A stretch of 64,000 bases of DNA from a candidate division FCPU426 bacterium (GTDB taxonomy: Bacteria; Oederibacteriota; Muellerivitia; Muellerivitales; Muellerivitaceae), in the NCBI GenBank assembly GCA_963738405.1, contig CAVTWJ010000004.1, forward strand, positions 33,047 to 97,046, written 5' to 3'. The notes under the pieces are model-generated. The model was not told the DNA's origin, made no database searches, and saw nothing but the letters and a program-made list of their open reading frames with translations. The translations under genes were made by a program, and so were the position numbers. How positions within the stretch are numbered: the stretch's first letter is position 1; the number at the start of each line of letters is the position of its first letter. This document shows, piece after piece, positions 1 to 64,000 of this stretch.

Positions 1-173
1 TGGAGGAGACGGTTAAGGGGGCCTTGGCGGCCAGTGAAAAGGGAGGAACGGTTCTTTTTTCTCCCGGGTGCGCCAGTTTCGACATGTTTGAGAACTACGA
101 GGATCGGGGCCGTCAGTTCAAGACCCTGGTTAAAAAGTTGAGCGAGTCGCGCCTCGGCGCGGCCCGAACGTAA
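1..173 (+). CDS. murD: UDP-N-acetylmuramoyl-L-alanine--D-glutamate ligase, C-terminal fragment (5' truncated by window edge)
   Basis: Frame 3 reads ...[23 protein letters not shown]..., the MurD C-terminal motif; stop TAA at 171-173; sits upstream of ftsW. Confidence 0.93.
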
Positions 174-186
174 CAAAGGAGAAAGT

Positions 187-393
187 ATGTTCATCATCCG
201 CTTGGACGAAAAAGAATCGAAACGCATCCATGCCGCCGTCCAATCGGGAAGGGAGGTTTCATTTTTGCGCTCGGATTCTGACAGCACCACCTACCACACC
301 TTTTCCACACCTACTACGCCTTGGTCGGAATCCGAACGGAAGGATGAAATTCCCTATGTGGAGGCCTTTAAGGCCTTGAAGGAGAAAAGGTGA
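187..393 (+). CDS. Small hypothetical protein (68 aa)
   Basis: AAGGAG RBS before ATG; stop overlaps the ftsW GTG start (GTGA); fills the murD-ftsW gap. Confidence 0.6.
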   Translation: MFIIRLDEKESKRIHAAVQSGREVSFLRSDSDSTTYHTFSTPTTPWSESERKDEIPYVEAFKALKEKR

Positions 394-1541
394 GACGCTC
401 CAACCCCATCCAGTCTTCCCCGGACTTCCTTTTGTTTTTACTGACGGTGGTCCTGGTCACCGCGGGGCTCATCATGGTTTACAGCTCCTCGGCCATCCTG
501 GCCCATGACCGCTATGGAAGCTCCTATTACTTCTTTCTGCGCCAGCTGCTTTGGGTGGGGGTGGGCGGTTTGGGACTATGGTTCTCCTCCCGGATGGATC
601 TCGAGTCCTTAAGGGCCCTGGCCATCCCAGCCCTCTTTGTCGCCCTTATGTTGATGCTGTTGGTTTGCGTGCCGGGATTGGGCCGTACGGTGGGCGGGGC
701 GCAAAGGTGGTTCCGGTTAGGGCCCTTTTCTTTCCAGCCATCCGAAGTCTTCAAGATCGCCCTGGTTTTTTACCTGGCTGATTCCCTGGACCGCCGAAGC
801 GGTCAATTGGCCCAAATATCAGGCCTTTTGCCTTATTTCGCGATTCTCGGGATCGGCATGGTGCTCTTGGAAAAACAGCACGATTTCGGTACGGCGGTGC
901 TTTTGGCCCTGGTCACCCTGCAACTGATGCTTTTGGCCGGGATGCAATGGAAGTTTTTCATGATTCCCACGGCCATCCTGATTCCCACCTTTACCTTTCT
1001 CGTGGAATCGGCCAGCTACCGCATGAAACGTATCACGGCTTTCCTGAATCCCTGGGAGGATCCCCAGGGGGCGGGCTTTCAGCTCATTCAAAGCCTCATC
1101 GCGGTGGGCAACGGCGGGCCCTTCGGAGTGGGTCTTTCCAACAGCACCCAGAAGCTTTTTTACCTGCCGGCGCCCCACACCGATTTTATTTTCGCGGTCA
1201 TCGCCGAGGAACTGGGACTTTGGGGCGCTGGGACCCTGGTGTTTCTTTTCGCGGTTTTTATTTTGAGGGGCTTCAAGGTGGCGGCCATAGCGGGGCAGAG
1301 GGAAAACGGACTCTTCAAAGCCCTTCTGGCCTCCGGCATCACGGGCTTGATCGGTTTCCAGGCGATCGTGAACCTGGGGGTGGTGACGGGACTTCTCCCC
1401 ACCAAGGGCATTCCCCTTCCCCTCATCTCTTACGGCGGGTCTTCCATGGTTTTCACGCTTTTTTCCATCGGGATCCTCTTCAATATTTCCCGAGAGACGA
1501 AAATCGCGTCGCCTTTCGGGACCAAGGTCGTGACGGCGTGA
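390..1541 (+). CDS. ftsW: SEDS peptidoglycan polymerase FtsW
   Basis: GLIMVYSSS, GAQRW, FQPSE, LPAPHTDFIF..IAEELG, KGIPLPLISYGGSS motifs; multi-TM; dcw context. Confidence 0.96.
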   Translation: MRRSNPIQSSPDFLLFLLTVVLVTAGLIMVYSSSAILAHDRYGSSYYFFLRQLLWVGVGGLGLWFSSRMDLESLRALAIPALFVALMLMLLVCVPGLGRTVGGAQRWFRLGPFSFQPSEVFKIALVFYLADSLDRRSGQLAQISGLLPYFAILGIGMVLLEKQHDFGTAVLLALVTLQLMLLAGMQWKFFMIPTAILIPTFTFLVESASYRMKRITAFLNPWEDPQGAGFQLIQSLIAVGNGGPFGVGLSNSTQKLFYLPAPHTDFIFAVIAEELGLWGAGTLVFLFAVFILRGFKVAAIAGQRENGLFKALLASGITGLIGFQAIVNLGVVTGLLPTKGIPLPLISYGGSSMVFTLFSIGILFNISRETKIASPFGTKVVTA

Positions 1542-1572
1542 GGCGCTTGGACGAAAGAAAAAGGGAATCGCT

Positions 1573-2673
1573 TTGAAAATGATCCTGACGGGAGGCGGGA
1601 CGGGAGGACACGTGTTCCCCGGCATCGCGGTGGCGAAAGAACTGATGAAGCATCCGGAGGTTGAATTGCTTTACGTGGGAAAAATAAATGGGCCCGAGGC
1701 CAAGTGGGTTCCGGAGGCGGGGATTCCCTTTCGGGGTATCCCCGCCTCCGGAATGCCCCGCTCCCTCTCCCCCAAGCTCCCGACCTTTTTCTGGGACTTG
1801 GTCCGGGGGTTAGGACGTTCATGGAAGCTGGTCAGGGAAGTCCGCCCGGACGTTGTTTTTTCCACGGGCGGGTATGTGTCGGTGCCGGTGTGCCTGGCGG
1901 CGGCCCTGCAAGGGGTGCCGGTAGGGCTTTTCGAACCCAACGTGCAACCGGGCCTGGCGGCCCGACTGTTGGGCTTCTTCGCTCAAAGGGTTTTCGTTGG
2001 TTTTTCGGAAACCCTTACTCACTTTTCGAAAAGGAGGTCGGAATGGACAGGAATTCCGGTCAGGGAAGAAATTTTGTCGGCGGAAAAGAAAAAATCGAGG
2101 GAGGCCTTCGGATTGAACCCCGAAACACCCACCCTCTTGATGCTGGGAGGGTCCCAGGGAGCTCTGGCCCTCAACCGGCTGATGGTGCAGCTGCTTCGGT
2201 TCCTGGGGCAGGGGGACCAGGCGGTGCAGGCCATCTTCATGACGGGATGGGCCGATTACAAACCGACGGTGGACCAGCTGGAAAAATGTCCCTTGAAAAT
2301 GGTTTTGAGGCCCTTTATCGCCAATATTCACGAAGCCTACGCGGCCAGCGACCTGGTGGTGAGCCGGTCGGGCGCCATGACCTGCGGGGAACTCACAAGC
2401 CGGAGCCTACCCGCCCTATTTATTCCATATCCCCACGCTTCCGCTCATCAGGAGAAGAACGCGCGGGCGCTGGAGAAAGCGGGAGCGGCCCTGGTGTTCA
2501 AGGAAGAGGCGTTGGACGAGGAAACCCTCTGTCAGACCGTGATCTCCCTGCTTTCGGATAACGGGAAGCTTCAGGCGATGGGTCAGGCCTCGGGAAAATT
2601 AGCCCGGCCCAAGGCCGCCTGGCAGATTACGGAAGGCCTTTTAGGCCTGGCCCAACAAAGGAAAACCGCATGA
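1573..2673 (+). CDS. murG: Lipid II GlcNAc transferase MurG
   Basis: GGGTGGHVFP, STGGYVS, GGSQGA, RSGA, HQEKNA motifs. Confidence 0.97.
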   Translation: MKMILTGGGTGGHVFPGIAVAKELMKHPEVELLYVGKINGPEAKWVPEAGIPFRGIPASGMPRSLSPKLPTFFWDLVRGLGRSWKLVREVRPDVVFSTGGYVSVPVCLAAALQGVPVGLFEPNVQPGLAARLLGFFAQRVFVGFSETLTHFSKRRSEWTGIPVREEILSAEKKKSREAFGLNPETPTLLMLGGSQGALALNRLMVQLLRFLGQGDQAVQAIFMTGWADYKPTVDQLEKCPLKMVLRPFIANIHEAYAASDLVVSRSGAMTCGELTSRSLPALFIPYPHASAHQEKNARALEKAGAALVFKEEALDEETLCQTVISLLSDNGKLQAMGQASGKLARPKAAWQITEGLLGLAQQRKTA

Positions 2674-4073
2674 AAACAGCCGCATTCCAAACCAATCAGG
2701 CCCTGGGGCACGTTCAACGGGTGCATTTCATCGGCATCGGCGGGGCGGGCATGAGCGGCATCGCGGCGGTTCTCCTGAGCCTCAAGTACCGGGTGTCGGG
2801 ATCGGACCTGAAATCCAGCGAGGTGACCGACCGCCTGAAAAAGATGGGGGCCAAGATTTCTTTCGGCCACAAGGCGGGGAACGTTTCCGATTCCGACGTG
2901 GCGGTCTACTCGGCCGCCGTGCCGATGGATAACCCGGAAATCACCGAAGCTATCCGGCGGGGTATTCCGGTCATTCCCCGAACCGAGATGCTGGGCGAAC
3001 TGATGCGCTTGAAATACGGCATCGCGGTTTCCGGCACCCACGGCAAGACCACCACCACCTCCATGGTCGGCTTGGTGCTGACCGAAGGGGGCTTGGACCC
3101 CACCCTGGTCATCGGGGGCCAGGTGGATGCGTTCAAGTCCAACGCCAAGCTGGGCAAGAGCCCCTACCTGGTGGCGGAAGCCTGCGAGGCTTTCGGAGAA
3201 TTTTTCCTCCTCTCGCCCATGATTTCCATCATCACCAATATCGATGACGACCACCTGGACTATTACGGTTCCATCGAAAAGGTGAGGGACGCCTTCGTGG
3301 CCTTCGGGAATAAGGTGCCTTTTTACGGCTGCGTGATCCTCGGGGTGGACGACAAGCAGGTGAAGTCCATCCTGCCCCAGCTCAAGCGCCGGGCGGTCAC
3401 CTATGGTTTGGGGCCGGACGCCTCGTTAAGGGCTCAAAAGGTGAAGCTTGAAAAAATCAGCTCCACCTTCGAGGTGGCTTTGGACGGGCGCCGGTTGGGT
3501 GCCCTGAAATTGAACGTGCCGGGAAGGTTTAACATCCAGAACGCCTTGGCGGCGGTGGCGGTGGGATTGGAACTGAAAGTCTCCTTCAAGGCCATCGCGG
3601 CGGGCCTGGTCCGGTTCCATGGGGCCCAGCGCCGGTTCGAGGTCAAGGGAAGCTACAAGGGGGCCGTGGTGGTGGATGACTACGCCCACCATCCCACGGC
3701 GGTTTTTGAAACCCTGAAGGCGGCAAAGCATTTCGCCGGCAAGAAAAAACTCTTGGTGGTGTTTCAGCCCCACCTTTTTTCCCGCACCCAGCTTTTGAGG
3801 GACAAGTTCGGGAAGGCCTTCTTTGACGCCGATGAGGTCATCATCACCGCCATCTACCCCTCCCGGGAGAAGCCTATCCCCGGGGTCACGGGGAAGACAC
3901 TGGTCGAGGCCTTGAGGGAAAACGGACACCGGAAGGCCGAATCCATCGAGGATAAAAATGTCCTCTTGGAGCAGTTGAAGAACCGGCTGGACGCCAACAC
4001 CGTGCTTTTAACCATGGGCGCGGGCGATATCTGGAAGGTCGGCAGCGACCTGGTCCAGAAGCACAGGGGTTGA
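2670..4073 (+). CDS. murC: UDP-N-acetylmuramate--L-alanine ligase
   Basis: HFIGIGGAGMS, GTHGKTTT, DDYAHHPT, FQPH motifs. Confidence 0.97.
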   Translation: MKTAAFQTNQALGHVQRVHFIGIGGAGMSGIAAVLLSLKYRVSGSDLKSSEVTDRLKKMGAKISFGHKAGNVSDSDVAVYSAAVPMDNPEITEAIRRGIPVIPRTEMLGELMRLKYGIAVSGTHGKTTTTSMVGLVLTEGGLDPTLVIGGQVDAFKSNAKLGKSPYLVAEACEAFGEFFLLSPMISIITNIDDDHLDYYGSIEKVRDAFVAFGNKVPFYGCVILGVDDKQVKSILPQLKRRAVTYGLGPDASLRAQKVKLEKISSTFEVALDGRRLGALKLNVPGRFNIQNALAAVAVGLELKVSFKAIAAGLVRFHGAQRRFEVKGSYKGAVVVDDYAHHPTAVFETLKAAKHFAGKKKLLVVFQPHLFSRTQLLRDKFGKAFFDADEVIITAIYPSREKPIPGVTGKTLVEALRENGHRKAESIEDKNVLLEQLKNRLDANTVLLTMGAGDIWKVGSDLVQKHRG

Positions 4074-4076
4074 GGG

Positions 4077-5072
4077 GTGACCGAACGTGAAGCCATGACC
4101 GCGGTAGCTCGGAAGGAGTTAAAGGGCGTGAATTTTATCGAACTGAAACGGCTCATTGAGGGGCGGGTCACCCTGGACGCGCCCTTAGGCCCCCTGACGA
4201 CCTACCACATTGGGGGAAGGGCTTCGGCCCTGGTGGAGCCTCAGGGATCGGAAGATCTGCAGGAACTCCTGCGCTGTATCTCCCATGGGGGCGTTTCCTA
4301 CCTGGTCCTGGGGGGCGGCTCCAACGTGCTTTTCGCCGACGAGGGCTACCAGGGAGTGGTGATAAGGCTGGGAAGGGGTTTCCAGGGCGTTGAAATCGAG
4401 GGAACCCGAGTCAGGGCCAAGGCCGGCACCAAGCTGGTGAGTGTTCTGGCCAAGGCCCGGGAGGCCAATTTGGGGGGCATTGAATTTTTCGCCGGCATCC
4501 CCGGAACCATCGGCGGGGCGGTGGCGGGAAACGCGGGCGCCAAGAGGGCCTGGATCGGCCCCTTCGTGGAAGAGGTCACGATCGTCAATGTCCGGGGTGA
4601 ATTGAGGAAACTTTCCGCCGAGGAATTGGTTTTCGGGTACCGCAGTTCCTCTCTCAAGATGAGCGGAAACGTGCTGGTGGAGGTGGTTCTGAAGCTTAAG
4701 AAAGAGCCTAAGGAAATGGTTGAGAAAAAAGTGCGGGAATATTTCAAGGCCCGGCGGGGCCGCCAGCCCCGCACGGAAAAAAACGCGGGAAGTGTGTTCA
4801 AGAACCCCCCGAATGATTTCGCGGGGAAGTTGATTGAGTCGGTGGGGTTGAAGGGTTTCAAACTGGGCGGGGCGCAGGTGAGTCTGATCCACGCTAATTT
4901 CATCGTCAACGACGGAACGGCCACCGCCCATGACGTGGTGGGGGTGATGCGGGAAATCCAGAAAAGGGTGCGGGAAGCCGCCGGCATCCAGCTGGAACCC
5001 GAAATACTCCCGATGGGCAATTGGAACTGGGAAGAGATTAAGGACGTCTGGTGGAGCTTGAAGGGCCGATAG
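4077..5072 (+). CDS. murB: UDP-N-acetylenolpyruvoylglucosamine reductase (true start may be GTG 4128, after AAGGAG)
   Basis: GGGSNVL, GIPGTIGGA, FGYRSS, AGSVFKNP, HANFIVN, LEPE motifs. Confidence 0.96.
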   Translation: MTEREAMTAVARKELKGVNFIELKRLIEGRVTLDAPLGPLTTYHIGGRASALVEPQGSEDLQELLRCISHGGVSYLVLGGGSNVLFADEGYQGVVIRLGRGFQGVEIEGTRVRAKAGTKLVSVLAKAREANLGGIEFFAGIPGTIGGAVAGNAGAKRAWIGPFVEEVTIVNVRGELRKLSAEELVFGYRSSSLKMSGNVLVEVVLKLKKEPKEMVEKKVREYFKARRGRQPRTEKNAGSVFKNPPNDFAGKLIESVGLKGFKLGGAQVSLIHANFIVNDGTATAHDVVGVMREIQKRVREAAGIQLEPEILPMGNWNWEEIKDVWWSLKGR

Positions 5073-5221
5073 GCCGGATTCCCGGCCTCGTCGGAAAACC
5101 CTTCAAGTTGATAAGGAAGTTGAAGGGATATTCGGCTGAATGAGGATTTTAGGGAAGTTGAGAAGCACAACGCCAACTCCCGCTTTAAGTGCGGGGAACT
5201 TGTTGGAACGGAGAAAAAGAG

Positions 5222-6175
5222 ATGAAAGTTGGAGTTCTATACGGGGGCTGGAGCCCTGAAAAAAAGGTATCCCTGATGTCGGGGAAAAACGTGTTGGAAG
5301 GCCTTCGTGAGGCCGGAATTCAGGCTGTGGGCCTGGAATTAAGCTCGAAAGATAAAAATCCAACCGTCCTTCGCCGGAGAATCCTGGCCTCAAGAGCGGA
5401 CCTGCTTTTTATCGCCTTGCACGGCGGGTTTGGAGAGGACGGAACCCTGCAGGCCCTCCTGGACCAATGGAAGGTGCCTTACACGGGGTCGGGAGCCCTG
5501 GCCTGCGGATTGGCCATGCATAAGGGCTGTTCCAAACTGGTGTTTGAGGCGCAGGAGATTCCCACCGCGCCCTGGACGGCCTTTCATAAATCTTCCGAGC
5601 CTTCGAAGCGGCTAAAAGAAATTCGGATGCCTTTTCCTTTGGTGGTGAAGCCAGCCGACGTGGGCTCGGCCCTGGGGGTCACGATTGTAAGAAATAAAAC
5701 CGCCCTCTCCCAAGCCCTCCAGACGGCCTTCAAGTACAGCTCCTGGGTACTGGTGGAAAAGTTCATCGCCGGGGTGGAAGTGACCGTGACGATTTTGGGC
5801 AAGAAGGCCCTGCCGGTGGTTGAGATACTGCCGGTGAACGAGTTTTACGACTATGACGCCAAGTACACACCGGGCCATTCCACCCATGTGGTGCCGGCCC
5901 GGATTACCCCGGCTCAAACCCGGAAGGTCCAGGCCTACGCCCTGAAGGCGGGAGAAGCCATGGGCTGCCAGGATTACTACCGGGTCGATTTCATCATCCC
6001 CAAGAAGGGGGAGCCCCAGCTATTGGAAGTGAACACCGTTCCTGGAATGACCGCCACCAGTTTGGTGCCGGACGCGGCGAAAGCCGCCGGAATCACCTTT
6101 CCTAAGCTGTTGCGCAGGCTTTCCGAGATGGCGTTGAAAAAAAGGCCCCAAGGGGCCATGGCGAAGGTGGGGTAA
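5222..6175 (+). CDS. ddl: D-alanine--D-alanine ligase
   Basis: LHGGFGEDG, PYTGSG, FYDYDAKY, RVDF, EVNTVPGMT motifs; ATG 5222 chosen as start. Confidence 0.96.
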   Translation: MKVGVLYGGWSPEKKVSLMSGKNVLEGLREAGIQAVGLELSSKDKNPTVLRRRILASRADLLFIALHGGFGEDGTLQALLDQWKVPYTGSGALACGLAMHKGCSKLVFEAQEIPTAPWTAFHKSSEPSKRLKEIRMPFPLVVKPADVGSALGVTIVRNKTALSQALQTAFKYSSWVLVEKFIAGVEVTVTILGKKALPVVEILPVNEFYDYDAKYTPGHSTHVVPARITPAQTRKVQAYALKAGEAMGCQDYYRVDFIIPKKGEPQLLEVNTVPGMTATSLVPDAAKAAGITFPKLLRRLSEMALKKRPQGAMAKVG

Positions 6176-7221
6176 TGCATTATCGCGGGACCCAGGTATC
6201 AGGCGGAAGAAACGTAAAGGATTCATCAAGGGCCCAAAGGTCCCCGGCGAATCGCTCTGCGCTCCCTCGGTCCCGAACCTACGGTTTGAGGCTGCCGAAG
6301 AGGGAGGAAACGTCCAAGAGTTTCTTGACCTTCTTTAAGAAGGAAGAGGATTCCAGGCCTTCGGGCAGGGCCTCCTCTTCGGGAAACCGGGAGTCGGCCG
6401 CGGCTTACGCTTTTTACCGGCCCGGCGCCGATCCGGAAACGGGGAAGAGGGAGCTTTTAAAACAAAAAGCTTGGACCTTCCCCGTGCCGGGGGTGAAGGG
6501 AGTCCTGAAGGGAGCGGCGCTCTTGGCGATGATCGGCCTAGCGGCCTGGGGTAAAAACCAGGTGTTGGGGCTTTTGCAGGACGCCTCGGGTTTCAAACTG
6601 GCCAAGGTGACGGTGGAGGGCAACCGCTTTCTGCGCGAGGAAGACCTGCTGAAGGCGGCGGCTCTGCCGCAGGGCGCGAACATGTTCAAGCTGGACCTGG
6701 CGGGAGCGGCCGGGCGAGTGGAAAAGCTGGACTGGGTGGAGAAGGCCTTCCTGGAAAGGCGCCTTCCCCAAACGGTCCTGATCTCGGTGAGGGAGCGAAA
6801 GATCGTGGCCCTGTTGGACAGCGGGACGCTTTACGGCGTCACGGGCGATGGACGGGTGCTCTCGGCCAACGAGGAACTGGCCAAGATGGATTTGCCCCTC
6901 CTTTCGGGGGCGGCGGTGGCGCCCGAGGCGGTGGGGACGACTTTGATGGCCTCGGCCTTGGAGCCGGGATTAAGTTTTTTAGACTTTGCGGTGAGGGAAA
7001 AGGCTGGCAGGGCCCAGGACATATCGGAAATCAACCTTTCCGATTCCCAGGCCTTGAAAGTGACCTTTATTGACGGGGTCACGGCGACTTTTAATCCGCC
7101 GGTCACGGCGGGCGAATTACGGAGGCTGGACCTGGTACGCGGGGATTTGGCGCGCAAGGGACTCAGGGCGGGAACGATGGATTTCCGCTTCAAAGATACG
7201 GTGCTGGTCAAGGTGATGTGA
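6175..7221 (+). CDS. ftsQ: Cell division protein FtsQ/DivIB
   Basis: Single hydrophobic segment, then POTRA-like region (VTVEGN...WVEKAFLERRLPQTVLISVRER) and terminal DFRF; lies between ddl and ftsA. Confidence 0.88.
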   Translation: MHYRGTQVSGGRNVKDSSRAQRSPANRSALPRSRTYGLRLPKREETSKSFLTFFKKEEDSRPSGRASSSGNRESAAAYAFYRPGADPETGKRELLKQKAWTFPVPGVKGVLKGAALLAMIGLAAWGKNQVLGLLQDASGFKLAKVTVEGNRFLREEDLLKAAALPQGANMFKLDLAGAAGRVEKLDWVEKAFLERRLPQTVLISVRERKIVALLDSGTLYGVTGDGRVLSANEELAKMDLPLLSGAAVAPEAVGTTLMASALEPGLSFLDFAVREKAGRAQDISEINLSDSQALKVTFIDGVTATFNPPVTAGELRRLDLVRGDLARKGLRAGTMDFRFKDTVLVKVM

Positions 7222-7223
7222 GA

Positions 7224-7307
7224 AGCCGGTTAGCCTTTTGCCGCCGCCCTTTAAGGGCTCGGCTTGAGGTCCGCGGCTGTGGGCCGAACGGCTAAAAGCT
7301 AACGGCT
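7224..7307. repeat. Imperfect intergenic inverted repeat
   Basis: AGCCGGTTAGCCTTTTGCCG (7224-7243) pairs with CGGCTAAAAGCTAACGGCT (7289-7307), with bulges. Confidence 0.6.
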
Positions 7308-7328
7308 GAACTCAAGGAGGCGAGGAAG

Positions 7329-8582
7329 ATGGCGAAGGAAATCAAGCAGGACATCGTGGTGGGGCTGGATCTGGGGACAACCAAGGTCTGCACCATTATC
7401 GGCGAGCAGGATGAGGAGGGGCAGGTCCACATCATCGGCGTGGGCACGACCCCTTCCACGGGATTGAAGAAGGGGTCGGTGGTGAATATCGAGCAGACCA
7501 TCGCCTCCATCAAGAAATCCGTGGCGGACGCCGAGCGCATGGCGGGGGTGGAAGTGGGAGCGGCCTTCGCGGGCGTAGCCGGGGGCCACATCAAGGGCCT
7601 CAACAGCCGGGGCGTCATCGCCGTGGCCCGCAAGGATAAGGAAATCAGCGAGGACGACCGGGAGCGTGTCATTGAGGCGGCCCAGGCCATCGCCATCCCC
7701 ATGGACCGGGAAATCATCCACGTGATCCCGCAGGAATACATGGTGGACGACCAGGACGGCATCAAGAATCCCGTCGGCATGTCAGGGGTGAGGCTGGAAG
7801 CGGAGGTCCACGTGGTAACGGGAGCGGTCACCAGCGTACAAAACATCGTCCGGAGCGTGGAGCGGGCGGGTCTGCAGGTGGCGGACATTATTCTTCAGCC
7901 CCTGGCTTCGGCGGAAGCCATCCTCTCGGCGGATGAGAAGGAATTGGGGGTGGTGCTGGTCGATATCGGGGGAGGAACCACCGACATCGCGGTCTTCATC
8001 AACGGGGCCCTGTGGCACACGGGCATCATCACCCTGGGCGGCCAGCTGGTCACCAGCGACGTGGCGGTGGGTTTAAGGACACCCAATACGGAAGCCGAAG
8101 CTATCAAGCTCCAGTACGGTTGCGCTTATACCGCTATGGTGAAGGAAGAAGAGGAGATCACGGTTCCTGGGGTAGGAGGACGGGCGGACCGGCGCATGCC
8201 CCGCCGGGTGCTTTCCGAGATCATCGAGGCCCGCATGGAGGAAATTTTCGAGTTGGTGGCCGCGGAGCTGAAAAAGCACGGGTTCGAGGACCGCATCCCG
8301 GCGGGAGCGGTGATTACCGGGGGTTCGGCTTTGATGGAAGGAACCGCTGAGTTGGCGGAGAAGATTCTTCAGCTTCCGGTGCGCATCGGGTCCCCCAAGA
8401 GGGTCGGGGGGCTGACGGATGTGGTTTCCAATCCCAGCTATTCCACGGCGGTGGGGCTGGTGTTGATGGGGTTCCAAACGTTCCACAAGAGCGGAACCAA
8501 GAAGGGGCAGGGTTTTTCGGGCGAGAACGGGATGAAGAGCATCCTGGACCGGATGAAAAAGTGGTTTGGGGATTCTCTTTGA
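7329..8582 (+). CDS. ftsA: Cell division protein FtsA
   Basis: GLDLGTTK, PVGMSGVRLE, DIGGGTTD, TGGSA motifs; C-terminal amphipathic helix (RMKKWFG); AAGGAGG RBS. Confidence 0.98.
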   Translation: MAKEIKQDIVVGLDLGTTKVCTIIGEQDEEGQVHIIGVGTTPSTGLKKGSVVNIEQTIASIKKSVADAERMAGVEVGAAFAGVAGGHIKGLNSRGVIAVARKDKEISEDDRERVIEAAQAIAIPMDREIIHVIPQEYMVDDQDGIKNPVGMSGVRLEAEVHVVTGAVTSVQNIVRSVERAGLQVADIILQPLASAEAILSADEKELGVVLVDIGGGTTDIAVFINGALWHTGIITLGGQLVTSDVAVGLRTPNTEAEAIKLQYGCAYTAMVKEEEEITVPGVGGRADRRMPRRVLSEIIEARMEEIFELVAAELKKHGFEDRIPAGAVITGGSALMEGTAELAEKILQLPVRIGSPKRVGGLTDVVSNPSYSTAVGLVLMGFQTFHKSGTKKGQGFSGENGMKSILDRMKKWFGDSL

Positions 8583-8699
8583 TGCCTTTTCAGTATGAGA
8601 AGTGAGATGTGCAGGGTTGTGTAAAAGAAGCAAGCAGTTCAATGTTGGAGAAGAGTCCAGGGTGGACTGCCATTCGCAGCAAAATTGAGGGGGATTAAG

Positions 8700-9866
8700 A
8701 TGATAGAGTTCGCGGAAGATGATGTGACGCAGTATCTGGCTCACTTGAAGGTTATCGGAGTGGGCGGCGGCGGATGCAACGCCGTCAATAAAATGATGGA
8801 AGCGGGTGTGGAGGGCGTGGAATGCATCGCCGCCAATACCGACTACAAGTCTCTTCGCCGAAGCAAGGCGGGGAAAATTATCCAGCTGGGCAAGACCCTG
8901 ACCAAGGGTTTGGGTTCGGGCGGAAACCCCACGATCGGCAAGGAAGCGGCCATGGAATCCACCGACGAGATCCAGAAAACCCTGGAAGGGGCGGATATGG
9001 TGGTGGTCGCCGCCGGGATGGGCGGGGGCACGGGCACCGGCGCAGCGCCGGTGGTGGCTGAAATCGCCAAGAAATTGGGGATTCTGACCGTCGCCGTCGT
9101 CAGCCGTCCGTTCGAGCACGAGGGTCCGGTCCGCAAGGCCCAGGCCGAGGACGGGCTTCGGGCCATGCTGCCCCATGTGGACGCCATCGTGGTGATCCCC
9201 AATGAGCGCATCAACCTGGTTTGCGAGCAGGATGTGGACCTGATGAGCGCCTTCGCCAAGGTGGACGAGGTGCTGGTGCAGGCCATCCAGGGCATCTCGG
9301 TGATTATCCATTCCGAGGGCGTGATCAACCGCGACTTCGCCGACGTGAAGCGCATCCTCACCGCCAAGGGAAAGGTGCTGATGGGTATGGGCGCCGCCAC
9401 CGGCGAGGATAGGGCCTTGAAGGCGGTCCAAAAGGCCGTTCACAGTCCCCTTCTAGAGGACGTGGATATCGCGGGCGCCAGCGCGGTGCTGGTATTGGTT
9501 ACCGCGGGGGCCAATTTCAGCCTGAACGAATTCAACCAGATCAACGGGTTTCTACAAAAGGCCGCAAGGCCGGGCGCGGAAATCATTCCAGGGATCGTGC
9601 GCGACGAGAACCTGAAGGACGGCCTCAGGGTCACCATCATCGCCACCGGTTTTGAGGCCGCCAAGGAAGACGCGGCCCTGGAGACGGTTTTGAACCTGGG
9701 CGAATTTTTGACCCCGGAATTCAAGACCGCCAAGGGAGCCACCGCTGCCTCCCACGCGGCGGAGGACCAGGAACCCGAAACGGAATTCAAGACGGCCGAC
9801 GGCAAGTACGAGATTCCGGCCTACTTGAGGCGCCGTTTGGCGGGAAAGCCGTTCCATAACAATTAA
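8700..9866 (+). CDS. ftsZ: Cell division protein FtsZ
   Basis: VIGVGGGGCNA, GMGGGTGTG, DFADV, VTIIATGF motifs; C-terminal peptide EIPAYLRR. Confidence 0.98.
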   Translation: MIEFAEDDVTQYLAHLKVIGVGGGGCNAVNKMMEAGVEGVECIAANTDYKSLRRSKAGKIIQLGKTLTKGLGSGGNPTIGKEAAMESTDEIQKTLEGADMVVVAAGMGGGTGTGAAPVVAEIAKKLGILTVAVVSRPFEHEGPVRKAQAEDGLRAMLPHVDAIVVIPNERINLVCEQDVDLMSAFAKVDEVLVQAIQGISVIIHSEGVINRDFADVKRILTAKGKVLMGMGAATGEDRALKAVQKAVHSPLLEDVDIAGASAVLVLVTAGANFSLNEFNQINGFLQKAARPGAEIIPGIVRDENLKDGLRVTIIATGFEAAKEDAALETVLNLGEFLTPEFKTAKGATAASHAAEDQEPETEFKTADGKYEIPAYLRRRLAGKPFHNN

Positions 9867-9892
9867 CCAATAGCAGGGGAAAGAAAGGGAAT

Positions 9893-11176
9893 ATGCGACG
9901 CAAGTGGAGCCGGAGAACAGTTATGAAGTTGGGTGTTTTGAGTTTGGTTTTCAGTTTATGGTGCGCTGGAAGTTTCGGCGCTTCGGCCATAACCCCGACC
10001 CCGATTTCGGTTCTGGCCCCAACCGTCCCAGCTTCGCCCGCTGGGGTAACGGCCGCGCCCAAAGCGGTGGGAACCGTAACGGCCGCCGCTGAGGATGAGG
10101 GCTTTACGGTGCTTTGCTACCACCGTTTTGTGGGTAAACCCGATTCACATTCGGGGCCTGTTTCCGCGAACCAGGCTCCGGTGACGGAGAAATCCGCAAA
10201 GGCCGCCCTTTTTTCACTTTATAACCTGCCGTTGGAGGAATTTCGCTGGGAAATGAAGTATCTCAAGGATCACGGGATAACGCCTATTTCGATCGAGCAG
10301 TTGAAGGCCTACTGGTTTGACGGGAAACCCCTCCCCGCCAAGGCGGTGCTTTTGACGTTCGATGACGGTTTCCGAAGTATTTACGAAATAGCCTATCCCG
10401 TGGTCAAGAGGTACCGCTATCCGGCGGTCCTCTTTGCCTATACGGATTTCATCAAGTGGCAAAAGGGCTCCCTTCGCTACGATGACATCCTAACGATGCA
10501 GAAGGACAACTGGACAATTGAAAGCCACACCAAAAGCCATTTGCATATGGGAAAGGACGAAGAGAATTATTCGGCGAAGGATTTTGACAGTCTTTTGCAA
10601 GAAGAGTTGGGCACGCCCGTGTCCTTTATCAAGGATCATTTTGATTACACAACCAATGTTTTGGCTTACCCCTACGGCGATTACAACGACGATATTGCGG
10701 CCAAGACCCAGGCCATGGGATACAAACTGGCTTTTGGGGTCTGTCCCGGACCCAATGACCGGACCGTGCCGCCCCTGAAACTGCACCGGAACCTGATGCT
10801 TTACCCCGTCAAACACGAATCCTTCAAGGAAATATTCGAATATAAGGTCCTTCATCTATCGGATATGTTCCCGGAGGACGGCCAATGGATTAGCGACCAC
10901 AAGCCCGCGATCAAGGTAAAGATTTTGGACAACGTGGTTCCCGCCTCCGTAAGCCTGGGGTTTGACAGCCATCCCGCCGACTTTAAATACGACCCCGCCA
11001 CGAAGCTCTTGACCCACCTATCGGGGGAAAAACTTTCCTCCGGGGGCCATATCCTGACGGTCAAGGCCGAGGACGCTCAGGGACAAAAGTTAACCTATAG
11101 CTGGTTTTTCCGGATCAAGCATTACCCTAAGCCCAATCCGGCCAAGGAAGAAACCCATGAAGCTGACGTCTATTAA
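9893..11176 (+). CDS. Secreted polysaccharide deacetylase (CE4/NodB-like) with C-terminal Ig-like domain
   Basis: Signal peptide; LCYH, LTFDDG, SHTKSH, AYPYG motifs. Confidence 0.85.
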   Translation: MRRKWSRRTVMKLGVLSLVFSLWCAGSFGASAITPTPISVLAPTVPASPAGVTAAPKAVGTVTAAAEDEGFTVLCYHRFVGKPDSHSGPVSANQAPVTEKSAKAALFSLYNLPLEEFRWEMKYLKDHGITPISIEQLKAYWFDGKPLPAKAVLLTFDDGFRSIYEIAYPVVKRYRYPAVLFAYTDFIKWQKGSLRYDDILTMQKDNWTIESHTKSHLHMGKDEENYSAKDFDSLLQEELGTPVSFIKDHFDYTTNVLAYPYGDYNDDIAAKTQAMGYKLAFGVCPGPNDRTVPPLKLHRNLMLYPVKHESFKEIFEYKVLHLSDMFPEDGQWISDHKPAIKVKILDNVVPASVSLGFDSHPADFKYDPATKLLTHLSGEKLSSGGHILTVKAEDAQGQKLTYSWFFRIKHYPKPNPAKEETHEADVY

Positions 11177-12527
11177 AAACCGCGTTTTCTTTTCTATCGC
11201 GCTTGGCGCCTTGTTCCTTCTGGTTTTGCTTGCGCAAGCCAAGGCGGATCACCCTCCTGCCAAAAGCGCGCTACTGCGGTATGCGGATAAGGCCGGACAG
11301 GCAACGGTTGCCCTCCTGCAGGGTCCGGACGGTAAGGTCTATCTGCCCTTGTTGGAGACGTCTAAATTCTACGGCATCGAGATTCAAAGGGATGACCTGG
11401 ACGGAAAGATCACCCTCAAGAAGGGGGATGTGCAGGTCAGGCTGATGCTTTCCCAGCCCTTCTTTTTATTATTGGAAAATCAGGATTCCTATCCCATGGA
11501 CCCGGCGGAAATGGTGGGCGGGGAGGTGGGACTACCGCCTGGATCGGCGGAGGATGTCTTGAACGCCTTGTTGGACGTGGATGTCCGCTGGGATTGGGCG
11601 CAGCAAACACTGGTGGCGGGGGAGGTCACCACCCAGGACCTGCGCCAGGAAATCATGAAAGCCAAGGAGTCAGGTCCCAATCCCACGCCCGCCCTTACCC
11701 CCAATGAGGCGCCTGCCCCGCTTATTATCAATCCAGTGGCGGCCGCCACACAAACAGGCGACGAAGCGGAAACCGAAACCTCCGAAGCTCCGCCCCCGCC
11801 CCCCTCGGTTGTGGATGAGGACAGGGTTTCGGACAATAAAAAGTACCGCGTCCGGCGCATCATCATCGACCCGGGCCATGGTGGAAAGGATTACGGCGCA
11901 AGCGGTTATGACAACCGCTACTTCGAGAAACAGGCCACCCTGGATATCGCGAAAAAGGTCATGCAGATCCTCCAAAAAGACCGCAAATTGGAGGTTTATA
12001 TGACCCGCAAGGCGGATTATTACATCACTTTGAAATACCGCACCGATTTCGCCAATACCCGAAACGCGGACCTTTTTGTCTCCATCCACTGCAATTCCAA
12101 CCCCAAATCCAAGGCTTCGGGAACCGAAACCTATGTCTATGGGGCCCGGGCCTCCAACCAAATGGCCGCCTACCAGGCTTCCCGAGAAAACGGGAGGGGG
12201 GATTATGTCGATTTCACACTCAATGACCTTCTTCATAACGCCTTTAGTTCCAGAAGCCATAAACTGGCGGAGGATGTGGAACGAAACATCCGCAAGAACC
12301 TGGGCCAGCAGATCAGAAGAATTTTGACCGCGCCCTTTTACGTCCTTTGCCGGGTGAACATGCCCTCGATCCTGATTGAGACCGCCTTTATCAGCAATCC
12401 GAAGGAAGAAAAGAAACTCAAGGATGAGGAATGGAAAAACAAAATTGCCCGGTCCATCGCTGACGGAATATTGTCCTACCGGGACCAAGTGGAGGAAAGT
12501 GTTGATACCCGACAAGCCGAGCGCTGA
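11157..12527 (+). CDS. N-acetylmuramoyl-L-alanine amidase (Amidase_3, AmiC/CwlC-like)
   Basis: Signal peptide; IIIDPGHGG, E, FVSIHCN, PSILIETAFISN zinc-amidase motifs. Confidence 0.92.
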   Translation: MKLTSIKNRVFFSIALGALFLLVLLAQAKADHPPAKSALLRYADKAGQATVALLQGPDGKVYLPLLETSKFYGIEIQRDDLDGKITLKKGDVQVRLMLSQPFFLLLENQDSYPMDPAEMVGGEVGLPPGSAEDVLNALLDVDVRWDWAQQTLVAGEVTTQDLRQEIMKAKESGPNPTPALTPNEAPAPLIINPVAAATQTGDEAETETSEAPPPPPSVVDEDRVSDNKKYRVRRIIIDPGHGGKDYGASGYDNRYFEKQATLDIAKKVMQILQKDRKLEVYMTRKADYYITLKYRTDFANTRNADLFVSIHCNSNPKSKASGTETYVYGARASNQMAAYQASRENGRGDYVDFTLNDLLHNAFSSRSHKLAEDVERNIRKNLGQQIRRILTAPFYVLCRVNMPSILIETAFISNPKEEKKLKDEEWKNKIARSIADGILSYRDQVEESVDTRQAER

Positions 12528-13335
12528 AACCCTTCTTATCTCGCGGGGCGGGGTAAGCTTTATCACCTTTCCCGGATTAGGGGATTCAGCCCAATTAACC
12601 CAGGCCGTTTCCACACGAGTGGGCGGGGTGAGCCGTGGGAAGATGAAAAGCCTCAATTTGAGCTACAAGGTGGGGGATGATACGCTCCGGGTTGAGGAAA
12701 ACCGGACCCTCCTCCTGAAGGCCCTGGGCATTCAAGGGGTTCCCGCAATGGTAAACCAGGTGCATGGAGACGGAATCCGGCGGGTGGTGAAGGGAGACCG
12801 ACTGCCCATGGACGGGGTGCTGGGGGAAGGCGATGCCCTGGTGAGCGATGTTCCCAGGGTTCCTTTGATGATCCTGGTGGCCGACTGTCTGCCGATACTT
12901 TTCCATGATCCCGTTCACCGAGCCATCGGATTAGCCCACGCCGGATGGCGGGGAACGGTGAACCATATCGGGGCGAAGACCCTTTTGAGAATGCAGGAAG
13001 AATTCGGCACCCAACCCGCGGATGTCAAAGCGGCCCTGGGCCCCGCCATCGGAAGCTGCTGCTACGAGGTCGGACGGGACGTCGCGGATCGCTTTCAAGA
13101 GGTCTTTCCTTGGGCCGGGGAGGTTTTGGCCGGCACGGAAGCGGACAGATATAAGCTCAACCTGGAAGAAGCCAACGCCCGCCAGCTTTTGGAAGTCGGG
13201 GTTGTTCCCGAGAATCTATTCCGATCGGGTTTGTGCACAATCAAAAGAAATGATTTGTTTTTTTCGTATCGGGCGGAAGCCACACCTGAGCGCCCCACGG
13301 GACGGGTTGGGGCCTTGATCATGCTGGCGGGTTAA
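12502..13335 (+). CDS. pgeF: Peptidoglycan editing factor PgeF (YfiH family)
   Basis: STRVGG, QVHG, ADCLP, HAGWRG, GPAIG..CYEVG, FFSYR motifs; TTG start after GGAGG at 12491. Confidence 0.93.
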   Translation: MIPDKPSAETLLISRGGVSFITFPGLGDSAQLTQAVSTRVGGVSRGKMKSLNLSYKVGDDTLRVEENRTLLLKALGIQGVPAMVNQVHGDGIRRVVKGDRLPMDGVLGEGDALVSDVPRVPLMILVADCLPILFHDPVHRAIGLAHAGWRGTVNHIGAKTLLRMQEEFGTQPADVKAALGPAIGSCCYEVGRDVADRFQEVFPWAGEVLAGTEADRYKLNLEEANARQLLEVGVVPENLFRSGLCTIKRNDLFFSYRAEATPERPTGRVGALIMLAG

Positions 13336-13346
13336 AGGAGACGACC

Positions 13347-13544
13347 ATGGGCTGGTGGAAAGATTTCTGGACGGGTCTCAAAAAGGGGAAGAAAGCCCGG
13401 GTTGATAAGCGGAAAGAACAAAGCCGCAGAAAAGGCGACCGCCGCTGGATGGGCCCGGAAGGTGAAAAACCCAGGGCCAAAAAGGAGCCCCGGCGCAAGA
13501 AGGAACGGCGCAAGAAGGCCCGGCGAAAACCCCCAAAGGCCTAA
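13347..13544 (+). CDS. Small Lys/Arg-rich protein with N-terminal aromatic amphipathic segment
   Basis: AAGGAG RBS; MGWWKDFWTGL followed by a polybasic tail. Confidence 0.55.
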   Translation: MGWWKDFWTGLKKGKKARVDKRKEQSRRKGDRRWMGPEGEKPRAKKEPRRKKERRKKARRKPPKA

Positions 13545-13592
13545 TAACCCCCCTCCCCGGCCAGACATAGCCTGTGATTGGGGTGGTTAACT

Positions 13593-13792
13593 ATTTCTGT
13601 TAAACCGACCCTCAAAACTGTTAAACAAGTTCCGAAAACTGTTAAACAACACCAAAAAACTATTAAACTGCGCCAAAATTTCTGTTAAACAACCTCTAAA
13701 AACTGTTAAACTAGGCCTGATTTCTGTTAAACAGGCCTTTTTATTGGGTAAACACCGTTCTTTTATCTGTTAAAATTTAATTTCTATTAAAC
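13593..13792 (+). repeat. Phased direct-repeat array (iteron/centromere-like), core CTGTTAAAC, 21-22 bp period
   Basis: Cores start at 13597, 13618, 13639, 13660 (CTATTAAAC), 13682, 13703, 13724, 13745 (degenerate), 13767 (CTGTTAAAA) and 13784 (CTATTAAAC); each preceded by an A/T tract. Confidence 0.93.
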
Positions 13793-13814
13793 AAACCCCC
13801 TTCCTGTTCATCGC

Positions 13815-15455
13815 ATGGAGGATATATTGGAAAAAAGCAACCTTAAGTCCCTGGCATGGCTGGATAAACTGTCCGCCTTCGCCGCTGAACGGGAAAAGAA
13901 CCCCGACATCCCGCATGCCGAGCTGGCCAAGGCTCTGGGCCACGATAAGGCCATGGTGTCTTTTCTGAGGTCCCTCAACAGTTGTTTTGATCCCGCCGCC
14001 GTGGAAAGGGTCCGGCAGGCCGCCCAAGGGCCCCACCCCTTTACCCTTTCCTTTAATAGCGCCTTGGAACTGGCCAAGCTGAACGGCAAGGTCCCCGACC
14101 TGCCGGGGGCGTTTCAGGACGCCCTGGAAGTGGTCCTTGCCCGCCATCTGGCCAAAAGGCATATCAAGAACCTGGTGGATTGGATTGCCAGCGGCAAACC
14201 GGCCAAGGATTTTGACCCTAAAAAGATCAAGGGAAATAAGCAGGATTCCGACGAACCCGAAACCGACGAGGATGAGGGTGATGAGGAAGAACCCAAAGAG
14301 CAAACGGAAGATAAAAAGCAAAAGAAAGGGAAGGGTATCAGAAAGGCCCTTAAACAGCTTCAAAAAGCAGGCGCTAAAGGCCTGTTTGTCGGCCTCAAAT
14401 CCATGGCCGGTATGATCCACAGATACGTTCATGAAGCCGCCAAGACTACGGCGGGCTATTTTTGCCCCCTCCACTCACGTTCCAGCCGAAATCATGATTC
14501 CTCTACCAGGCCAAACCTCTTTAGGTTCCTGGGCCATTGGGGGCTCTACTGGTTTTGCGTCTTTTTTGCCTATAGCGGTATCGTCGGCCTCCTCAGTTAC
14601 ATCGGGCACTTTATCCCCTTCGTGGGCCCCTGGATCGACAGCGCCTGGGCGTTCCTGGTCCACCTGCTGATCCGCCTGCCCTTTTGGCTCTTGCGCCAGA
14701 TATTTGCCAAGCCCTGGCTGGTTTTCATCCTTGGCGTGGCTTTGGTTTGGTGGATTCACAAGGAATTCAAGGCCGGGTTATTGGCCACCCTTGTCGTCGC
14801 CGCCCTGTTGGCGGCGGGATGGATTTTTAGGGGAGTATGGGGGCCCTATCTGTCATCGATTGTTTCAATTTCATCACCGAAGACCGTGGAAGTACCCGTC
14901 TCCACAAAGACCTCACAACCAGCCGTCCCAGCGGTTTCGGCGATCATTTCAAAGATCGAGCCGAAGCTTACTGCAAAAAAGCCTAAAAAGCCCCTGTCTC
15001 CCGTAGCCTTGGCAAAGGGAGATAACTCGGGGGTCTTAGTTATTCCACCCGAGTCCCAGCCCAGGGTTCAGCAAGAATCGTTGTTCGTAAATGGCTTCAT
15101 TGGTGATCTTTTCGGGCCCAGCTACCACGACCTTCAGGGTTGGATGGGGAATCTGCAAAGCGAAATCACGCCAGGCTATTGGGACCAGTTTGTTTACGAA
15201 AATTACCCGCCCGCCAAGATGCAGGAAATCCAAGACAAGAAATATTTGGTTTTCTTCAAACTCTCAGATCCCGTGAAATGCGTGAGGGCGGACGTGTTAT
15301 TGGACGAGTTTCAGGTGGAAGGGGTGGTGACCACCAAAAGCGACCTGCATTATCAGGGGGAGGTGGTTTCCACCGTGCCCGTGACCGTAATTGTGGATGT
15401 GCGCCAGGGCCTGAAGGGCCTGGAAGTTTGCAAGGTTGATAGAGTCCGACCATGA
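13815..15455 (+). CDS. Membrane-anchored ParB/KorB-like HTH protein with putative extracytoplasmic C-terminal domain
   Basis: PHAELAKALGHDKAMVSFLRSL...LSFNSALELAKL resembles the ParB/Spo0J HTH region; acidic/basic linker; several hydrophobic helices at about aa 235-345; C-terminal alpha/beta domain. Confidence 0.7.
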   Translation: MEDILEKSNLKSLAWLDKLSAFAAEREKNPDIPHAELAKALGHDKAMVSFLRSLNSCFDPAAVERVRQAAQGPHPFTLSFNSALELAKLNGKVPDLPGAFQDALEVVLARHLAKRHIKNLVDWIASGKPAKDFDPKKIKGNKQDSDEPETDEDEGDEEEPKEQTEDKKQKKGKGIRKALKQLQKAGAKGLFVGLKSMAGMIHRYVHEAAKTTAGYFCPLHSRSSRNHDSSTRPNLFRFLGHWGLYWFCVFFAYSGIVGLLSYIGHFIPFVGPWIDSAWAFLVHLLIRLPFWLLRQIFAKPWLVFILGVALVWWIHKEFKAGLLATLVVAALLAAGWIFRGVWGPYLSSIVSISSPKTVEVPVSTKTSQPAVPAVSAIISKIEPKLTAKKPKKPLSPVALAKGDNSGVLVIPPESQPRVQQESLFVNGFIGDLFGPSYHDLQGWMGNLQSEITPGYWDQFVYENYPPAKMQEIQDKKYLVFFKLSDPVKCVRADVLLDEFQVEGVVTTKSDLHYQGEVVSTVPVTVIVDVRQGLKGLEVCKVDRVRP

Positions 15456-15530
15456 AAGGCCGGAGTTAATTATTGGGCGGGGATATAATCCTAAAGTGAA
15501 TCATATCTCCTGTGATTTTAGCTTAAGGTG

Positions 15531-15560
15531 TTGTCCACGATGGGGAGCCATCGTGGACAA
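15531..15560. repeat. Palindromic hairpin repeat, copy 1
   Basis: TTGTCCACGATGG-GGAG-CCATCGTGGACAA, perfect stem. Confidence 0.92.
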
Positions 15561-15668
15561 AGAAAAACGCTTGTAATACTGTTTTGATACGGTTGGCCTT
15601 GTCCTGTTTTTATGACAGAAATTGAGTCGGTGGCCAACTCTTTAGATTAATTATTATGAGGCTGATGG

Positions 15669-16541
15669 ATGACCGAAGCACCTTTGGCGGAAAAAATTGA
15701 ATTCGTCCGGTCCGAGGACCTTGCGGGCATTGAAATATTGCGGGCCGACAATACCAAGCATTGTTTCCGGTGGTTTCACCAGACCTACTCCGTCAATACG
15801 CCTTTGAATTACCAAGCCCCCGATTACCACCAATTCAAGTATCGCGGGAAAAGCTTCACGGGGTTTCCGGGAGAGACCATGATGCTCGAACCCGGGGAAA
15901 TCCACAGCGCCACTTACTTATCGAACCCGGTTACTTTTCGGGTCATCATGATTCCACCCGTAATCCTCGAACAATGCGCCTTGGAATTGGACGTCCGGGG
16001 TTCCAGGCCCCATTTAAAAACAGCGCTCTCGGACGATTCGGTTCTCTTTAAGGCCTTCCGGAATCTTCACGCCAGCATCGAAACGGATTGCACGGCCTTG
16101 GAACGTCAGTCCCGTTTTGTCTATTGCGTCAGGCATCTATTGAGGGCGGCGGCGGAAATAATTCCGAAACCCCCTCCCGCCGAAAGAAGTTTAAAGAAGG
16201 TTAAGAAGGCGGTGGAATTCTTGAAAACCCATTGGGCCGAAAATATTACACTCGACCAACTCGTCAAGGTCGTGGGTCTTAACCGATTTTATCTCTCCCG
16301 GGTTTTCACCCGGGAAATGGGAATTCCTCCGCATGCCTTCCAGATTCAATTGCGGATTGCCCGGGTCCGGGAATTCTTGAAAATGGGCGTTCCTATTTCC
16401 GAAATCGCCCTCGCTGCGGGTTTTACCGACCAATCCCATATGGACCGCCATTTCAAGAAAATTACGGGGACAACGCCCGCCCGTTATGCCGGACTAAGAT
16501 TGAAGACAAAGACCAGGGCAATAACGTCCTATAGTTTGTAA
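15669..16541 (+). CDS. AraC-family transcriptional regulator
   Basis: N-terminal cupin-like domain (PGEIHS); C-terminal double HTH (LSRVF..MGIPPH; IALAAGFTDQSHMDRHFKK..GTTP). Confidence 0.93.
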   Translation: MTEAPLAEKIEFVRSEDLAGIEILRADNTKHCFRWFHQTYSVNTPLNYQAPDYHQFKYRGKSFTGFPGETMMLEPGEIHSATYLSNPVTFRVIMIPPVILEQCALELDVRGSRPHLKTALSDDSVLFKAFRNLHASIETDCTALERQSRFVYCVRHLLRAAAEIIPKPPPAERSLKKVKKAVEFLKTHWAENITLDQLVKVVGLNRFYLSRVFTREMGIPPHAFQIQLRIARVREFLKMGVPISEIALAAGFTDQSHMDRHFKKITGTTPARYAGLRLKTKTRAITSYSL

Positions 16542-16603
16542 ATCCTTCTCCCTAGACTTCCAATGTCTCCAGTTAAAACGGAATTTTTGAGTGAGGGGTT
16601 ATC

Positions 16604-19339
16604 ATGAAGAATCAGTCCTTGTTGATTACGATCGGGCTTTTGTTTTTTGCAGCTTGCTTCTATATTTCCTGCGGAAGCGGCAGTCCCACGGCGCCGGCCC
16701 CCACCCCCGTTCCCGTGCCCACCGATACCCCTTGCGGTTATCCGGGCAATACCTGCACAGTGACCTCCACCTTTACCTCGACCGATACGCCTACCTCGAC
16801 CCATACGGCCACGACCACTTATTCGCCCACCCAAACCAATACCCCGACCCAAACCTTCACCTGGACGGTCACGAAAACCCCGACGGACACCTTTACGTCA
16901 ACTTCCACCTTTACGATAACGGATACACCGACAATAACGGATACACCCACCCACACCCACACCTACACCTTCACCTTCAGCCCCACGGAAACCAGGACTT
17001 CGACGGAAACCTTCACACCGTCCGATACCCCTACGATTACGGATACCCCCACCGTATCCAACACGCCCACCGTGACCAATACCCTGACCAGTACTACCAC
17101 GCCCACTGTCACGAACACGGTGACCTGCACGAACACCCCGACCAACACTTCCCAATATTCCTCTACCTATACACCCACGATCACTCGCACGGCCACGATC
17201 ACCTTAAGTCCCACCAATACCTCCACGTCCACGCCAGTGGGTATTTTCGTCAGCGGTTCGGTGACCTACACGGGGGCGGGAACCGTCTCGTCGGCCAACC
17301 CCATCGTGATTATCGCCTCCAATCCCCTGGCAACGAACGGGATGCCCGAAACGGTTATCACCACAAACGGAGGCTCTTATTCTTTCGCGGTGACCGGTGG
17401 GAATAATTCCATCGTCTGCTGGTACTCGAACAAAGCGCCGCTCAATTGCCTGACGAATGGCGGGGCCCCAGAGCAGGGGAATTACATGGGCTGGTACAAC
17501 GGGGGCGCCCAGCCAGTCACGATCAATATCACTTCCAGTACTTCCAACATCAACGTCACGATTGGTTCGGGCAGCGCCCTCCAGGGGGTTGCCGGGCCGG
17601 TGAGTTACCTGGGATTGAACAGCGTCGATAACAACCACCCGGTGATCGTGGAACTCTTCAAGGACAGCGGCTACAGCACCCTGGACCAGTCGATGGGCCC
17701 GGGCGAGGAAGAGTTCAGCTGTGCCCATTCGACTTACAACTTCGCCTCCAGCAACAACGGGTCGACCGAATACCTGCTGGCTTTCCAGGACAACGCGGGT
17801 ACGGGCCGCGTGAACGCCGCCAGTCAGGTTCCCGGCGGGGACCCGATGGTTTTGGCCGGATCCGTGGTGATTGGTACCTCAACGACCAAGAATATCGCTT
17901 TTCCCACTTCCACGCCGACCATGACGGTCACCTCCACCCCGATCCCCGCCCCCTACGTCTTCAAGGGAACGATCCATTACACCGGCGCAAAAAGCACTGC
18001 GGGCCAATACCTATTGATGATGGCCACCACCTGCATCAGCTGCGGCGGCAACGATATGGTCACTTGGTCCACCCCGGGAACCTCGAGCGCGGTTTCCTAT
18101 ACCCTCAACCTGCCCTCCACCGGCAGTTACGTGGTCATGGGCATGTTGTCCAATGATCCGGTCATGAACGGGCCGCCGCCGGTGGGCGCGCCTTACGGAT
18201 TCTACGGAACAGGCACTGTTTGTTTGGGAGGAACACCCACGACCCTGGCCGTGAACGGGCCTACCACGCAGACTGCCAACATGTCTTTTGGGGACAGCTG
18301 CGAACTGAATGGTGTTTCGGGGACCATCAGCTACACCGGCGCGGGCTCAGTGGGCAGTAATGGTAACTCGCTGTATGTGACGGCTTATACGGATTCAAGC
18401 TACTCGACTCAGATTTCGGGACCCGGAAACAACTCCGTGACGGTGAATGGGGGCACTTATAACGTGATCAACACCGGCGGCGCCCCCACTACCGTCTATC
18501 TCCAGGCTTATTACGGGTCCGACAATAACAACGCCCCGGCAACCTGTGACGCGGTGACCAATTTAGGCCCGGTGGCCTTCAACACCACCACGACCACCAA
18601 AAATATCACGCTTTCCGACGCCTTCCTCTACAACTGCACGAACACCCTCTCGGGCACCGTCAATTGGACAGGGGCCGGCACGGTCAACACGTCCGATCCC
18701 ATCGTCGTGCATGCCGTCCTTTGCCCCAGCGGGGATTGCAACAACCAAACGAACTACTCTTGCGCAGTGACCCAAAACGGCGGGAACTATTTCGTGGGTT
18801 TTCCCGCAGCGGGATCCGTTTACGTTTCTGAGGAATACGTGGCCACGGGAAGGATTTGGAACAATTGGGATTACAACATCGGAAGCTACGCCGAAAATGC
18901 CGATGGAACTTGTTCCATCGAGACCGGCAATAATGGAAACCCCGTCATCGTCAGCGGAGCCGCCGTTTCAAACCTGAGTTTCGGTTCCAGTTGTGGACAA
19001 CTCCAGGGTTATACCGGAACCGTGACCTATAACGGTTCCAAGGGCGCCCCGACTTGCAATGGAAACCCCGGACGCCAAATTTGGGTCTCGGCCACGTATG
19101 GAAACAGTAAAAACGAGTTTTCCTATTGGGATACTAGCGTATGCAATAACGGTGACACCTATAAGATCATCTATGGAACAACGAGCGCGAGTCTATATTT
19201 GAGGGTCTGGTTTGATGACCAGGGTACGGGTGACCACCAGCCGCAGACCGGCGAGTCTGGGACCGTAGTGGGTCCCTACGTTACGAGCACCAACCCAACC
19301 TCTATCAACATTTCCTTTGATGATTCCCAAACCTGGTAA
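16604..19339 (+). CDS. Large secreted/lipoprotein with Thr-Pro stalk and repeated Cys-containing Ig-like modules
   Basis: Signal peptide ending YISC; about 180-aa Thr/Pro tract; recurring (S)G(T/S)VxYTG module starts. Confidence 0.85.
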   Translation: MKNQSLLITIGLLFFAACFYISCGSGSPTAPAPTPVPVPTDTPCGYPGNTCTVTSTFTSTDTPTSTHTATTTYSPTQTNTPTQTFTWTVTKTPTDTFTSTSTFTITDTPTITDTPTHTHTYTFTFSPTETRTSTETFTPSDTPTITDTPTVSNTPTVTNTLTSTTTPTVTNTVTCTNTPTNTSQYSSTYTPTITRTATITLSPTNTSTSTPVGIFVSGSVTYTGAGTVSSANPIVIIASNPLATNGMPETVITTNGGSYSFAVTGGNNSIVCWYSNKAPLNCLTNGGAPEQGNYMGWYNGGAQPVTINITSSTSNINVTIGSGSALQGVAGPVSYLGLNSVDNNHPVIVELFKDSGYSTLDQSMGPGEEEFSCAHSTYNFASSNNGSTEYLLAFQDNAGTGRVNAASQVPGGDPMVLAGSVVIGTSTTKNIAFPTSTPTMTVTSTPIPAPYVFKGTIHYTGAKSTAGQYLLMMATTCISCGGNDMVTWSTPGTSSAVSYTLNLPSTGSYVVMGMLSNDPVMNGPPPVGAPYGFYGTGTVCLGGTPTTLAVNGPTTQTANMSFGDSCELNGVSGTISYTGAGSVGSNGNSLYVTAYTDSSYSTQISGPGNNSVTVNGGTYNVINTGGAPTTVYLQAYYGSDNNNAPATCDAVTNLGPVAFNTTTTTKNITLSDAFLYNCTNTLSGTVNWTGAGTVNTSDPIVVHAVLCPSGDCNNQTNYSCAVTQNGGNYFVGFPAAGSVYVSEEYVATGRIWNNWDYNIGSYAENADGTCSIETGNNGNPVIVSGAAVSNLSFGSSCGQLQGYTGTVTYNGSKGAPTCNGNPGRQIWVSATYGNSKNEFSYWDTSVCNNGDTYKIIYGTTSASLYLRVWFDDQGTGDHQPQTGESGTVVGPYVTSTNPTSINISFDDSQTW

Positions 19340-19350
19340 AAGCTTTTGGC

Positions 19351-19388
19351 AAAAAGGCCCGTCCCTTCATTGGGACGGGCCTTTTTTT
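19351..19388. terminator. Bidirectional intrinsic terminator
   Basis: AAAAAGGCCCGTCCC-TTCATT-GGGACGGGCCTTTTTTT just after the stop at 19339. Confidence 0.92.
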
Positions 19389-19444
19389 ATTTGGAGTGGG
19401 CGTCAAGGAACCAGTCGCCGGAAAATATCATGGTTGTATATAGG

Positions 19445-19453
19445 TGATATACT
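19445..19453 (+). promoter_or_regulatory. Candidate extended -10 promoter
   Basis: TG-A-TATACT upstream of the hairpin cluster and low-GC genes; no good -35 seen. Confidence 0.35.
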
Positions 19454-19644
19454 GGCCGCATTGAAAAACCCGGCAGTTGAAACGGGATATTAACGGCAGG
19501 GCGTTATTGAACGGGATGGTTATCGATGGAACCTGAAGTCCAATAATAAAAAAACCGGGTCTGGTCCCACGCTCTCCAGCGTGGAACAGGGCTCAATTCA
19601 CCGCAGAATTGAGCAGGGATTAACCATTATTAGTACGAGTTAGG

Positions 19645-19672
19645 TGTTCACGATGGGGACCCGTCGTGGACA
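19645..19672. repeat. Palindromic hairpin repeat, copy 2
   Basis: TGTTCACGATGG-GGAC-CCGTCGTGGACA, with two T.G wobbles. Confidence 0.88.
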
Positions 19673-19712
19673 GGTAACATGGATTGGGAAACATTGAAAG
19701 AGGATGTGAAGT

Positions 19713-20117
19713 TTGGCAAAAAATGAAAAAATCCAAATATTATTATTCCCTTTTCTGTTCCTTGGGTTAATGATTATTTTTCCATATATAAGTTTTGGAT
19801 TTAATAAATGGCTTGGGAGAAATTTAGGGAATTTTTTATTTTTTCTACCGCAATATGTATTTCCATATGACGGGTATTTCAGAAGTGGCCCGTTTGATGA
19901 AACTGCCCACTTAAGTCTTCATCCGCTTGGTTTGCCAGGATGGATTGCATCGTTGATTCATTGGACGATTGTCATTTTTATTTATTATTGGCTTACTCGA
20001 AAATTATCCTTTGGAAAATCACTTCTAATGTTTTGCTTTTTGGCTATTTCATCATTAGTAATTGTCTATTTTTCATTGGGGGTTTTTGGATGGAATTTCA
20101 GCATTGATGGACCATAA
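19713..20117 (+). CDS. Low-GC hypothetical membrane protein
   Basis: 134 aa, about 3 hydrophobic helices; TTG start after GAGG; AT-rich codon use. Confidence 0.7.
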   Translation: MAKNEKIQILLFPFLFLGLMIIFPYISFGFNKWLGRNLGNFLFFLPQYVFPYDGYFRSGPFDETAHLSLHPLGLPGWIASLIHWTIVIFIYYWLTRKLSFGKSLLMFCFLAISSLVIVYFSLGVFGWNFSIDGP

Positions 20118-20130
20118 AAAAGGAATTCTC

Positions 20131-20160
20131 TTGTCCACGACGGGGACCCGTCGTGGACAA
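20131..20160. repeat. Palindromic hairpin repeat, copy 3
   Basis: TTGTCCACGACGG-GGAC-CCGTCGTGGACAA, perfect stem. Confidence 0.93.
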
Positions 20161-20202
20161 AGAAAAAAGGCGTAAAGTGTTATCGGCAATAGGAGATCGA
20201 AA

Positions 20203-20538
20203 ATGGATCGCAAAATAATCGCCGAAGTTATATTCGCATTTTTAGGAGTATGGATGATCGCCCTCCCTTCATTCTTTTTAAAGTTCCTCGCAAAGGGGGC
20301 ACAGTTTAATTATGAAAATTTAAAATCAAATTTAGATAGGATTAAAAGGGAAGGGCCGGCAAATCTGAACGAAAAATTAGCGACGAAATTTGGTCCCAAC
20401 ATCTTTCAAAAAATCTCGATGAATAAGGATGTTTATAAACCCCCGACGGAAACACAAAAGTGGTTAATGAGATCATTGGGGATATTATTCGTTTGCATAT
20501 CTCTTGGCGTTTTATTCAATCTGATTGGGGTTAGATGA
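20203..20538 (+). CDS. Low-GC hypothetical membrane protein (2 TM)
   Basis: AGGAG RBS; hydrophobic N- and C-terminal helices. Confidence 0.75.
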   Translation: MDRKIIAEVIFAFLGVWMIALPSFFLKFLAKGAQFNYENLKSNLDRIKREGPANLNEKLATKFGPNIFQKISMNKDVYKPPTETQKWLMRSLGILFVCISLGVLFNLIGVR

Positions 20539-20602
20539 AACATTGTTAATTTTTCTCTCCAGTTTCTTAACCGATTTGAGGACCGTTTGGTTGAAGCTTG
20601 TT

Positions 20603-20630
20603 TGTCCACGACGGGGACCCATCGTGGACA
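20603..20630. repeat. Palindromic hairpin repeat, copy 4
   Basis: TGTCCACGACGG-GGAC-CCATCGTGGACA, one mismatch. Confidence 0.9.
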
Positions 20631-20687
20631 GAAAAATAAAGTGTAAGTATTTCATTTGGACGGTATTACGGGAAAAAGGATTAGAAT

Positions 20688-21221
20688 TTGGAAACTAAAA
20701 CGGAAATAAATCCAAACGAATTTAGAACACTTTACCGTCCCCGTTTTGCTGATTGGCTCATTGCTTGTCTTTTTTTCTTAACTTTTGGTTTGGGACTTCC
20801 ATCTATGTTGGTTGAAAAAAGTTTGGATGTTTGGGGAAAGAACATTTTATCTTTGGATTCGATTGAAAGGTTTTTTGGGTGCGTTGTAGTAATCGGAATG
20901 GAAATAATTTTATTGAAAGAATGTTTAAAATCTTGGCTTTCTGAAGTTAGTGTTAATTCTATGAGACTAAAATTAAAAATTCTTTCTTTTGAAAAAATAA
21001 TTGAATGGAAAACTCTTCATTCTATTTCTCTTTCGCCCAATAGCTGGGGAACAGTTGATTTGTATTTGTTTTTTCCAAATAAAAAGAAAATTAGGTTTTG
21101 GTCGGCCTTTGGTCCTGCAAGTAGATTTATCTACCAAGGTATAAAAGAATTCAGACCTGATCTGATTGATGAACTGAAAAAGCAGGGGAAAATGCATGAG
21201 TATAAAGGTGTATTTATTTAA
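20688..21221 (+). CDS. Low-GC hypothetical membrane protein (2 TM plus possible PH-like soluble domain)
   Basis: 177 aa; two hydrophobic helices then a beta-rich tail with IEWKTLHSI; TTG start after AAGGA. Confidence 0.7.
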   Translation: METKTEINPNEFRTLYRPRFADWLIACLFFLTFGLGLPSMLVEKSLDVWGKNILSLDSIERFFGCVVVIGMEIILLKECLKSWLSEVSVNSMRLKLKILSFEKIIEWKTLHSISLSPNSWGTVDLYLFFPNKKKIRFWSAFGPASRFIYQGIKEFRPDLIDELKKQGKMHEYKGVFI

Positions 21222-21235
21222 ACCAGATACTTAAC

Positions 21236-21283
21236 CTGTCCACGACGGGGACCCGTCGTGGACAGTCAGTACCACTGACTGTC
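21236..21283. repeat. Palindromic hairpin repeat copy 5 with overlapping second palindrome
   Basis: CTGTCCACGACGG-GGAC-CCGTCGTGGACAG (21236-21265) overlaps GACAGTCAGT-ACC-ACTGACTGTC (21261-21283). Confidence 0.92.
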
Positions 21284-21433
21284 TTATTCGAAAATGTTTC
21301 CCCGGAACTTTCTAGCTTTCTCAAAAAATTTTAGGGGAATGATAAACCTGTACTTACCTGGTAAAGTTACCCCCTGTCCGCAAAAGGAACCCGTTGTGAA
21401 CAAAGAAAATGCCGATAAGGAGCCTTCCAAACC

Positions 21434-21757
21434 ATGACTTCGCGCCCGCCCCTTTTGATTGTGCTCTGCTTCCTAGGACTCGTTGGTTGTTTTCTGAACA
21501 TGATGATGGTTTTATCCCCGCCTGTGCGCGAGATCGCGCCCTGGTTTCCAGGCTACCTATCGGCAGCGACGGCCCTAGCGGCCGCCTGCCTGGGGGGACT
21601 GTGGTTTCTCAAACGTTGGGCCCTATGGGGATATACCTTTTATTTTCTGGCCCAGCAATCCGTCTTTCTTTTGCTTCATCGCTGGGATGCCCATGCCTTG
21701 ATCCTTCCCTTGGCCGTGACGGCTACGGCCTGGGCCTATTCAAAGAATATGAAGTGA
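21434..21757 (+). CDS. Small hypothetical membrane protein (about 4 TM)
   Basis: TAAGGAG RBS; strongly hydrophobic 107 aa. Confidence 0.75.
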   Translation: MTSRPPLLIVLCFLGLVGCFLNMMMVLSPPVREIAPWFPGYLSAATALAAACLGGLWFLKRWALWGYTFYFLAQQSVFLLLHRWDAHALILPLAVTATAWAYSKNMK

Positions 21758-21767
21758 GCGTTTAAAC

Positions 21768-22772
21768 TTGGCTGCCTTCCTCCCTTTTCGGGGAACCCTC
21801 CATCCGCGCGGCTCCTTTGATTTGAATCTCACCCTTCTTTGCGGACAATGTTTCCGCTGGAAAAAATCAGCCGAGCCCGGGGTTTTGGAGGGGGTGGCCG
21901 GTGGGGCCTATTGGCGGCTTCGCCAGGAGGACTTGGTTATTCACTGGGAGTGCTCATCCCACGAAGTGAAAAAGGTACCGCCATCCGATTGGATTGCCGA
22001 CTACCTGAATCTGGGCCAGGATCTGTCCGATTTTGAGAAAAATTTTCAGGATCACCCCATCCTTTCCTTGCCCCTGCGACAGTTGGGAGGTTTGCGCTTG
22101 GTGAGACAGGAACCCTGGGAATGCGCCGTTTCTTATCTTTTTGCTCAAAGCCTTTCCGTCAAGGTGATTCAAAAGGCGCTGGATCGGTTTTGCGCGAAAT
22201 TTGGAACAGAAATCTCCGAGGCGCCGGGCGCTTTTGCTTTTCCCGAACCGCGGGAAGTGAGCCTGTTAAACCCCGGGGAGCTCCGGCCCTACGCCAACAA
22301 CAACCGGGCCCGGGCGGAACGGATCGTGAAATTGGCCCGGACCTTGGAATCCAGGGTTCTGACCCTGGAGCACCTGAAAACCATACCCTGCGATGAGGCG
22401 AGGGAAGCCTTGACGGGATTGGAAGGCATTGGGCCCAAAATCGCCGATTGCATCCTTCTCTTTTCGCTGGACCATGGTTCGGCCTTTCCGGTGGATCGCT
22501 GGGTCTTGAGGGCCCTGAAACAACATTTTCCAGGGGTACGGTTTCTTCAGGCGGTCGGCTTGAATCCAACCCCCGCCCAATATCCCCGATTAGTCCAAAA
22601 GGCCCGAGCGGTCTTCGGCCCATGGTGCGGTTTGGCGAGCGAATATCTTTTTTTATATTTCAGGCTTTTGGAAGATCCGGCTCTGCGATTGGAACTGGGA
22701 AAAGAATTGGTGAGTCCCTTTTCAACCGTTATAGGGTTCAAGACTAAAAGGAAGGCTTTCAAAAAAGCCTGA
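21768..22772 (+). CDS. 8-oxoguanine DNA glycosylase (OGG1-like, HhH-GPD)
   Basis: TLLCGQCFRW N-terminal motif, RQEPWE, HhH motif GIGPKIADC, FPVD. Confidence 0.88.
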   Translation: MAAFLPFRGTLHPRGSFDLNLTLLCGQCFRWKKSAEPGVLEGVAGGAYWRLRQEDLVIHWECSSHEVKKVPPSDWIADYLNLGQDLSDFEKNFQDHPILSLPLRQLGGLRLVRQEPWECAVSYLFAQSLSVKVIQKALDRFCAKFGTEISEAPGAFAFPEPREVSLLNPGELRPYANNNRARAERIVKLARTLESRVLTLEHLKTIPCDEAREALTGLEGIGPKIADCILLFSLDHGSAFPVDRWVLRALKQHFPGVRFLQAVGLNPTPAQYPRLVQKARAVFGPWCGLASEYLFLYFRLLEDPALRLELGKELVSPFSTVIGFKTKRKAFKKA

Positions 22773-22815
22773 AAACCTATAAAATTTTTAACCAATTCAT
22801 TTTAAGGACCCTCCA

Positions 22816-24228
22816 TTGCGTGCCCATCTTCTCATTGTTGACGATGAAGAAAGCGTTCGTGAATCTTTCCGTCTTGCTCTCCAGGAAAAATACGAGATGA
22901 CTTTTGCCGAGAATGTTAAATCGGCATTAAAGGCGCTTAAACTTCGGGATTATGACCTTTGCCTGCTTGATATTCTCCTGCCGGACGGGTCGGGAGTGGA
23001 TCTTTTAAGGCAGGTGAAACGGAGGGACGAGACCCTAGACGCCATCATGGTGACGGCGGTTCAGGGTGTGGATGTCGCATTGGACGCGATGAAACTTGGC
23101 GCTTACGATTACGTGACTAAACCCTATAAACTTGAAGAGTTGTATGCCGTCATCCATCGCGCGCTTATGAAGCGTAAAATGGAACGGGAAAACCGTTACC
23201 TGAAAGAAGAAAGACAAAAACACCATCCCCTGGCCCTGTTGGGCTCCAGTCCGGAATTTCGTGAAGTCCTTAAAAAAATCGAGGGAATCGCCGCGGTGGA
23301 GGGTCCGGTTTTAATTACAGGGGAATCGGGATGCGGGCAGGAAGACATCGCCCGGGAAATTCATCGATTAAGCCCAAGATCCAACGGTCCCTTTGTCTGT
23401 TTGGATTGTTCCGACGTTCAGAGGGGACATTGGGACAGTGAACTTTTCGGCATGGAGGGGGATGATTCGTATAAAAGAACTCCTCAATACGGCAAATTGG
23501 ATTTTGCCCAAGGGGGGACTCTTTTTTTAAACCAAGTCGATTCCATCCCCGCCCTAATACAGGACAAGCTGGCCGACGCGCTAACGGAAAAGCAATTTAC
23601 CCGGCTGGAAAGCAAAGTCGTTCAATCGTTGGATGTCCGGGTGATCGCTTCCTTCGAAATCGAATCGTCGGCCCACACCGCCGCACCGCCATTGCGAAAA
23701 GACCTTTTCCAAATATTGAAGATTTTCCCCTTGGCCATTCCGCCTTTAAGGGAAAGGGAAGGGGACCTGCCTGAACTCCTAAATCAATTCCTTAAAAACG
23801 CCAATCAAAGGGCCAATGTTCCGGTTAAAACGATTCATAAGGATGTCATCCAGCTTTTGGTGAAATATCCTTGGCCCGGAAATCTTCGGGAAATGGAAGC
23901 GGTTGTGGAAATGATGGTTCTCTTCGCGGGGAAAGAAAGCCTGGGAATGGAGGATGTTCCCCTTGATTTACTTGTAAAACAAATCGACCTGGCTCCGTCG
24001 AGGGAGGACGCTAAAATTTCCCTCAAAAGGGTCCGTCACCAGTTTGAAAGGCAATATATCCGGAATGTTTTGGAGCGCACCCGGGGAAACCAAACCCGGA
24101 CCGCGGCAACTCTTGGACTTCATCGCAATACGCTCATCTGGAAATTGAAAGAATTGGATCTTGAAGGTGAATATAAGCAGATTGTGAAGAAGAGGCGTGA
24201 TCGGGGGATTGGTTTTAAGGACCTTTAA
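22816..24228 (+). CDS. NtrC-like response regulator (REC-AAA+-Fis HTH) with degenerate ATPase motifs
   Basis: REC (VDDE, LLDILLPD, KP), ITGESG, GGTLFL, WPGNLRE, HTH GNQTRTAATLGLHRNTL. Confidence 0.88.
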   Translation: MRAHLLIVDDEESVRESFRLALQEKYEMTFAENVKSALKALKLRDYDLCLLDILLPDGSGVDLLRQVKRRDETLDAIMVTAVQGVDVALDAMKLGAYDYVTKPYKLEELYAVIHRALMKRKMERENRYLKEERQKHHPLALLGSSPEFREVLKKIEGIAAVEGPVLITGESGCGQEDIAREIHRLSPRSNGPFVCLDCSDVQRGHWDSELFGMEGDDSYKRTPQYGKLDFAQGGTLFLNQVDSIPALIQDKLADALTEKQFTRLESKVVQSLDVRVIASFEIESSAHTAAPPLRKDLFQILKIFPLAIPPLREREGDLPELLNQFLKNANQRANVPVKTIHKDVIQLLVKYPWPGNLREMEAVVEMMVLFAGKESLGMEDVPLDLLVKQIDLAPSREDAKISLKRVRHQFERQYIRNVLERTRGNQTRTAATLGLHRNTLIWKLKELDLEGEYKQIVKKRRDRGIGFKDL

Positions 24229-24231
24229 TTT

Positions 24232-25404
24232 ATGAGCGAATCTAAGATTCCGTCATCTTTCCCAGGAATGATCCCCCTGCGTTCCCTTTTGAAAACAGGG
24301 ACTGACGACTCCCTTGATCTTGCCACCCTAAGCCGATACCTGGAAGAACGCTTTCATTACCCCCCGCTGACTTTTTTGCGAAAAACCCATGAGGGATTGC
24401 TGGGTTCGTGGAATGGCTCACCCGTGCGGATCGCCCCCTCCACCTCCCGCTACCGGCAAATGGCGAGTTCTTTAAAAACCTCTAGGGGGGTGCGCTCAAA
24501 CACAAAGCCCTGGGCTCTGTTATTTCCAGTTTTTGTCGGCCAGGAATGGGTGGGATGCCTGGCGGTCGGTCAAGACGCCGGGGGGAAAGAACTGTCGCGT
24601 CATTTCCTGGAATCCTGGATTCCCCTCCTCGTTTGGACACTGGGAATGGTTTTGGAAAACCGCCAGCTTGGGAAAATGCTTGAAAGGGCCGATCGTCAAT
24701 CTTCTCTTGGGTTTCTTTCCGCCGGAGTATTTCATGAAATAAGAAATCCACTGACCGCCTTGAGCACCTTAATTCAATTACTGCCCCTGAAAAAAAATGA
24801 CCCGGCCTTCATGGATTCTTTCCAAGCTCTCATGCTGAAAGAATTGGAACGCCTTGAGGTCTTGACCGATCAAAGTTTAAAGTTCGCCCGAACAGGCGGG
24901 AAGACCGTCGAGGACGTGGACTTACAGGAAACCCTTGAACGCATTCACCAGCTCATCCGGCCCAGTCTTGGCCGTAAAAAAATCCGTTTTTTATTTAGAG
25001 TTGAACAGGGCTTGAGCCTCAAGGTTGAACAGGCGCAATTTGAAAGCTTGGCGGTGAATCTGCTTAAAAACGCAATCAACGCCGTCGGAGGGAAAGGATT
25101 GGTTCAGGTGAGCGCGAAAAGGCTCCGGCCCGGCAAGGGCATTGTAAAATCCTGGGTTTGTCTTTCGGTCAAGGATGACGGCAAGGGTATCCCGTCAGGG
25201 GAAATTGAGAGGATTTTTGACCCCTATTTCACGACCCGAAATGGCGGAACGGGGTTGGGACTTGCCATTTGCCAGAGGATCATGGAAAACCACGGTGGAC
25301 ATCTTAAAGTAAAGAGTAAACGAAGGCAGGGCACTGTTTTTACAGCCTATTTTCCATCTCATTACAGGGTAAAAAATAAGGGGTTTTCCGATTTCCAACC
25401 CTAA
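24232..25404 (+). CDS. Sensor histidine kinase
   Basis: H-box FHEIRNPL, N-box NLLKNA, DDGKGI, FDPYFTT, GTGLGL. Confidence 0.9.
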   Translation: MSESKIPSSFPGMIPLRSLLKTGTDDSLDLATLSRYLEERFHYPPLTFLRKTHEGLLGSWNGSPVRIAPSTSRYRQMASSLKTSRGVRSNTKPWALLFPVFVGQEWVGCLAVGQDAGGKELSRHFLESWIPLLVWTLGMVLENRQLGKMLERADRQSSLGFLSAGVFHEIRNPLTALSTLIQLLPLKKNDPAFMDSFQALMLKELERLEVLTDQSLKFARTGGKTVEDVDLQETLERIHQLIRPSLGRKKIRFLFRVEQGLSLKVEQAQFESLAVNLLKNAINAVGGKGLVQVSAKRLRPGKGIVKSWVCLSVKDDGKGIPSGEIERIFDPYFTTRNGGTGLGLAICQRIMENHGGHLKVKSKRRQGTVFTAYFPSHYRVKNKGFSDFQP

Positions 25405-25462
25405 GCCATTCTTTAATTTTTATAATTTTGGTATCCTTGGGTGACAAATTTGGAGGGGGCAG

Positions 25463-26086
25463 ATGGTCGATCAAAAAAAACGGATATTGATTCTTCAAAT
25501 GAATCCCGTTTTTCTGAAAAAGCTCGTGAAATCATGTTCCTCACTCGGCGATGTATTTACAGCGCAATCTCCCGAGGAGGCGTTAGAAGCGGTTTCACTT
25601 AACACCTTCGATCTGCTTCTTTTACAGTGGGAACTTATTTCTGCCGACAAACCCCTGAATTTTGAAACCATCCGCCAATTTCAGCCCAAAAGCGCGAAAA
25701 TAGCTCTTTTGCACATTTCGGATTTGTCCTCCGTGATATCGGCCATGAAAACGGGCTTTACGGACATCATCTGGTTCGGGATTGAACGGATTCTTCTTAA
25801 ACAAAAACTGGAAGATTCTTTAACCTTTAGTCCTATGACGGGTGTCAATCACACGCATATGACTCCTCTAGTGAAAGCCCTGACTCAAAGGAACCTGGAT
25901 CAAAAAGCCACTCTTTTTCAGGCTCGGAAAGAATTTTCGAAACTGTTTTTGCAAATGATGATGAAACACAGCCGATTACGCCGACCCGAATTAGCAGCCC
26001 TTTTGGAGGTAAGTCCCCGAACCCTTCAGCGCCATTTGACCCTTTCGGGCATTTTCAAATCCTCACTAACCCCCAAAAACCCTTGA
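25463..26086 (+). CDS. Pseudo-receiver domain plus Fis-like HTH protein
   Basis: CheY-like pattern (RILIL...FDLLLLQW...AMKTG) without the acidic residues; C-terminal ELAALLEVSPRTLQR. Confidence 0.65.
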   Translation: MVDQKKRILILQMNPVFLKKLVKSCSSLGDVFTAQSPEEALEAVSLNTFDLLLLQWELISADKPLNFETIRQFQPKSAKIALLHISDLSSVISAMKTGFTDIIWFGIERILLKQKLEDSLTFSPMTGVNHTHMTPLVKALTQRNLDQKATLFQARKEFSKLFLQMMMKHSRLRRPELAALLEVSPRTLQRHLTLSGIFKSSLTPKNP

Positions 26087-26165
26087 AAAAGGTAGAAAAT
26101 CCTTGCCTAAGGCCCGAATTCCCTGATATAAATGATATGGGAATTGCTATTCCAGGAGGTGGACG

Positions 26166-26441
26166 TTGACCAAGAGCGAATTGTTGGGATCATTAGCGAA
26201 TGATACGGGCTTGAAGAAGAAAGACGTAGATAATGTGATGCAGGCCCTCAGAAATACCATCTACAAAACCTTGAAAACCGAGCATAAAATCAAATTGGAT
26301 GGTTTGGGCGTGTTTCAGTTGAAAGACCGCAAAGCCCGGGTTGCCCGCAACCCCCGCACCGGCGAAATGGTGAATGTGCCCGCGAAAAAGGTAGTTAAAT
26401 TCCGGGTTTTGAAAGATCTCAAAGAAGCCGTTTTGTCCTGA
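26166..26441 (+). CDS. hup: Histone-like DNA-binding protein HU
   Basis: MTKSEL, GLGVF, RKARVARNPRTGE motifs; AGGAGG RBS. Confidence 0.95.
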   Translation: MTKSELLGSLANDTGLKKKDVDNVMQALRNTIYKTLKTEHKIKLDGLGVFQLKDRKARVARNPRTGEMVNVPAKKVVKFRVLKDLKEAVLS

Positions 26442-26456
26442 TTTGAAGCATTCTTT

Positions 26457-26489
26457 AAAGCACCCCGCTTTGCGGGGTGCTTTTTTTTT
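26457..26489 (+). terminator. Intrinsic terminator
   Basis: AAAGCACCCCGC-TTT-GCGGGGTGC followed by a T9 run. Confidence 0.93.
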
Positions 26490-26599
26490 GCTCCTATATC
26501 TGAATGTTTTTTTGAATAAACCGTTATTTTTAAAGTATCTCTTTTAAAACCATTTTCTGGAATACCAGTGGGAAATGGAATAATCTTCCCCTACAACCC

Positions 26600-29050
26600 A
26601 TGAAACCAAATTTCTTGCCCTCCAAGGGCAGCTTCCAAGACTCCCGCTCACTGGGGGTTCTTTTAATGGGTTTCTGGATTCTTTTTTTATTGATCCGTTT
26701 TTATTCCTCCCTGGAAAATCCATTTCATGCCCTATTTGCTTGGTTTTCCCTTCAAGGGATTCCTGACCGGCCATTGAACGAGAAAATAACCATTTGGATA
26801 GGCTTCGCCAAGTCGTTGTTTGTCGGTCTTTGGACCCTTTTATTGGCCTGGAGAGGAGGCCGGAAGATAAGGTTTTTTTTCCACAGATTTGAAAAATCTT
26901 ATCCAATGGAAGCTTTTTTGGATTTAGCCTTGGGCTTCCTCATGCTCAATTGCTTCTGGATGGGCTTGGGTTTGACAGGCCTATGGTTTCCCGGATTATG
27001 GGCCCTCCTAACCCTGCCCGCTGGTTTATGGGTCATTTGGGATCTTCACCCCCTTTGGAAAAACCTTCCGCCCATACGGCTGTCCCAGTTGAAAGGTAAA
27101 GCGGGTATCGGAATCCTATTTTTATTGTCCCTGGTCTATACGGGAATCTTGTTCGCCCATGATCTGCTTCCTGAAACCTTCTATGACGCCCTCAATTATT
27201 TTTTGGGAATGCCGCAGGCCTGGCTGAACCGCCATGGGATATGCGACCTGCCGACCCAAATGCTATCGGGCTATTTTCACGGGGGTTCGCTTTTTTTCAT
27301 GAACGCCCTGATCGCCGGCGACACGGGGGCCGCCAAGACGCTCAACGCTTTGGTGTTGGTGCTTTGCGTGGGGTTGGTTTGGAAATGGATGGAGGAATGG
27401 GGCGAGAAGGAAGGCGCGCTCTTTGCCGCCTTTTGGACCCTGACTTTCCCACTGTTCTTCATCAACTCCTGGGCCGTGCGGGTGGACGGCCTGGTAACCT
27501 TCTTAACCCTTCTTGTTTTTTATTCCCTCTCGCGTCTTTGGCCATCCGGTGAAATGGCGGCTAAGGGAGCCCGGGAGGCCTATTGGGTCTTCATGGCTTG
27601 CGCCTTGGGCGGGGCGGCGATCGCGGTGAAGCCCACGGCCCTGGTAGGGCTGGCTGCGGTTTCGCTATTGCTTCTTTGGGATAAGGGGCCTATTTGGTTT
27701 TTCCGGCCCAAGCATTGGGTCTTCGCCGGGGTTTGCTTTCTTGTTTTCGCCGGGCCTTGGCTTCTTAAAAATTGGGTCTATGCGGGCAACCCCCTCTTTC
27801 CTTACGCTTCATCCCTTTTCGGCGGGCGTTCCCTAACTCCCGATCATTACGCCCGACTGCTTGGTGAAAACCACCAGTTTCTTCCCATGGATCACGGCCT
27901 TTTCTCTTATCTCACCCTGCCATGGCGGTTGACTATGCCCCAGGAGGGGGAGACTCAATTTTTGGGGCCCCTGATCCTGGCTTTTCTGCCATTGTTATTT
28001 CTATTGAAACATTTGGACGGCCGCTGGAAACGATTGGCCTGGTTGACGGCCTTGTATTTGATATTAGGGCTCTGTTCCACCCACATGCTCCGTTTTTTAA
28101 TGCCGGGGTTTCTCATGCTCTTCGTGCTGGTGGGGAAGGCCGTGGCCCATTCGGGAGAGATGGTTAAAAAAACAGCTTGGGCGGCACTGGGGCTATCCGC
28201 AGTTTTGAACCTGGGCTCCTACGCGGTTTTAAGTTCTCGTTATTTTGACGGCGCTGGGGTTTGGTCGGGCCGGGAAACGCCGGAAGCCTACCTCGACCGG
28301 AAAATGATCAATTCTTATGAGCCGCTGGCCCGCTGGTGTGACTTTCTTCCTTCCGAATCCAAGGTGCTGGTGGTGGGGGATGCGAGGGGCCAATATTATC
28401 CCCGTCCTTTTCTCGCCAATTCGGCCTTTGATATGCCCTTTTTCGAGGAAGCCGCCAAGGAAGAGAAGAGCCCCCAGGGAATCCTAAAGCGCCTGAAAGA
28501 AGCCGGGATCGACGCCGTGGTCCTCAACCTACCGGAAGGCATGAGATTGAGCCAGCAATACGGCCTCTATCATCTCACTCCGGACCAATGGAAAAAGTTG
28601 GACCTCTTTTTTAAAGAAGGTCTAAAACCAGTCTTTATCAGGCCTACCCTGCAAGCCTATTTGGTGGGTGATTCACTTGGCGCCCCTGATTTAAAGGCTC
28701 CTTTTGATCCCTTCACCTTTTTTGACGCCGCGACTTTTGAATTTACCGAAGCCCTCCAAGCGGGTGACCTGAAAAAGGCAGAGGGATTGAGGCTTGAGGT
28801 ATTTAACCTTTTCCCCCGGGATGCCTATTGGCGGGAGCAATTGGCCCGATTGGACGAAGCGGAAGGAGTTCCCCAGCAAGCGTTGAAAGATTACAAGCAA
28901 GCGGACCAACTGGGGTTTTTGTCCCCGAATGGCTATGAAAGCTGGAAAACCCTTAGCCGAAAGTGGGGAAGGGGCAGGGACTTAGCCTTGATCACGAAAA
29001 GGGAGAAGGCTTGGGCTTCCCAGAAACAAACCGCGGGGGCTCAACCTTGA
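26600..29050 (+). CDS. Polytopic GT-C-like glycosyltransferase (ArnT/PMT-like), paralogue 1, with TPR-like tail
   Basis: Many TM helices; YDALNYFLGMP loop, AVKPT, KNWVYAGNPLFPY. Confidence 0.72.
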   Translation: MKPNFLPSKGSFQDSRSLGVLLMGFWILFLLIRFYSSLENPFHALFAWFSLQGIPDRPLNEKITIWIGFAKSLFVGLWTLLLAWRGGRKIRFFFHRFEKSYPMEAFLDLALGFLMLNCFWMGLGLTGLWFPGLWALLTLPAGLWVIWDLHPLWKNLPPIRLSQLKGKAGIGILFLLSLVYTGILFAHDLLPETFYDALNYFLGMPQAWLNRHGICDLPTQMLSGYFHGGSLFFMNALIAGDTGAAKTLNALVLVLCVGLVWKWMEEWGEKEGALFAAFWTLTFPLFFINSWAVRVDGLVTFLTLLVFYSLSRLWPSGEMAAKGAREAYWVFMACALGGAAIAVKPTALVGLAAVSLLLLWDKGPIWFFRPKHWVFAGVCFLVFAGPWLLKNWVYAGNPLFPYASSLFGGRSLTPDHYARLLGENHQFLPMDHGLFSYLTLPWRLTMPQEGETQFLGPLILAFLPLLFLLKHLDGRWKRLAWLTALYLILGLCSTHMLRFLMPGFLMLFVLVGKAVAHSGEMVKKTAWAALGLSAVLNLGSYAVLSSRYFDGAGVWSGRETPEAYLDRKMINSYEPLARWCDFLPSESKVLVVGDARGQYYPRPFLANSAFDMPFFEEAAKEEKSPQGILKRLKEAGIDAVVLNLPEGMRLSQQYGLYHLTPDQWKKLDLFFKEGLKPVFIRPTLQAYLVGDSLGAPDLKAPFDPFTFFDAATFEFTEALQAGDLKKAEGLRLEVFNLFPRDAYWREQLARLDEAEGVPQQALKDYKQADQLGFLSPNGYESWKTLSRKWGRGRDLALITKREKAWASQKQTAGAQP

Positions 29051-31395
29051 ATCCGCGTCCTTCTTCCGCCATGGCACCTTCTTCCATCCGCCTATTGCTC
29101 GCGGGTGCCTGGGCGCTGGGCCTGATTATTTTTTATTTTAAAACGGCCTCCATCACCTTTTCGGCCGTTCCAGGTTTCTTTGATCTTTCCCGATTTCTGG
29201 ACGTGGATTTCTCCGCCCGATGGGCGGTTTGGAAAGGGTCTTTAGGGATATTGGTTGCCTCGGCTGGAATCCTATGGCTGGTCATGGGATGGGGAAGACG
29301 GGTGGCTGGGTTATTAGGTCTCAAACCCGCTTCAAATTTCCTGCGCTGGGCCCTTTCTTTTGGCTTGGGGGGGTGCGTCCTGAACTTGTTTTGGATGGGA
29401 AGTGGTTTGGTACGGCTGTGGTTTCCGTGGGAGAAATGGCTGAATCTATTTATGATGGCCATAAATCTGATATGGATCAATACAGGGTTAGGCGCGTTTT
29501 GGTATCCGCACTTAGAATGGATTGTGGTTCTGCTATTGGTGGTTGTTTTAATGAAGCCGGCCTTTGGTTTTTTACGATCTGCAAGAAATTTGCGTTTCCC
29601 AGTTATAAAGCCTCCTAGTTTGGGTCTTGGATTGTTGGTCTTAATGGGGTTGTGGTTCAACTTATTATCCTTCACTCAGGCTCTAACACCTGAAAGCTTT
29701 TACGATTCGATGGTTTACCACTTGGCTGTCCCTGCCTTTTGGCTTCAACATCACGGTATGATAGATTTCCCGACGAATTTTTTTTCCAATTATCCCTTTG
29801 GCGGGGAGTGTTTTTTCTTGAACGGGTTTGCACTTCAGGGTACCGAGACGGCCAAGATGCTCCAGGCCCTAACAGTTCTGGCCTGTGCCTTCGCGGCGGG
29901 CGGTTGGGCCGAGGAAGTGGCGGGCCCTTCGGCCGGTATCAAGGCCCGCTGGCTCGCCTTTGGCTTGACGGCCACCCTTCCCCTTCTGACCTTGAACGCC
30001 TGGGCCACCCAGGTGGAAGGGTTATTGACGCTCTTCATCATTCTTTTTCTTTATTGTCTGACTCGCTTAAATGAGGGCGGTAAAAGATGGGTTTTGGCGG
30101 CAGGGCTTTTGGCGGGCGGGGCCTTAAGCGTCAAATACACGGCTCTCTTTGCCCTGGTGCCTGCCTTGGGGCTCTTGGGTTTTCAAAAAAGCTTTCGGCG
30201 TTTCTTTTCTTTTTCCAACATCCTGATCTTCGGGACCAGCGCATGCTTACTCTTTTTGCCCTGGGTTCTTAAAAACGTTGCCTATACGGGAAACCCGGTT
30301 TTTCCTTACTTGCCTAATTGGTTTTCGGGCCGTCATTTAAGCACCGAAGGATTCGCTCGTTTAATGGAAGAACAACATGCGGTAGCCGCCCATACCTTTT
30401 GGCAATGGTTGGCCCTACCCTGGACCCTCACCTTTTCTAACCCCGACAGTTACAACTTTTGCGGGCCCTTGGCTTTGGGGTTGGTTCCTATTCCCTTTTT
30501 GATCGGGTCTAAGCATCCGGCATTAAGGTTCCTTTCCCGCTTGTGCCTGCTTCTATTGGTGGTCGGGTTGGCTTCTACTCATATCCTTAAATTTTCCTTG
30601 CCGGTTTTTCCCCTCTTTTATGTGCTGGTAGCTTGCCTGGCGGGAATCCAAACCGATTCCAGATGGCTAACTGGCACAGCCTGGGCTGGGGTTTTGGCGA
30701 GCCTTCTTTGTTTGGGGCCTTTGCTGGCAATCGCCCAGTACTACTACCCCTCCATGGGCGTCTTAACAGGGGCTCAAACGAGGGACGAGGCCTTAGTTTC
30801 GCAGGGCAAGATCACACCCTATTTGCCAATGGCCCGGTGGCTTTTGCCACCCCACGTGACAGCCTCATCGACTCTCTTGATCATTGGGGATGCGCGGGGC
30901 CTTTATTACGGCCAGCCTTTTCAAACCAACACGGTTTTCGATGAACAGTTTCTCTCCAGGGCCTGCCGGGAAGGGAAGGATGCGGAAGGTTTGAAACTCG
31001 CCTTAAAAGAAGCGGGGGTGGATTACCTGGCGGTGAATGGGCCGGAGGGGATTCGGGTTTCGGATCAGTACCATCATTACGATTTAACCTCCGCCCAATG
31101 GCAGCTATTGGATGACTTTATACAAACGGGAACGGATATGGTTTATTCCCATAACCTTCAGGCGGTTTATAAGATCAGGAGTGATTGGAAGGCAAAGCCC
31201 TCGTCCGAAACACCCGATCTGTTGCTGTTGTTTTCGAAGCCCGCTGTCGACTTCATGCGCCAATCGCAACAGCAGAAGTGGGATGAAGCCCTGGTCGATC
31301 TTCAGGAAACCGCGAAACTTTATTCATTCTCATCTTTTTGGCAGGATCAGTTGAAGGAATTAGAGAATAAGATTGGGAGTTTGAAAAATGGTTGA
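29047..31395 (+). CDS. Polytopic GT-C-like glycosyltransferase (ArnT/PMT-like), paralogue 2
   Basis: YDSMVYHLAVP, SVKYT, KNVAYTGNPVFPY, IGDARG; collinear with the preceding gene; start uncertain (TTG 29047 or ATG 29071). Confidence 0.72.
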   Translation: MNPRPSSAMAPSSIRLLLAGAWALGLIIFYFKTASITFSAVPGFFDLSRFLDVDFSARWAVWKGSLGILVASAGILWLVMGWGRRVAGLLGLKPASNFLRWALSFGLGGCVLNLFWMGSGLVRLWFPWEKWLNLFMMAINLIWINTGLGAFWYPHLEWIVVLLLVVVLMKPAFGFLRSARNLRFPVIKPPSLGLGLLVLMGLWFNLLSFTQALTPESFYDSMVYHLAVPAFWLQHHGMIDFPTNFFSNYPFGGECFFLNGFALQGTETAKMLQALTVLACAFAAGGWAEEVAGPSAGIKARWLAFGLTATLPLLTLNAWATQVEGLLTLFIILFLYCLTRLNEGGKRWVLAAGLLAGGALSVKYTALFALVPALGLLGFQKSFRRFFSFSNILIFGTSACLLFLPWVLKNVAYTGNPVFPYLPNWFSGRHLSTEGFARLMEEQHAVAAHTFWQWLALPWTLTFSNPDSYNFCGPLALGLVPIPFLIGSKHPALRFLSRLCLLLLVVGLASTHILKFSLPVFPLFYVLVACLAGIQTDSRWLTGTAWAGVLASLLCLGPLLAIAQYYYPSMGVLTGAQTRDEALVSQGKITPYLPMARWLLPPHVTASSTLLIIGDARGLYYGQPFQTNTVFDEQFLSRACREGKDAEGLKLALKEAGVDYLAVNGPEGIRVSDQYHHYDLTSAQWQLLDDFIQTGTDMVYSHNLQAVYKIRSDWKAKPSSETPDLLLLFSKPAVDFMRQSQQQKWDEALVDLQETAKLYSFSSFWQDQLKELENKIGSLKNG

Positions 31396-33277
31396 TCGAA
31401 TGGGAAGGGCATCAATTGGGCTTCTTCTTTTTTGGGTGCCCCTGACCTTCTATTCCCGCAGTGCGGACGGCTTCGTACTGTCCAAAGAATGGGTTGCTCT
31501 GGGTGCCGGGATTTTGCTGGTGGGGTTGGCCCTTTCCCGTATCCCAAGCCTTTTGCGAAATCCATTGGTTGTTATTTCGGGTCTCTTTCTGCTGTGGATG
31601 CTGGGAGATGGATTACTCACTGTGTCTGATTCCACATCTGTGTGGGTCGGTTCCGCCTATCTTTGGGTCATTTTCCTTACCTTTATTGCGGTGGTTTTGA
31701 TCGCTGGGCGGGGATTTACCTACGAAAAAATGCTTCATCTAGCCCTAGCGGCAGGGGTTTTCACGGCGGCCTATGGCTTGGCACAGGCATTGGGGGCCGA
31801 TACCCATAATTGGGACACTCATTTCGAACGCCGGGCCTTTGCCACGCTGGGTAACCCCGATTATCTGGCCGGTTACTTGGTTGCTCTCCTTCCCATGTCG
31901 TTGATTCTTACCCTTCGATCCTCCGGTCAAAGATGGTGGTTCGGTTTTAGGGCCATCACCCTTCTATTATTCGCCGGGCTTCTCGTAACACGGGTTCGAG
32001 GTTCCTTATTGGCTCTAGGGCTTTCCCTGTTAGTTCTGGTCTTGGGGCTTTGGATGCCCTGGGGCAAAACACTTGCCGCTAAAAATAAGAAAACCCTCGG
32101 GATTGCCTTCGCACTGTTGTTAGCGGGTGGGGCGGCTTATTGGTTCCGTTACGGGGGCTTGAATGCTTTCGACATGGGGCAGGTTTCGGTTCAACAGCGC
32201 CTTCAGACCTACCAGGTGGGGATGGAAATGCTGAAGGACCACCCCCTCACCGGGATCGGCCTGGGCCAACTGGGACGGGATTATCCTCTCTACCAATGGA
32301 GGCCCTATACCCAAGCCGAATGGCCTGCCCATCCCCTGACCCTGACGGAACATCTCCATAATGAGTTTTTGCAGTTCGCTGTGGAAGGCGGATGGATCGG
32401 ATTGGGGTTGTATCTGCTGGTTCTGTTGGCCTTTGCCCGACAGACCTTCCAGCTTTTTGGAAATCCAACCACCTCCTCCGCCTCTAAAGAATTAATGTTG
32501 GGAATCGTGGCTTCGCTGGTTGCTCTGTTGGGGCAGGCTTTGACCAATTTTCCCTTTCAAGTGATCCCAACGGGAGTACTTTTGGGATTGTTCTTTGCGG
32601 CGCCAGTGGCATTAGCGCCAAGGGCAATAGAACCCCAAAGGTTTCGCGTGGGTCGAGTCTCAATGGCGGTATTAGGCTTGGTTCTATTGGCATTGGGGGC
32701 CTGGGGGGCCAAGAACATGGCGGCCTCCATCGCTTTAAGGGACACCGTGGGTGAAACCAACCTGGGGAACGCGGCCAAGGCCGGTGCCTATGCCGATCGG
32801 TTAGCGGGTTTGGCCCCAGGCGACCCTAAGGCTTGGGACGCGGTGGCCAAGGCTAGGGAATTGAACAAGCAATGGGACGGGGCAATGGAATCCTACGCCC
32901 GGGAAACAGCGCTCAACCCTAACGTGGTGGAAGCCTATTACGCCATGGCTCAAGACCGGATCATGCAGGGGCGTTTGGATGAAGCCCTGGCCCTTTGCCA
33001 AAAATGTTTAGCGGTGGCGCCTAATTATTCGTCGGTCGTGTGGCTGGAAGGCGTTTGCTATTTCAAGTTGAACCGATATGCCGAGGCCACACAGGAATTT
33101 GAGCAGTTCATTCCCTATGCACCCATGGAAGAATCACTCTATGTAAATTTGGGGGTTTGTTACGTAAAGTCGGCCCGTAAGGCCGACGCAGTGGCGGCTT
33201 GGAAAAAGGCTTATTCCCTCAACCCGCAGGACGCCCAAGTGGTCCTTTATCTAAAATCGGTGGGTGTGAAGATTTAA
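31388..33277 (+). CDS. O-antigen ligase / O-oligosaccharyltransferase-like membrane protein with C-terminal TPRs
   Basis: ATLGNPDYLAGY, TRVRG, HPLTGIGLG, HLHNEFLQ (Wzy_C-like); TPR-like repeats after about aa 460. Confidence 0.85.
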   Translation: MVDRMGRASIGLLLFWVPLTFYSRSADGFVLSKEWVALGAGILLVGLALSRIPSLLRNPLVVISGLFLLWMLGDGLLTVSDSTSVWVGSAYLWVIFLTFIAVVLIAGRGFTYEKMLHLALAAGVFTAAYGLAQALGADTHNWDTHFERRAFATLGNPDYLAGYLVALLPMSLILTLRSSGQRWWFGFRAITLLLFAGLLVTRVRGSLLALGLSLLVLVLGLWMPWGKTLAAKNKKTLGIAFALLLAGGAAYWFRYGGLNAFDMGQVSVQQRLQTYQVGMEMLKDHPLTGIGLGQLGRDYPLYQWRPYTQAEWPAHPLTLTEHLHNEFLQFAVEGGWIGLGLYLLVLLAFARQTFQLFGNPTTSSASKELMLGIVASLVALLGQALTNFPFQVIPTGVLLGLFFAAPVALAPRAIEPQRFRVGRVSMAVLGLVLLALGAWGAKNMAASIALRDTVGETNLGNAAKAGAYADRLAGLAPGDPKAWDAVAKARELNKQWDGAMESYARETALNPNVVEAYYAMAQDRIMQGRLDEALALCQKCLAVAPNYSSVVWLEGVCYFKLNRYAEATQEFEQFIPYAPMEESLYVNLGVCYVKSARKADAVAAWKKAYSLNPQDAQVVLYLKSVGVKI

Positions 33278-33286
33278 AAAAACCGA

Positions 33287-34552
33287 TCAACTTCCCGCGA
33301 TCAGTTTTTCCCACAAAGCCTCATTGATCATGATCTTGCTGATGAAGTCTTTTTCGTCAATTTCGGCGGAACGCGCGACCGGGTTGAGAGGAAAGGTTAA
33401 AGTGAAAACATTTCCCTTGCCGTTCTCGTTTCGCGCCGTGATGCGCCCGCCGTGGTGATAAACGATGAAAAAGCACGTCATCAGATAGATACCGAATTCG
33501 CTGGGCTTGCCGCTGCGCACGAAAAAGGGATCGAAGATGGATTGGAGCGCGTCCTGGGAAAGGCCCGGGCCGTTGTCCTCCAGCTCAATCTGGATTTCCC
33601 CTGGTCCTTCCTTGGGGCCGATGGCCTCTGCGGTCCATTTCACCTGTCCTCCCGAAAATAGGGAAGCGGCTTCCTCCATCAATAAAAGCTCGAAAAGGCG
33701 GTGAAACTGCTTTTGGTCCACGTGAAGTTCGGGCAGGGAAGCGGGAATCTTGTTTTGGACGGCGATACCTTTCTGATCCAGTTCGGGCTTCACCTTGGCG
33801 ATGGCCTGCTCAACCACCTGGTGAAGGCTCACCTTGTCGGGGAATTCGGGGGAGGGTCTTTCCGAGGACTCCCATAGGTCGCTTAAAAGGTTGACCACCT
33901 TGTCCATTTGCCCCTGAACCTTCTGGTAATAATCCTTCCAAAAGTCGGGGTTGCGCAATTGCTCGACGTTGATGTTTTCTTCCTGCAGTTTCCTGGGGGC
34001 CAGGTCCAAGAAGGTCTTCACTGCCACCATCGAGTTGCGGATGTGGTGACTCAAACCGGTCGCGAGAATACCTAAGCTTAAAATCCGGTCGGTCAGCATG
34101 ACGTTGTAAAGGGTGGACATCTTTTCCCGCAACAGCTGGTCCCTTTCGCTTTGAACCATGAAAAATTCCAAGCCGCGCTTGAGGGTGATTTCCAACTGGG
34201 GGATATCCCAGGGTTTGGTGATGTATTTATAGATGGCGCCCGTATTAACGGAATCGATGGCGGTTTCCAGGTCCGAATAGGCGGTAACCAGTATCCGCAA
34301 GATATGGGGCTTCAAATGGCGGGCTTTTTCCAGAAGCTGGATGCCCTTTTCTCCGGGCATCCTTTGGTCGGTCATGAGGACGGCGATTTGAGCCAGGTTT
34401 TCCCTTAGGATCTGGTAGCCCTCAAAGGCGTTGGGCGCGGTCAAAACCGAGAATTTCTCCCCAAAAGCCTCCCGAAAATATTTCAAGGATTTCTCTTCGT
34501 CGTCCACGTAGAGAATGTAGAATTTTTTATAGTCGTAATAGTTGGTTGTCAT
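33287..34552 (-). CDS. PhcR-like hybrid: receiver plus histidine-kinase-like domain, no DNA-binding domain
   Basis: REC (YVDDE, TDQRMPG, KPW), then SHHIRN, degenerate N-box, DNGPGL, FDPFF. Confidence 0.82.
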   Translation of the reverse strand: MTTNYYDYKKFYILYVDDEEKSLKYFREAFGEKFSVLTAPNAFEGYQILRENLAQIAVLMTDQRMPGEKGIQLLEKARHLKPHILRILVTAYSDLETAIDSVNTGAIYKYITKPWDIPQLEITLKRGLEFFMVQSERDQLLREKMSTLYNVMLTDRILSLGILATGLSHHIRNSMVAVKTFLDLAPRKLQEENINVEQLRNPDFWKDYYQKVQGQMDKVVNLLSDLWESSERPSPEFPDKVSLHQVVEQAIAKVKPELDQKGIAVQNKIPASLPELHVDQKQFHRLFELLLMEEAASLFSGGQVKWTAEAIGPKEGPGEIQIELEDNGPGLSQDALQSIFDPFFVRSGKPSEFGIYLMTCFFIVYHHGGRITARNENGKGNVFTLTFPLNPVARSAEIDEKDFISKIMINEALWEKLIAGS

Positions 34553-34564
34553 AGTCCGTCCTTT

Positions 34565-37207
34565 TTAAGCTTTCGCCGGTAATTCAAGGGTGAACTCGGT
34601 AAATTTCCCCTTTTCACTCCTCGCCGAGATCCTTCCCCCTTGCTCCCGCAAAATGCGGTAGCAAATACTCAAACCCAATCCCATGCCCTGTCCCACGTCT
34701 TTGGTCGTAAAAAAGGGATCAAAGATTTTATCCAGGTTTTCGGGGTTGATTCCTGAACCGTTGTCCCGGACCTGGATGAACACCTTCCCGTTTTCAAAAC
34801 GGCTCTTAATCCATATCAGGGGCTCTTCGCCATCGAAATTCTTTTCCTTCAGGGCGTCGGAGGAATTTTGAATCAAATTCACGAAAACATGGATCATCTT
34901 GTTCCGGTCGGCCAGGACCTGCTGGTCTTCCGGCACTTCGATTTCGACCTTGACCCTATCCTTTAATTCGTGGCCCAGAAAGCGTAAGGCGTTGGAAAGA
35001 ATTTCTTTTAAGCCGATCAGGTCCACGCTTCCCCCTGCCTTGGGGTGGGTGAAGCTGCGAAGATCGGACACGATGCGCTGAACCCGGTTCACTCCGTCCT
35101 CGATATCGGTGACGGTTTCAACGAACTTTTCCCTTTCTTGATCGGGCAGGCGGTCTTTTTTCGCTTTCAACAGATAGAGGGCTTGCACGGCGTAATTGAG
35201 AGGGTTGTTGATCTCATGAATAATACCGGCGCTGAGACGCCCAAGGGAAGCCATCTTTTCGTTTTGGACCAATTGCCCTTCCGTTTCCTTCAGCTGTTCG
35301 AGAGTCGTTTCTAGTGCACTTTTTTGTCGGATCAACTCCCGCTGAAATTGATGGGATTCGATCAAATTTTTGACTCGTACATGCAGTTCGGTGTTGGAAA
35401 AAGGTTTTGTCAAAAAGTCGCTCGCGCCGGCGTCCAAGGCCGAGAATTTGGTGTCCTCGTCGGCCCGGGCGGTCAAGAGCACGACAGGAATGGCTTGGGT
35501 GGAAACTTGTTTTTTCAATTCCCGGCATGCCTGGACGCCGTCTTTCTCGGGCATCATCATGTCCAGCAGGATAAGATCGGGCAGGAACTGCTTTGCCTTT
35601 TCCACCGCCTGGTTTCCATCCACGGCCTCGATGATCTCGTAATGTTTTTCCAAGCGCGATTTGATGAACCTCAGCATGTCCGGCTCATCGTCCGCCACCA
35701 GCACCTTTTTCTTTTGGCTATTTCCGTAGTTGTCCGTGCGGAGGGACTCCGAAAGGGGCGTCAGGGTGCTGAAAAGCTCGGCTCGCCTGTAAAGATTGGT
35801 AAGCCATTCCTCGTCCTGGGCAGATTCGGCCAACATTCCACCGGGTTCCCCGGCTTTTTCGGAGACCGGAGAGGTCTTGGCCGCCTCGAAGGGAATCCGG
35901 ATCGTCATGGTCGTGCCCGCTCCCAGACGGCTTTGAGCCGTGACAGAGCCCCCTTGGGCTTCTGTTAATTCCTTCACCAGGGCAAGGCCGATGCCCGTTC
36001 CCTGGTACTTCCTTTGGGCCGAGGAATCGGCTTGCCAGAAACGGTCGAAGATAAAGGGAAGATTTTCCTCGGAAATCCCCATGCCCGTATCCTTGATCAC
36101 TAATACCAGTTGGGAATCTTCTTTATTCGCGGTCAATTCCACCCGCCCCCCGCTGGGGGTGAACTTCAAGGCGTTAAAAAGGAGATTGAGGATGATTTTT
36201 TCCATTTTGTTCTGATCCAGCATGACGGCGCCAATGGATTCGTGGACGCGGGTGGAGAGGTTGATCCGCTTGTCCTTCGCCGTGCCCTGAATGGACTGGA
36301 TCAAACCCTTCACGAAGAGTTCCAAATTCACTGGTTCTTTTTTGACCTCCATGCGGCCCGATTCCAGCTTGGCCAGGTCCAGAAGGTCATTGATCAGTTT
36401 CAATAAACGCATTGCGTTGTTTTCCATGGTGGACAGGATGTCCCTGGATTCCTCATCCAACAGATGCTTTTTTTGATTTCTCAGGGCCTGGAGGGGCGAA
36501 ACGAGAAGCGTTAAGGGCGTTCGGAGTTCATGGCTGATATTGGCGAAGAAACGGCTTTTCATTTGATCCATCTCGATCAGTTTTTGATTGGTTTCCGCAA
36601 GTTTTTTTCGGTTCTGGTCCAGCTCATAACGGGTCGTGAACTCCCGGATGCGCAGGCGGTTAGTGAAATAACTTCCAACGACCGCGAAAGTGGAAGTCAG
36701 AATGAGGAAATAGGTATTGTTGAAAAAAAGGCCACCGAAGGAAACCGGCCCGTGGGCAAAGCAGGCGGTTAAGTACATCAGAAAGGTCAGCCCGGAAAAA
36801 ATGAGCGTTTCCTGGTAGGTCCAGGGAGAGACCAGGCAAAAGGCCACCAAAACCACGTTGAGCCCGGCGTAATAGGGGGAGTGGGCTCCTTCCGAAGCGT
36901 AAATCATCCAGGCGATGGCGCCCTGGGGCACCATGAGCATGGCGATGAAGAAAACCCGGTCCAATCGCGCGGCCCAGGGGCGGTAATAAAGGATTAAAAA
37001 TATGCCCACCAATAAGGAAGAATACAATCGGAGCTCTAAAAAATAAGGAACCAACGAGGGATAAACATTCATGTCCAACGATATGCCCGCCGGCATCCCA
37101 ACCATCGCGAAGATACATACGATTTTAAATAAACGGGACCTTTCCGCCCGGTTGTAATCCTCATAGGCTTTTTGAACTTCAGGCTGTTCCAGCAGTTTTT
37201 CTTTCAT
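34565..37207 (-). CDS. PhcS-like membrane hybrid histidine kinase (TM-HK-REC-HK)
   Basis: About 6 N-terminal TM helices; [23 protein letters not shown] (ADDE, LDMMMP); second kinase [20 protein letters not shown]. Confidence 0.88.
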
Positions 37208-38619
37208 TTGGGTTTCCTCACCTCAAGAAAAATATTGATGCCTGTGTCTTCCAATGTGATTTCGCAAGCACCCTCGGGGGCACCTTCGGGTTTAAGGATG
37301 CCCATTTGTTCCCGATTTCGATAGATCAAATGCCATTCCATGAAACTTTCCATCGTGTTAATCAGAGGATTGGTGGGCGTTACGTTCGTCGCCAGCAGCA
37401 GCCCACCCGGAGCCAGAAGGGCATAGAAATAATCCATCAGTTTTTTGCAAATCCGGTCCTCCAGGTAATCGAAAAGGCCTGCGACATAGATGAAATCATA
37501 GACCCCTTCCTTTGGGCCTTCGTAGGGTTTGAAAGTTTCTTTAAGGATATGGTTGACGGATTTCTTGACCATTTTGATGGGCGTCCCACGGCGGTGTCGG
37601 CTCTTGATGTCATCCAAAATCTTTCCAGTGAATTCCAGGGTCTCGTCGTTGAAGTCATACAGGGTAAAGTCCGCCTTTTCGCAATAATCGTCGTGGGCCA
37701 GGAAGTTTTGGACTTCTTTGGCTGGGCCGCAGGCCATGTCCAGAACCCGAAGGGTGCGGTTTTCCCGGATCGCCCGCATGGTTTCCTCGTTCAACCTTTG
37801 GATGAGGTGCTTGATGCGGTTGCGGTGGGCTTCGCAGGGCGGCGAATTCACAAACCAGAGGTTCACGATCTTGGCGAAAAGGGTGCTTCCCTCCAGGGGG
37901 TCCCTCAGCATCATATTGACCATTTCATAATCGCCGGCGTACCCCAGCGGTTTTTGAAAACTGCGGTAAACAAAGGGCGAGCAAAGAATGATGGGGTGCA
38001 TTTGCCGGCGGCTGTAGGAACGGTGGATGGATTGAAGCTCGGGGGGTATCCCCGCGATGGTCTCCTCAAATCGCTCGAAGAGCGATGAAACAGTCGGGGC
38101 GATGGGGTCCTTCAATTGAAGGATGACGTCCCGTTCAGTCTGGTTCCGGTTCCCCGAGGGTTCGGACCGGATGCTCAATTCCACCTGTTCCAGCCAGCGG
38201 CGCATATCCATCAAGAAAGTCTGCATATCGGCGATCACCACCTTGAGGTTGTCCTCGATGTGGTGGATCTTGTCCCATTCTTTCAGAAATTCGGAAAATT
38301 CGCTCTGAAGCTTGTCTTTCTGGTGGATGGAGGAAAAGATATCAACGTCCAGCCAATTGTCCTCCAGGGTGCATTCGCAAACCAGGAGGATGCCGGTGTT
38401 CAACAGGTTGCTCACGACCGCGCGGCCGGAATAAACCATCCGTTCATTCATCACCATCTTAAAATCGGTCAGGACCTCAGAGAGCTGGAGAATGCTGTAA
38501 GGGTTGTAAACCTCGAAGACGACCGAATAACGGGTCAGCCGCAGGAGGGTGGCCCGCACCTCGGCTCCCTGGCTGTTGCGGCAGTGGATAAAAGTGTCTC
38601 TACCCGTCGAGATGGACAT
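37204..38619 (-). CDS. PhcB-like class I SAM-dependent methyltransferase (fatty acid methyl ester signal synthase family)
   Basis: KPLGYAGDYEM, AHRNR, VLDMACGPA (SAM motif I), YDFIYVAGLFDYL, LAPGG; ATG 38619 chosen to avoid overlap with the PPTase; stop overlaps the kinase start. Confidence 0.8.
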   Translation of the reverse strand: MSISTGRDTFIHCRNSQGAEVRATLLRLTRYSVVFEVYNPYSILQLSEVLTDFKMVMNERMVYSGRAVVSNLLNTGILLVCECTLEDNWLDVDIFSSIHQKDKLQSEFSEFLKEWDKIHHIEDNLKVVIADMQTFLMDMRRWLEQVELSIRSEPSGNRNQTERDVILQLKDPIAPTVSSLFERFEETIAGIPPELQSIHRSYSRRQMHPIILCSPFVYRSFQKPLGYAGDYEMVNMMLRDPLEGSTLFAKIVNLWFVNSPPCEAHRNRIKHLIQRLNEETMRAIRENRTLRVLDMACGPAKEVQNFLAHDDYCEKADFTLYDFNDETLEFTGKILDDIKSRHRRGTPIKMVKKSVNHILKETFKPYEGPKEGVYDFIYVAGLFDYLEDRICKKLMDYFYALLAPGGLLLATNVTPTNPLINTMESFMEWHLIYRNREQMGILKPEGAPEGACEITLEDTGINIFLEVRKPK

Positions 38620-38636
38620 GTCGCTTTTTTTCCGAT

Positions 38637-39473
38637 CTAAGATGGGGTCTTTGAATATCGAAACTCCAGAGTTTCCCGCAGTTTCTTTTCGTCCCAGTGG
38701 AATTTTTGATAAATCGGGCTGGGACCTTTCCGTGAAGAAGCCAGCCAATTTTCATTCCCGGGCCCGGTGATTTCACCGAGGATCGTCGCGTGACTCAAAC
38801 AATAGCGGTCCTCCAACACGAATTGGGAAAATAGTTCGACAGAACCCCGGCGGATTCGTCCTTCCGGAGGAAAGGAAACCGTGAAAGAACCGTCATCCCC
38901 GCCCCATCCCAGGCCCATCGCCTTCAGAAATGCTTCTTTTAGGGTAAAGATTCTCAGAAATACCAAAGGGCGTAAGGCTCGCGGCTGCTTCTCCAGATAT
39001 TCTTTTTCCTCCGTGGAAAAATAACGGTCCGCGATCAGCCGCCAATCTCTATTTTTCGACTCCATAAGCGCTAGTTCCACATCGATTCCAACAGGAAAAG
39101 CTGAAACCGTCAGGGCCACTAGGCCTTCCGTATGGGAAAGATTGAAATGTAAGTCCCGGCTTCTCAAAGCGGGTTTACCGGAGGGACTTAGGATGAATTC
39201 TAAATCTATCATTTCCCGGCCAGTGTAAAAAGAAAGCAAGTGACGGGTCAGGATGCGGGAAAAAAGAAATTCCTTCTTGGCGTAATGCAAACTCAGGAAA
39301 TGAAAATCGCGATTTTCGTCAGGGCTCAGAAAATGAATCAGGAATTCGTCCGGATGTTGAGTGGGTTTGGAATCAAATTCAAGAAGGTGAATGTGGATCG
39401 CATTGAGAGATAGAGCTTCGGGGCTCTCTGTCTTGCGGTCCATCGCAAGGTTTGGGTTGGGGAGGGTCATCAT
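38637..39473 (-). CDS. Sfp-type 4'-phosphopantetheinyl transferase
   Basis: GKP, FNLSHT, VGIDVE, TLKEAFLKA motifs. Confidence 0.92.
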   Translation of the reverse strand: MMTLPNPNLAMDRKTESPEALSLNAIHIHLLEFDSKPTQHPDEFLIHFLSPDENRDFHFLSLHYAKKEFLFSRILTRHLLSFYTGREMIDLEFILSPSGKPALRSRDLHFNLSHTEGLVALTVSAFPVGIDVELALMESKNRDWRLIADRYFSTEEKEYLEKQPRALRPLVFLRIFTLKEAFLKAMGLGWGGDDGSFTVSFPPEGRIRRGSVELFSQFVLEDRYCLSHATILGEITGPGNENWLASSRKGPSPIYQKFHWDEKKLRETLEFRYSKTPS

Positions 39474-40189
39474 CCGGCGCCGCCGTCCATCACCATGACA
39501 CTTCCATTGAGGTATTCCGGGGCTTCCTCCGCTAGAAAATAGACAACGCGGGCGACCTCCTTCGGTTCACAGAAACGTTTCAAGGGAACGACTTGAAGAA
39601 GGGCTTCCTTCGCCTGCGGGGAAAGCTTATCGATCATGGGGGTGGTCACCCCTGCCGGCGCCACCACATTGGCGATGACCCCGTAGGGTCCGCATTCCTT
39701 GGCCAAGGCCTTAGTAAAACCGATGATGCCGGCCTTGGAGGCTGAATAGTTGGTCTGACCCGGCAATCCATGGATTCCGGAAACGGAAGAAAGATTAATG
39801 ATCCGGCCGTTCTTTTTTTTCATCATGTCGGTGGCGAAGCGGCGGGTCAGGTGAAAAACGCCTGTCAGGTTGGTGTTCAAAACATCCGTCCAATCCTCAT
39901 CTTTCATAGCGAAAAGGGGTTTGTCCCGGGTGATTCCGGCGTTGTTCACGAGTACGTCCACATTCTTTTCTTCGTCTAAAACCGCTTTGCAGAAACGATC
40001 GCAAGCTTCCCGGTCCGCCACATCTAGATGATGGGCCCGGGTCTTTCCGTCAAAGCGTCCCTCGATCTCACGGGCTGAAGCCTCATTGGAATGGAACGTG
40101 AAATGAACCTTCCATCCTGCGGCCGCGAAGGTTTCCACCAGACTTTTCCCGATACCGGAGGAACCGCCCGAAATAACCACCTTTTTCAT
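39470..40189 (-). CDS. fabG: 3-oxoacyl-ACP reductase (FabG-like KR)
   Basis: GGSSGIG, NNAGITRD, SS, YSASK SDR motifs. Confidence 0.9.
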   Translation of the reverse strand: MKKVVISGGSSGIGKSLVETFAAAGWKVHFTFHSNEASAREIEGRFDGKTRAHHLDVADREACDRFCKAVLDEEKNVDVLVNNAGITRDKPLFAMKDEDWTDVLNTNLTGVFHLTRRFATDMMKKKNGRIINLSSVSGIHGLPGQTNYSASKAGIIGFTKALAKECGPYGVIANVVAPAGVTTPMIDKLSPQAKEALLQVVPLKRFCEPKEVARVVYFLAEEAPEYLNGSVMVMDGGAG

Positions 40190-40635
40190 GAAAGCCTCAA
40201 TTTTCCAATAAGAAATTTTCCGGAAGCCACTTCATTTCCATCGACATAACCCTTTCCCTCGAAGATCCGGTTCGGCGGGACCGTTTTGGTCAGCTTCATA
40301 TGAATTTCCAGCTGATCCCCCGGAAAAAGGGGCTTGAGGAACCGAAATTCCAATACCGCCCCAATCGCGTCAAAGACCCCATCCACCGCCGACCCTTCCG
40401 TCAAACGGATCAGGAGGGTGGCGGCCTGGGCGAAGCATTCGATGGTTAATACCCCCGGAAATACCGGATAGTCCGGAAAATGGCCCTGGAAATGGATGTC
40501 GTTGACGGTGATGTTTTTAAGCGTGTGAAGTTCCTTTCCCTTTTCCCAGGATAAAACCCTATCCACCATGAACAATGGAAAGCGCTGTTTTAAAAAGGAC
40601 AGGTCTGGAATTTCCTCCATGGGCTCAAGCGGCAT
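40186..40635 (-). CDS. fabZ: 3-hydroxyacyl-ACP dehydratase (FabZ-like)
   Basis: MVDRV, KNIT, HFQGHFP..PVFPGVLTIE; start ATG 40635 or 40620. Confidence 0.88.
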   Translation of the reverse strand: MPLEPMEEIPDLSFLKQRFPLFMVDRVLSWEKGKELHTLKNITVNDIHFQGHFPDYPVFPGVLTIECFAQAATLLIRLTEGSAVDGVFDAIGAVLEFRFLKPLFPGDQLEIHMKLTKTVPPNRIFEGKGYVDGNEVASGKFLIGKLRLS

Positions 40636-40873
40636 GAACCATCCCTTCAATTACTTCCGACGCCGTATTTACTGTCCCCATTTTGATCAGCTGGTCGGGA
40701 TCGATCATAACGTTGAACTCGGTTTCCAGCTTGGCCAGGAATTCCAGAGCCCTCATGGAATCATACTTGGCCATTTCCTTGAAGGGCTTCTCATCCGCAA
40801 CGTCAGCCGGAGGCACGTCGAACATCCCGGCGATAATTTCCCGAATCTTCGATTTGATTTCAGCGGCTTCCAT
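40625..40873 (-). CDS. Acyl carrier protein
   Basis: 82 aa, acidic, YDSMRALE with phosphopantetheine-attachment Ser. Confidence 0.9.
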   Translation of the reverse strand: MEAAEIKSKIREIIAGMFDVPPADVADEKPFKEMAKYDSMRALEFLAKLETEFNVMIDPDQLIKMGTVNTASEVIEGMVHAA

Positions 40874-41782
40874 TTATTGGCTCCTTTTTTTTCGAGCGAT
40901 TTTAACCAGCGATATCCTTTTTTCTTCCGCCGCGACGGCCCCGAGAACCCCCAAATGATTGGGGGAGGATAAGAAATGTTCCAGGGAAATCCTTCCGTTG
41001 AGGCCCAATTCCAGGATAGAGGAATTGGGAACAAAACGGAAAACTCCTTCCGGCAGCAGTTTTTCCACCGGAGTTGCCATCGGGAGTCCGATCCATTCGG
41101 CCTCGTCCAGAAGGCTTTTCAAAATATTCCCCGAGCCTGCCGGCAAGGTTCCGTCCGGCTTCCATTGCGCCGAGGCGTAATCCTCAACTTGTAGAAAGCC
41201 CTCGTCATCCTCCGAACCCGACGCCCGCATCAAAAAGGCTCCTTCCTGGATGGTAAGGCTCGGGTTTCCTTTGAGGCCCGCCTTTTTAAGAAATTCCGGA
41301 ATCTTTTCGGCCGCGCCCACCAGGCAGCTTTGAAAAAGGCCGCCATTCATACCTTCCCATGCGAAGCCTAAAGCGTCGATAAAAGAGGTTCCGCCGTTGG
41401 TCAAGGTAATGTTCGGCCCCTTGAGCTGCAGCCAAATGCCAATCCGGCTTCCCGCCGCGTTGGCAACGGTGTTTGGAAAATCCATGGGATTGACGGTATT
41501 CGGCCCCTTTATAAGGGCCTGACGGTCGAATTCCACTGAGCTTTCAAAGGCGCCGAAGGCCGTTCCCAGGATGACCGCGTCGGTCGGGTTTGGAACGGGA
41601 GGATTGTCGCCCCGTCGGAAAATCCGGCCTGCGGCGATTCCCGCCATCAGGGAAAGGGTGTCGATGTATTTGGGCGATTGATCCGGGAAAAGGGCCTGAA
41701 ATTCTCCGGGTAAATCCTCCATTTTAAGCCCCTCCTGACCCAGTAGGACAGAGGCCTTCCGCTGGAGGACGAGAGGTTTCAT
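40874..41782 (-). CDS. Ketosynthase-like chain-length-factor subunit (no catalytic Cys)
   Basis: VNPMDFPNTVANAA...LKGPNITL matches the KS N-terminal domain; the Cys position reads NGGTS; short C-terminus without HGTGT. Confidence 0.8.
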   Translation of the reverse strand: MKPLVLQRKASVLLGQEGLKMEDLPGEFQALFPDQSPKYIDTLSLMAGIAAGRIFRRGDNPPVPNPTDAVILGTAFGAFESSVEFDRQALIKGPNTVNPMDFPNTVANAAGSRIGIWLQLKGPNITLTNGGTSFIDALGFAWEGMNGGLFQSCLVGAAEKIPEFLKKAGLKGNPSLTIQEGAFLMRASGSEDDEGFLQVEDYASAQWKPDGTLPAGSGNILKSLLDEAEWIGLPMATPVEKLLPEGVFRFVPNSSILELGLNGRISLEHFLSSPNHLGVLGAVAAEEKRISLVKIARKKRSQ

Positions 41783-43005
41783 GAGGAAGCCTCCGGTTTT
41801 ATCAAGACTAAGCAGGAGGTATTGCCGCCAAAGGCAAAGGAATTGGAAAGGGCCACCCGGCCCTGGAAGGCCCTGGCCTGGTTGGGAACGCAGTCCGCGA
41901 TACAGTTTTCGTCGGGAGTATCCCAGTTGATGGTGGGGAGAAGAATTCCTTTTTCCAGGGAGAGGCAGGTCATGACAGCCTCAATAGCGCTGGCCGCGCC
42001 CATGGTGTGCCCGATCATGGACTTGATGGAATTCACCGGGACGGGCCGTTCGGTGCCGAGCGCTTTTTTGATAGCGGTGGATTCGGTCTTGTCGTTGGCG
42101 GGGGTTCCGGTGCCGTGGGCTGAAACACAATCCACATCGGCGGCCTTTAGGCCCGACTGGTCGAGCGCCCGCTCGATGCTGGCCAGGGCGCCTTCCCCTT
42201 CCGGGTGGGGGGAAGTCATGTGATAGGCGTCCATCCCCAGTCCGTAGCCGCCCACCTCGCAATAGATATGGGCGCCCCTGGCCCTGGCCCTCTGTTCCTC
42301 CTCGAGCAAAAGAACACCCACTCCCTCGCTGACTACCAGCCCTTTCCGGTTGGCGGAGAAGGGGCGGCATTTGTCGGGGGTAAGGGAAAGCAGGCGGTTG
42401 AAACCGGTAAAGGCAATCCTTGAGAAGGGGTCCACTCCTCCGCATAGGGCCGCGTCCAAACGGCCTTGCCGGATCTGCTCAAGTCCCCACCCAATGGCGT
42501 AATTCCCGGAGGCACAGGCGTTGGAAAATACAAGCGACCGTCCTCCCAGTTTCAAAAAATTCAAAACGGAAGAGGCAATACTGGAAGCCTGAACCCGGTG
42601 AAAGGAGGCTGGTTCCATTTCGGAGTTATCTGTTTGGATTTGGGTTTTGGAGAGGCGCTCCGTCAGCTGAATTTCACCCATCGTTGTCCCAAAGAAACAG
42701 CCGAATCGAATTGAATCCAAGTCGCCCGGCGCAAGACCGGCGTCCTGTAGGGTTTCTTGAGAGGCAAGGATGGAAAGGATCGAAGCCATTTCATACCGGC
42801 CTGGGTTTTCTCGTTCAAAATTTTCCAAACGTTGGCGGTCTTTGATCTCGCCGCCGATTTTGACCCGGTAAGGGGAAGGGTCCATTAACGTCAGGGGCGC
42901 TACTCCGGACTGGCCCTCTGCCATGGCCGTCCATACCGAAGCGACCCCGTCTCCCAATGGACAGATCACACCCAAACCGGTTACAACGGCTCTTTTGTGT
43001 TTCAT
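41779..43005 (-). CDS. fabF: Beta-ketoacyl-ACP synthase II (FabF-like KS)
   Basis: VVTGLG, NACASG (Cys), HGTGT, KSMIGHT, SNSFAFGG; ATG 43005 after CAGGAG. Confidence 0.92.
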   Translation of the reverse strand: MKHKRAVVTGLGVICPLGDGVASVWTAMAEGQSGVAPLTLMDPSPYRVKIGGEIKDRQRLENFERENPGRYEMASILSILASQETLQDAGLAPGDLDSIRFGCFFGTTMGEIQLTERLSKTQIQTDNSEMEPASFHRVQASSIASSVLNFLKLGGRSLVFSNACASGNYAIGWGLEQIRQGRLDAALCGGVDPFSRIAFTGFNRLLSLTPDKCRPFSANRKGLVVSEGVGVLLLEEEQRARARGAHIYCEVGGYGLGMDAYHMTSPHPEGEGALASIERALDQSGLKAADVDCVSAHGTGTPANDKTESTAIKKALGTERPVPVNSIKSMIGHTMGAASAIEAVMTCLSLEKGILLPTINWDTPDENCIADCVPNQARAFQGRVALSNSFAFGGNTSCLVLIKPEASS

Positions 43006-43673
43006 CCCGGGCTCCTGTTTCTTTGCGACTGGCGAGTACAATTTATTAACAGATAGAAGGGATAAAATATGTGCAACTTCATACGATGGAAAACAATTTT
43101 ATGATTCCTCACGAACCCTGGATGATTATATTCATTGCGCGACTTTCAGGAGAAACCATAACGTTAAACGAAACCTATCGGGAGACTTTTTGAAAACTGT
43201 TGCTTTTTTGTCCGATTTGGAAGGAAGGACTAAGGGGAGAAGGGTTAATTAATAGGTATTTCTTGGTTCTCGAGTCGTAAAGTTTGTTAGGTGGGGTTTG
43301 ACAGAATTTTTTTCACTAAGAGTCATTTTGTTAAGTGAGTGTGAATTTGAGAAGACGAAGAGGGAGGTAAGTAACGATTGCCCTTCCACCCATCGTTAGA
43401 CTCGTTCACCCCAATTAGGATGCTTATGGTTACGTAGGTTCATCCGTTAGGTGTTTCAAAACTGAATCGTGAATCAATAACTTCTTCTTTGTTTGGGTTG
43501 TAAATGCATGTTTTCTTGAATTTCTCAGATTATCGGTTAAGGACCGTGATGATCGTTGCCTTGAAAACCCCACACAGCTCGCCTAGCTTTTAAAAGGGCT
43601 CTTTTATCCATCGGTCCCCGGTGTTAAGGTATCGTTAAATCACTTGCTTTGCTCCGCTTTCATGAGGTCATCA

Positions 43674-45890
43674 ATGGGGATTCAGGCACTTTTAGACAAA
43701 TCATCTTCACTCGCCCCCGGAACCCCCCTGCCCGAAAGCACCCTCAACCGCCCGCTCATCCAAAAAGCCTACGAATTCGCCAAAAAGGCCCATGAGGGAC
43801 AGCAGCGCCTATCGGGCGATGAATACCTGACCCACCTAGTCGGCGTGGCCGACATTTTGGCCGAACTGCATATGGATTCGGTCACCATCGCCGCCGGGCT
43901 TCTTCACGATATCCTCGAAGACACCACCATTACCTTTGACCAGCTCAAGGCCGAGTTCGGCGATGAGATCGCCAATCTGGTGGACGGGGTTACCAAGATC
44001 ACCAAGCGCAAGTTCCAAGATTCCACCATGCGCCAGGCCGAATCCACCCGCAAGATGATGGTGGCCATGGCCAAGGACGTGCGGGTTATCCTCATCAAAC
44101 TGGCCGACCGTACCCATAATATGCGCACCCTCGAATTCCTTCCTCCCGACCGACGGATCAAGATGGCCCAAGAAACGTTAGAACTTTACGCCCCCCTGGC
44201 CCACCGATTGGGGATATCCAAAATCAAGAGCGAGCTCGAAGACCTCTGCATGCGCACCCTTCAGCCGGATGAATACCGGGAACTGGTTAAAAAAGTGGCC
44301 ATGAAGAAGGCCGAGCGGGAACAGATGCTGGAAGGCATCAAGACCCTGCTGGAACAAAGAATGAAAGAAGCGGGCATTTCCGCCCAGGTTCAGGGAAGGT
44401 CCAAACATTTCACCAGCATTTACCAGAAGATGATCCAACAGCAAAAGACCTTCGACGAAATCTACGACCTAATGGCCATGAGGGTGCTGACCAACACGGT
44501 CAAGGAATGCTACGAAATCTTGGGAATGGTGCACACCATCTGGAAGCCCCTGCCGGGCCGTTTCAAAGACTATGTGGCCATGCCGAAAAACAATATGTAT
44601 CAAAGCCTGCACACGACCGTGATGGGCCCCTCGGGCCAGCCCCTGGAAATCCAGATCCGCACCTACGAAATGCACCGCACCGCTGAGGAAGGCATCGCCG
44701 CCCATTGGATATATAAAGAAGGGCGGGCGGTGGAGAAAGAAGACGAAAAATTCGCCTGGATGCGCCAGCTTCTCGACCTTCAACAGGATATAAAAGACAC
44801 CACCGAGTTCGCCGAGGCCATGAAGGTCGATCTGTTCGACGACGAGGTATTTGTCTTCACTCCCAAGGGCGAGGTGAAGGAACTGCCTAAGGGAGCTACC
44901 GCCTTAGATTTCGCCTATTGCGTCCATACCGACCTGGGCACCCATTGTATGGGGGTGAAGGTCAACGGCCAAATGGTGCCCCTCAGGTCCATCCTTAAAA
45001 ATGGGGATATCGTTGAAGTCTTGACCCAATCTTCCCGCGCGCCCAGCCGTGACTGGCTCAAGATCGTCACTACCAGCAGGGCCAAGAATAAGATACGCCA
45101 TTGGTTCCGCACCCACTTGTCCGCCGAGGAAGTGGACAAGGGCCATCACATGGTGGAAAGGGAAGCCATCCGCATGGGTCTGGACCCGGTGCTCGTTTTA
45201 AAAACCGGGACGCTCGATCCCTTTTTTGAGGCCCTCAACTGCCATTCGCTTAACGAGCTTTTGGCTAATATCGGCCACGGCGAGGTATCTCCCAAGACCC
45301 TGCTGAACCGGCTGGTGGCCAAGAATGAGGCGGACAACCCAAGCCCTAAAACTGAAAAGGCCGAAAAGACAGAAACAAAAACGCCTGAACAAAAGAATTT
45401 CAAACCCCTCGCCACTCCCATCGCGGCTCCGATTTCGGGCCTGAAGGGCATCACCGTGGGCGGCCACCAGGATTACCTCATACGCTTCGCCCGCTGCTGC
45501 ACACCTGTTCCCGGCGACCCCATTGTGGGTTATATCACCAGGGGGCGGGGTATTTCGGTCCACCGCACCGACTGTCCCAATACCCTTCAGCTTCCTGAGG
45601 GCGAAAGCCGCATGATCCCGGTTTCTTGGGAAGGTGACGCTAATCAGGTTTACGAGGTGGCCTTGGAAGTCCGAGGGAAGAATAGGGAAAAACTTTTGGC
45701 TGATATGCTGTTAGCCATTTCCGAAGAGGGTGTCATCATCAACGAGGCCAACGCCAGGGCCTTGGAAGGCGGATGGGCCCAGGGTTATTTCCTGGTCGCC
45801 ATTCCTTCGCTGGACCACCTGGATAAGGTGCTCAAGAAACTTCAAAGGGTCAGGGGCGTGGTCAGCGCCCGCCGGATCGAACCCCGTTAA
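43674..45890 (+). CDS. rel: Bifunctional (p)ppGpp synthetase/hydrolase (long RSH)
   Basis: HD motif LLHDILED, RFKDY, YQSLHT, EIQIRT, TGS (DFAY.VHT), ARCC.PVPGD, ACT-like end; ATG 43674 after GAGGT. Confidence 0.96.
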   Translation: MGIQALLDKSSSLAPGTPLPESTLNRPLIQKAYEFAKKAHEGQQRLSGDEYLTHLVGVADILAELHMDSVTIAAGLLHDILEDTTITFDQLKAEFGDEIANLVDGVTKITKRKFQDSTMRQAESTRKMMVAMAKDVRVILIKLADRTHNMRTLEFLPPDRRIKMAQETLELYAPLAHRLGISKIKSELEDLCMRTLQPDEYRELVKKVAMKKAEREQMLEGIKTLLEQRMKEAGISAQVQGRSKHFTSIYQKMIQQQKTFDEIYDLMAMRVLTNTVKECYEILGMVHTIWKPLPGRFKDYVAMPKNNMYQSLHTTVMGPSGQPLEIQIRTYEMHRTAEEGIAAHWIYKEGRAVEKEDEKFAWMRQLLDLQQDIKDTTEFAEAMKVDLFDDEVFVFTPKGEVKELPKGATALDFAYCVHTDLGTHCMGVKVNGQMVPLRSILKNGDIVEVLTQSSRAPSRDWLKIVTTSRAKNKIRHWFRTHLSAEEVDKGHHMVEREAIRMGLDPVLVLKTGTLDPFFEALNCHSLNELLANIGHGEVSPKTLLNRLVAKNEADNPSPKTEKAEKTETKTPEQKNFKPLATPIAAPISGLKGITVGGHQDYLIRFARCCTPVPGDPIVGYITRGRGISVHRTDCPNTLQLPEGESRMIPVSWEGDANQVYEVALEVRGKNREKLLADMLLAISEEGVIINEANARALEGGWAQGYFLVAIPSLDHLDKVLKKLQRVRGVVSARRIEPR

Positions 45891-45941
45891 AAGCCGAAAT
45901 TAACACGCCGGTGATATTTCACGGCGGGAAGGCCGAATAGA

Positions 45942-46328
45942 ATGGATTCTCGTAAGGTCGTTTTGTCCCCCCACGCCCCCGCTCCCATCGGCCCCTATTC
46001 CCAAGCCATTGAAGCGGCAGGGCTCGTCTTTTGCTCAGGGCAGATTCCCCTCGATTCTGCCAGCGGCAAGTTAGTGGAAGGCCCCATGGAAACGCAGGCC
46101 CAAAGGGTTTTGGAAAACCTGGAAGCGGTACTGAAGGCGGCGGGAACGGGTTTGGAGAATGCGGTCAAAATCACAGTCTATGTGGTTGACCTCGGCGATT
46201 TTGAGGCCTTGAACAAGGTTATGGCGGGTCGTTTCAAAGACAATCCTCCCGCCCGTGCGGTAGTACAGGTTTCGGCGCTCCCCAAGGGCGCCCGGCTTGA
46301 AATGGACCTCATCGCACTCAAAGGTTGA
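45942..46328 (+). CDS. ridA: RidA-family enamine/imine deaminase
   Basis: APIGPYSQA, SGQIP, PARA, LPKGA.LE motifs. Confidence 0.93.
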   Translation: MDSRKVVLSPHAPAPIGPYSQAIEAAGLVFCSGQIPLDSASGKLVEGPMETQAQRVLENLEAVLKAAGTGLENAVKITVYVVDLGDFEALNKVMAGRFKDNPPARAVVQVSALPKGARLEMDLIALKG

Positions 46329-46412
46329 ATTTAACAAGGAATTTAGTTTTGATACGGGCAGGCCAGGTGCGGATAATAAGGTTCGGGTTGTTCGGATGTG
46401 AAAGGGTAAGGA

Positions 46413-47954
46413 ATGCCGGATAACTTTTGCGTCAACCATATCGATAACAAGGCTGTAGGGATCTGCAAGCGCTGCGGACGTTTTTTCTGCGCGATCTGCC
46501 TGGATATGGACGTGATGGGCCAGCCCATTTGCCCTGATTGCATGAAGCGTAAACCCGGTGAAGCCGCCCCTAAAGATTCCAGCGCTGCCCCGCCGCCGCC
46601 CGCCGTTCGTTCCGCCGCTGCGGATCCCTTTGCGGCTTGGTCTGGTTCCAAACCGCTTTCGGGCGCGCCTCCGGTTGTCTCTAAGCCCACGATTCCTCCC
46701 GTCATCGCTAAGCCCTCCCTGCCTCCCCTGTCTTCTCCCAAGCCCGAGGGGCCTACTGGTTCGCCATTGAACTTCAAAAACAAGGGAATGGAAGATGATC
46801 CCTTCGGACTTTTTGGGACGCCCAAATCTTCACCTCCCTCTCTTCCCAAAGTCACCCCGCCCACGGACAAGGTCATGGATGATGAGTCACCCTCTTCCCC
46901 GAGCGAACCGCCCTTGGGAAGGTTCACGCCTTCCCCCGTCATTCCTTCCAAGGCGGACCTTCCTGATTTGGATTTTTCAGCCCCCTTGTCGGCGCCTCGG
47001 GTGGAACCATCCAAGGTGGGAACGCCCAAGCCGATGCCGCTTCCCCGGCCGATCATGCCTCAGCCCTCGGCGGCCCCCCCGGAAATTTCGATGCTCCCTC
47101 TGGGCCCGGAAACCAAACCCGCTCCCTCCCTCCGGCCCGAGCCGCCCCCGCCCTCCCTATCGGTGCCTCCCAGTTACGGGGAAGTACCCCTGACCGACCC
47201 CCTGCCGCAAGCCGCTCACCCTTTGGGCAAGGGCTATGGAAGGCCCAACGCCCTGATCGTGGTGAAACAGTGGCTGAGGTTCTTCTTACATAAAGTGACC
47301 GGGGTTTTGGAACCCGCGTCGAAGAAACTTCACATTCCCGCCGGGGTCTTGACCCTTCTGGTTCTTCTTCTTTTGGCGGGCGGGGTTATCGGTTTGGCAG
47401 CCTTAATGCCCGCCTCCGCGGTCAAGCTGGTGGATTCCATTCCCCCTATCCATATCGTGGAAGTGTCGGCCAGCCAGATTACCGACATGGATATCACTGC
47501 CTATTCGGAATTCCAGAACCAGCTCCAAACCATGGGCTTTACCGATATCCTTCAATTCACCCTGCCCCAACTGCCCAATTCAAATTTCATGGATGTCAGC
47601 GTGAAGCCGGATGTCTATACCTACGGTGAAATCGTCAAGTTTCCCAGCACCATCGCCCCCAAGGTTTCCTTCGTCACGATCTTTACCAACGGGGTTTGGT
47701 ATTCCACCAATGGATGGGAAGGGGACAACGTGGAAAACGCCTGGAGGGTCAGTGAGTTTTACCCCACCACCCCTCCCGACCAGCTCTACGTGAAGCATGT
47801 CCAAAGGGTCCAACAAATGATTTCCGACAATGGGTGGCAGTCCCAGGCCATGAACGAAAACCGCTATATGGCGGCCCTCTCCGATGAGCTTCGAACGGTT
47901 TTAACGACTGGTAAAATTGAGGCCTATAAGCTGACCGTCGCCCAATGGCATTGA
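46413..47954 (+). CDS. B-box-like zinc-finger, Pro-rich linker, single TM and extracytoplasmic domain protein
   Basis: CxxH..CxxC..CxxC..CxxC at the N-terminus; about 230-aa Pro-rich tract; TM GVLTLLVLLLLAGGVIGLAAL. Confidence 0.8.
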   Translation: MPDNFCVNHIDNKAVGICKRCGRFFCAICLDMDVMGQPICPDCMKRKPGEAAPKDSSAAPPPPAVRSAAADPFAAWSGSKPLSGAPPVVSKPTIPPVIAKPSLPPLSSPKPEGPTGSPLNFKNKGMEDDPFGLFGTPKSSPPSLPKVTPPTDKVMDDESPSSPSEPPLGRFTPSPVIPSKADLPDLDFSAPLSAPRVEPSKVGTPKPMPLPRPIMPQPSAAPPEISMLPLGPETKPAPSLRPEPPPPSLSVPPSYGEVPLTDPLPQAAHPLGKGYGRPNALIVVKQWLRFFLHKVTGVLEPASKKLHIPAGVLTLLVLLLLAGGVIGLAALMPASAVKLVDSIPPIHIVEVSASQITDMDITAYSEFQNQLQTMGFTDILQFTLPQLPNSNFMDVSVKPDVYTYGEIVKFPSTIAPKVSFVTIFTNGVWYSTNGWEGDNVENAWRVSEFYPTTPPDQLYVKHVQRVQQMISDNGWQSQAMNENRYMAALSDELRTVLTTGKIEAYKLTVAQWH

Positions 47955-48021
47955 GCCAATCCATTTAGTTTCAAACGATAGGCTTTTCCCCAAACCCCAC
48001 CACCGACTGTGGTGGCCTTCA

Positions 48022-48050
48022 TTGACTCCCCCGCCGACTGGGCTTATATT
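48022..48050 (+). promoter_or_regulatory. Sigma70-type promoter for guaB
   Basis: TTGACT-N17-TATATT, 34 nt before the guaB ATG. Confidence 0.65.
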
Positions 48051-48066
48051 AACCGCCACTTCTTAA

Positions 48067-49557
<1,491 letters not shown>

Positions 49558-49565
49558 AGATTTTT

Positions 49566-49662
49566 CACCACCAAGACACAAAGACACCAAGTTAAATTTT
49601 TTAAAGATTTTTTAAACCCTGTTTCTTTTTTGTCGTTCTTGGTGACTTGGAGTCTTGGTGGT
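49566..49662. repeat. Intergenic inverted repeat with internal short periodicity (MITE/REP-like)
   Basis: CACCACCAAGACACAAAGACACCAAG ... AT-rich loop ... CTTGGTGACTTGGAGTCTTGGTGGT. Confidence 0.8.
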
Positions 49663-49687
49663 AAATATTTTTTCTGTCGGAGTCTAA

Positions 49688-51238
49688 ATGAAACACGATA
49701 CCGTCATTGTTTTAGATTTCGGGGCCCAATACAGCCAGCTCATCGCCCGCAGGGTACGGGAATGCGGTGTCTACTGTGAAATTCTTCCTTTCTCCGCCAC
49801 CATCGAGCAAATCCTATCCAAAAATCCTAAGGGCATCATCCTCTCCGGCGGACCTTCTTCCGTTTATGCCCCCGGCGCGCCCCATGTCTCCAAGAAGCTT
49901 TTCGATCTGGAGGTTCCAGTTCTAGGCATCTGCTACGGTATCCAAATGATGGCCTATGCCCTTGGTGGGGAAGTGGAAAAAGCCCACAAGAGGGAATTCG
50001 GTCTGGCCTCCCTCAAGATCCGCGATCAAAAGACCCTCTTCGCCAAGCTTCCCAAAAGCCTGAACGTCTGGATGAGCCATGGGGACCACGTGGTGAAACT
50101 CCCCAAGGGCTTCCAGGTGTTGGCCTCCACTTCCAACTGCCACCTGGCGGCGGCAGCCAACCTTTCTAAAAAGCTTTATGGCATTCAGTTCCACCCCGAA
50201 GTGGTGCACACCCAAATGGGAACACGCATTCTCGACAACTTCGTAAAAAAGGTCTGCGCCTGTAAGGCCACCTGGAACATGGATGCCTACGAAAAGACCG
50301 CCATTGCCGAAATAAGGGCGAAAGTGGGGAAGGGCCGGGTTATTTGCGGGGTTTCTGGCGGGGTCGATTCCACCGTCACCGCCGCCCTTTTGCATCGGGC
50401 GATAGGCAAACAGCTCTCCTGCGTGTTCGTGAACAACGGGGTCCTCCGGCTGGGCGAGGCCGAGCAGGTGCTTTCCATGTTCCGCAAACAAATGGGTATC
50501 CCCCTCTATTTCGCTGATTCGGAAGACATTTTTCTCACCAAACTCAAGGGCGTGGCGGAGCCGGAAAAGAAACGAAAAATCATCGGCCGCACCTTCATTC
50601 AAATTTTCGAGCAAAAAGCCTTGGAACTTCAGAAAAAGCGGGGCAAGTTTGACTTTTTAGGTCAAGGCACGCTCTATCCTGATGTCATCGAGAGTGTCTC
50701 TGTGAAAGGTCCTTCCGCCACCATCAAGAGCCACCATAACGTGGGCGGTCTGCCCAAGCGCATGAAGTTCAAACTGGTGGAACCCTTACGGGAACTGTTC
50801 AAGGATGAGGTGAGGGAACTGGGAAAGCGATTGAGGATTCCCGACGAGCTTTTGTGGCGCCAGCCCTTTCCAGGGCCCGGCTTGGCAGTTCGCCTGATCG
50901 GCCCCGTCTCTAAAGAACGCTTGGATATCCTCCGCAAGGCGGATGCCATCGTTACCGAGGAAATCACCGCCGCCGGATTACAAAAATCCATCTGGCAGTC
51001 CTTCGCGGTACTGACCCCGGTGAAGAGCGTGGGCGTCATGGGCGATGAGCGCACTTACGAAAATACCTGCGTTATTCGCGCGGTGCATTCCACCGACGGC
51101 ATGACCGCCGACTGGGTGAAACTGCCCTACGATCTGCTGGGCCGGCTTTCCAACCGCATCATCAACGAGGTGCGCGGGGTAAATAGGGTGGTGTATGACA
51201 TAACAAGCAAACCACCCGGCACGATTGAGTGGGAATAG
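49688..51238 (+). CDS. guaA: GMP synthase (glutamine-hydrolysing)
   Basis: DFGAQY, GICYG, QFHPEV, SGGVDS, KSHHNVGG, KPPGTIEWE motifs. Confidence 0.98.
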   Translation: MKHDTVIVLDFGAQYSQLIARRVRECGVYCEILPFSATIEQILSKNPKGIILSGGPSSVYAPGAPHVSKKLFDLEVPVLGICYGIQMMAYALGGEVEKAHKREFGLASLKIRDQKTLFAKLPKSLNVWMSHGDHVVKLPKGFQVLASTSNCHLAAAANLSKKLYGIQFHPEVVHTQMGTRILDNFVKKVCACKATWNMDAYEKTAIAEIRAKVGKGRVICGVSGGVDSTVTAALLHRAIGKQLSCVFVNNGVLRLGEAEQVLSMFRKQMGIPLYFADSEDIFLTKLKGVAEPEKKRKIIGRTFIQIFEQKALELQKKRGKFDFLGQGTLYPDVIESVSVKGPSATIKSHHNVGGLPKRMKFKLVEPLRELFKDEVRELGKRLRIPDELLWRQPFPGPGLAVRLIGPVSKERLDILRKADAIVTEEITAAGLQKSIWQSFAVLTPVKSVGVMGDERTYENTCVIRAVHSTDGMTADWVKLPYDLLGRLSNRIINEVRGVNRVVYDITSKPPGTIEWE

Positions 51239-51278
51239 GTAGTTGATATTATGTAGAGTGTATTAAGGAAATTATTTT

Positions 51279-51944
51279 ATGGATTCAAAACCTGCAATTG
51301 AAAATTCAGATTCATTTTTCAGTTTATTCTGGAAAGTTTTTCTTTACCCTCGAAAAACTATCAAAGTAATTCTAGGGGTTCGTTTAAATTATGGAGTAGT
51401 GCTAATCCTCATAATCTCGGCCTTCTTAGAAATGTTTATAGCGAATCATGACCATGTGCCTTATTTCAAGAAATATAATCTTTTGTTTAATTTGTTTGCG
51501 GTTCCGGCTTTTGGAATTTTAAAGTATTTCTTTTCTTGGGCCATCGCTTTATTTCTTTTGGTGGTTGGAAAGGCCTTCGGCGGAAAGGCCACCATAAAGG
51601 AGTTGTTTAAAGTTGTGATTTGGACAATGCCACCGGATTTAATTGGAAAATTGTTTTTTGTGGTTGCAGGATTGTTGTTTTGGGTAGGGATGACTAACGG
51701 AGGAAATGCAAATGTTTCTGGCATTGATCCTGCGGTCTTATCTCAATATTTCTTTCGCGCACTGGCGACAGGTATGATGATTTGGGGAACGGTTATTAGT
51801 GTCATAATCCTTTCCGAAGTGCAAAAGTTTTCAATTGGACGATCAATAATTATAACTTTGATTTTTATAGGTTTTGTGACAGGAGTTGAAATGCTTATGG
51901 GCCGTAACGCTATTGAGGTATTAATTCACACATTTGATTATTAA
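51279..51944 (+). CDS. Low-GC Yip1-like membrane protein
   Basis: W..P..T start, about 5 TM, FGGKAT, SEVQKFS.GRS pattern typical of bacterial YIP1 domain proteins. Confidence 0.72.
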   Translation: MDSKPAIENSDSFFSLFWKVFLYPRKTIKVILGVRLNYGVVLILIISAFLEMFIANHDHVPYFKKYNLLFNLFAVPAFGILKYFFSWAIALFLLVVGKAFGGKATIKELFKVVIWTMPPDLIGKLFFVVAGLLFWVGMTNGGNANVSGIDPAVLSQYFFRALATGMMIWGTVISVIILSEVQKFSIGRSIIITLIFIGFVTGVEMLMGRNAIEVLIHTFDY

Positions 51945-52022
51945 AAATTATTTTTTTTAAACAAAACCTCCGCCTTTCGGATCTATCTATTGAAGCTGAA
52001 AATCCGATTGAAGGAGTTAGTT

Positions 52023-52271
52023 ATGAAACACGGTTATTTTATGGGGGTTTTTGGGGCGGTCATCTGGTCCATCCCCTTTTACTTTCTTTGGAACGCGCTG
52101 GCGCCCACCTACGCTTTCGGGCTTCCCGCCGTCTACCTGCACATCCCCTTCTGGCACTGCATGGGATTGTTCGTGATCATCGCCATTCTGCGGGGTTTAC
52201 TTTTCCCCTGGCGCTCCATGCACAGCTGGAAATTCAACTACAAGGGCTGGCACAAACACGCGCACGATTAA
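52023..52271 (+). CDS. Small hypothetical membrane protein
   Basis: AAGGAG RBS before ATG 52023; two hydrophobic helices (FYFLWN..P..FGLP). Confidence 0.7.
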   Translation: MKHGYFMGVFGAVIWSIPFYFLWNALAPTYAFGLPAVYLHIPFWHCMGLFVIIAILRGLLFPWRSMHSWKFNYKGWHKHAHD

Positions 52272-52278
52272 TAGGCTT

Positions 52279-52995
52279 TTAATTGTTCGAGAGAATTTGG
52301 GAGGACTCTTCTAAATAGGGCTGATTCTTTAATTGTTTCCTAATACCGTTATGCCTGGCCTGGGACCTGAAGCTCCAATCGGCCATGAAGCGGTAGAGCC
52401 AGTTGGGAACAATAGGTTTCCGGACCCTTTCTAAAATATAGTCAGGGATAGGAATGGCCCCTTCTTGGGCCAGACAAAGTACCAGGGCGTCCAAAGCCTT
52501 CACCACCGGGATCACCCTTCCCCCTGCCTTTTCCAAATCGCCCTCCGCGGGGATCATGCCCCCGCCCCCCAGGGTCAAGCCGCCCAGCCAGCCGAAATCC
52601 AGTGTTTCCGCGAAACGCCGGGCTACTTCCACCGCCAAATCGTTCTGATGGGCCTCCGGAAACCCGTTGTTGACCACAGCGGTGAGGGATTGGGGATGGG
52701 TGGGCCCCACCCTAAAGCAGTGGAGTGTGTATTCTTCCATATACTTCACCAGTCCCGAGGGGATCTGATCGGCGTAGAGGGGAAAGACCAGCACCACCGC
52801 GTCGGCGGCGTCCATCAGTGTGTGGTACCGTTCCAGGGTTTCGGTCGGAAGCATGGGGCCGTTCACGTGGATGATTTCAGTGATGGCTTGGTACCTGGCG
52901 AGTTTTCTTACCAGGTAATCGGCGATGGAATGGGATGCGCTTTCCCGGCCCTTGGGACTGCCGACCACCATCAATATTTTCCGCCCCTGTTTCAT
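52279..52995 (-). CDS. Flavodoxin-fold NAD(P)H-dependent oxidoreductase
   Basis: VGSPK, FPLYAD, NNGFPE motifs; ATGA overlap with the upstream gene. Confidence 0.8.
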   Translation of the reverse strand: MKQGRKILMVVGSPKGRESASHSIADYLVRKLARYQAITEIIHVNGPMLPTETLERYHTLMDAADAVVLVFPLYADQIPSGLVKYMEEYTLHCFRVGPTHPQSLTAVVNNGFPEAHQNDLAVEVARRFAETLDFGWLGGLTLGGGGMIPAEGDLEKAGGRVIPVVKALDALVLCLAQEGAIPIPDYILERVRKPIVPNWLYRFMADWSFRSQARHNGIRKQLKNQPYLEESSQILSNN

Positions 52996-53570
52996 GCGGC
53001 CGATCCTATGGTTGCCGCCAGCAGGCACATGCGCCCGTGGATATCGCTTTCGCTCATTCCGCCATAAAGGAACCCGCAGGATTGAGAGGGGGAATCAAGG
53101 TTGCGGGCGTTGGCCCCCACGAGATTCCGGAATATTTCCTCTTCCACCGCGTTTTTCTCGGGCAAGTGGCCCACGCCGATCAAGGAAATGCCCCGGCCGT
53201 ACCGGAGGGGGTGGTGGGTTTCCCCGTTTCTTCGAGTCATAAAGGGAAGCAGGCAGGGAAGGATGGTTCTTTCCATGGCGGTCTTCAATAGGGAGCCGTA
53301 GCCCCCGAAGGATACGGGCGTCAGAAAAACCAAAAGCCCGCTTTGGGCGAGGCCGTGGGTCAGCACATTGGCGTCGTCATCCATGTGGCAAAGGCCCGGG
53401 GTTTCCATCCAGCATTTGAAACATCCCCGGCAGGCGGTAATGGAAAGGTCGCGAAGGGGGAAGGTCAGGGTTTCCCAACCCCTTGAGGTAAGTTCCTTCT
53501 CCAGTAGGGCGGCGGCGGAATCCAGGGCCGGTTGACCCTTGGGCGCTCCGTTGAGAATCATGGCTTTCAT
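52992..53570 (-). CDS. Iron-sulfur flavoprotein / flavodoxin family protein
   Basis: LNG.P, CRGCFKCW....GLC, TPVSFGGY; GGAGG RBS. Confidence 0.82.
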   Translation of the reverse strand: MKAMILNGAPKGQPALDSAAALLEKELTSRGWETLTFPLRDLSITACRGCFKCWMETPGLCHMDDDANVLTHGLAQSGLLVFLTPVSFGGYGSLLKTAMERTILPCLLPFMTRRNGETHHPLRYGRGISLIGVGHLPEKNAVEEEIFRNLVGANARNLDSPSQSCGFLYGGMSESDIHGRMCLLAATIGSAA

Positions 53571-53681
53571 GGCTGCCTCCAAAGTCAAAGGATAGCCATT
53601 GAGAGATCGGGGTTTTATGACCCAAGTCATCGGAGGTTAGGTGGGAAAAACAAAGCAGGGCTTGGAAATTGAAGAACCCGA

Positions 53682-56600
53682 TTAGCGAAGAATAATCACC
53701 TTCAAAATCTTTGTCGTGGCGGCCCCCCCTGCCGATCCCTTCACACGAATGTAATAAAGCCCGCTGGCCACCGGTGTACCGCCCCGATCCATCAAATTCC
53801 AATCGATCGTTGTGTTTCCCGAGAAGGCAAGGGAGCCGCCCGCCACTTTGCGGAAGGCCGTTGTGAAAACGTCCCAAACCAAGTTGGAACCCGCCGGGCC
53901 CCGAGCGTTCAAGTGAAGCGGACCTGAACCCAAAACGGGATTGGGATAGGGTGGATCAACCACAACCCCCGAAAGGACTGGAGTAATTGTCGGCGAGGGG
54001 GTCACGGTGATGGTTGGACTGACCGTTGCCGTGAAAGTGAAGGTCGCGGTTGGGGTCCAAGTGGCAGTGGAAGTTGGGATAAATGTTGGTGTGAATGTGG
54101 GCGTTGAAGTAAAGACGGGCGTGCTTGTGGTCGTGGGAGTAGGGGTAATGGTTAGGGTGGAAGTGGCGGTTCCGGTTAGGGTCCAAGTGGTTGTCCAAGT
54201 CGGGGTGGAGGAGGTTGTGGGTGTTTTTGAGGCGGTATCAGTCGGAGTGAAAGTCGAGGTTGAGGTGACTGTTGGCGATAAGGTGGCTGTAGGGGTTTGG
54301 GTGGGGGTGAAGGTTGGTAATGGGGTCAGGGGCGTTAAGGTAAGTGTGGGTGTCGCGGTAGCAGTGGAGGTAATCGTAGGGGTGGCCGTAAGGGTCATTG
54401 TGCGGGTTAGCGTTGGGGTCGGGGTAGGGCTGGAGGTGGCAGATGCCGAATTCGTGGCCGTAGGCGTGGAGGTCGTGGTCGGTGTGGAAGTCGGCGTGGG
54501 AGTAGCTGAATTCGTCGCCGTAAGCGTGGCGGTGGAGGTCGCGGTAGCCGTGTTCGTCCTTGTCACAGTAGGGCTATTCACCGTGGTCGGACTTGGGGTG
54601 GGCGAAGGAGTCGAAGTCGCCGCCGGCGCCCCATTGGCCTGCATCCAAACCCCGCCCCCAAAAGTGCCCACATAGGCGGCGTTATTGCCGAAGTTGACGT
54701 GTTGGATGGAACTAAACGGAATTCCGGTTACCCGGGCCCAGGTGCTGCCGTCGTCGGTGGACTCAAAAAACCCCTGGTTTTCCGTTCCGTAATAGACGGT
54801 GGTGGGGTTGGAAGGGTCGATGCTGGGGGCGTAACCATAGGGGGTATGGTTGGGAATTCCGTAAAGGGTGGGCACCGGAATCGTCATGAGAGTCCAACTG
54901 GCGCCGCCGTTGGTGGTGCGGTAACAGCCCCCCTGGGTATGGGACGAATCCTGGGCCGCGATAAAGATGGTCATGGGGCTGGAAGGATTCACGTCGAAAT
55001 CCGTCGGGTAATAGAGGGGATTGCCGCCCGTCACGTTGGTTGTGATATTCGTCCAAGTGCCCCCGCCGTTGGCGGAAACAAAAAGTCCGCCCGGATTGGC
55101 ATAACCCGATTGGGCGGATAGCAGGCAGTAAAGGTTTCCGCCTACCAGCTTTAAGGAATAAACATTCTTGTTCGTCCCGATCACCGGCTGGGTTGCGCAG
55201 GCGGACCAGTTGTTTCCAGTGGTGTCGGATTTATAAACGCCCTGCCCCCACATGGCCGCGTAAAAAATGTTATTCACCGGGTCGTAAACGATGGAGGTGG
55301 CAGGCTTGGCGGGCAGGCCCGTGGACGAATTGGTCCAGTTGGCCCCGTTGTTGGTGCTTTTGATCACCCCTCCCACGCCCGCCTTGCCCAGGGGGTTGGA
55401 GTGGTCCAGGTCGTGCAGGCTGGAAACGGCCGCGAAAACCGTGCCCGCGGTCGTGTTGAAGGCCACGTGGTAGAAGGTTTCTGTCCAGTTCGAAGGGAAG
55501 GAACCGTCGTTGCGGCGGGCCGTATTGTGCCAGGTCGCCCCCGAATCCGAGGAGTAGCAAAAGCCGATATCCGAGGCGCAGATGTAATGATAATTGGTTG
55601 TGTTGGGGTCAAAGGCATATTGGAAAACGCTGGTAACTTCAAGCCCGCGCGAGGACCAGGCCTGGGCTTGGGAAGGGGGCGGGGATCCCGCGAAAGTGGA
55701 ATAGGCTTCTGTCCAGCTCACCCCCGCTGTGTCGCTTTTGAAAGTTTCCCCCAGGTCGCTGAACATCACCTGGCTGGAAGCGGCGGAATTCACCCCCAGA
55801 CCGTCCACCGGCGAACCCCATCCGGAAAAGCTCAAATCAAAATCAATCCATCCGTCGAAAAGATTGGCCATGGGTGACACATCCGAAAAAACCTGCGCCC
55901 AGGAAGTTCCGCCGTTGGTGGTCTTCCAGACGACGCGGTTGTAGTTGTTGGTGGCGTAGGCGGTGGTGATGTCGTTGTCGGAACTGGCCACCATGGCGAA
56001 GGTATCGGCGTTACTCGATAGGGCCCAGGCGGAAGCGTTGGTGGAGGTATAAAGTTCATTGCTGTTGCCGTCGATCACGAAAAGTTTTGTTCCGCCCACG
56101 GCGCCTGTGCTGGCTCCCGCGAAACTCAAAACATTGGCGGGTGTGGATAACCCGGTATTGGCGGCGGCCCAAGCGCTTCCCTCATTGACCGATTTAAATA
56201 CCCCGGCGGAGGTGCCGACGTAGCAGGTGCGGGTGCCCACCGCGCTCGATTGGTCCACCATAAATCCGCTGACGTACCCCGAGGTGCCGGTGGTGGCGGT
56301 GAAGCTGGTGCCGCCGTTGGTACTGCGCCAGACTCCATTGTCCGTCCCGATCAAAATGAAATTGGCGTCGCCCCGGTCGATGTAGATTATCGTGACACGC
56401 CCCCCGGTGTTGCCCCAGGCGGGCCAGGGAGCCGGGTTGGCCCCCGGCACGATGGACCAGGTCTGTCCCCCGTCGTTGCTGACCAAAAGGTTGGGGGAGA
56501 AAAGTTGGGTATCCTGCTGGGCCCCGAAACCATAAACAATGTTGGTGTTGGTAGGGTGAAAGGTCATGGGGCACATCACCCCGTCGTTGTAGCCGTAATC

Positions 56601-56870
56601 CACTTCGGTGCTGATCTGGTAAAAATCCAGCATGTTCCAGGTGTTGCCGCCGTCGGTACTGCGGTACCAGCCCGACATGTCGCAGCCGATAAAACGAATA
56701 TTTGAATTGACCGGGGAAATGGACGGGGCGTATTGGGCTCCGCCGCCGCCTATACCTACGGTGGTCCAGGCGGCAAAAAGGGAATAGGGAAAAATTAATA
56801 AAAAAAGGCAAGCGAGGGCGGGAGGTGAAAATATTTTGGGTTTTTTAACTAGGGAAGGTTCGGGTCCCAT
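53682..56870 (-). CDS. Secreted BNR/Asp-box beta-propeller (GH74-like) with Thr-Pro linker and FlgD-Ig/T9SS-like C-terminal domain
   Basis: Signal peptide; IGGGG start; many (S/T)xDGGxTW Asp-boxes; about 210-aa TP tract; PYPNP...W...ASGLYY...KVIILR. Confidence 0.85.
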
Positions 56871-57066
56871 TCGTTCTTTCTTTGAGGGGTTAAGGATGAA
56901 GTGACCCGAGAAAGGGGTCAGGAGGACTACTGGTGACTGTAATTATACCCTTGGTTCCGAGGAGGAGGAGGGAGCGAACCGGGCCAAATAAGGCACGAAA
57001 TGCCCTTTATCTTTCCTGCTTCCCCCCTTATCCTTAGCCCCCAATTCATTCATATATAAGGACAGC

Positions 57067-58899
57067 ATGGGCATCCTCTTAAGTTGTCAAAACCTTACTA
57101 AGAGTTTCGGTACAAGGCCCCTTTTCGAGCACCTATCCTTCGGGCTCTTCGAGGGCGAGCGCACGGGGCTTATTGGCCCCAACGGCACAGGTAAATCCAC
57201 ACTCCTAAAAATATTGGCGGGAGTTGAAAAACCAGATGACGGAATTCTCTCCCTTCGAAAAGGCCTTCGGGTCGGCTACCTGCCCCAACAGAGCCATTTG
57301 GAAGACCCCCCGGCCGGGTTGACCGTGCGGGACGTCCTTTCCCAATCCCTCCAGGGGCTTGGGTTGGAAGACTACGAAATCGACATCCGCCTGGAAAACG
57401 GCCTGGAAGAAGCGGGGTTCACGCACCCCGAACAGGAAGTGGGAAAATTATCCGGCGGCTGGCGCAAAAGGCTGGCGCTTCTGGCCCAAATCCTCCGCGA
57501 GCCCGATCTCTTATTGATGGATGAGCCCACCAACCATTTGGATTTGGAAGGGGTTCTTTGGCTGGAGGATTTTCTCAATCACCTCAATTTTCCCTTTCTC
57601 GTCGTCACCCATGACCGCCGATTCCTCGAACGTGTCACGGACCGGGTCATTGAACTGAACAAGCGCTACCCGGAAGGCTATTTTTCCAGCGGAGGCAATT
57701 ACAGCGAATTCCTGGAGAAGCGGGAGGAACTGTTTAATTCCCAATCCAAGCGGGAGGACACGGTAGCCAATCAGGTTCGCCGGGAAATCGAGTGGCTCCG
57801 CCGGGGCCCCAAGGCCCGGCAAACCAAGCAACAGGCCCGCATCGACCGGGCCGGCGACCTGATGGGCGAATTGGACGATCTGAAGTACCGCAATTCTCAG
57901 GGCAAGAACGTGGATATCGACTTTTCTTCCAGCGGACGCCAAACCAAGCGCCTAGTTCATTTGGATAAGGTCTCCAAGACCCTGGGGGGGCGCAAGCTTT
58001 TCGGGCACCTCGATTTACTCCTGACTCCCGGCGACAAGCTGGGCCTCTTGGGTGAAAACGGCAGCGGCAAATCCACGCTTTTAAAAATTTTCTCAGGCAC
58101 GGTTGAACCCGATTCGGGCACCGTCCGCCGGGCCGACCAGCTTCGCATTGTCACCTTCGACCAGCACCGCGACCAGCTGGACCTGACCCAGACCCTGCGC
58201 CTGGCCCTCTGCGAAAAGGGCGACTATGTGTTTTACCAGGAACGCCCTATTCACGTTGCCAGCTGGGCCGCCCGCTTCCTTTTTGACAAGGACCAGTTGG
58301 ACCGCCCTTTAAGCCGATTCTCTGGCGGGGAACAATCTCGGGTTCTTATCGCCCGGCTTATGCTCAAGCCCGCCGATCTTCTCTTATTAGATGAGCCCAC
58401 GAACGACTTGGATATCCCATCGCTTGAGGTGTTGGAACAATCCTTGGCCGAGTTTCCGGGGGCATTGGTGCTGGTCACCCACGACCGTTACCTACTCGAC
58501 CGGGTGAGCAAGCAGATTTTGGCCCTGGACGGTAAGGGCCACGCCGAATATTTCGCCGATCTGGCTCAATGGGAAGACTGGCGGGCAAACCGCAAGTCTC
58601 AAGAAAGCCGAAAGGCATCGGTCTCAACCACTAAAACCGATACCAGTTCCGCCAAACCTAAAAAGTCCCTGACTTCGAAGGAACAAAAGGAACTGGAGGG
58701 CATGGAAGAAGCCATCCACGCCGCCGAGGAAAAGTTAAAAGAAGCCCAGACCCGTATGGAAGATCCCGCCGTCGCCTCCCAGGTGACCGAGCTATTGAAA
58801 AGGCATAAAGAAGTGGATGCCCAAAAGGCCGCCCTTGAGGTGCTTTTCAAGCGATGGGAAGAGCTGGAAGCCAAGAAGAACCAAATGGTGGCTGGTTAG
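57067..58899 (+). CDS. uup: ABC-F family ATPase (Uup-like)
   Basis: Two ABC cassettes (GPNGTGKS/LSGG/DEPTNHLD; GENGSGKS/FSGGE/DEPTNDLD), linker EWLRRGPKARQTK, C-terminal coiled coil ending RWEELE. Confidence 0.9.
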   Translation: MGILLSCQNLTKSFGTRPLFEHLSFGLFEGERTGLIGPNGTGKSTLLKILAGVEKPDDGILSLRKGLRVGYLPQQSHLEDPPAGLTVRDVLSQSLQGLGLEDYEIDIRLENGLEEAGFTHPEQEVGKLSGGWRKRLALLAQILREPDLLLMDEPTNHLDLEGVLWLEDFLNHLNFPFLVVTHDRRFLERVTDRVIELNKRYPEGYFSSGGNYSEFLEKREELFNSQSKREDTVANQVRREIEWLRRGPKARQTKQQARIDRAGDLMGELDDLKYRNSQGKNVDIDFSSSGRQTKRLVHLDKVSKTLGGRKLFGHLDLLLTPGDKLGLLGENGSGKSTLLKIFSGTVEPDSGTVRRADQLRIVTFDQHRDQLDLTQTLRLALCEKGDYVFYQERPIHVASWAARFLFDKDQLDRPLSRFSGGEQSRVLIARLMLKPADLLLLDEPTNDLDIPSLEVLEQSLAEFPGALVLVTHDRYLLDRVSKQILALDGKGHAEYFADLAQWEDWRANRKSQESRKASVSTTKTDTSSAKPKKSLTSKEQKELEGMEEAIHAAEEKLKEAQTRMEDPAVASQVTELLKRHKEVDAQKAALEVLFKRWEELEAKKNQMVAG

Positions 58900-59040
58900 T
58901 TCCTCCCTTTGATATTTTTAAATAATTGATGTGGAAATAGGGCGCCATAAGTTAAGAAAATGGGGTCCGAATGCGGTATCTTTAACCCAAGCCCAAACGA
59001 AGGCTGGGGCGGTTTACACATTCAATACCCACGGTGCACC

Positions 59041-60897
59041 ATGCGACGCATGAAACTTTACCGTCTTTCCGCTGGGCTTTTCCTGGCCCTTGTCCCTTCC
59101 GCGCTTTTGGCCGCGATTAATGGAATTACATCTATACCCGTTCCTAATGCTACCTATGTGATAGGGTCGTCAAATAACGTTGTTTTTGAATTCCAGATGT
59201 CAGGCTCGGGCGTCGACACCTTCGATGATATGGCGATGAATAATAACCCCGGAACCGCCCGTACCGGCACACCTCCGGACCTAAGTAATGACCTCACAGT
59301 TTGGTATCAGGCTTCTTCCCCGACCTTTTCTCCCGCTTCGGCTGTCTCAATAGGGTTTTTACAGGCCATCGACCATGCGGATTGGATAAATGGACCCTAT
59401 AACAGTACCCCCTCCTTCAATTTTCCGGTAACGGCACTGACGGGTTACTTTTTCGTGACCACCAGTATTCTTTCCACAGGAACGGTTGGTAACACCATCG
59501 ACATGGCCATGTCGGCCGCCAGCGTTACCTTAGGAACCGCGGGGGGTATCAGCCCCGCCGCCGTCACCAACGCGGGTGTTCAAACCATCGCCACTCCAGG
59601 AACCATTAACGGCATCAGCTCCCTTGGCGCTCCGGCCACCCAGGTGCTTCCCGGCACCCTGAATGTTCCCGTGATGGAATTGTCTCTTTCTTTAAGTGGA
59701 ACCTCTCTTTTGCAATCTATGGCGGTCAATAATTCGGGAACGGCCACCTCAGGTGACATAACGGCGCTCCATGTTTGGTATCAAAGCGGGGGAGGCGCCT
59801 TTGTCCCCTCTTCGGCCGTGGAATTGGGAAGCTTGACCTTTATCACGGTCAATACCTGGAACAATAACTCCACTCCCTTCAATTGGAACGTCAATGACGG
59901 AGGGGGTATTTATGTGACGGCCGATATTTCCGCCACCGCCCCGTCTGGACATACGCTCCACTTTTCGTCTCCGGCTGGCTCCATCAATATTTCTGGTTCT
60001 ACCTATCCCACCAGCCTCTCCAACGCGGCCACCCAACTCATCGTTACCCCCACCCCAACGCCTACCAACACGCCGACTTCGACGCCCACTGATACCCCAA
60101 CCCCAACGCCCACGAATACGATGACTTCAACGCCAACCGATAGCCCCACCGCAACGCCTACGGATACGCCGACTCAGACGCCAACCGATACCCCCACCCC
60201 AACGCCTACCGACACGCCGACTACGACGCCAACCGATACTCCCACTCCGACCCCCACGGATACAGTCACCCCGTCGGATACCCCGACCACCACGGACACG
60301 CCGACCTTTACGCCTACCGTGCCCACCAACACCCCGACGCCGACTCCCACCGATACGCCAACCCCTACGCCTTCCTGGACAGTCACCGATTCGCCTACTC
60401 CCACCCCCTCGGGAACTCCGACCTTTACGGCCACGGTGCCCACCAACACCCCCACCCCGACCCTCACAGTTACCAATACACCCTCGGTCTCGAATACTCC
60501 CACAGTCTCCCATACCCCCACTCCCACCTTGACCGTGACCCCCACCCATACCTTCACACCAACACAAACCCTCAGCCCAACGCCGACGGGTTCGGCTTCT
60601 CCCACACCTACGCCCGCCATCCCCCTTTATTTGGACAGCAACAGCTTTAATCCCAATAACCAACCGCTGGGAATGGATATCAGGGTGGACACGGCGGGAG
60701 AGGTGAAGGTGATTGTCTATAACGTGCTGGGTGATGAGGTGTATAAGATTATCGACTCCAACTTGGGCGTTGGAAATTCACGGGCCTCTTGGGATGGAAG
60801 AAATTCCAAGGGGGATATGGTGGGGAACGGTCTCTATTTGGTTTTGATCCAAACTCCTTCTACGAAGTACATCCAAAAGGTCATCGTGCTGAAGTAG
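59041..60897 (+). CDS. Secreted protein: two tandem beta-rich domains, Thr-Pro linker and FlgD-Ig-like C-terminal domain
   Basis: Signal peptide; duplicated module (INGITS/INGISS, VWYQ, F.P.SAV..G.L, NA..Q); TPT tract; [14 protein letters not shown]...KVIVLK. Confidence 0.85.
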
Positions 60898-61054
60898 TTT
60901 TTAAATACGGGAAATTTATTTTCGGTTTCACGAACCTTCCTTTCCTTTTTATTTCCTAAAGACGATTTTAGGCACTTTACTTTTTTTGACTTCCCCTTTT
61001 ACAGTTGTGCCACGCGATGACCTTTTCCCGCGAAATTTTATCAAGGGAGAAACT

Positions 61055-62029
61055 ATGCACACCTGGAAACACCTATGCTTCTTCGCCCTGACCGCCCTAA
61101 TTCTTACGGGATGCGGCAAGAACCTTCCCCTGGCCGCGCCCGACCCGCCTGCCGCCGCCACAGCCACCCCCGTCCCGACTCCCTATCCGTATAAAACGTC
61201 GATTTCCACCCTTAATCCCTGGGCCGTCGCCATTACCGCGGACGCGAGCTATTTATTCGCAGATCTTTACGCCGGCACCAAAGTGTTTGTGACGGGTCCC
61301 TACGGCATGGCCGCTACCTGGACCTCCTACAATGGAACCCCTTACAACGATATTTACGGCATATCGATTTCCCCCAACGGCTCGGTTTATATGGTGGATT
61401 TCGGAAGCTCCGATGTTTTTGAAGTATCGAGCTATGGAATTCCGGTGACCTCCTGGTCCACCTATGGTGCGACGCCTTTGAATTCGCCCACGGCCATCTC
61501 CGTGGCCCCGCAAAATGGAAATGTCTATATCACGGATGAGGGTAATTTAAAGGTGGAGGAATTTTCCTCCCAAGGGACCCCCATCACCGAATGGCCGGTC
61601 ACGAATTATCCCGTTCTTGTGGCGGCGAGCCCGGTGAGCCCCTATGACGTTTACGTTGTCGAAAGAAACGAGCATTTGATCCACGAATTCACCGCGTCCG
61701 GAAGCCCCGTTACCCAATGGGGAAGCGAGGCCGTCTCCGCCGAGGTTGGGTTGGGCTCTTTTGCGGGGGTGCAGGGTATCGTGGTAGGACCCAACGGGAA
61801 CGTCTTTATCACCGATGGTGACGGGACCTGCCTTTCGGGCAGTTGTGTGGACCATTTAGTTCAAGAATTTAGCCCCCATGGAACCTTCTTGGCCCAGTGG
61901 GGAAGTTCGGGTACAGGTTCCGGCCAATTCGGAGTCAATGGGGGTCCTGGAATGTTAGCATTTGATGGAAATGGGGATATTTACGTGGCCGACCCGGACG
62001 GCGCCCGGGTGGAAGTCTTCGGACAGTAA
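61055..62029 (+). CDS. NHL-repeat beta-propeller lipoprotein
   Basis: Lipobox LTGC; repeats P..I.V...GNVYI.D; WG..G.G.GQF. Confidence 0.85.
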   Translation: MHTWKHLCFFALTALILTGCGKNLPLAAPDPPAAATATPVPTPYPYKTSISTLNPWAVAITADASYLFADLYAGTKVFVTGPYGMAATWTSYNGTPYNDIYGISISPNGSVYMVDFGSSDVFEVSSYGIPVTSWSTYGATPLNSPTAISVAPQNGNVYITDEGNLKVEEFSSQGTPITEWPVTNYPVLVAASPVSPYDVYVVERNEHLIHEFTASGSPVTQWGSEAVSAEVGLGSFAGVQGIVVGPNGNVFITDGDGTCLSGSCVDHLVQEFSPHGTFLAQWGSSGTGSGQFGVNGGPGMLAFDGNGDIYVADPDGARVEVFGQ

Positions 62030-62032
62030 TTT

Positions 62033-62263
62033 TCAGGGAGATGCAGGTTTAACTTTGGCCTTTTCCAAAACCGGCTCAGGCGCCGGTTTCAAGTCATTCT
62101 CGAAGCTCTTAGCTAATTCATAGGTCCAATCATCGAACAAATCGTCGGCCCCAAGAGGATGCCCTGTTTCCGGTGCCTGTTTTTGGGGGTCGCCATAGTG
62201 TCGAACCATTCTTAATTCCTTTTGTACTACTAATTGTTCTCTAGAAAAGGCGGGGTTATTCAA
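62033..62263 (-). CDS. Possible small hypothetical protein
   Basis: 76-aa ORF with TTG start, convergent on the NHL gene; no recognisable motif. Confidence 0.3.
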   Translation of the reverse strand: MNNPAFSREQLVVQKELRMVRHYGDPQKQAPETGHPLGADDLFDDWTYELAKSFENDLKPAPEPVLEKAKVKPASP

Positions 62264-62527
62264 AACCGCTTTTTAGTTATTCCATCAATATCTAGTGTTT
62301 GGTTCGGCCCGATATTCCATAAAATCACGCTCGTATTTTTTGTTTAAAGTTAAAACCAAGTCGAATGGCCTTTGATCTCAAATGGGTGTGGGGTGGTTCT
62401 GAAGATTTAAAGCGGTCCTTGTTGCTTTGTCAGCGAGCTTTGCCTACACTTTCGCGGGTAAACTGTTTAACTAAAGCGTTTATTGCGTTTTTTACCCCAA
62501 AATTCAAATCAAAATTAGATAAGGGAA

Positions 62528-64000
62528 ATGAAAACCATCAATATTTTTACCGCCAAAAAATTATTAGGCGCAATCTTCCTCGCCCTCTTCCTTATTCTCC
62601 CGACCTGCCTGAAAGCCCAATCCTGCCCCAACGGCGGGGTGACCAGTCCCATGCTCAACCTGGAAGTGGTTTGCGGAAGCGAGACTTTCCAGATTCAGGA
62701 TTTCGGATTCAAGATCATCAACTGGGGCACGGCGCCCGTCACCCTCAGCAACGTGAGCGTGGTGGTTTGGCTGGATGAGACGGGGGCGGAAAATTTCCAC
62801 CAATGGATCAACACCACCGGCTCCCTTTGCGACGCGGGCGGCATCTGCACCGCGGTCAGCCTTCCCAACGCCGCGGGCGTCCAATCCTATATCACCACCA
62901 CGTGCAATTCTGAACCCAGCCATTTCGCCAACCAGGCGGTGACCTTTCTCATGGGCACGGGGGCCACGCCGGTTTCGCTGATTCCGCCCAACGGGGGGTA
63001 CTTCATCACCAATTCGGGCGGCAGCACGCCCGGGGCCTCGGTTCGCTTCGGCCGCAACAACCCCACCATGGACGGAACCTCTCAGCTGGTGACGATCGGG
63101 GGAGTTACTTACGCAAGCTCCTGGGCGAATGCCTATTCTCATTTGGGCACGGGATTAATTCCCATCGGCGGGGGAAGCGGATGCCCCGACGGAGGACTGC
63201 ACGACTCTCCTTTTTATTCCCTTTGCTACAACGGCATCCTGGTGCAGGAAGTAACGAACGGTTCGGGTTCGTTGGATAACTTCACCGGCCAGGCGCCCTG
63301 TTCCATGGGGGTCAGCTGTACCTACGCCCCGACGGGAACGCCCATTCCCCTCTTTTCTTATACGCCCTCTCCCACGCCTACGGCCGCTCCCCCCACTTCC
63401 ACCCCGACCCAAACGCAAACTCTCACGCCCAACCTAACGGCCACCTATATTCCCACCGCGACCCAACAGGCCAATGAGACGGCGACCCAGCAGGCTAACC
63501 AAACCGCAACCCAAGCGGCGATACTTTCGCAAACCCCAACTCGCACACCCACTCAAACCTCAACGCCCTCTGCCACGCCGAACCAAACAGCCACACAACA
63601 AGCCAACTCCACCGCGACGCAACAGGCGAACCAGACCTTGACCCAAGTGGCTCTTCTTTCAGAGACCCCGACACGCACGCCCACTCAAACATCAACGCCT
63701 TCCGCCACGCCGAACCAAACAGCCACCCAGCAGGCCAATTCCACTGCGACCCAGCAAGCCAACCAAACCGCGACCCAAGCGGCGATTCTTTCGCAAACCC
63801 CGACCCAGACCCCCACGCAAACTTCAACGCCCTCCGCCACCCCGAACCAAACAGCCACCCAGCAGGCGAATTCAACCGCTACCCAGCAAGCCAACCAGAC
63901 CTTGACCCAAGTTGCTCTTCTTTCCCAAACCCCGACCCAGACCCCTACTCAAACCTCAACGCCTTCCGCCACGCCCAACCAAACAGCCACCCAACAGGCC
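62528..64000 (+). CDS. Secreted protein with CBM3-like N-terminal domain and 44-aa tandem repeats (3' truncated; absent from the ORF track)
   Basis: ATG 62528 reads MKTINIFTAKKLLGAIFLALFLILPTCLKAQ; FKIINWGTAPVTLSNVSV and YNGILVQ resemble CBM3; frame stays open to the window end. Confidence 0.85.
   Translation, partial: MKTINIFTAKKLLGAIFLALFLILPTCLKAQSCPNGGVTSPMLNLEVVCGSETFQIQDFGFKIINWGTAPVTLSNVSVVVWLDETGAENFHQWINTTGSLCDAGGICTAVSLPNAAGVQSYITTTCNSEPSHFANQAVTFLMGTGATPVSLIPPNGGYFITNSGGSTPGASVRFGRNNPTMDGTSQLVTIGGVTYASSWANAYSHLGTGLIPIGGGSGCPDGGLHDSPFYSLCYNGILVQEVTNGSGSLDNFTGQAPCSMGVSCTYAPTGTPIPLFSYTPSPTPTAAPPTSTPTQTQTLTPNLTATYIPTATQQANETATQQANQTATQAAILSQTPTRTPTQTSTPSATPNQTATQQANSTATQQANQTLTQVALLSETPTRTPTQTSTPSATPNQTATQQANSTATQQANQTATQAAILSQTPTQTPTQTSTPSATPNQTATQQANSTATQQANQTLTQVALLSQTPTQTPTQTSTPSATPNQTATQQA
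63450..64000 (+). repeat. 132-bp coding tandem repeat
   Basis: AACCAAACAG recurs at 63581, 63713, 63845 and 63977. Confidence 0.92.

Follow-up and report, generated by a model that had tools for sequence, protein, structure and literature searches.

A clamp-less, membrane-spanning ParB-type protein encoded next to its own phased direct-repeat array: a member of an apparently undescribed family

The window considered here, by which we mean the whole stretch of 64,000 nucleotides analysed, contains a gene for a protein with a ParB-type DNA-binding domain and a predicted membrane region, directly preceded by an array of short direct repeats spaced at two helical turns. This arrangement raises the question whether the protein binds the array and, if so, whether it does so to regulate its own gene, to hold the DNA at the membrane, or both. 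An initial annotation, made from the letters alone, had proposed both, and had linked the anchoring to the dcw operon situated just upstream. Comparison of the gene with its relatives indicates that it belongs to an apparently undescribed family of membrane-spanning ParB relatives without the sliding clamp. The positions of the features are collected in Table 1.

Table 1. Features of the locus (window positions)
Feature	Position	Strand	Basis or remark
Direct-repeat array, ten units	13593..13792	+	Core positions and family pattern
Sigma70-like promoter candidate TAAACA-16-TAAAAT, with TG	13749..13776	+	Degenerate repeats 8 and 9
Shine-Dalgarno GGAGG and probable TTG start at 13827	13817..13829	+	Sequence, paralogs, database start
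542-aa gene, clamp-less ParB-type protein	13827..15455	+	Predicted structures, database protein
ParB/Noc/Spo0J-type DNA-binding domain	13848..14228	+	AF2, Foldseek/VIA, alignment, PDB profile
Helix-turn-helix (HTH)	about 13908-13973	+	Within the DNA-binding domain
Hydrophobic membrane region	14532..14840	+	Hydropathy only
NTF2-like domain, VirB8/DotI/IcmL/TraM type	15030..15452	+	AF2, Foldseek, VIA
Accessory insert of ~7.9 kb, headed by array and gene	13545..21430	+	Orthologous sites of relatives; ends approximate

The spacing originally described, nine cores at 21, 21, 21, 22, 21, 21, 21 and 22 bp and a tenth 17 bp further on, is borne out by the core coordinates, the ten 9-bp cores starting at 13597, 13618, 13639, 13660, 13682, 13703, 13724, 13745, 13767 and 13784. 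The core CTGTTAAAC is exact in six of the ten units, carries one mismatch in three and three mismatches in the eighth. At the window array each unit comprises a 4-nt A/T run, the core and a variable spacer of 8 nt, as had been noted; this make-up does not extend to the family, where A-tracts occur in at least half of the units in 9 of 40 arrays and array GC content ranges from 26 to 65%, which rules out intrinsic A-tract bending as a family trait. Shuffling of the array region in dinucleotide blocks (2000 rounds) produced phased hexamer chains of at most 3 copies, compared with 7 in the actual sequence. The genome-wide scan suggested in the initial annotation found 28 exact cores in 3.18 Mb, with the window array as their sole cluster; as the genome contains no second cluster of this motif, there is no regulon for the window paralog. 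The core alone is not diagnostic: in the converse test, none of the 54 metagenome matches and none of the 10 viral ones to a triplet of phased cores was near a family gene, most of them being coding tandem repeats. Unrelated GC-rich metagenome contigs (L153, L166, L167, L169, L181, L198 and L203) also contain this core, in three 22-bp repeats that look iteron-like by eye. The array thus described is predicted to be a probable set of same-face binding sites for the downstream protein.

The final core ends 22 bp 5' of the ATG at 13815, exactly the distance given before, but this ATG is probably not the start of the gene. The start is more probably the TTG at 13827, because a GGAGG lies 5 nt upstream, the database protein begins there, and the conserved Trp then becomes residue 11, its position in 45 of the 64 representatives scored; the spacing between Shine-Dalgarno sequence and TTG is identical in the paralogs. 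Repeats 8-10 overlap the sigma70-like site and repeat 10 covers the expected transcription-start region. Taken alone, the promoter candidate of the window is not above chance (2 found, 1.6 expected). Across the family, a promoter-like site with a score of at least 9 was present in 20 of 40 loci, 14 times just before the array and 6 times at its 3' edge, the corresponding numbers for control windows being 2 of 120 (coding) and 4 of 40 (antisense). One genome has eight loci, and at each of them the 5' leader is taken up by the array. Either layout, an array overlapping the promoter or one within the leader, would repress the gene. The window array, upstream of its own gene and overlapping a promoter-like site, is compatible with the autoregulation originally claimed.

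The 542-aa protein is organized, in this order, into a DNA-binding domain, a charged linker, a membrane segment, a linker rich in Pro, Ser and Thr, and a VirB8/DotI-like domain. The N-terminal domain, modelled by AF2 with a pLDDT of 95.7, has the ParB/Noc/Spo0J DNA-binding fold, although the scores of these closest structures are weak by themselves (Foldseek E 0.02; VIA Z 7.9, rmsd 3.7, 100 aligned residues): Foldseek returned nothing at E ≤ 0.001, and a PDB sequence search with a profile of the clamp-less proteins alone gave no relevant match. The link becomes firm through relatives that bear a ParB_N domain, as judged by sequence comparison. Indeed, a 22-row profile built from 19 such relatives and 3 clamp-less proteins matches Noc at E 8e-25, with an alignment spanning the HTH; a profile-profile match of 99.9% shares three rows with this profile and is hence not independent. 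The earlier reading of the N-terminus as an HTH fold leaving no room for ParB_N is therefore upheld by the AF2 model, Foldseek/VIA and the sister-class profile: the N-terminal CTPase (ParB_N) domain is missing, the DNA-binding domain begins at residue 8 and PF02195 gives no match. Residues K41 and N77 align with Q158 and R186 of Noc (R173 and G201 of ParB), which are specificity positions according to the available text of PMC7383237. The parS half-site described there, GTGAAACA, is identical at 7 of 8 positions to GTTAAACA of the window core.

The membrane region was delineated by hydropathy only, so that the presence of DNA-binding domain and transmembrane (TM) segment in one chain is to be read with this in mind; an odd number of spans with the N-terminus inside and the C-terminus outside seems the probable topology, and many homologues are single-pass by the same measure. 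The C-terminal domain (pLDDT 94.5) is predicted to be extracytoplasmic and resembles DotI, IcmL, TraM and VirB8 (Foldseek E 3e-6 to an IcmL-like protein and TM 0.77 to DotI; VIA Z 16.6, rmsd 2.2, 127 aligned residues). It shares with VirB8, DotI and TraM the fold and the bitopic position; it differs from them in being fused to a DNA-binding domain, in lying outside a T4SS locus and in its identity of about 14%. Pfam and NCBIfam contain no curated match for the 542-aa protein, and the Atlas search returned no usable whole-protein match, all leads for the C-terminal domain remaining below 0.9. Public sequencing runs shared at most 9% of words; contigs from RNA libraries touched the neighbouring genes and not the window gene, which says nothing on expression or habitat.

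A word search for homologues, in which 8000 candidates were scored, gave at least 7 matches, 6 of them in the genome of the window itself. This genome also encodes a separate canonical ParB, and holds six clamp-less paralogs together with 11 having ParB_N-type N-termini, five of which pass the PF02195 cut-off. An unbiased scan for phased chains of 20-23 bp identified 12 loci genome-wide: six are just upstream of the six clamp-less genes, five are orphans and one is coding low-complexity sequence. Clamp-less loci number 41, in 9 of the 31 genomes of one bacterial family. Among 68 genomes of other families no locus fell within the clamp-less score range, weak matches being obtained in three, one of which was checked and is clamp-bearing; IMG/VR contained no relatives, and tblastn on 72,556 plasmids gave no match. 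Under a fixed rule, an upstream array is present at 39 of the 41 clamp-less loci, in keeping with the prediction that homologues should carry such arrays, against 1 of the 46 clamp-bearing loci that have 300 bp or more of upstream sequence, and that one scores at the threshold. Of the two exceptions among the clamp-less loci, one shows a degenerate array of 5 copies, and in the other an IS110 gene is situated 312 bp upstream. The period averages 21.38 bp over 262 intervals regardless of motif or GC content; the regularly spaced arrays hold 5-22 copies, and four arrays have 43-bp units. On the other hand, a palindrome of ~23 bp within the coding region, just 3' of the HTH, which beats codon shuffles at p ≤ 0.05, was recovered in 29 of 50 clamp-bearing but only 3 of 39 clamp-less genes, and the window locus has direct repeats only, the palindromic parS-type site being missing. 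In the clamp-bearing paralogs of the genome of the window (on C6, C16, C19, C22, C23, C1, C5 and C14) the HTH is followed by an in-frame palindrome that differs from paralog to paralog, and at L025 the in-frame palindrome is amplified four-fold with a 42-bp period.

In a midpoint-rooted FastTree phylogeny the clamp-less genes fall into one clade (0.85), and the median identity in the family is 46%. Their copy number varies from 0 to 8 per genome, several relatives that are 96-99% complete having none. The dN/dS ratio is 0.19-0.34 in three gap-free close pairs, these being the ones kept out of seven, with four out-of-register pairs left aside; frameshifted members also occur. In most clamp-less homologues the VirB8-like outer domain is replaced or absent: it was assigned in 8 entries, and a second type with weak PDZ similarity (E 0.08 and weaker) in about 25. 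Five members stop within 8-30 aa of the TM segment and retain arrays of 8-16 copies; since members without the outer domain keep long arrays, HTH, TM segment and array constitute the core of the system, which can do without the outer domain. At C14:238630-238770, a paralog ending in the other outer domain is followed by a stranded 3' fragment of the VirB8-like domain, a trace of domain swapping. The five orphan arrays are located at C2:116400, C23:368978, C18:7648, C2:197740 and C1:41835. Those on C23 and C18 correspond in motif to two of the clamp-less paralogs, the one on C23 being followed by a 5' remnant of a family gene (E 0.013), which would fit gene loss rather than a regulon; C2:197740 and C1:41835 have a motif and flanks in common.

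Motifs vary from one paralog to another, and recognition helices of similar sequence are repeatedly found with motif ends that resemble each other (for instance S[QH]IT with GGCA, KSQV with CGGAA, M[VL]S with TAAAC). Motifs were registered from the DNA only, and 30 of 39 arrays were kept, those left out being seven with 43-bp or irregular units, one mis-registered and one degenerate. The 3' part of the motif correlates with the recognition helix (partial rho 0.255, permutation p 0.001) and not with the rest of the domain (rho 0.015), values to be read knowing that the motif was split post hoc, with the table already seen, and that the permutations ignore the tree. The best two of 116 sliding windows coincide with the recognition helix, and a third, nearly equal, lies just before the HTH. 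In an earlier whole-motif test without registration, overall relatedness (rho 0.267) had come out ahead of the helix (partial 0.098). Nearest-neighbour prediction recovers 2.70 of 4 motif bases when based on the helix and only slightly fewer, 2.43, when based on the remainder of the domain, the random value being 1.75. When the helix columns are left out of the tree, the motif classes are scattered on it (9 changes, against 9.6 after shuffling); for two motif classes a single origin was not rejected by AU tests (p 0.17 and 0.23). The comparison of homologues called for in the initial annotation thus indicates that motif 3' end and recognition helix co-vary modestly, and the protein likely binds its own cognate array. 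Within-genome orthogonality of the motifs was not found: of 9 motif bases, 4.47 are shared within a genome and 4.32 between genomes, with one identical pair, and as motifs are no more distinct within genomes, this speaks against selection for separate centromeres.

Besides array and gene, the insert carries an AraC regulator, a 911-aa Thr/Pro-rich protein and three small AT-rich membrane genes. No match to it was found at the orthologous site in at least 11 of 12 relative loci, and the site occupied by a second paralog, behind argS, is empty in all five relatives compared. A small basic ORF after pgeF (13347-13544), conserved in relatives, marks the left edge of the insert. The window gene is 3.9 kb downstream of ftsZ, and the proposed tie between anchoring and the dcw operon did not hold: the insert is missing from relatives, five clamp-less paralogs occupy unrelated sites and near-complete relatives lack the class. 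The position is incidental, because the insert is missing in relatives and neighbours are unrelated between loci. These neighbours, often toxin-antitoxin (TA) pairs, IS elements or AT-rich genes, include no ParA, Rep, integrase or T4SS partner beside 35 relative and 17 own-genome loci, 88 of the 128 neighbour ORFs at the relative loci having been scanned with Pfam; VirB4/VirB6 machinery was likewise not among them. Neither a circular form of the module nor end repeats common to the modules were seen. The genome, 91% complete, gave no match to TraG/VirB4 (PF19044) and has only one VirD4-like gene, situated on an unrelated integrated element (C9:121534-126028) with an integrase and a probable relaxase (by eye); AT-rich defence-like genes follow this element, in which no mating-pair genes were seen.

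Several further repeats were encountered in and around these loci. A 26-bp oriented palindrome (GTCCACGAC-GGGGACCC-GTCGTGGAC) occurs in the window at 15531-15560, 19647, 20132, 20604 and 21238, where it separates small, mostly AT-rich genes in the manner of integron cassette sites. It has 48 copies in the genome, clustered and mostly co-oriented with neighbouring genes; of the 31 genomes of the family, 24 contain it, the reversed control giving 0. The palindrome forms a stable hairpin, has no match in Rfam, and no adjacent recombinase was found. One DNA contig contains a weak joint that skips 20149-21245 and may be from another organism. In the genome of the window, 5 of 17 family genes have the palindrome within 3 kb, against 92 of 2660 genes; in relatives this applies to 1 of 32 family genes, and as the link is not seen there the palindrome was treated as separate from the module. 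An in-frame element of ~66 bp, sometimes in tandem, lies inside coding sequences (C6 near 9290-9430 and other family genes), with 9 matches of at least 40 nt, 7 of them inside called genes. Runs of REP-like hairpins are shared 3' of the stop codons of several paralogs (C5, C6, C14, C19 and C23). The stretches C18:5595-6700 and C22:214100-217700, of 66-75% GC or otherwise foreign-looking, one of them with three integrase-family genes at a contig end, represent either recent acquisition or misassembly.

The window system has features of several known systems. As in ParABS, the protein has a ParB-type HTH DNA-binding domain; unlike ParABS, there is no ParB_N, no palindromic parS and no nearby ParA. 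Noc links specific DNA to the membrane, as we propose for the window protein, and its CTP clamp loads at a palindrome (available text of PMC8429893). Noc employs an N-terminal, CTP-gated amphipathic helix and dispersed NBS palindromes, whereas the window protein would use an integral TM region with an outer domain, no clamp, and direct half-site repeats at one locus; moreover, the family is multicopy and accessory, with a different motif for each paralog, in contrast to Noc and ParB. TM fusions of Noc do tether DNA, since chromosomes are bisected when Noc is given a synthetic TM helix, and permanent TM tethers are harmful in B. subtilis (both from the available text of PMC8429893). The F-plasmid SopB/sopC pair likewise combines a ParB-family protein with an adjacent array, sopC consisting of 12 repeats of 43 bp (PMC3177203, available part), a unit length recurring in the four family arrays mentioned above. 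Its units, however, contain 16-bp inverted repeats and SopA is needed, whereas the family has upstream direct half-sites at ~21.4 bp and no ATPase, and the window protein, unlike SopB, spans the membrane. StbA of R388 binds phased direct repeats 5' of its own gene, represses this gene and does not depend on a plasmid-encoded NTPase for DNA segregation (bioRxiv 10.1101/2022.04.29.490116, main text). The window system shares with StbA/stbS and the pSK1 Par type a direct-repeat array upstream of its own gene that overlaps a promoter-like site; StbA differs by its PadR-like HTH, 11-bp period and plasmid location, and the word 'membrane' appears nowhere in the main text of that paper. RicO of S. 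aureus and RocS of S. pneumoniae, as far as their available descriptions go, bridge DNA and membrane by an N-terminal DNA-binding domain and a C-terminal membrane anchor, the layout proposed here, but are single-copy conserved chromosome factors with amphipathic helices and no private upstream array. By their defining features, the window system falls outside ParABS, Noc, T4SS subunits and iteron replicons.

The reading that we favour, with a probability of roughly 55%, is that of a self-limiting, cis-acting anchor between accessory DNA and the membrane, in which one gene and its private binding array would form a self-contained module. The ancestor may have been a membrane-spanning ParB (CTPase clamp, HTH, TM segment and outer domain) with an in-gene palindrome, from which one lineage would have dropped the clamp, and with it CTP-driven loading and spreading, and gained 5-22 direct half-sites two helical turns apart. 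Newly made protein would insert into the inner membrane near its own gene, and single HTH domains would occupy cognate half-sites, all on one face of the DNA, such a row being what proteins held in the membrane plane would need. A full array would block the promoter or leader of the gene, capping the number of proteins per locus, and the locus would be held at the membrane because the protein bound to the array spans it. The two classes would then represent two ways of loading many copies onto the protein's own DNA, by CTP clamp and palindrome or by same-face half-sites. Cognate binding with autorepression is the part of which we are most confident, and appears quite probable. That anchoring or tethering is the selected function seems somewhat doubtful; the likeliest purpose, ParA-free anchoring or maintenance of the accompanying accessory DNA, is the weakest step, as no replicon, circle or orthogonality signal was found. 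In favour of the anchor we count the partition of arrays between the classes (39/41 against 1/46), the constant period, the opposite partition of in-gene palindromes, the co-variation with the recognition helix, the promoter position, the single motif cluster, the arrays kept by members without an outer domain, the dN/dS ratios and the tethering by Noc-TM fusions; against it count the modest and partly post hoc nature of the co-variation, the whole-motif, nearest-neighbour and AU results, the lack of within-genome orthogonality, the lack of any recurring replicon, ParA, integrase or T4SS gene, and the harm done by permanent TM tethers in B. subtilis. A wider version seems rather unlikely to us, according to which the family would consist of lineage-wide programmable DNA-membrane anchors descended from a ParB-VirB8 fusion, CTP clamp and single internal palindrome having given way to a two-turn-phased half-site array that templates a row or ring of membrane proteins on the gene's own DNA, each paralog having its own address and using it to hold or segregate accessory DNA, or to pass it on to an envelope machine, with no need of ParA.

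For the place of the arrays at the promoter, autoregulation is by itself a sufficient explanation. The most serious competitor is a transmembrane one-component regulator (TTR) of the ToxR/CadC kind, whose outer domain would sense an envelope signal while the HTH controls the gene itself and downstream accessory genes, membrane contact of the DNA being a by-product. Cytoplasmic HTH, TM segment and outer domain are laid out as in these proteins, the outer domains are exchangeable, the arrays lie at promoters, the next gene, often a TA, IS or AT-rich gene, is on the same strand at 27 of 35 relative loci, and TTRs also expand lineage-specifically (PMC10269533, main text). The window domain is ParB-derived, however, and the main text of that survey mentions neither ParB nor KorB; no target beyond the gene's own array and no downstream gene common to the 35 relative loci was found; 5-22 sites exceed an operator's need, members without the outer domain keep long arrays and the site of the sister class is inside the coding region, so that we regard this explanation as unlikely, though worth keeping in mind. 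A self-silencing hitch-hiker or relic of a conjugative element, a ParB fused to VirB8 that is now copied from one accessory region to another, brings the host no benefit and is kept from doing harm by its array, would account for the VirB8/DotI fold, the patchy, multicopy distribution, the sites differing between genomes, the members with frameshifts and the orphan arrays, one of which retains the 5' remnant of a gene. It is made improbable by purifying selection in three pairs, by a radiation as deep as this one with its phasing maintained, and by the lack of shared terminal repeats or a mobility gene.

The outer domain being closest to DotI, TraM and VirB8, one might also think of a defence or exclusion factor, a VirB8-like decoy jamming incoming conjugation or injection machines at a dose set by the array, and this would suit neighbours that are often TA or defence-like and a genome whose only VirD4-like gene is on an unrelated element; yet only about 8 of 41 clamp-less members have the domain and NTF2-like folds are common, which makes it very improbable. 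Hardly credible, finally, are the ideas that the system serves specifically to anchor the dcw region or that it is a replication origin of the iteron type. The former could draw on the proximity of ftsZ and is largely refuted by synteny, the insert being absent from relatives and paralogs being elsewhere. As to the latter, iterons have a repeat period similar to 21-22 bp and similar triplets occur in the unrelated contigs cited above, but the adjacent protein is of ParB type and not a winged-helix Rep, and no Rep or DnaA-box context was seen.

In the literature covered, which excludes subscription journals, we found no description of this family or of a fusion between ParB-type and VirB8-like domains. 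The family provides about 40 natural pairs of protein and site, with different motifs on one ParB-type fold and the likely site adjoining each gene, and thus far more specificity switches than the ParB/Noc pair. It also offers a natural comparison for the role of the CTP clamp, a clamp with one palindrome on one side and an array without clamp on the other. Pinning of DNA to the membrane is a long-standing idea with few integral-membrane examples; if tethering is true, the family would represent a new and simple way of attaching selected DNA to the membrane of bacteria, and would supply tools for locus tagging.

Follow-up and report, generated by a model that had tools for sequence, protein, structure and literature searches.

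A 28-bp palindromic site bounds probable mobile gene cassettes in an uncultured bacterial lineage

The window array and its surroundings

The window, that is, the whole 64-kb stretch of contig C4 of the source genome (G000) that was analysed, contains a variable segment of about 8 kb bounded by pgeF (ending at 13335) and by a conserved 107-aa gene (21434), which is accompanied by an OGG gene. A pattern search allowing up to three mismatches identified five copies of the 28-mer TGTCCACGAYGG-GGAC-CCRTCGTGGACA in the window, at positions 15532, 19645, 20132, 20603 and 21237, with an expectation by chance of 0.00 (100 shuffles). The last four form an array (Table 1) with start-to-start distances of 487, 471 and 634 bp. 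A previous sequence-only reading had reported these four copies and their spacing, all of which we recovered, and had missed two further copies, the intact one at 15532 and, at the right end, a decayed one, which has lost its left arm, retains most of its right arm and immediately precedes the 107-aa and OGG genes.

Each of the three array intervals contains a single ORF on the + strand. The GC content over 19600-21249 is 0.29-0.39, compared with 0.50-0.62 on either flank, and the three proteins are mutually unrelated (best blastp E value, 0.33); the cassette 3 protein matched only itself among 5.77 billion proteins searched. The description of one co-oriented, AT-rich, unrelated small membrane-type ORF per interval is thus backed alike by the ORF list, the GC scan, blastp and the Kyte-Doolittle profile. 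The segment between the fifth site and the array is possibly one large cassette, and it is not conserved in genomes of the same genus. At least three paralogues of the ParB-like membrane protein with CTGTTAAAC arrays have a site directly 3' of the gene; we considered these proteins as a possible enzyme, and they lack a recombinase domain and are read as cargo. Searches for PF00589, Y1_Tnp, resolvase and IS110 gave no match anywhere on contig C4, so the earlier statement that the window has no integrase or transposase holds for these families. None of the window sites scores as an intrinsic terminator; they have no U-tract and are followed by A-rich sequence, and the only terminator-like match within 19300-21500 lies at 19351-19386.

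Table 1. Features of the variable segment in the window. TM-like segments are hydrophobic stretches from a Kyte-Doolittle scan.
Feature	Position	Strand	Description
CTGTTAAAC repeat array and 546-aa HTH/4-TM gene	13552..15455	+	Left part of the ~8-kb variable segment
Fifth full site	15532..15559	+	0 mismatches; centre GGGGAGCC; directly 3' of the 546-aa ParB-like membrane protein gene
Inter-site segment (15532 to 19645)	15560..19644	+	AraC-type regulator (15669-16541); 911-aa T/P-rich secreted protein (16604-19339); terminator (19351-19386)
Site 1	19645..19672	+	TGTTCACGATGG GGAC CCGTCGTGGACA; 1 mismatch (TGTTCAC); upstream boundary of cassette 1
Cassette 1 ORF	19713..20117	+	134 aa; GC 0.33; 3 TM-like segments; no Pfam match
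Site 2	20132..20159	+	Perfect palindrome except central GA; ssDNA fold -16.3 kcal/mol
Cassette 2 ORF	20203..20538	+	111 aa; GC 0.37; 2 TM-like segments; no Pfam match
Site 3	20603..20630	+	C10/A19 a non-complementary pair
Cassette 3 ORF	20688..21221	+	177 aa; GC 0.32; 2 TM-like segments; no Pfam match
Site 4	21237..21264	+	Downstream boundary of cassette 3
Decayed site	21375..21402	+	TGTCCGCAAAAGGAACCCGTTGTGAACA; 7 mismatches; nhmmer E 0.48; does not fold

Site distribution and anatomy

The source genome (3.2 Mb) contains 46 sites at E<1e-3, distributed over 18 loci (10 arrays of 2 to 8 sites and 8 singletons), and within any array all sites lie on one strand; in a relative, G004, arrays reach 14 or more sites. 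The ORF upstream of the site is co-oriented with it in 42 of 46 cases and the downstream one in 38 of 45, the median distance from stop codon to site being 18 nt. A total of 38 of the 91 flanking ORFs fall below the genome's 10th GC percentile, the cargo being mainly ORFs that match no Pfam family, together with toxin-antitoxin pairs (PemK, PIN/VapB and DUF433+DUF5615). The sequence-only reading had proposed to look for genome-wide enrichment at low-GC genes, and the co-oriented arrays beside such genes and toxin-antitoxin pairs agree with its cassette array rather than with scattered REPs.

With up to three mismatches, the 28-mer is present in 21 of 41 genomes, including 19 of the 24 other genomes of the family (f1) and the one genome of a sister family (f2), and is missing from all 15 genomes that represent the phylum's other families; the reversed pattern, used as a control, gave 0 matches in every genome. 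Sites with a variant arm were found additionally in G012 and G009, and no convincing site was found in G019, G022 and G010. The sequence is the same in 14 or more genera, and a search of viral contigs for the exact 28-mer gave no match.

The site can be read as 11-6-11, with inverted arms TGTCCACGACG and CGTCGTGGACA around an asymmetric centre, GGGACC, or as 13-2-13, in which the palindrome runs up to a central GA dinucleotide that is the sole asymmetry of perfect sites. The central region reads GACG-GGGACC-CGTC, the outer heptamers are TGTCCAC/GTGGACA, and there are no conserved flanks beyond the 28 bp. By this 2-base asymmetry the sites are strictly co-oriented, and their orientation tracks the strongly biased coding strand and probably the replication strand too. 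In an alignment of 113 sites, the left arm and centre positions 11-18 are near-invariant, while positions 19-22 vary with no compensating changes. Perfect sites fold strongly as single-stranded DNA (about -16 kcal/mol, z about -6 to -8), whereas sites with the common variant arm CCGGATTGGACA, which is conserved across genera, fold at only -3.9 kcal/mol against -16.3 for perfect sites (z of -0.44 versus shuffled sequence). It is the sequence of the site that is conserved, and not its fold, and the weight originally given to the hairpin as the key feature was not supported, with a variant arm that folds no better than shuffled sequence and arm changes that are uncompensated.

The right arm occurs in two types (A, GTCGTGGACA; B, GGATTGGACA), which we considered as a marker of array ends. 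Type B is often terminal (contigs C6, C16 and C23) but is also first or internal in C2, C4, C11 and C6, so there is no array-end rule. We also rejected the 28-mer as the single chromosomal dif, as the low-copy genomes G025 and G006 carry small cassette arrays and half-sites instead of one lone site; a true dif was not located.

Cassette turnover and junctions inside the site

The window segment is absent from the same locus (pgeF to the 107-aa and OGG genes) in three genomes of the same genus, G001, G002 and G003, where no site is found either; the window cassettes are not fixed, as the proposal of cassette gain and loss had predicted. Similarly, a 251-aa cassette (GC, 0.36) with two sites lies between hemB and hemL only in the source genome. 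Among 26 relatives, this region has no site above 5 bits in any, and hemL directly follows hemB in at least 10. As these empty loci have no site, a cassette could first enter them only by way of a secondary site or along another route. The hflX gene is flanked by sites in both G000 and G004, and its neighbouring cassettes differ.

Eight pairs of cassettes share 91-100% identity while lying in different contexts, against a background identity between the genomes of only about 67-70% in DNA and 74% in the HemB protein. They comprise L128/L009 (100%, 1020 bp), L125/L134 (100%, 1276 bp), G000 C6/L131 (99.7%, 782 bp), L133/L022 (99.6%), L130/L024 (98.2%), L158/L127 (96.2%, 1675 bp), L157/G000 C23 (94.3%) and L125/L133 (91%). 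At the downstream junction, in all six informative pairs, identity spans the left arm and the centre and ends at positions 18-19, the right arms being different. At the upstream junction the picture is reversed in the three informative cases, in which the left arm differs (at position 1, at position 9, and at positions 7 and 11) and the right arm is common to both members, even when it is one of the rare variants TTCGTGAACA and GCATTGGACA. This places the junctions between positions of about 10 and 19 of the 28-mer, and, as identity switches off inside it between the arms, the cassette consists of right arm, gene or genes and left arm, exchanged at the centre of the site. Junctions inside the repeat had been suggested as a check, and identical cassettes in different arrays and genomes provide it. 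Some copies retain the left arm and centre and then break off; such half-sites lie at the edges of cassettes in G025, G004, G006 and G000.

Some cases depart from this pattern. In the C6/L131 pair, there are also differences in the downstream left arm, at position 10 and at -3, that strict crossover at the centre does not predict, and in older duplicates (PemK toxin-antitoxin, 86%, and hflX, 94%) homology ends 35-60 nt from the sites, not at them. Separately, among public sequencing runs only three, from soil, shared about 5% of the words of the stretch. Their reads yielded contigs 150-250 bp long, with many contigs matching only the 36-38 nt of a site, and a single joint, from 20149 to 21245, whose 20-nt side is explained by the repeat itself.

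Recombination mechanism and related systems

Considering the sites and their arrays, the conservation of the site throughout the lineage, the cassette turnover and the junctions inside the site, we favor the explanation that the window array is one of many arrays in this lineage of mobile cassettes bounded by a 28-bp double-strand recombination site. It is quite likely, in our opinion, that cassettes are exchanged by enzymatic site-specific recombination rather than by homology. Each cassette unit would comprise one site's right arm, then a short leader with one gene or two paired genes, and lastly the left arm of the site that follows. Through strand exchange in the centre, a conservative site-specific reaction would release it as a circle with one site, this circle could insert at any other site, and co-oriented arrays would grow in this way at many chromosomal places. 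The cargo, including the three membrane proteins, is putatively accessory and may be niche or defence related.

As the enzyme, we put forward as a tentative candidate, acting in trans, a core, order-specific Xer-like tyrosine recombinase (C12:40126-41160), the sole Xer-like gene of the source genome and the only universal candidate. One orthologue is found in each of the 24 other f1 genomes (60-73% identity) and in f2 (52%), other families giving only matches of about 30%. Its neighbourhood is conserved, and the active-site residues R170, K194, H263, R266, H289 and Y298 are invariant in six orthologues; the NCBIfam scores (XerC, 157 bits; XerD, 155 bits; XerA, 136 bits) are all under the equivalog cut-offs. 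The gene lies at least 40 kb from any site and no recombinase adjoins any array, in line with the earlier suggestion of an enzyme in trans. It is also present in the three genomes where no convincing site was found (G019, G022 and G010), and, as every genome of the family has it, its distribution follows phylogeny and proves nothing. The 11-6-11 geometry and the conservation at the level of sequence would fit a tyrosine recombinase. As described in PMC5357621, dif sites have two 11-bp arms and a 6-bp centre where strands are exchanged, and single-recombinase systems (XerA and XerH, 354-362 aa) use near-inverted arms. Other enzymes of the source genome were discarded. A phage-type integrase on contig C9 (367 aa) is multi-copy, has a putative tRNA and an excisionase-like gene as neighbours, and occurs also in G029 and G033, where no site was found; there is no IS110 match in this genome, and its one intron-type reverse transcriptase is far from any site.

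We consider it unlikely that the 28-mer is a REP- or NTS-like repeat with another main role (such as the target of a protein or nuclease, or a hairpin at the 3' end of an mRNA) and that cassettes are swapped by homologous recombination or transformation. A precedent would be Neisseria, where gene exchange through homology of repeats or flanks is the behaviour proposed for dRS3/NTS clusters and for "minimal mobile elements". Homologous exchange or gene conversion would also place junctions inside the repeat, and the additional left-arm differences of the C6/L131 pair, the older duplicates whose homology stops short of the sites, the empty hemB-hemL loci and the position of the site after the stop codon, which is the place of a 3' hairpin, all fit this explanation. 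Against it, 28 bp is a marginal length for RecA-driven exchange, identity switches between the arms in all informative junctions and not across the flanks, half-sites break at the centre, and strict co-orientation by a 2-base asymmetry would not be maintained by homology alone; moreover, the same sequence persists across genera although its fold is not maintained, and the sites have no U-tract and, in the window, do not score as terminators. The NTS repeats themselves are oriented palindromic hairpins of about 28-30 nt, of which there are hundreds, clustered around variable genes (PMC11893778), whereas here there are tens of copies with cassette junctions inside the site, none of the 46 sites fits the SRM pattern, and the 28-mer does not flank any ssn (cd10448 GIY-YIG) gene, the Ssn-like gene on contig C9 having its own, different GTCATTGCGAGG-type hairpins.

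A folded single-stranded hairpin that is cut or recombined by an HUH enzyme (RAYT or IS200-like), an Ssn-type GIY-YIG nuclease or an integron-like integrase appears improbable. It would agree with the strong folding of perfect sites, with the tracking of the coding and probably replication strand, and with the position of a group II intron, which in all 10 cases lies 2 nt beyond the palindrome, whichever way the centre is oriented. Class C group II introns use DNA hairpins in a like manner, and this placement hints that the palindrome is occasionally recognized as a hairpin of single-stranded DNA. However, the common variant-arm sites do not fold, and the crossover maps to the would-be loop, while in attC, REP and IS200 ends the reaction takes place at the hairpin foot. 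The RAYT suggestion of the sequence-only reading was not sustained either. A RAYT-type gene (NF047646) does occur in the source genome and REPs are likewise short, GC-rich intergenic palindromes, but REPs are usually species-specific, and here the sites are clustered, gene-linked and conserved in sequence across genera. The presence of RAYT does not track them, since these genes lie at least 50 kb from any site in the source genome and a search of 24 family genomes missed them in 7 (G006, G009, G015, G017, G020, G021 and G023), of which G020 and G021 have about 30-50 sites (about 50 in G021). On contig C21, the GIY-YIG gene is of the housekeeping kind and syntenic; all 41 genomes searched have it, with or without sites, and a site follows its operon in only 2 of the 12 loci viewed. 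The integron integrase (TIGR02249) was above the cut-off in none of 31 family genomes, with a best score of 84.5 bits against 265. A serine recombinase, possibly carried by an element that is missing from these MAG assemblies and recognizing 13-bp half-sites around the polarity-setting central GA, seems still more improbable. A 12-4-12 or 13-2-13 layout of 28 bp is that of the crossover sites of resolvases, invertases and large serine integrases, which the site, with GA as the only asymmetry of its perfect copies, fits at least as well as 11-6-11, and the junctions do map to the centre. Yet serine recombinases are not present wherever there are sites, as PF00239 had no match in site-bearing G000 (46 sites), G003, G005, G008 (about 36) and G018, and its matches in 11 of 24 family genomes are of mixed types.

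The closest known systems to the cassettes proposed here are integron/CALIN arrays, CALINs being groups of attC sites with no integrase, and the Xer-site (pdif) modules of Acinetobacter plasmids. As in the former, the cassettes are co-oriented, mostly single-gene, low in GC and of no known function, with toxin-antitoxin cassettes among them, one site lies between neighbouring genes just 3' of the stop codon, several array loci have no adjacent integrase, and the same cassette occurs in different arrays and hosts. Even the use of the sites as targets, here by an IS110-family element and a group II intron, has its counterpart, as attC sites are targeted by IIC introns and IS1111. However, attC sites measure 57-141 bp, have R''/L''/L'/R' boxes (RYYYAAC...GTTRRRY) and extrahelical bases, keep structure over sequence and recombine at the G/TT of the R' box. 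The site described here has 28 bp, with neither RYYYAAC/GTTRRRY boxes nor bulged bases, conserves sequence rather than structure and has its crossover at the centre of the palindrome instead of at one end; no attI/Pc platform was seen, and the insertion places are many (18 loci). Together with the lack of IntI, this upholds the non-integron character proposed at the outset, and that proposal as a whole is partly supported.

In the Acinetobacter pdif/dif modules ("xrs cassettes") and in IMEX, elements that make use of Xer, 28-bp arm-centre-arm sites also flank genes, including toxin-antitoxin pairs, a host recombinase acting in trans has been proposed, and modules are common to several replicons (PMC11705084; see also PMC6449649 and PMC12907356). 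In Acinetobacter, the flanking sites are mostly inverted and/or have different centres, and excision was not seen (PMC11705084). In contrast, the sites here are direct repeats with a near-invariant centre, the arrays are chromosomal, reach 14 or more sites and belong to an uncultured lineage, and the two arms hardly differ, which is what a single recombinase would lead one to expect, the link to the recombinase being a putative one. With dif-type sites, for which a central exchange region of 6-8 bp is given (PMC5357621), the 28-mer shares the 11-6-11 reading, junctions in the centre and a host Xer-like gene with an intact R-K-H-R-H/W-Y site, although its GACG-GGGACC-CGTC is unlike any dif consensus, the sites of Acinetobacter and Escherichia coli having the form ATAA-centre-TTAT (PMC11705084).

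We found no description of such a cassette system in the literature on Firestonebacteria, Xer/dif modules, integron-like arrays and IMEX. Integrons are the textbook bacterial route for stockpiling and reshuffling single genes, and the Xer-site modules of Acinetobacter plasmids are, to our knowledge, the only other cassette system that has been proposed. In this lineage, the signature expected in nature is present, with direct-repeat sites of identical centre, arrays of up to 14 or more cassettes, identical cassettes in different arrays and genera, junctions in the site and no integron integrase. The 28-bp palindrome therefore probably marks swappable cassettes across the lineage, in an integron-like manner without the integron enzyme or its sites, and such a system could explain the movement of accessory and toxin-antitoxin genes in this phylum. 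The site is compact and has one clear candidate enzyme, which, if confirmed, would make a new and simple site/recombinase pair. It is conceivable, though we would not count on it, that this bacterial order has evolved a second, integron-independent form of gene capture, in which the single Xer-type chromosome recombinase of the host moves circular one-gene cassettes at lox/dif-like 28-bp sites; if true, a housekeeping recombinase would double as a genome-wide cassette shuffler.

Site arrays in the window and across the genome

The sequence-only reading described a row of palindromic 28-bp sites enclosing three single, co-oriented, low-GC, and unrelated genes, and this description proved correct. 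Each of the three site-to-site intervals contains a single + strand ORF (134, 111, and 177 aa), the encoded proteins being mutually unrelated with two to three hydrophobic segments apiece, and GC across the array is 0.29 to 0.39 against a background of 0.50 to 0.62. The 28-mer was found in none of 100 dinucleotide-preserving shuffles of the window. We were unable to identify a Pfam match for any of the three proteins, and the 177-aa protein had no relative among 5.77 billion proteins searched. In three genomes of the same genus the locus reads pgeF-(TPR gene)-107-aa gene-OGG, without the site, and the source genome (G000) has here about 8 kb of additional DNA with the array at its end. The window also codes for a member of an HTH/TM protein family (approximately 10 genes in G000, with weak ParB_N/HTH_ParB matches), with approximately 10 CTGTTAAAC repeats ahead of it; at least three paralogues have a 28-bp site directly after them, and two more are just upstream of arrays.

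Counting the 28-mer genome-wide, as the reading had proposed, with a profile built from its copies (E<1e-3) gave 46 sites in 18 loci of the G000 assembly (3.18 Mb, 23 contigs), clustered in gene-linked arrays with many low-GC flanking ORFs. Within this assembly the window occupies C4:33047-97046. Ten loci are arrays of two to eight sites, on one strand only within every array, and the other eight loci have one site each. Site and upstream ORF share an orientation in 42 of 46 cases, and site and downstream ORF in 38 of 45, some of the opposite calls being spurious ORFs opposite genuine toxin-antitoxin genes, and the median distance from the upstream stop codon to the site is 18 nt. A total of 38 of 91 site-flanking ORFs fall under the 10th GC percentile of the genome. 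The majority of 84 ORFs around arrays lack any Pfam family; the matches include toxin-antitoxin pairs (PemK, PIN/VapB, DUF433+DUF5615, and RHH/PIN), an HflX GTPase, a CAAX protease, and a glyoxalase-like protein. Single cassettes also occur between core genes, such as a 251-aa gene (GC 0.36) bracketed by sites between hemB and hemL. Many contigs have a very strong coding-strand bias (e.g., only 9% or as much as 92% of their coding length is + strand); the sites are oriented with the local coding strand, and contig C6 departs from the contig-wide bias.

Coordinates of sites, cassettes, and associated features (G, genome, with G001 and G004 related to the source genome G000; C, contig; L, extracted locus)
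Feature	Location	Details
28-bp site	window 15532, 19645, 20132, 20603, 21237	TGTCCACGAYGG-GGAC-CCRTCGTGGACA; one mismatch at 19645
Decayed site	window 21375-21402	by sequence reading; nhmmer E 0.48
HTH/TM ParB-like genes	window 13552-15455; G000:C5:686-2257, C14:60064-61683, C23:8188-10269, C6:8844-10133, others	
hflX pair	G000:C4:2223-3539, C11:82000-83316	94% identical
hflX of G004	L128:7147-8466	91-93% identical to G000 copies
Cassette pair, Phd/PIN	G000:C6:5317-6098, G004 L131	99.7%, 782 bp
Cassette pair, two arrays of one genome	G004 L125, L134	100%, 1276 bp
Cassette pair	L128, L009	100%, 1020 bp
Cassette pair	L133, L022	99.6%
Cassette pair	L130, L024	98.2%
Cassette pair	L125, L133	91%
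Cassette pair	G001 L158, G004 L127	96.2%, 1675 bp
Cassette pair	G001 L157, G000 C23	94.3%
Split sites	G000:C23:~104809-104869, C12:~86318-86398	TGTCCGCGACGGG / CCCTGTAGC...GCTGCAGGGC / GGGGACCCGTATTGGACA
Group II intron	G001 L154 (C5:70000-89999):7994-10010, 12563-14579, 17662-19671; also L155, L157-L161, L033	2.0 kb
IS110-family element	G001 L154:15585-16977, L161:1839-3231	99.6% identical
Ssn-like GIY-YIG gene	G000:C9:12130-12465 (L110:1444-1779)	
Tyrosine recombinase genes	G000:C22:214000-217716	three adjacent, contig end

Cassette turnover and junctions

The comparison of junctions is the decisive result for cassette exchange. Background DNA identity among these genomes is only 67 to 70%, within the genus included (HemB protein of G000 and G004, 74%), and eight pairs of near-identical whole cassettes (91 to 100%) were found in differing contexts. 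Compared end by end, the flanks show no relationship until the site itself is reached. All six pairs that are informative downstream are identical over the left arm and centre of that site, break at positions 18 to 19, and have unlike right arms; of the other two pairs, one shows no difference at all and the other extends beyond the locus. Upstream, both members have the same right arm, even where it is a rare variant (TTCGTGAACA and GCATTGGACA), and the left arm is unlike in three of three informative pairs (at position 1; at position 9; at positions 7 and 11), with the junction masked by an IS or intron in two more. As the shared arm is the right one upstream and the left one downstream, the exchanged unit is right arm-gene(s)-left arm, and the crossover falls in the interval from about position 10 to 19. 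Half-sites, in which the left arm and centre are kept before a break, mark cassette borders in several genomes.

Both G000 and G004 have sites on either side of the hflX gene, with unlike neighboring cassettes. Its copies lie inside cassette arrays in both genera, and the identity between the genomes is far over the background. Some observations fit exchange at the sites less well. The downstream left arms of the G000 C6/G004 L131 pair are unlike at positions 10 and -3, two older duplicates (the PemK pair, 86%, and hflX, 94%) are homologous only until 35 to 60 nt from the sites, and at the empty hemB-hemL loci an insertion would find no site: across 26 loci of relatives the interval contained no site above 5 bits, and the two genes abut in at least 10. 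The cassette interpretation of the sequence-only reading is supported by the gene-linked, co-oriented arrays, the near-identical cassettes in different contexts, and the junctions inside the 28-mer.

Site recognition and candidate enzymes

The hairpin mechanism proposed in the same reading, with an HUH/RAYT-like enzyme, was not supported, as RAYT genes do not track the sites and variant-arm sites do not fold. G000 codes for three RAYT genes, none close to a site. We found no RAYT gene in 7 of 24 family genomes, among them G020 and G021, which are rich in sites. Across 113 sites there is almost no variation in the left arm or in the centre (positions 11 to 18, GGGGACCC). Right-arm positions 19 to 22 do vary (G76/A28/T9; T92/G13/C6/A2; C90/A21/T2; G96/T12/A5), with no compensating changes at positions 7 to 10. 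Many loci and genera share a second arm type (CCGGATTGGACA or CCGCATTGGACA), and a site of this type folds at -3.9 kcal/mol (z -0.44, the shuffled level), compared with -16.3 for perfect sites, which are asymmetric solely at the central GA. Given these unfolded sites and the lack of compensation, selection acts on the sequence, as in a duplex site bound by protein, and not on a hairpin. No U-tract follows any site, and terminator scoring of the sites gave no positives. Two sites are split at the centre by a GC-rich hairpin insertion of 34 to 36 nt, and related GCGCAAGC/CTCGCAAG hairpins adjoin further sites.

An integron integrase over the cut-off was found in 0 of 31 family genomes. Serine recombinases had no match in G000, G003, G005, G008, or G018, and the phage-type integrase, which is multicopy and has a putative tRNA and an excisionase-like gene as neighbors, also occurs in site-free genomes. 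The GIY-YIG gene on C21 is a syntenic housekeeping gene of all 41 genomes, and the small Ssn-like one on C9 has its own GTCATTGCGAGG-type hairpins; it lies between inverted copies of GTCATTGCGAGGAGC, a 12-mer with 36 copies in G000 (<=1 mismatch). The SRM pattern, as given in part of PMC11893778, matched 0 of 46 G000 sites. The three C22 recombinase genes (GC 0.69 to 0.75; genome, 0.52) represent either a foreign "recombinase trio" element or contamination introduced by binning.

The candidate left after these exclusions is an Xer-like tyrosine recombinase, the sole gene of its kind in G000. Every family genome has one orthologue (60 to 73% identity) and the sister family one at 52%, while other families have only approximately 30% matches, mostly two per genome. 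Its neighborhood (hydrolase-[HNH]-recombinase-aminotransferase) is kept, its six catalytic residues are all invariant, and its NCBIfam scores are under every Xer equivalog cut-off. At 345 aa it is closer in length to the single-recombinase XerH (354 to 362 aa) than to XerC/D (298 aa), by the lengths in part of PMC5357621. The site has the 11-6-11 layout of dif, with near-identical arms, as expected where one protein binds both. Against this link, the gene is present in all family genomes, whether sites are many or not, and never adjoins arrays, nor does the site resemble known dif sequences, so we only tentatively propose that this enzyme could act on the 28-bp site.

Two mobile elements found in G001 lie beside sites. 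The group II intron (at least nine copies, 99.7 to 100% identical; Rfam group-II-D1D4-4, 60.9 bits, and Intron_gpII, 43.4 bits) codes for a 529-aa protein with RVT_1 and GIIM domains, and 10 of 10 distinct 5' ends in the extracted loci are exactly 2 nt (TC) past a 28-bp site, with the centre inverted in three. The intron homes on the palindrome, much like class C introns, whose targets are attC sites or terminators. Both copies of the IS110-family element (PF02371 and PF01548; 358-aa transposase) abut or overlap a site, reminiscent of those IS1111/IS110 elements that target attC or REP sequences.

Distribution and comparison with known systems

Of 41 related genomes, 21 contained the 28-mer (<=3 mismatches). 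Within the family it was present in 19 of the 24 other genomes (14 genera), and the single sister-family genome also had it. None of the 15 genomes from the phylum's other families did, and a reversed-pattern control gave 0 in every genome searched. A looser pattern added variant-arm sites in G012 and G009, and G019, G022, and G010 stayed at control level even so. In the public genome collection, every exact copy was within a MAG, one of these being titled Candidatus Firestonebacteria. Arrays reach at least 14 sites in 10.6 kb in the near-complete G004, and in the low-copy G025 and G006 the site is still found in small cassette arrays with half-sites.

Our literature search, which covered main texts in part, found no description of such arrays. 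Neisseria NTS clusters resemble them in appearance only. Acinetobacter Xer-site modules share the site architecture and a host enzyme acting in trans (here inferred), but parts of PMC11705084 describe flanking sites mostly inverted or with different centres, and excision not seen, whereas the sites here are direct repeats with one centre and therefore in an excisable configuration. As in integrons and CALINs, each cassette has one site, the cassettes are co-oriented and include toxin-antitoxin pairs, and different arrays share cassettes, but the 28-bp system differs in the defining features of IntI, attC, and crossover position. The best explanation, and in our judgment a rather probable one, is an integron-like, integrase-independent cassette system in which exchange takes place in the centre of a 28-bp duplex site.

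Follow-up and report, generated by a model that had tools for sequence, protein, structure and literature searches.

A Phc-type cassette preceded by a dedicated type II PKS-like acyl synthase module in a candidate division FCPU426 bacterium: a plausible make-and-sense operon

Nine genes at positions 33287..43005 of the window, the whole 64,000-nt stretch of DNA analysed here, combine a six-gene acyl synthase module with a methyltransferase and two kinases that resemble the Phc quorum-sensing proteins of Ralstonia. On balance, we consider it somewhat probable that this is a Phc-type operon that has captured a dedicated acyl synthase resembling highly reducing (HR) type II polyketide synthases (PKS), and a reading in which the operon both makes and senses its own signal is plausible. 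The methyltransferase-kinase-kinase trio is an old and widespread cassette, whereas insertion of the synthase module in front of it is confined to one lineage.

The preliminary description had reported nine closely packed genes on one strand, and all nine open reading frames were found on that strand, the minus strand, with the coordinates that it gave. Four ATGA overlaps are present on the minus strand (41779-82, 40186-89, 39470-73 and 37204-07; four of four read ATGA), the genes for the ketosynthase-like protein and the acyl carrier protein abut with a 0-nt gap, and the two kinase genes are 12 nt apart. The carrier protein and dehydratase genes overlap by 11 nt if the latter uses an ATG start. 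ATG starts were preferred over longer TTG open reading frames for the ketosynthase (at 43005, with AGGAG in front) and the methyltransferase (at 38619). The 17-nt junction between the phosphopantetheinyl transferase and methyltransferase genes and the ATGA coupling of the latter to the kinase gene argue for a single transcript. Upstream lies a non-coding region of ~640 nt (43006..43643, read on the minus strand), presumed to hold the operon promoter, and beyond it a divergent relA/spoT gene begins at 43644. This region contains one sigma-70-like match (43334-43306), a site count not above that of shuffled sequences, and no sigma-54 consensus.

The domain content proposed for the nine proteins is borne out by Pfam and NCBIfam alike, and no family match to an enoyl reductase, acyltransferase or thioesterase was found in any of them with either collection, in agreement with the absence of these enzymes noted before. 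The first gene (41779..43005) encodes a FabF-like ketosynthase (KS) of 408 aa with PF00109 and PF02801 and a Cys164/His297/His333 triad that is invariant in all nine orthologues aligned; it scores 368 bits on the NCBIfam fabF model, below the cutoff of 493.75, and 276 bits against Iga11, and is ~50% identical to PDB 9s5h_B. Its chain-length-factor-type partner (KS-like; 40874..41782, 302 aa) gives a weak PF00109 match alone, a C-terminal KS domain was not found with Pfam, and there is no Cys in residues 100-152, the region aligned to the FabF active site. The AF2 model of this protein (pLDDT 86.5) has its best fold match in the ishigamide chain-length factor (CLF) Iga12 (6kxf_B; E 7e-15, TMq 0.71, 19% identity), and the best sequence match of both KS and KS-like protein is a single heterodimer, PDB 9s5h, chains B and C. 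The two are predicted to form a heterodimer with a score of 0.96, compared with 0.50 for the best control; of the solved complexes 116 of 157 reach that mark, as do 2 of 215 mismatched pairs. The runs share at least 99% of contacts and the partner has a pLDDT of at least 88, and since like complexes have already been solved, this model shows likeness only. The modelled pair thus looks like the KS-CLF of HR type II PKS, in line with the earlier assignment of a Cys-less KS partner.

The remaining module genes encode an acyl carrier protein (ACP; 40625..40873, 82 aa, PF00550), a FabZ-like 3-hydroxyacyl-ACP dehydratase (DH; 40186..40635/40650, 149-154 aa, PF07977), a FabG-like 3-oxoacyl-ACP reductase (KR; 39470..40189, 239 aa, adh_short/KR) and an Sfp-type 4'-phosphopantetheinyl transferase (PPTase; 38637..39473, 278 aa, PF01648 and PF22624), a second copy of which was not found by tblastn of the genome. 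The ACP reaches 34.6 bits on the acyl_carrier model (cutoff 70.45), the DH is above the cutoff for FabZ (NF000582, 115.5 against 113), and the KR is below that of TIGR01830 (268 against 297.75) and above that of NF009466 (241.6 against 222). A housekeeping fabD-fabG-acpP-fabF cluster is located on another contig, C5 (fabF 628.6, acpP 115.7, fabD 335.4), and fabZ on contig C20, so that the operon set is a dedicated extra. This cluster, with the sub-cutoff scores of the operon KS and ACP, rules out that the operon genes are the only housekeeping fatty acid synthase (FAS) of the genome, and the fab-like genes are distinct from it, as had been supposed. A polyene is just one of the products that the module may make, and an enoyl reductase acting in trans may still reduce its chain. 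Some sister modules also carry a CrtI-family oxidoreductase and a second short-chain dehydrogenase/reductase (SDR).

The seventh gene (37204..38619) encodes a PhcB-family SAM-dependent methyltransferase (MT) of 471 aa. It is 40% identical (61% positives, 458 aa, E 7e-124) to a protein named PhcB of Ralstonia pseudosolanacearum at NCBI (P0388), and the match spans 458 of its 471 residues, including all three domains of the AF2 model (pLDDT 90.8): an N-terminal beta-barrel, a helical domain and a Rossmann MT domain. Grouping with PhcB, on which the preliminary description depended, is therefore upheld by this comparison. Many MT homologues are labelled '3-hydroxypalmitic acid methyl ester biosynthesis protein' by JGI.

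The Phc-like nature ascribed to the two kinases is likewise confirmed. The 880-aa membrane hybrid kinase (34565..37207; HisKA-HATPase-REC-HisKA-HATPase in Pfam) consists of a PhcS-type multi-pass sensor (~1-195), a first kinase core (His226), a receiver and a second core (His664). Across 193 aa, its sensor domain shares 29% identity (E 3e-29) with PhcS of L150, a Ralstonia-type phcBSRQ locus, and His226 is aligned to PhcS His230, which is reported in PMC11960443 to be autophosphorylated. The second core is 39% identical to the PhcS core, and residues 502-877 align along all of PhcR. The last gene (33287..34552) encodes a 421-aa protein with REC, HisKA and HATPase domains and no DNA-binding domain according to Pfam; its receiver and linker share 45% identity with PhcQ (E 1e-47), while identity to the PhcR receiver is 33% and a further match covers HATPase.

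At least 592 relatives of the trio occur in reference genomes, mostly of Verrucomicrobiota. Among 31 genomes of the family (source genome included; all are metagenome bins), 13 have the module and the MT, 12 the MT without the module and six neither, while a module without the MT was found in none; one sister-family genome also has the MT without the module, giving 13 relatives with the cassette alone. The module is likewise missing from nearly all of 80 more distant trio loci, and those with at least 6.2 kb of upstream sequence contain a KS-like gene in one case of 54 (L060, from the lineage of the source genome itself). Where flanks suffice, the kinase gene follows that of the MT in 61 of 65 distant loci and the receiver-kinase is present in 64 of 64. 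The module is thus an add-on to an autonomous cassette, and the MT has no need of a private synthase. For the self-contained make-and-sense circuit proposed in the preliminary description, the Phc homology and the dedicated synthase speak in its favour, whereas the occurrence of the trio without the module in 13 relatives speaks against it.

The autonomy of the cassette is what would be expected if the module made a separate lipid or polyene (a pigment, membrane lipid or other secondary product) and were merely co-transcribed with, or placed under, the cassette, with primary fatty acid synthesis supplying the 3-hydroxyacyl substrate of the MT, as it does in Ralstonia. The tailoring genes of the module (CrtI-family oxidoreductase, SDR) also vary as in an ordinary biosynthetic cluster, and no release enzyme joins the ACP to the MT. 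However, the module is absent from all six family genomes that lack the MT, the 66 KS-like proteins are all ~300 aa long and at least 44% identical with none intermediate, and the 17-nt junction and the ATGA coupling point to one transcript. Moreover, in the congeneric locus L036 a CrtI-family oxidoreductase gene is inserted between the MT and the kinase genes, whereas in other module copies it is placed before the MT gene, and the MT allele and sensor domain co-segregate with the module. We hence regard a separate product as somewhat unlikely.

Adjacency might also be a historical accident: a PD-(D/E)XK nuclease gene and the cassette would flank a permissive site, into which a FAS-like cluster inserted that has no functional connection with the cassette. 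The same site is indeed filled or empty in relatives, where the nuclease gene is followed by the module, present or absent, and then by the MT gene. Yet the orientation of the module is constant across at least six genera and 13 genomes, the junctions are tight, the order is interleaved in one relative and the module never occurs without the MT, making an accident very improbable. For 11 of the 13 module genomes, and for the extra locus L060, the sequence of the locus shows the module directly upstream of the MT gene and on its strand. G049 and G071 were checked only for a KS-like gene and an MT gene on a common contig and strand, and in G048 the two are on different contigs.

Trees of the individual parts separate the operon into two portions. 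The genomes that carry the module make up a single clade for the MT (SH-aLRT 99, 1 change) and likewise for kinase residues 1-195 (SH-aLRT 96, 1 change), but are scattered in the trees of kinase residues 196-880 (5 changes) and of the second kinase (7 changes, a value that 201 of 500 shuffles also reached); these trees are quick searches with support by SH-aLRT only. Within one genus, members with and without the module share 87.5% in the second kinase and 65-95% in the cytoplasmic kinase part, but only 61% in the MT and 42-45% in the sensor domain. Forcing the MTs of that genus together is rejected (p-AU 1.25e-5, for a pair picked after viewing the tree), while for the whole kinase the test still allows all module-bearing genomes to group in one clade (p 0.476), and only three MT residues are strictly specific to the module-bearing clade. 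The pattern of module, MT and sensor domain fits a co-inherited synthase-receptor unit. In Ralstonia, PhcB and PhcS are reported to group by signal type, and PhcR and PhcQ by phylotype (PMC8578825). The same gradient could also come from mere physical linkage combined with recombination, since nothing in the cassette lies closer to the module than the MT and the sensor domain. A tentative extension, possible but in our judgement doubtful, is that the module, MT and kinase sensor domain constitute one exchangeable 'pherotype' cassette, which would make and detect a new class of quorum signal, a methyl-esterified unsaturated or polyenoic acid made by the dedicated type II PKS and not taken from fatty acid synthesis, and which recombination would swap between genera while the cytoplasmic relay stays in place.

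The same divergence bears on whether the module and cassette could be linked but their product not be a cell-to-cell signal, the trio monitoring or adjusting an endogenous lipid state, with the lipid supplied by the module, for envelope or membrane homeostasis. A multi-pass membrane sensor could read a membrane lipid, and our literature search found no study on the large non-betaproteobacterial branch of the PhcB family. Lipid monitoring is nevertheless distinctly unlikely in our view, given the homology to the Ralstonia components along their full length, whose methyl ester is established to be secreted and sensed according to PMC8578825 and PMC11960443, and the focusing of allelic divergence in the synthase and sensor domain, as is typical of signal-receptor specificity pairs.

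Under the preferred reading of a make-and-sense operon, the PPTase would activate the private ACP, malonate would be loaded by the housekeeping FabD, and the KS/KS-like heterodimer would, with the KR and DH and in an operon without an enoyl reductase, assemble a 3-hydroxy or unsaturated acyl chain on this ACP. The PhcB-like MT would convert the chain into a diffusible methyl ester, which the 880-aa kinase would detect through its multi-pass sensor domain, and an internal phosphorelay would signal via the receiver-kinase to an output regulator encoded outside the operon. In Ralstonia, Phc output runs via the LysR regulator PhcA. Linkage, the interleaved order in L036 and the co-segregating trees suggest that the module product is the MT substrate; the nature of the chain, the sensing of the ester and its action between cells are likewise what we infer. 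An observation against feeding of the MT is that the operon encodes neither a thioesterase nor an acyltransferase to release or transfer the chain.

In the literature covered, work on Phc-type signalling concerns Ralstonia, and relatives are mentioned for Cupriavidus. New here are the frequent occurrence of a PhcB/PhcS/PhcQ-like cassette among uncultured Verrucomicrobiota and in further phyla, and the attachment, in one lineage, of a private acyl assembly line, which probably serves to build that lineage's own version of the methyl-ester signal. Should the MT be fed by the module, the quorum signal would owe its carbon chain to a polyketide-like synthase of its own. Together, the six biosynthetic genes and the MT gene measure 5.8 kb, small enough for direct expression and analysis, and the natural versions with and without the module in the same genera offer a comparison for the co-evolution of signal and receptor specificity.

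Compared with known systems, the module shares enzyme families and catalytic motifs with housekeeping type II FAS (FabF, AcpP, FabG, FabZ), but its KS and ACP fall under the equivalog cutoffs that the C5 cluster passes. HR type II PKS (ishigamide Iga11-Iga12, PDB 6KXD/E/F; ApeO-ApeC) similarly have a discrete KS with a Cys-less partner, an ACP, a KR and a DH in a cluster without an enoyl reductase; in contrast, the KS-like partner here has 302 aa rather than 360-378, the cluster is tied to a methyltransferase and kinases, and the amide-forming, aryl-starter, thioesterase and export genes of ishigamide and aryl polyene clusters are missing. An aryl polyene (APE) cluster was rejected, as the KS-like protein matches PF00109 and not PF13723, the DH is below the ApeI-like cutoff (24.4 against 28.5) and thioesterase and export genes are absent. 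As a lead only, Atlas neighbours include PF13723 clusters.

Module-free cassettes of Verrucomicrobiota, Binatia, Chloroflexota bins and Paraburkholderia have the same trio with the same spacing and an MT identity of 47-63%, and differ in lacking the KS/KS-like/ACP/DH/KR/PPTase module; plasmid pPHS1_P of Paraburkholderia graminis has the order MT-kinase-RR-RR. The closest characterized counterpart is phcBSRQ. In the Ralstonia solanacearum species complex, PhcB produces methyl 3-hydroxymyristate or -palmitate, which PhcS senses. The gene sizes of L150 (470/442/368/339 aa) fit those published for PhcB, PhcR and PhcQ (PMC8578825). Both systems have an MT homologous end to end (40%), an MT gene followed directly by that of a kinase with a PhcS-type membrane sensor and an aligned phospho-histidine, and, further downstream, receiver proteins that lack a DNA-binding domain; for Ralstonia, PhcR is described as a receiver plus kinase and PhcQ as a receiver, both without such a domain (PMC8578825). 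In both, synthase and sensor evolve separately from the downstream relay proteins (for Ralstonia, PMC8578825). The operon differs in its host, a member of a small uncultured phylum and not of the Betaproteobacteria, and in having three genes instead of four (phcB, phcS of ~442 aa, phcR and phcQ), with the sensor forming part of an 880-aa fusion protein that also contains a receiver and two kinase cores, and the last protein a PhcQ-like receiver joined to a kinase domain. In flanks of up to 6 kb, genes for a KS, a KS-like protein, an ACP, a DH or a PPTase are absent from all 80 Ralstonia-type loci, and whereas the Ralstonia chain comes from primary metabolism, here a private six-gene synthase precedes the MT.

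The minus-strand operon at 33287-43005 of the window very probably represents a cassette of the Phc type, named after phcBSRQ, the Ralstonia quorum-sensing operon in which PhcB makes a 3-hydroxy fatty acid methyl ester that is sensed by PhcS. Its first six genes, here termed the module, encode a KS (41779-43005), a 302-aa KS-like protein (40874-41782), an ACP (40625-40873), a FabZ-like dehydratase (40186-40650), a FabG-like reductase (39470-40189) and an Sfp-type PPTase (38637-39473). The cassette follows on the same strand, and consists of a 471-aa methyltransferase (MT; 37204-38619), an 880-aa membrane kinase with the domain order HisKA-HATPase-REC-HisKA-HATPase (34565-37207) and a 421-aa REC-HisKA-HATPase protein, the second kinase (33287-34552). 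These assignments are based on Pfam and NCBIfam, in which the KS-like protein has a weak, N-terminal KS match alone. The nine same-strand ORFs and the four ATGA overlaps listed in the preliminary description are all present in the sequence, and of the other junctions one is a 0-nt gap, one an 11-nt overlap, and two are spaced by 17 and 12 nt. As had also been described, no enoyl reductase (ER), acyltransferase or thioesterase is encoded in the operon, with none of the nine proteins matching such families in Pfam or NCBIfam. The surroundings are ordinary chromosome, including the dcw cell-division cluster (390-9866); relA/spoT is divergent from the operon start, and the 3' end faces convergent glycosyltransferase and O-antigen-ligase-like genes. 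A promoter and terminator scan of 33000-43700 gave counts no higher than in shuffled sequence, and a sigma-54 consensus matched 14 times in the window against 27 expected, with no match upstream of the KS gene. A 28-bp palindrome (TGTCCACGACGGGGACCCGTCGTGGACA and variants) that marks cassettes elsewhere in the window occurs six times between small ORFs at 15531-21418; no copy flanks the operon. Elsewhere in the window, CTGTTAAAC repeats with a phasing of about 21 bp occupy an intergenic gap (13593-13754), and tandem 24-nt and 132-nt repeats are found inside two large plus-strand ORFs (59994-60463 and 63401-63928), and the many ACC, CCC and ACG codons of the 24-nt units suggest Thr/Pro-rich linkers in predicted surface proteins.

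The methyltransferase does group with PhcB, as had been proposed, sharing 40% identity over 458 residues (E 7e-124) with P0388, a Ralstonia pseudosolanacearum protein named PhcB at NCBI that was recovered by a search with a Paraburkholderia member of the MT family. This family comprises more than 5,744 matching proteins in a 90%-clustered collection; in a 50%-clustered library 4,508 clusters match MT, with an E value of at most 1e-30 for 598, and a majority of the best 150 of the 4,508 align over nearly the full length. Many of the relatives carry the JGI label '3-hydroxypalmitic acid methyl ester biosynthesis protein'. In the AF2 model of MT (pLDDT 90.8) an N-terminal beta-barrel (residues 9-85), a helical domain (101-285) and a Rossmann methyltransferase domain (290-468) can be distinguished, all of which are covered by the alignment with PhcB. 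The closest solved structure is the uncharacterised Bordetella protein 3ocj (Z 20.6, 265 residues aligned), followed by small-molecule methyltransferases; in this fold search with the whole model the helical and methyltransferase parts were matched and the barrel (residues 9-85) was not, and a sequence search of the PDB with MT gave no match. The six-stranded barrel, which has no Pfam match, is common to the PhcB family including the Ralstonia protein.

A reference for the kinases is provided by a metagenome contig (L150) encoding a PhcB 77% identical to the Ralstonia protein, the gene sizes of which (470, 442, 368 and 339 aa) agree with those of PhcB, PhcR and PhcQ in the available text of PMC8578825. 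The 880-aa kinase was expected to be PhcS-like, and it aligns with the L150 PhcS from residue 8 onwards, with 29% identity over 193 aa of the membrane sensor domain (E 3e-29) and about six membrane helices, counted by eye, in residues 26-180. Its His226 is aligned to His230 of PhcS, the histidine described as autophosphorylated in the available text of PMC11960443. The second kinase core shares 39% identity with that of PhcS, and residues 502-877 align to the entire PhcR. Similarly, the 421-aa protein turned out to be PhcQ/PhcR-like as predicted, its receiver and linker sharing 45% identity with PhcQ and 33% with PhcR, and its C-terminus having a PhcR-like kinase fold. Compared with Ralstonia phcBSRQ, the operon kinases are thus Phc-like but have rearranged domains. 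An output regulator is not encoded in the operon. A gene for a 470-aa NtrC-type sigma-54 activator, followed by a kinase gene, is located 19 kb away (22816-25404), and an orthologue that is 54% identical over its full length lies directly upstream of the KS gene at a sister locus (L037:600-2012, genome G051); this activator could be the output regulator that the operon lacks, or its position may be a coincidence.

The synthase genes could alternatively have been the only housekeeping FAS of this genome (3.18 Mb, 23 contigs, 90.7% complete). A separate fabF reaches the curated cutoff elsewhere (628.6 bits) and is adjoined on contig C5 by fabD (335.4 bits), fabG and acpP (115.7 bits), while fabZ is found on contig C20; the operon KS scores 368 bits on the fabF model (cutoff 493.75) and the operon ACP 34.6 bits against a cutoff of 70.45. 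Judged from these sequence scores, the synthase set of the operon is distinct from the housekeeping FAS. The genome encodes a third KS (G000:C1:77379-79219; scoring 304.9 bits with the fabF model and 27% identical to the operon KS), immediately preceded by an SDR/KR-like gene, and this pair resembles another FAS-like pair.

The operon KS retains Cys164, His297 and His333. Its partner lacks the C-terminal KS domain and is indeed a Cys-less subunit as noted before, there being no Cys in residues 100-152, which are aligned to the FabF active-site region. The best PDB sequence matches of the two proteins are chains B (361 bits, about 50% identity) and C (68 bits) of 9s5h, respectively; in 9s5h and 9s5i these chains form a solved heterodimer of two '3-oxoacyl-ACP synthases', for which a literature search by PDB code found no paper. 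Next among the sequence matches of both proteins is Iga11/Iga12, the KS-CLF (chain length factor) pair of the highly reducing type II PKS for ishigamide. In a fold library without 9s5h, the model of the KS-like protein (pLDDT 86.5) best matched the ishigamide CLF (6kxf_B; E 7e-15, TMq 0.71, 19% identity). The modelled complex of KS and KS-like protein scored 0.96, and the best of three controls 0.50; as KS-CLF complexes have already been solved, this shows likeness rather than binding. Contacts agree to at least 99% between runs, the pLDDT of the partner is at least 88, and 116 of 157 solved complexes attain the score mark applied, as do 2 of 215 mismatches. A narrow group of 66 proteins of about 300 aa (some truncated), with identities of at least 44%, makes up the KS-like family, and the next matches are at FabF level. 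An apparent KS/KS-like fusion at locus L036 was ruled out by an in-frame stop between the two genes.

The key new result is how differently module and cassette are distributed. Among the 99 species genomes sampled for the phylum, MT is present in 24 of the 30 other genomes of the family and in the single genome of the sister family, and absent from the remaining 68. Approximately 19 kb around MT were examined in 20 of these 25 genomes; kinase and receiver-kinase genes follow MT wherever the contig extends, and the six-gene module is found immediately upstream in nine, is absent in ten and falls beyond a short contig in one. No orthologue of the KS-like protein is encoded anywhere in those ten genomes or in three more, the best matches in all 13 scoring 26-34 bits on FabF-sized ORFs, nor in any of the six family genomes lacking MT. 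Three further genomes do encode one, two of them on the contig that carries MT and one (G048) on another contig. With the window's genome included, 13 genomes have module and cassette, none the module alone, 13 the cassette alone and six neither. The insertion site is kept across relatives, where a PD-(D/E)XK nuclease gene is followed by the optional module and then MT; in the window's genus the nuclease gene is replaced by relA. A scan of species-representative genomes beyond the phylum yielded at least 592 MT relatives, the best 80 of which are mostly from Verrucomicrobiota bins (47-63% identity), with some from Binatia, Chloroflexota and 'delta proteobacterium' bins. At these scan loci MT is followed by the kinase in 61 of 65 and accompanied by the receiver-kinase in all 64 with enough flank, and a KS-like orthologue occurs in one of the 54 with at least 6.2 kb upstream, that one belonging to the window's own lineage. 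The module was found at none of 80 Ralstonia-type loci (flanks up to 6 kb), and a Paraburkholderia plasmid encodes MT-kinase-RR-RR without it. The MT tree places the module-bearing genomes in a single clade (SH-aLRT 99, one change) that is nested among module-free genomes of the family, with Verrucomicrobiota and Betaproteobacteria outside. We are confident that the module was added to the cassette later, in a single insertion.

Sister modules contain one or two additional genes between those for the PPTase and MT, namely a CrtI-family FAD oxidoreductase (513 aa; TIGR02734 96.8 bits, below the cutoff of 238) and a second SDR. The window's operon contains neither of them, and its genome lacks the oxidoreductase altogether. 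The oxidoreductase gene precedes MT at four loci (L034:10482-12029, L037:7406-8947, L060:7196-8836 and L052:346-1833); at L036 of a congener (7409-8974, genome G047) a copy 58% identical to that of L037 is located between MT and the kinase, so that biosynthetic and sensing genes are interleaved there. An unsaturated or polyene chain is suggested by three features, namely the absence of an ER, the Iga12-like partner and, in the sister modules, the CrtI-family tailoring enzyme. Literature on highly reducing type II PKS and aryl polyenes includes PMC8358021 and PMC10698177. Homology to PhcB points to a putative 3-hydroxy acid, and an ER may be supplied in trans. The operon encodes no release enzyme, and the beta-barrel and helical part of MT would be a candidate handler of the carrier-bound chain.

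Does the module make what the cassette methylates and senses? Three genera (g15, g16 and g17) contain both genomes with and genomes without the module. The tree of the sensor, kinase residues 1-195, recovers a single module-bearing clade (SH-aLRT 96), whereas that of residues 196-880 requires five changes in module state and that of the second kinase seven, no better than shuffled labels (201/500). For the g16 pair, MT is 61% and the second kinase 87.5% identical, and identity along the membrane kinase in 100-aa windows is 42, 45, 81, 65, 68, 94, 95, 74 and 86%. Constraining this pair together in the MT tree was rejected (p-AU 1.25e-5, for a pair picked after viewing the tree); a single module-bearing clade in the whole-kinase tree was not (p 0.476). 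A strict scan for clade-specific residues identified three sites in MT and none in the sensor domain, which is too variable for this filter (37-68% identity even between like pairs), and the latter count was therefore dropped as evidence against a changed ligand. The sequence pattern is compatible with recombination having moved synthase, methyltransferase and sensor as one co-adapted unit. Linkage that weakens with increasing distance from the module would be expected to leave the identical pattern. We hypothesize that the chain made by the module is the substrate of MT and that the resulting ester is what the sensor detects, a joint proposal that we regard as, on balance, probable.

Literature searches on phcB with Verrucomicrobia, K19620 and PhcB-like proteins found nothing relevant, and those combining phcB with acyl carrier protein yielded only papers on Ralstonia or on quorum sensing in general. 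For Ralstonia itself, PhcB and PhcS have been described as clustering according to signal type, and PhcR and PhcQ according to phylotype (available text of PMC8578825). The Ralstonia phcBSRQ operon hence displays the same split as the one seen here, with methyltransferase and sensor on one side and the relay proteins on the other.
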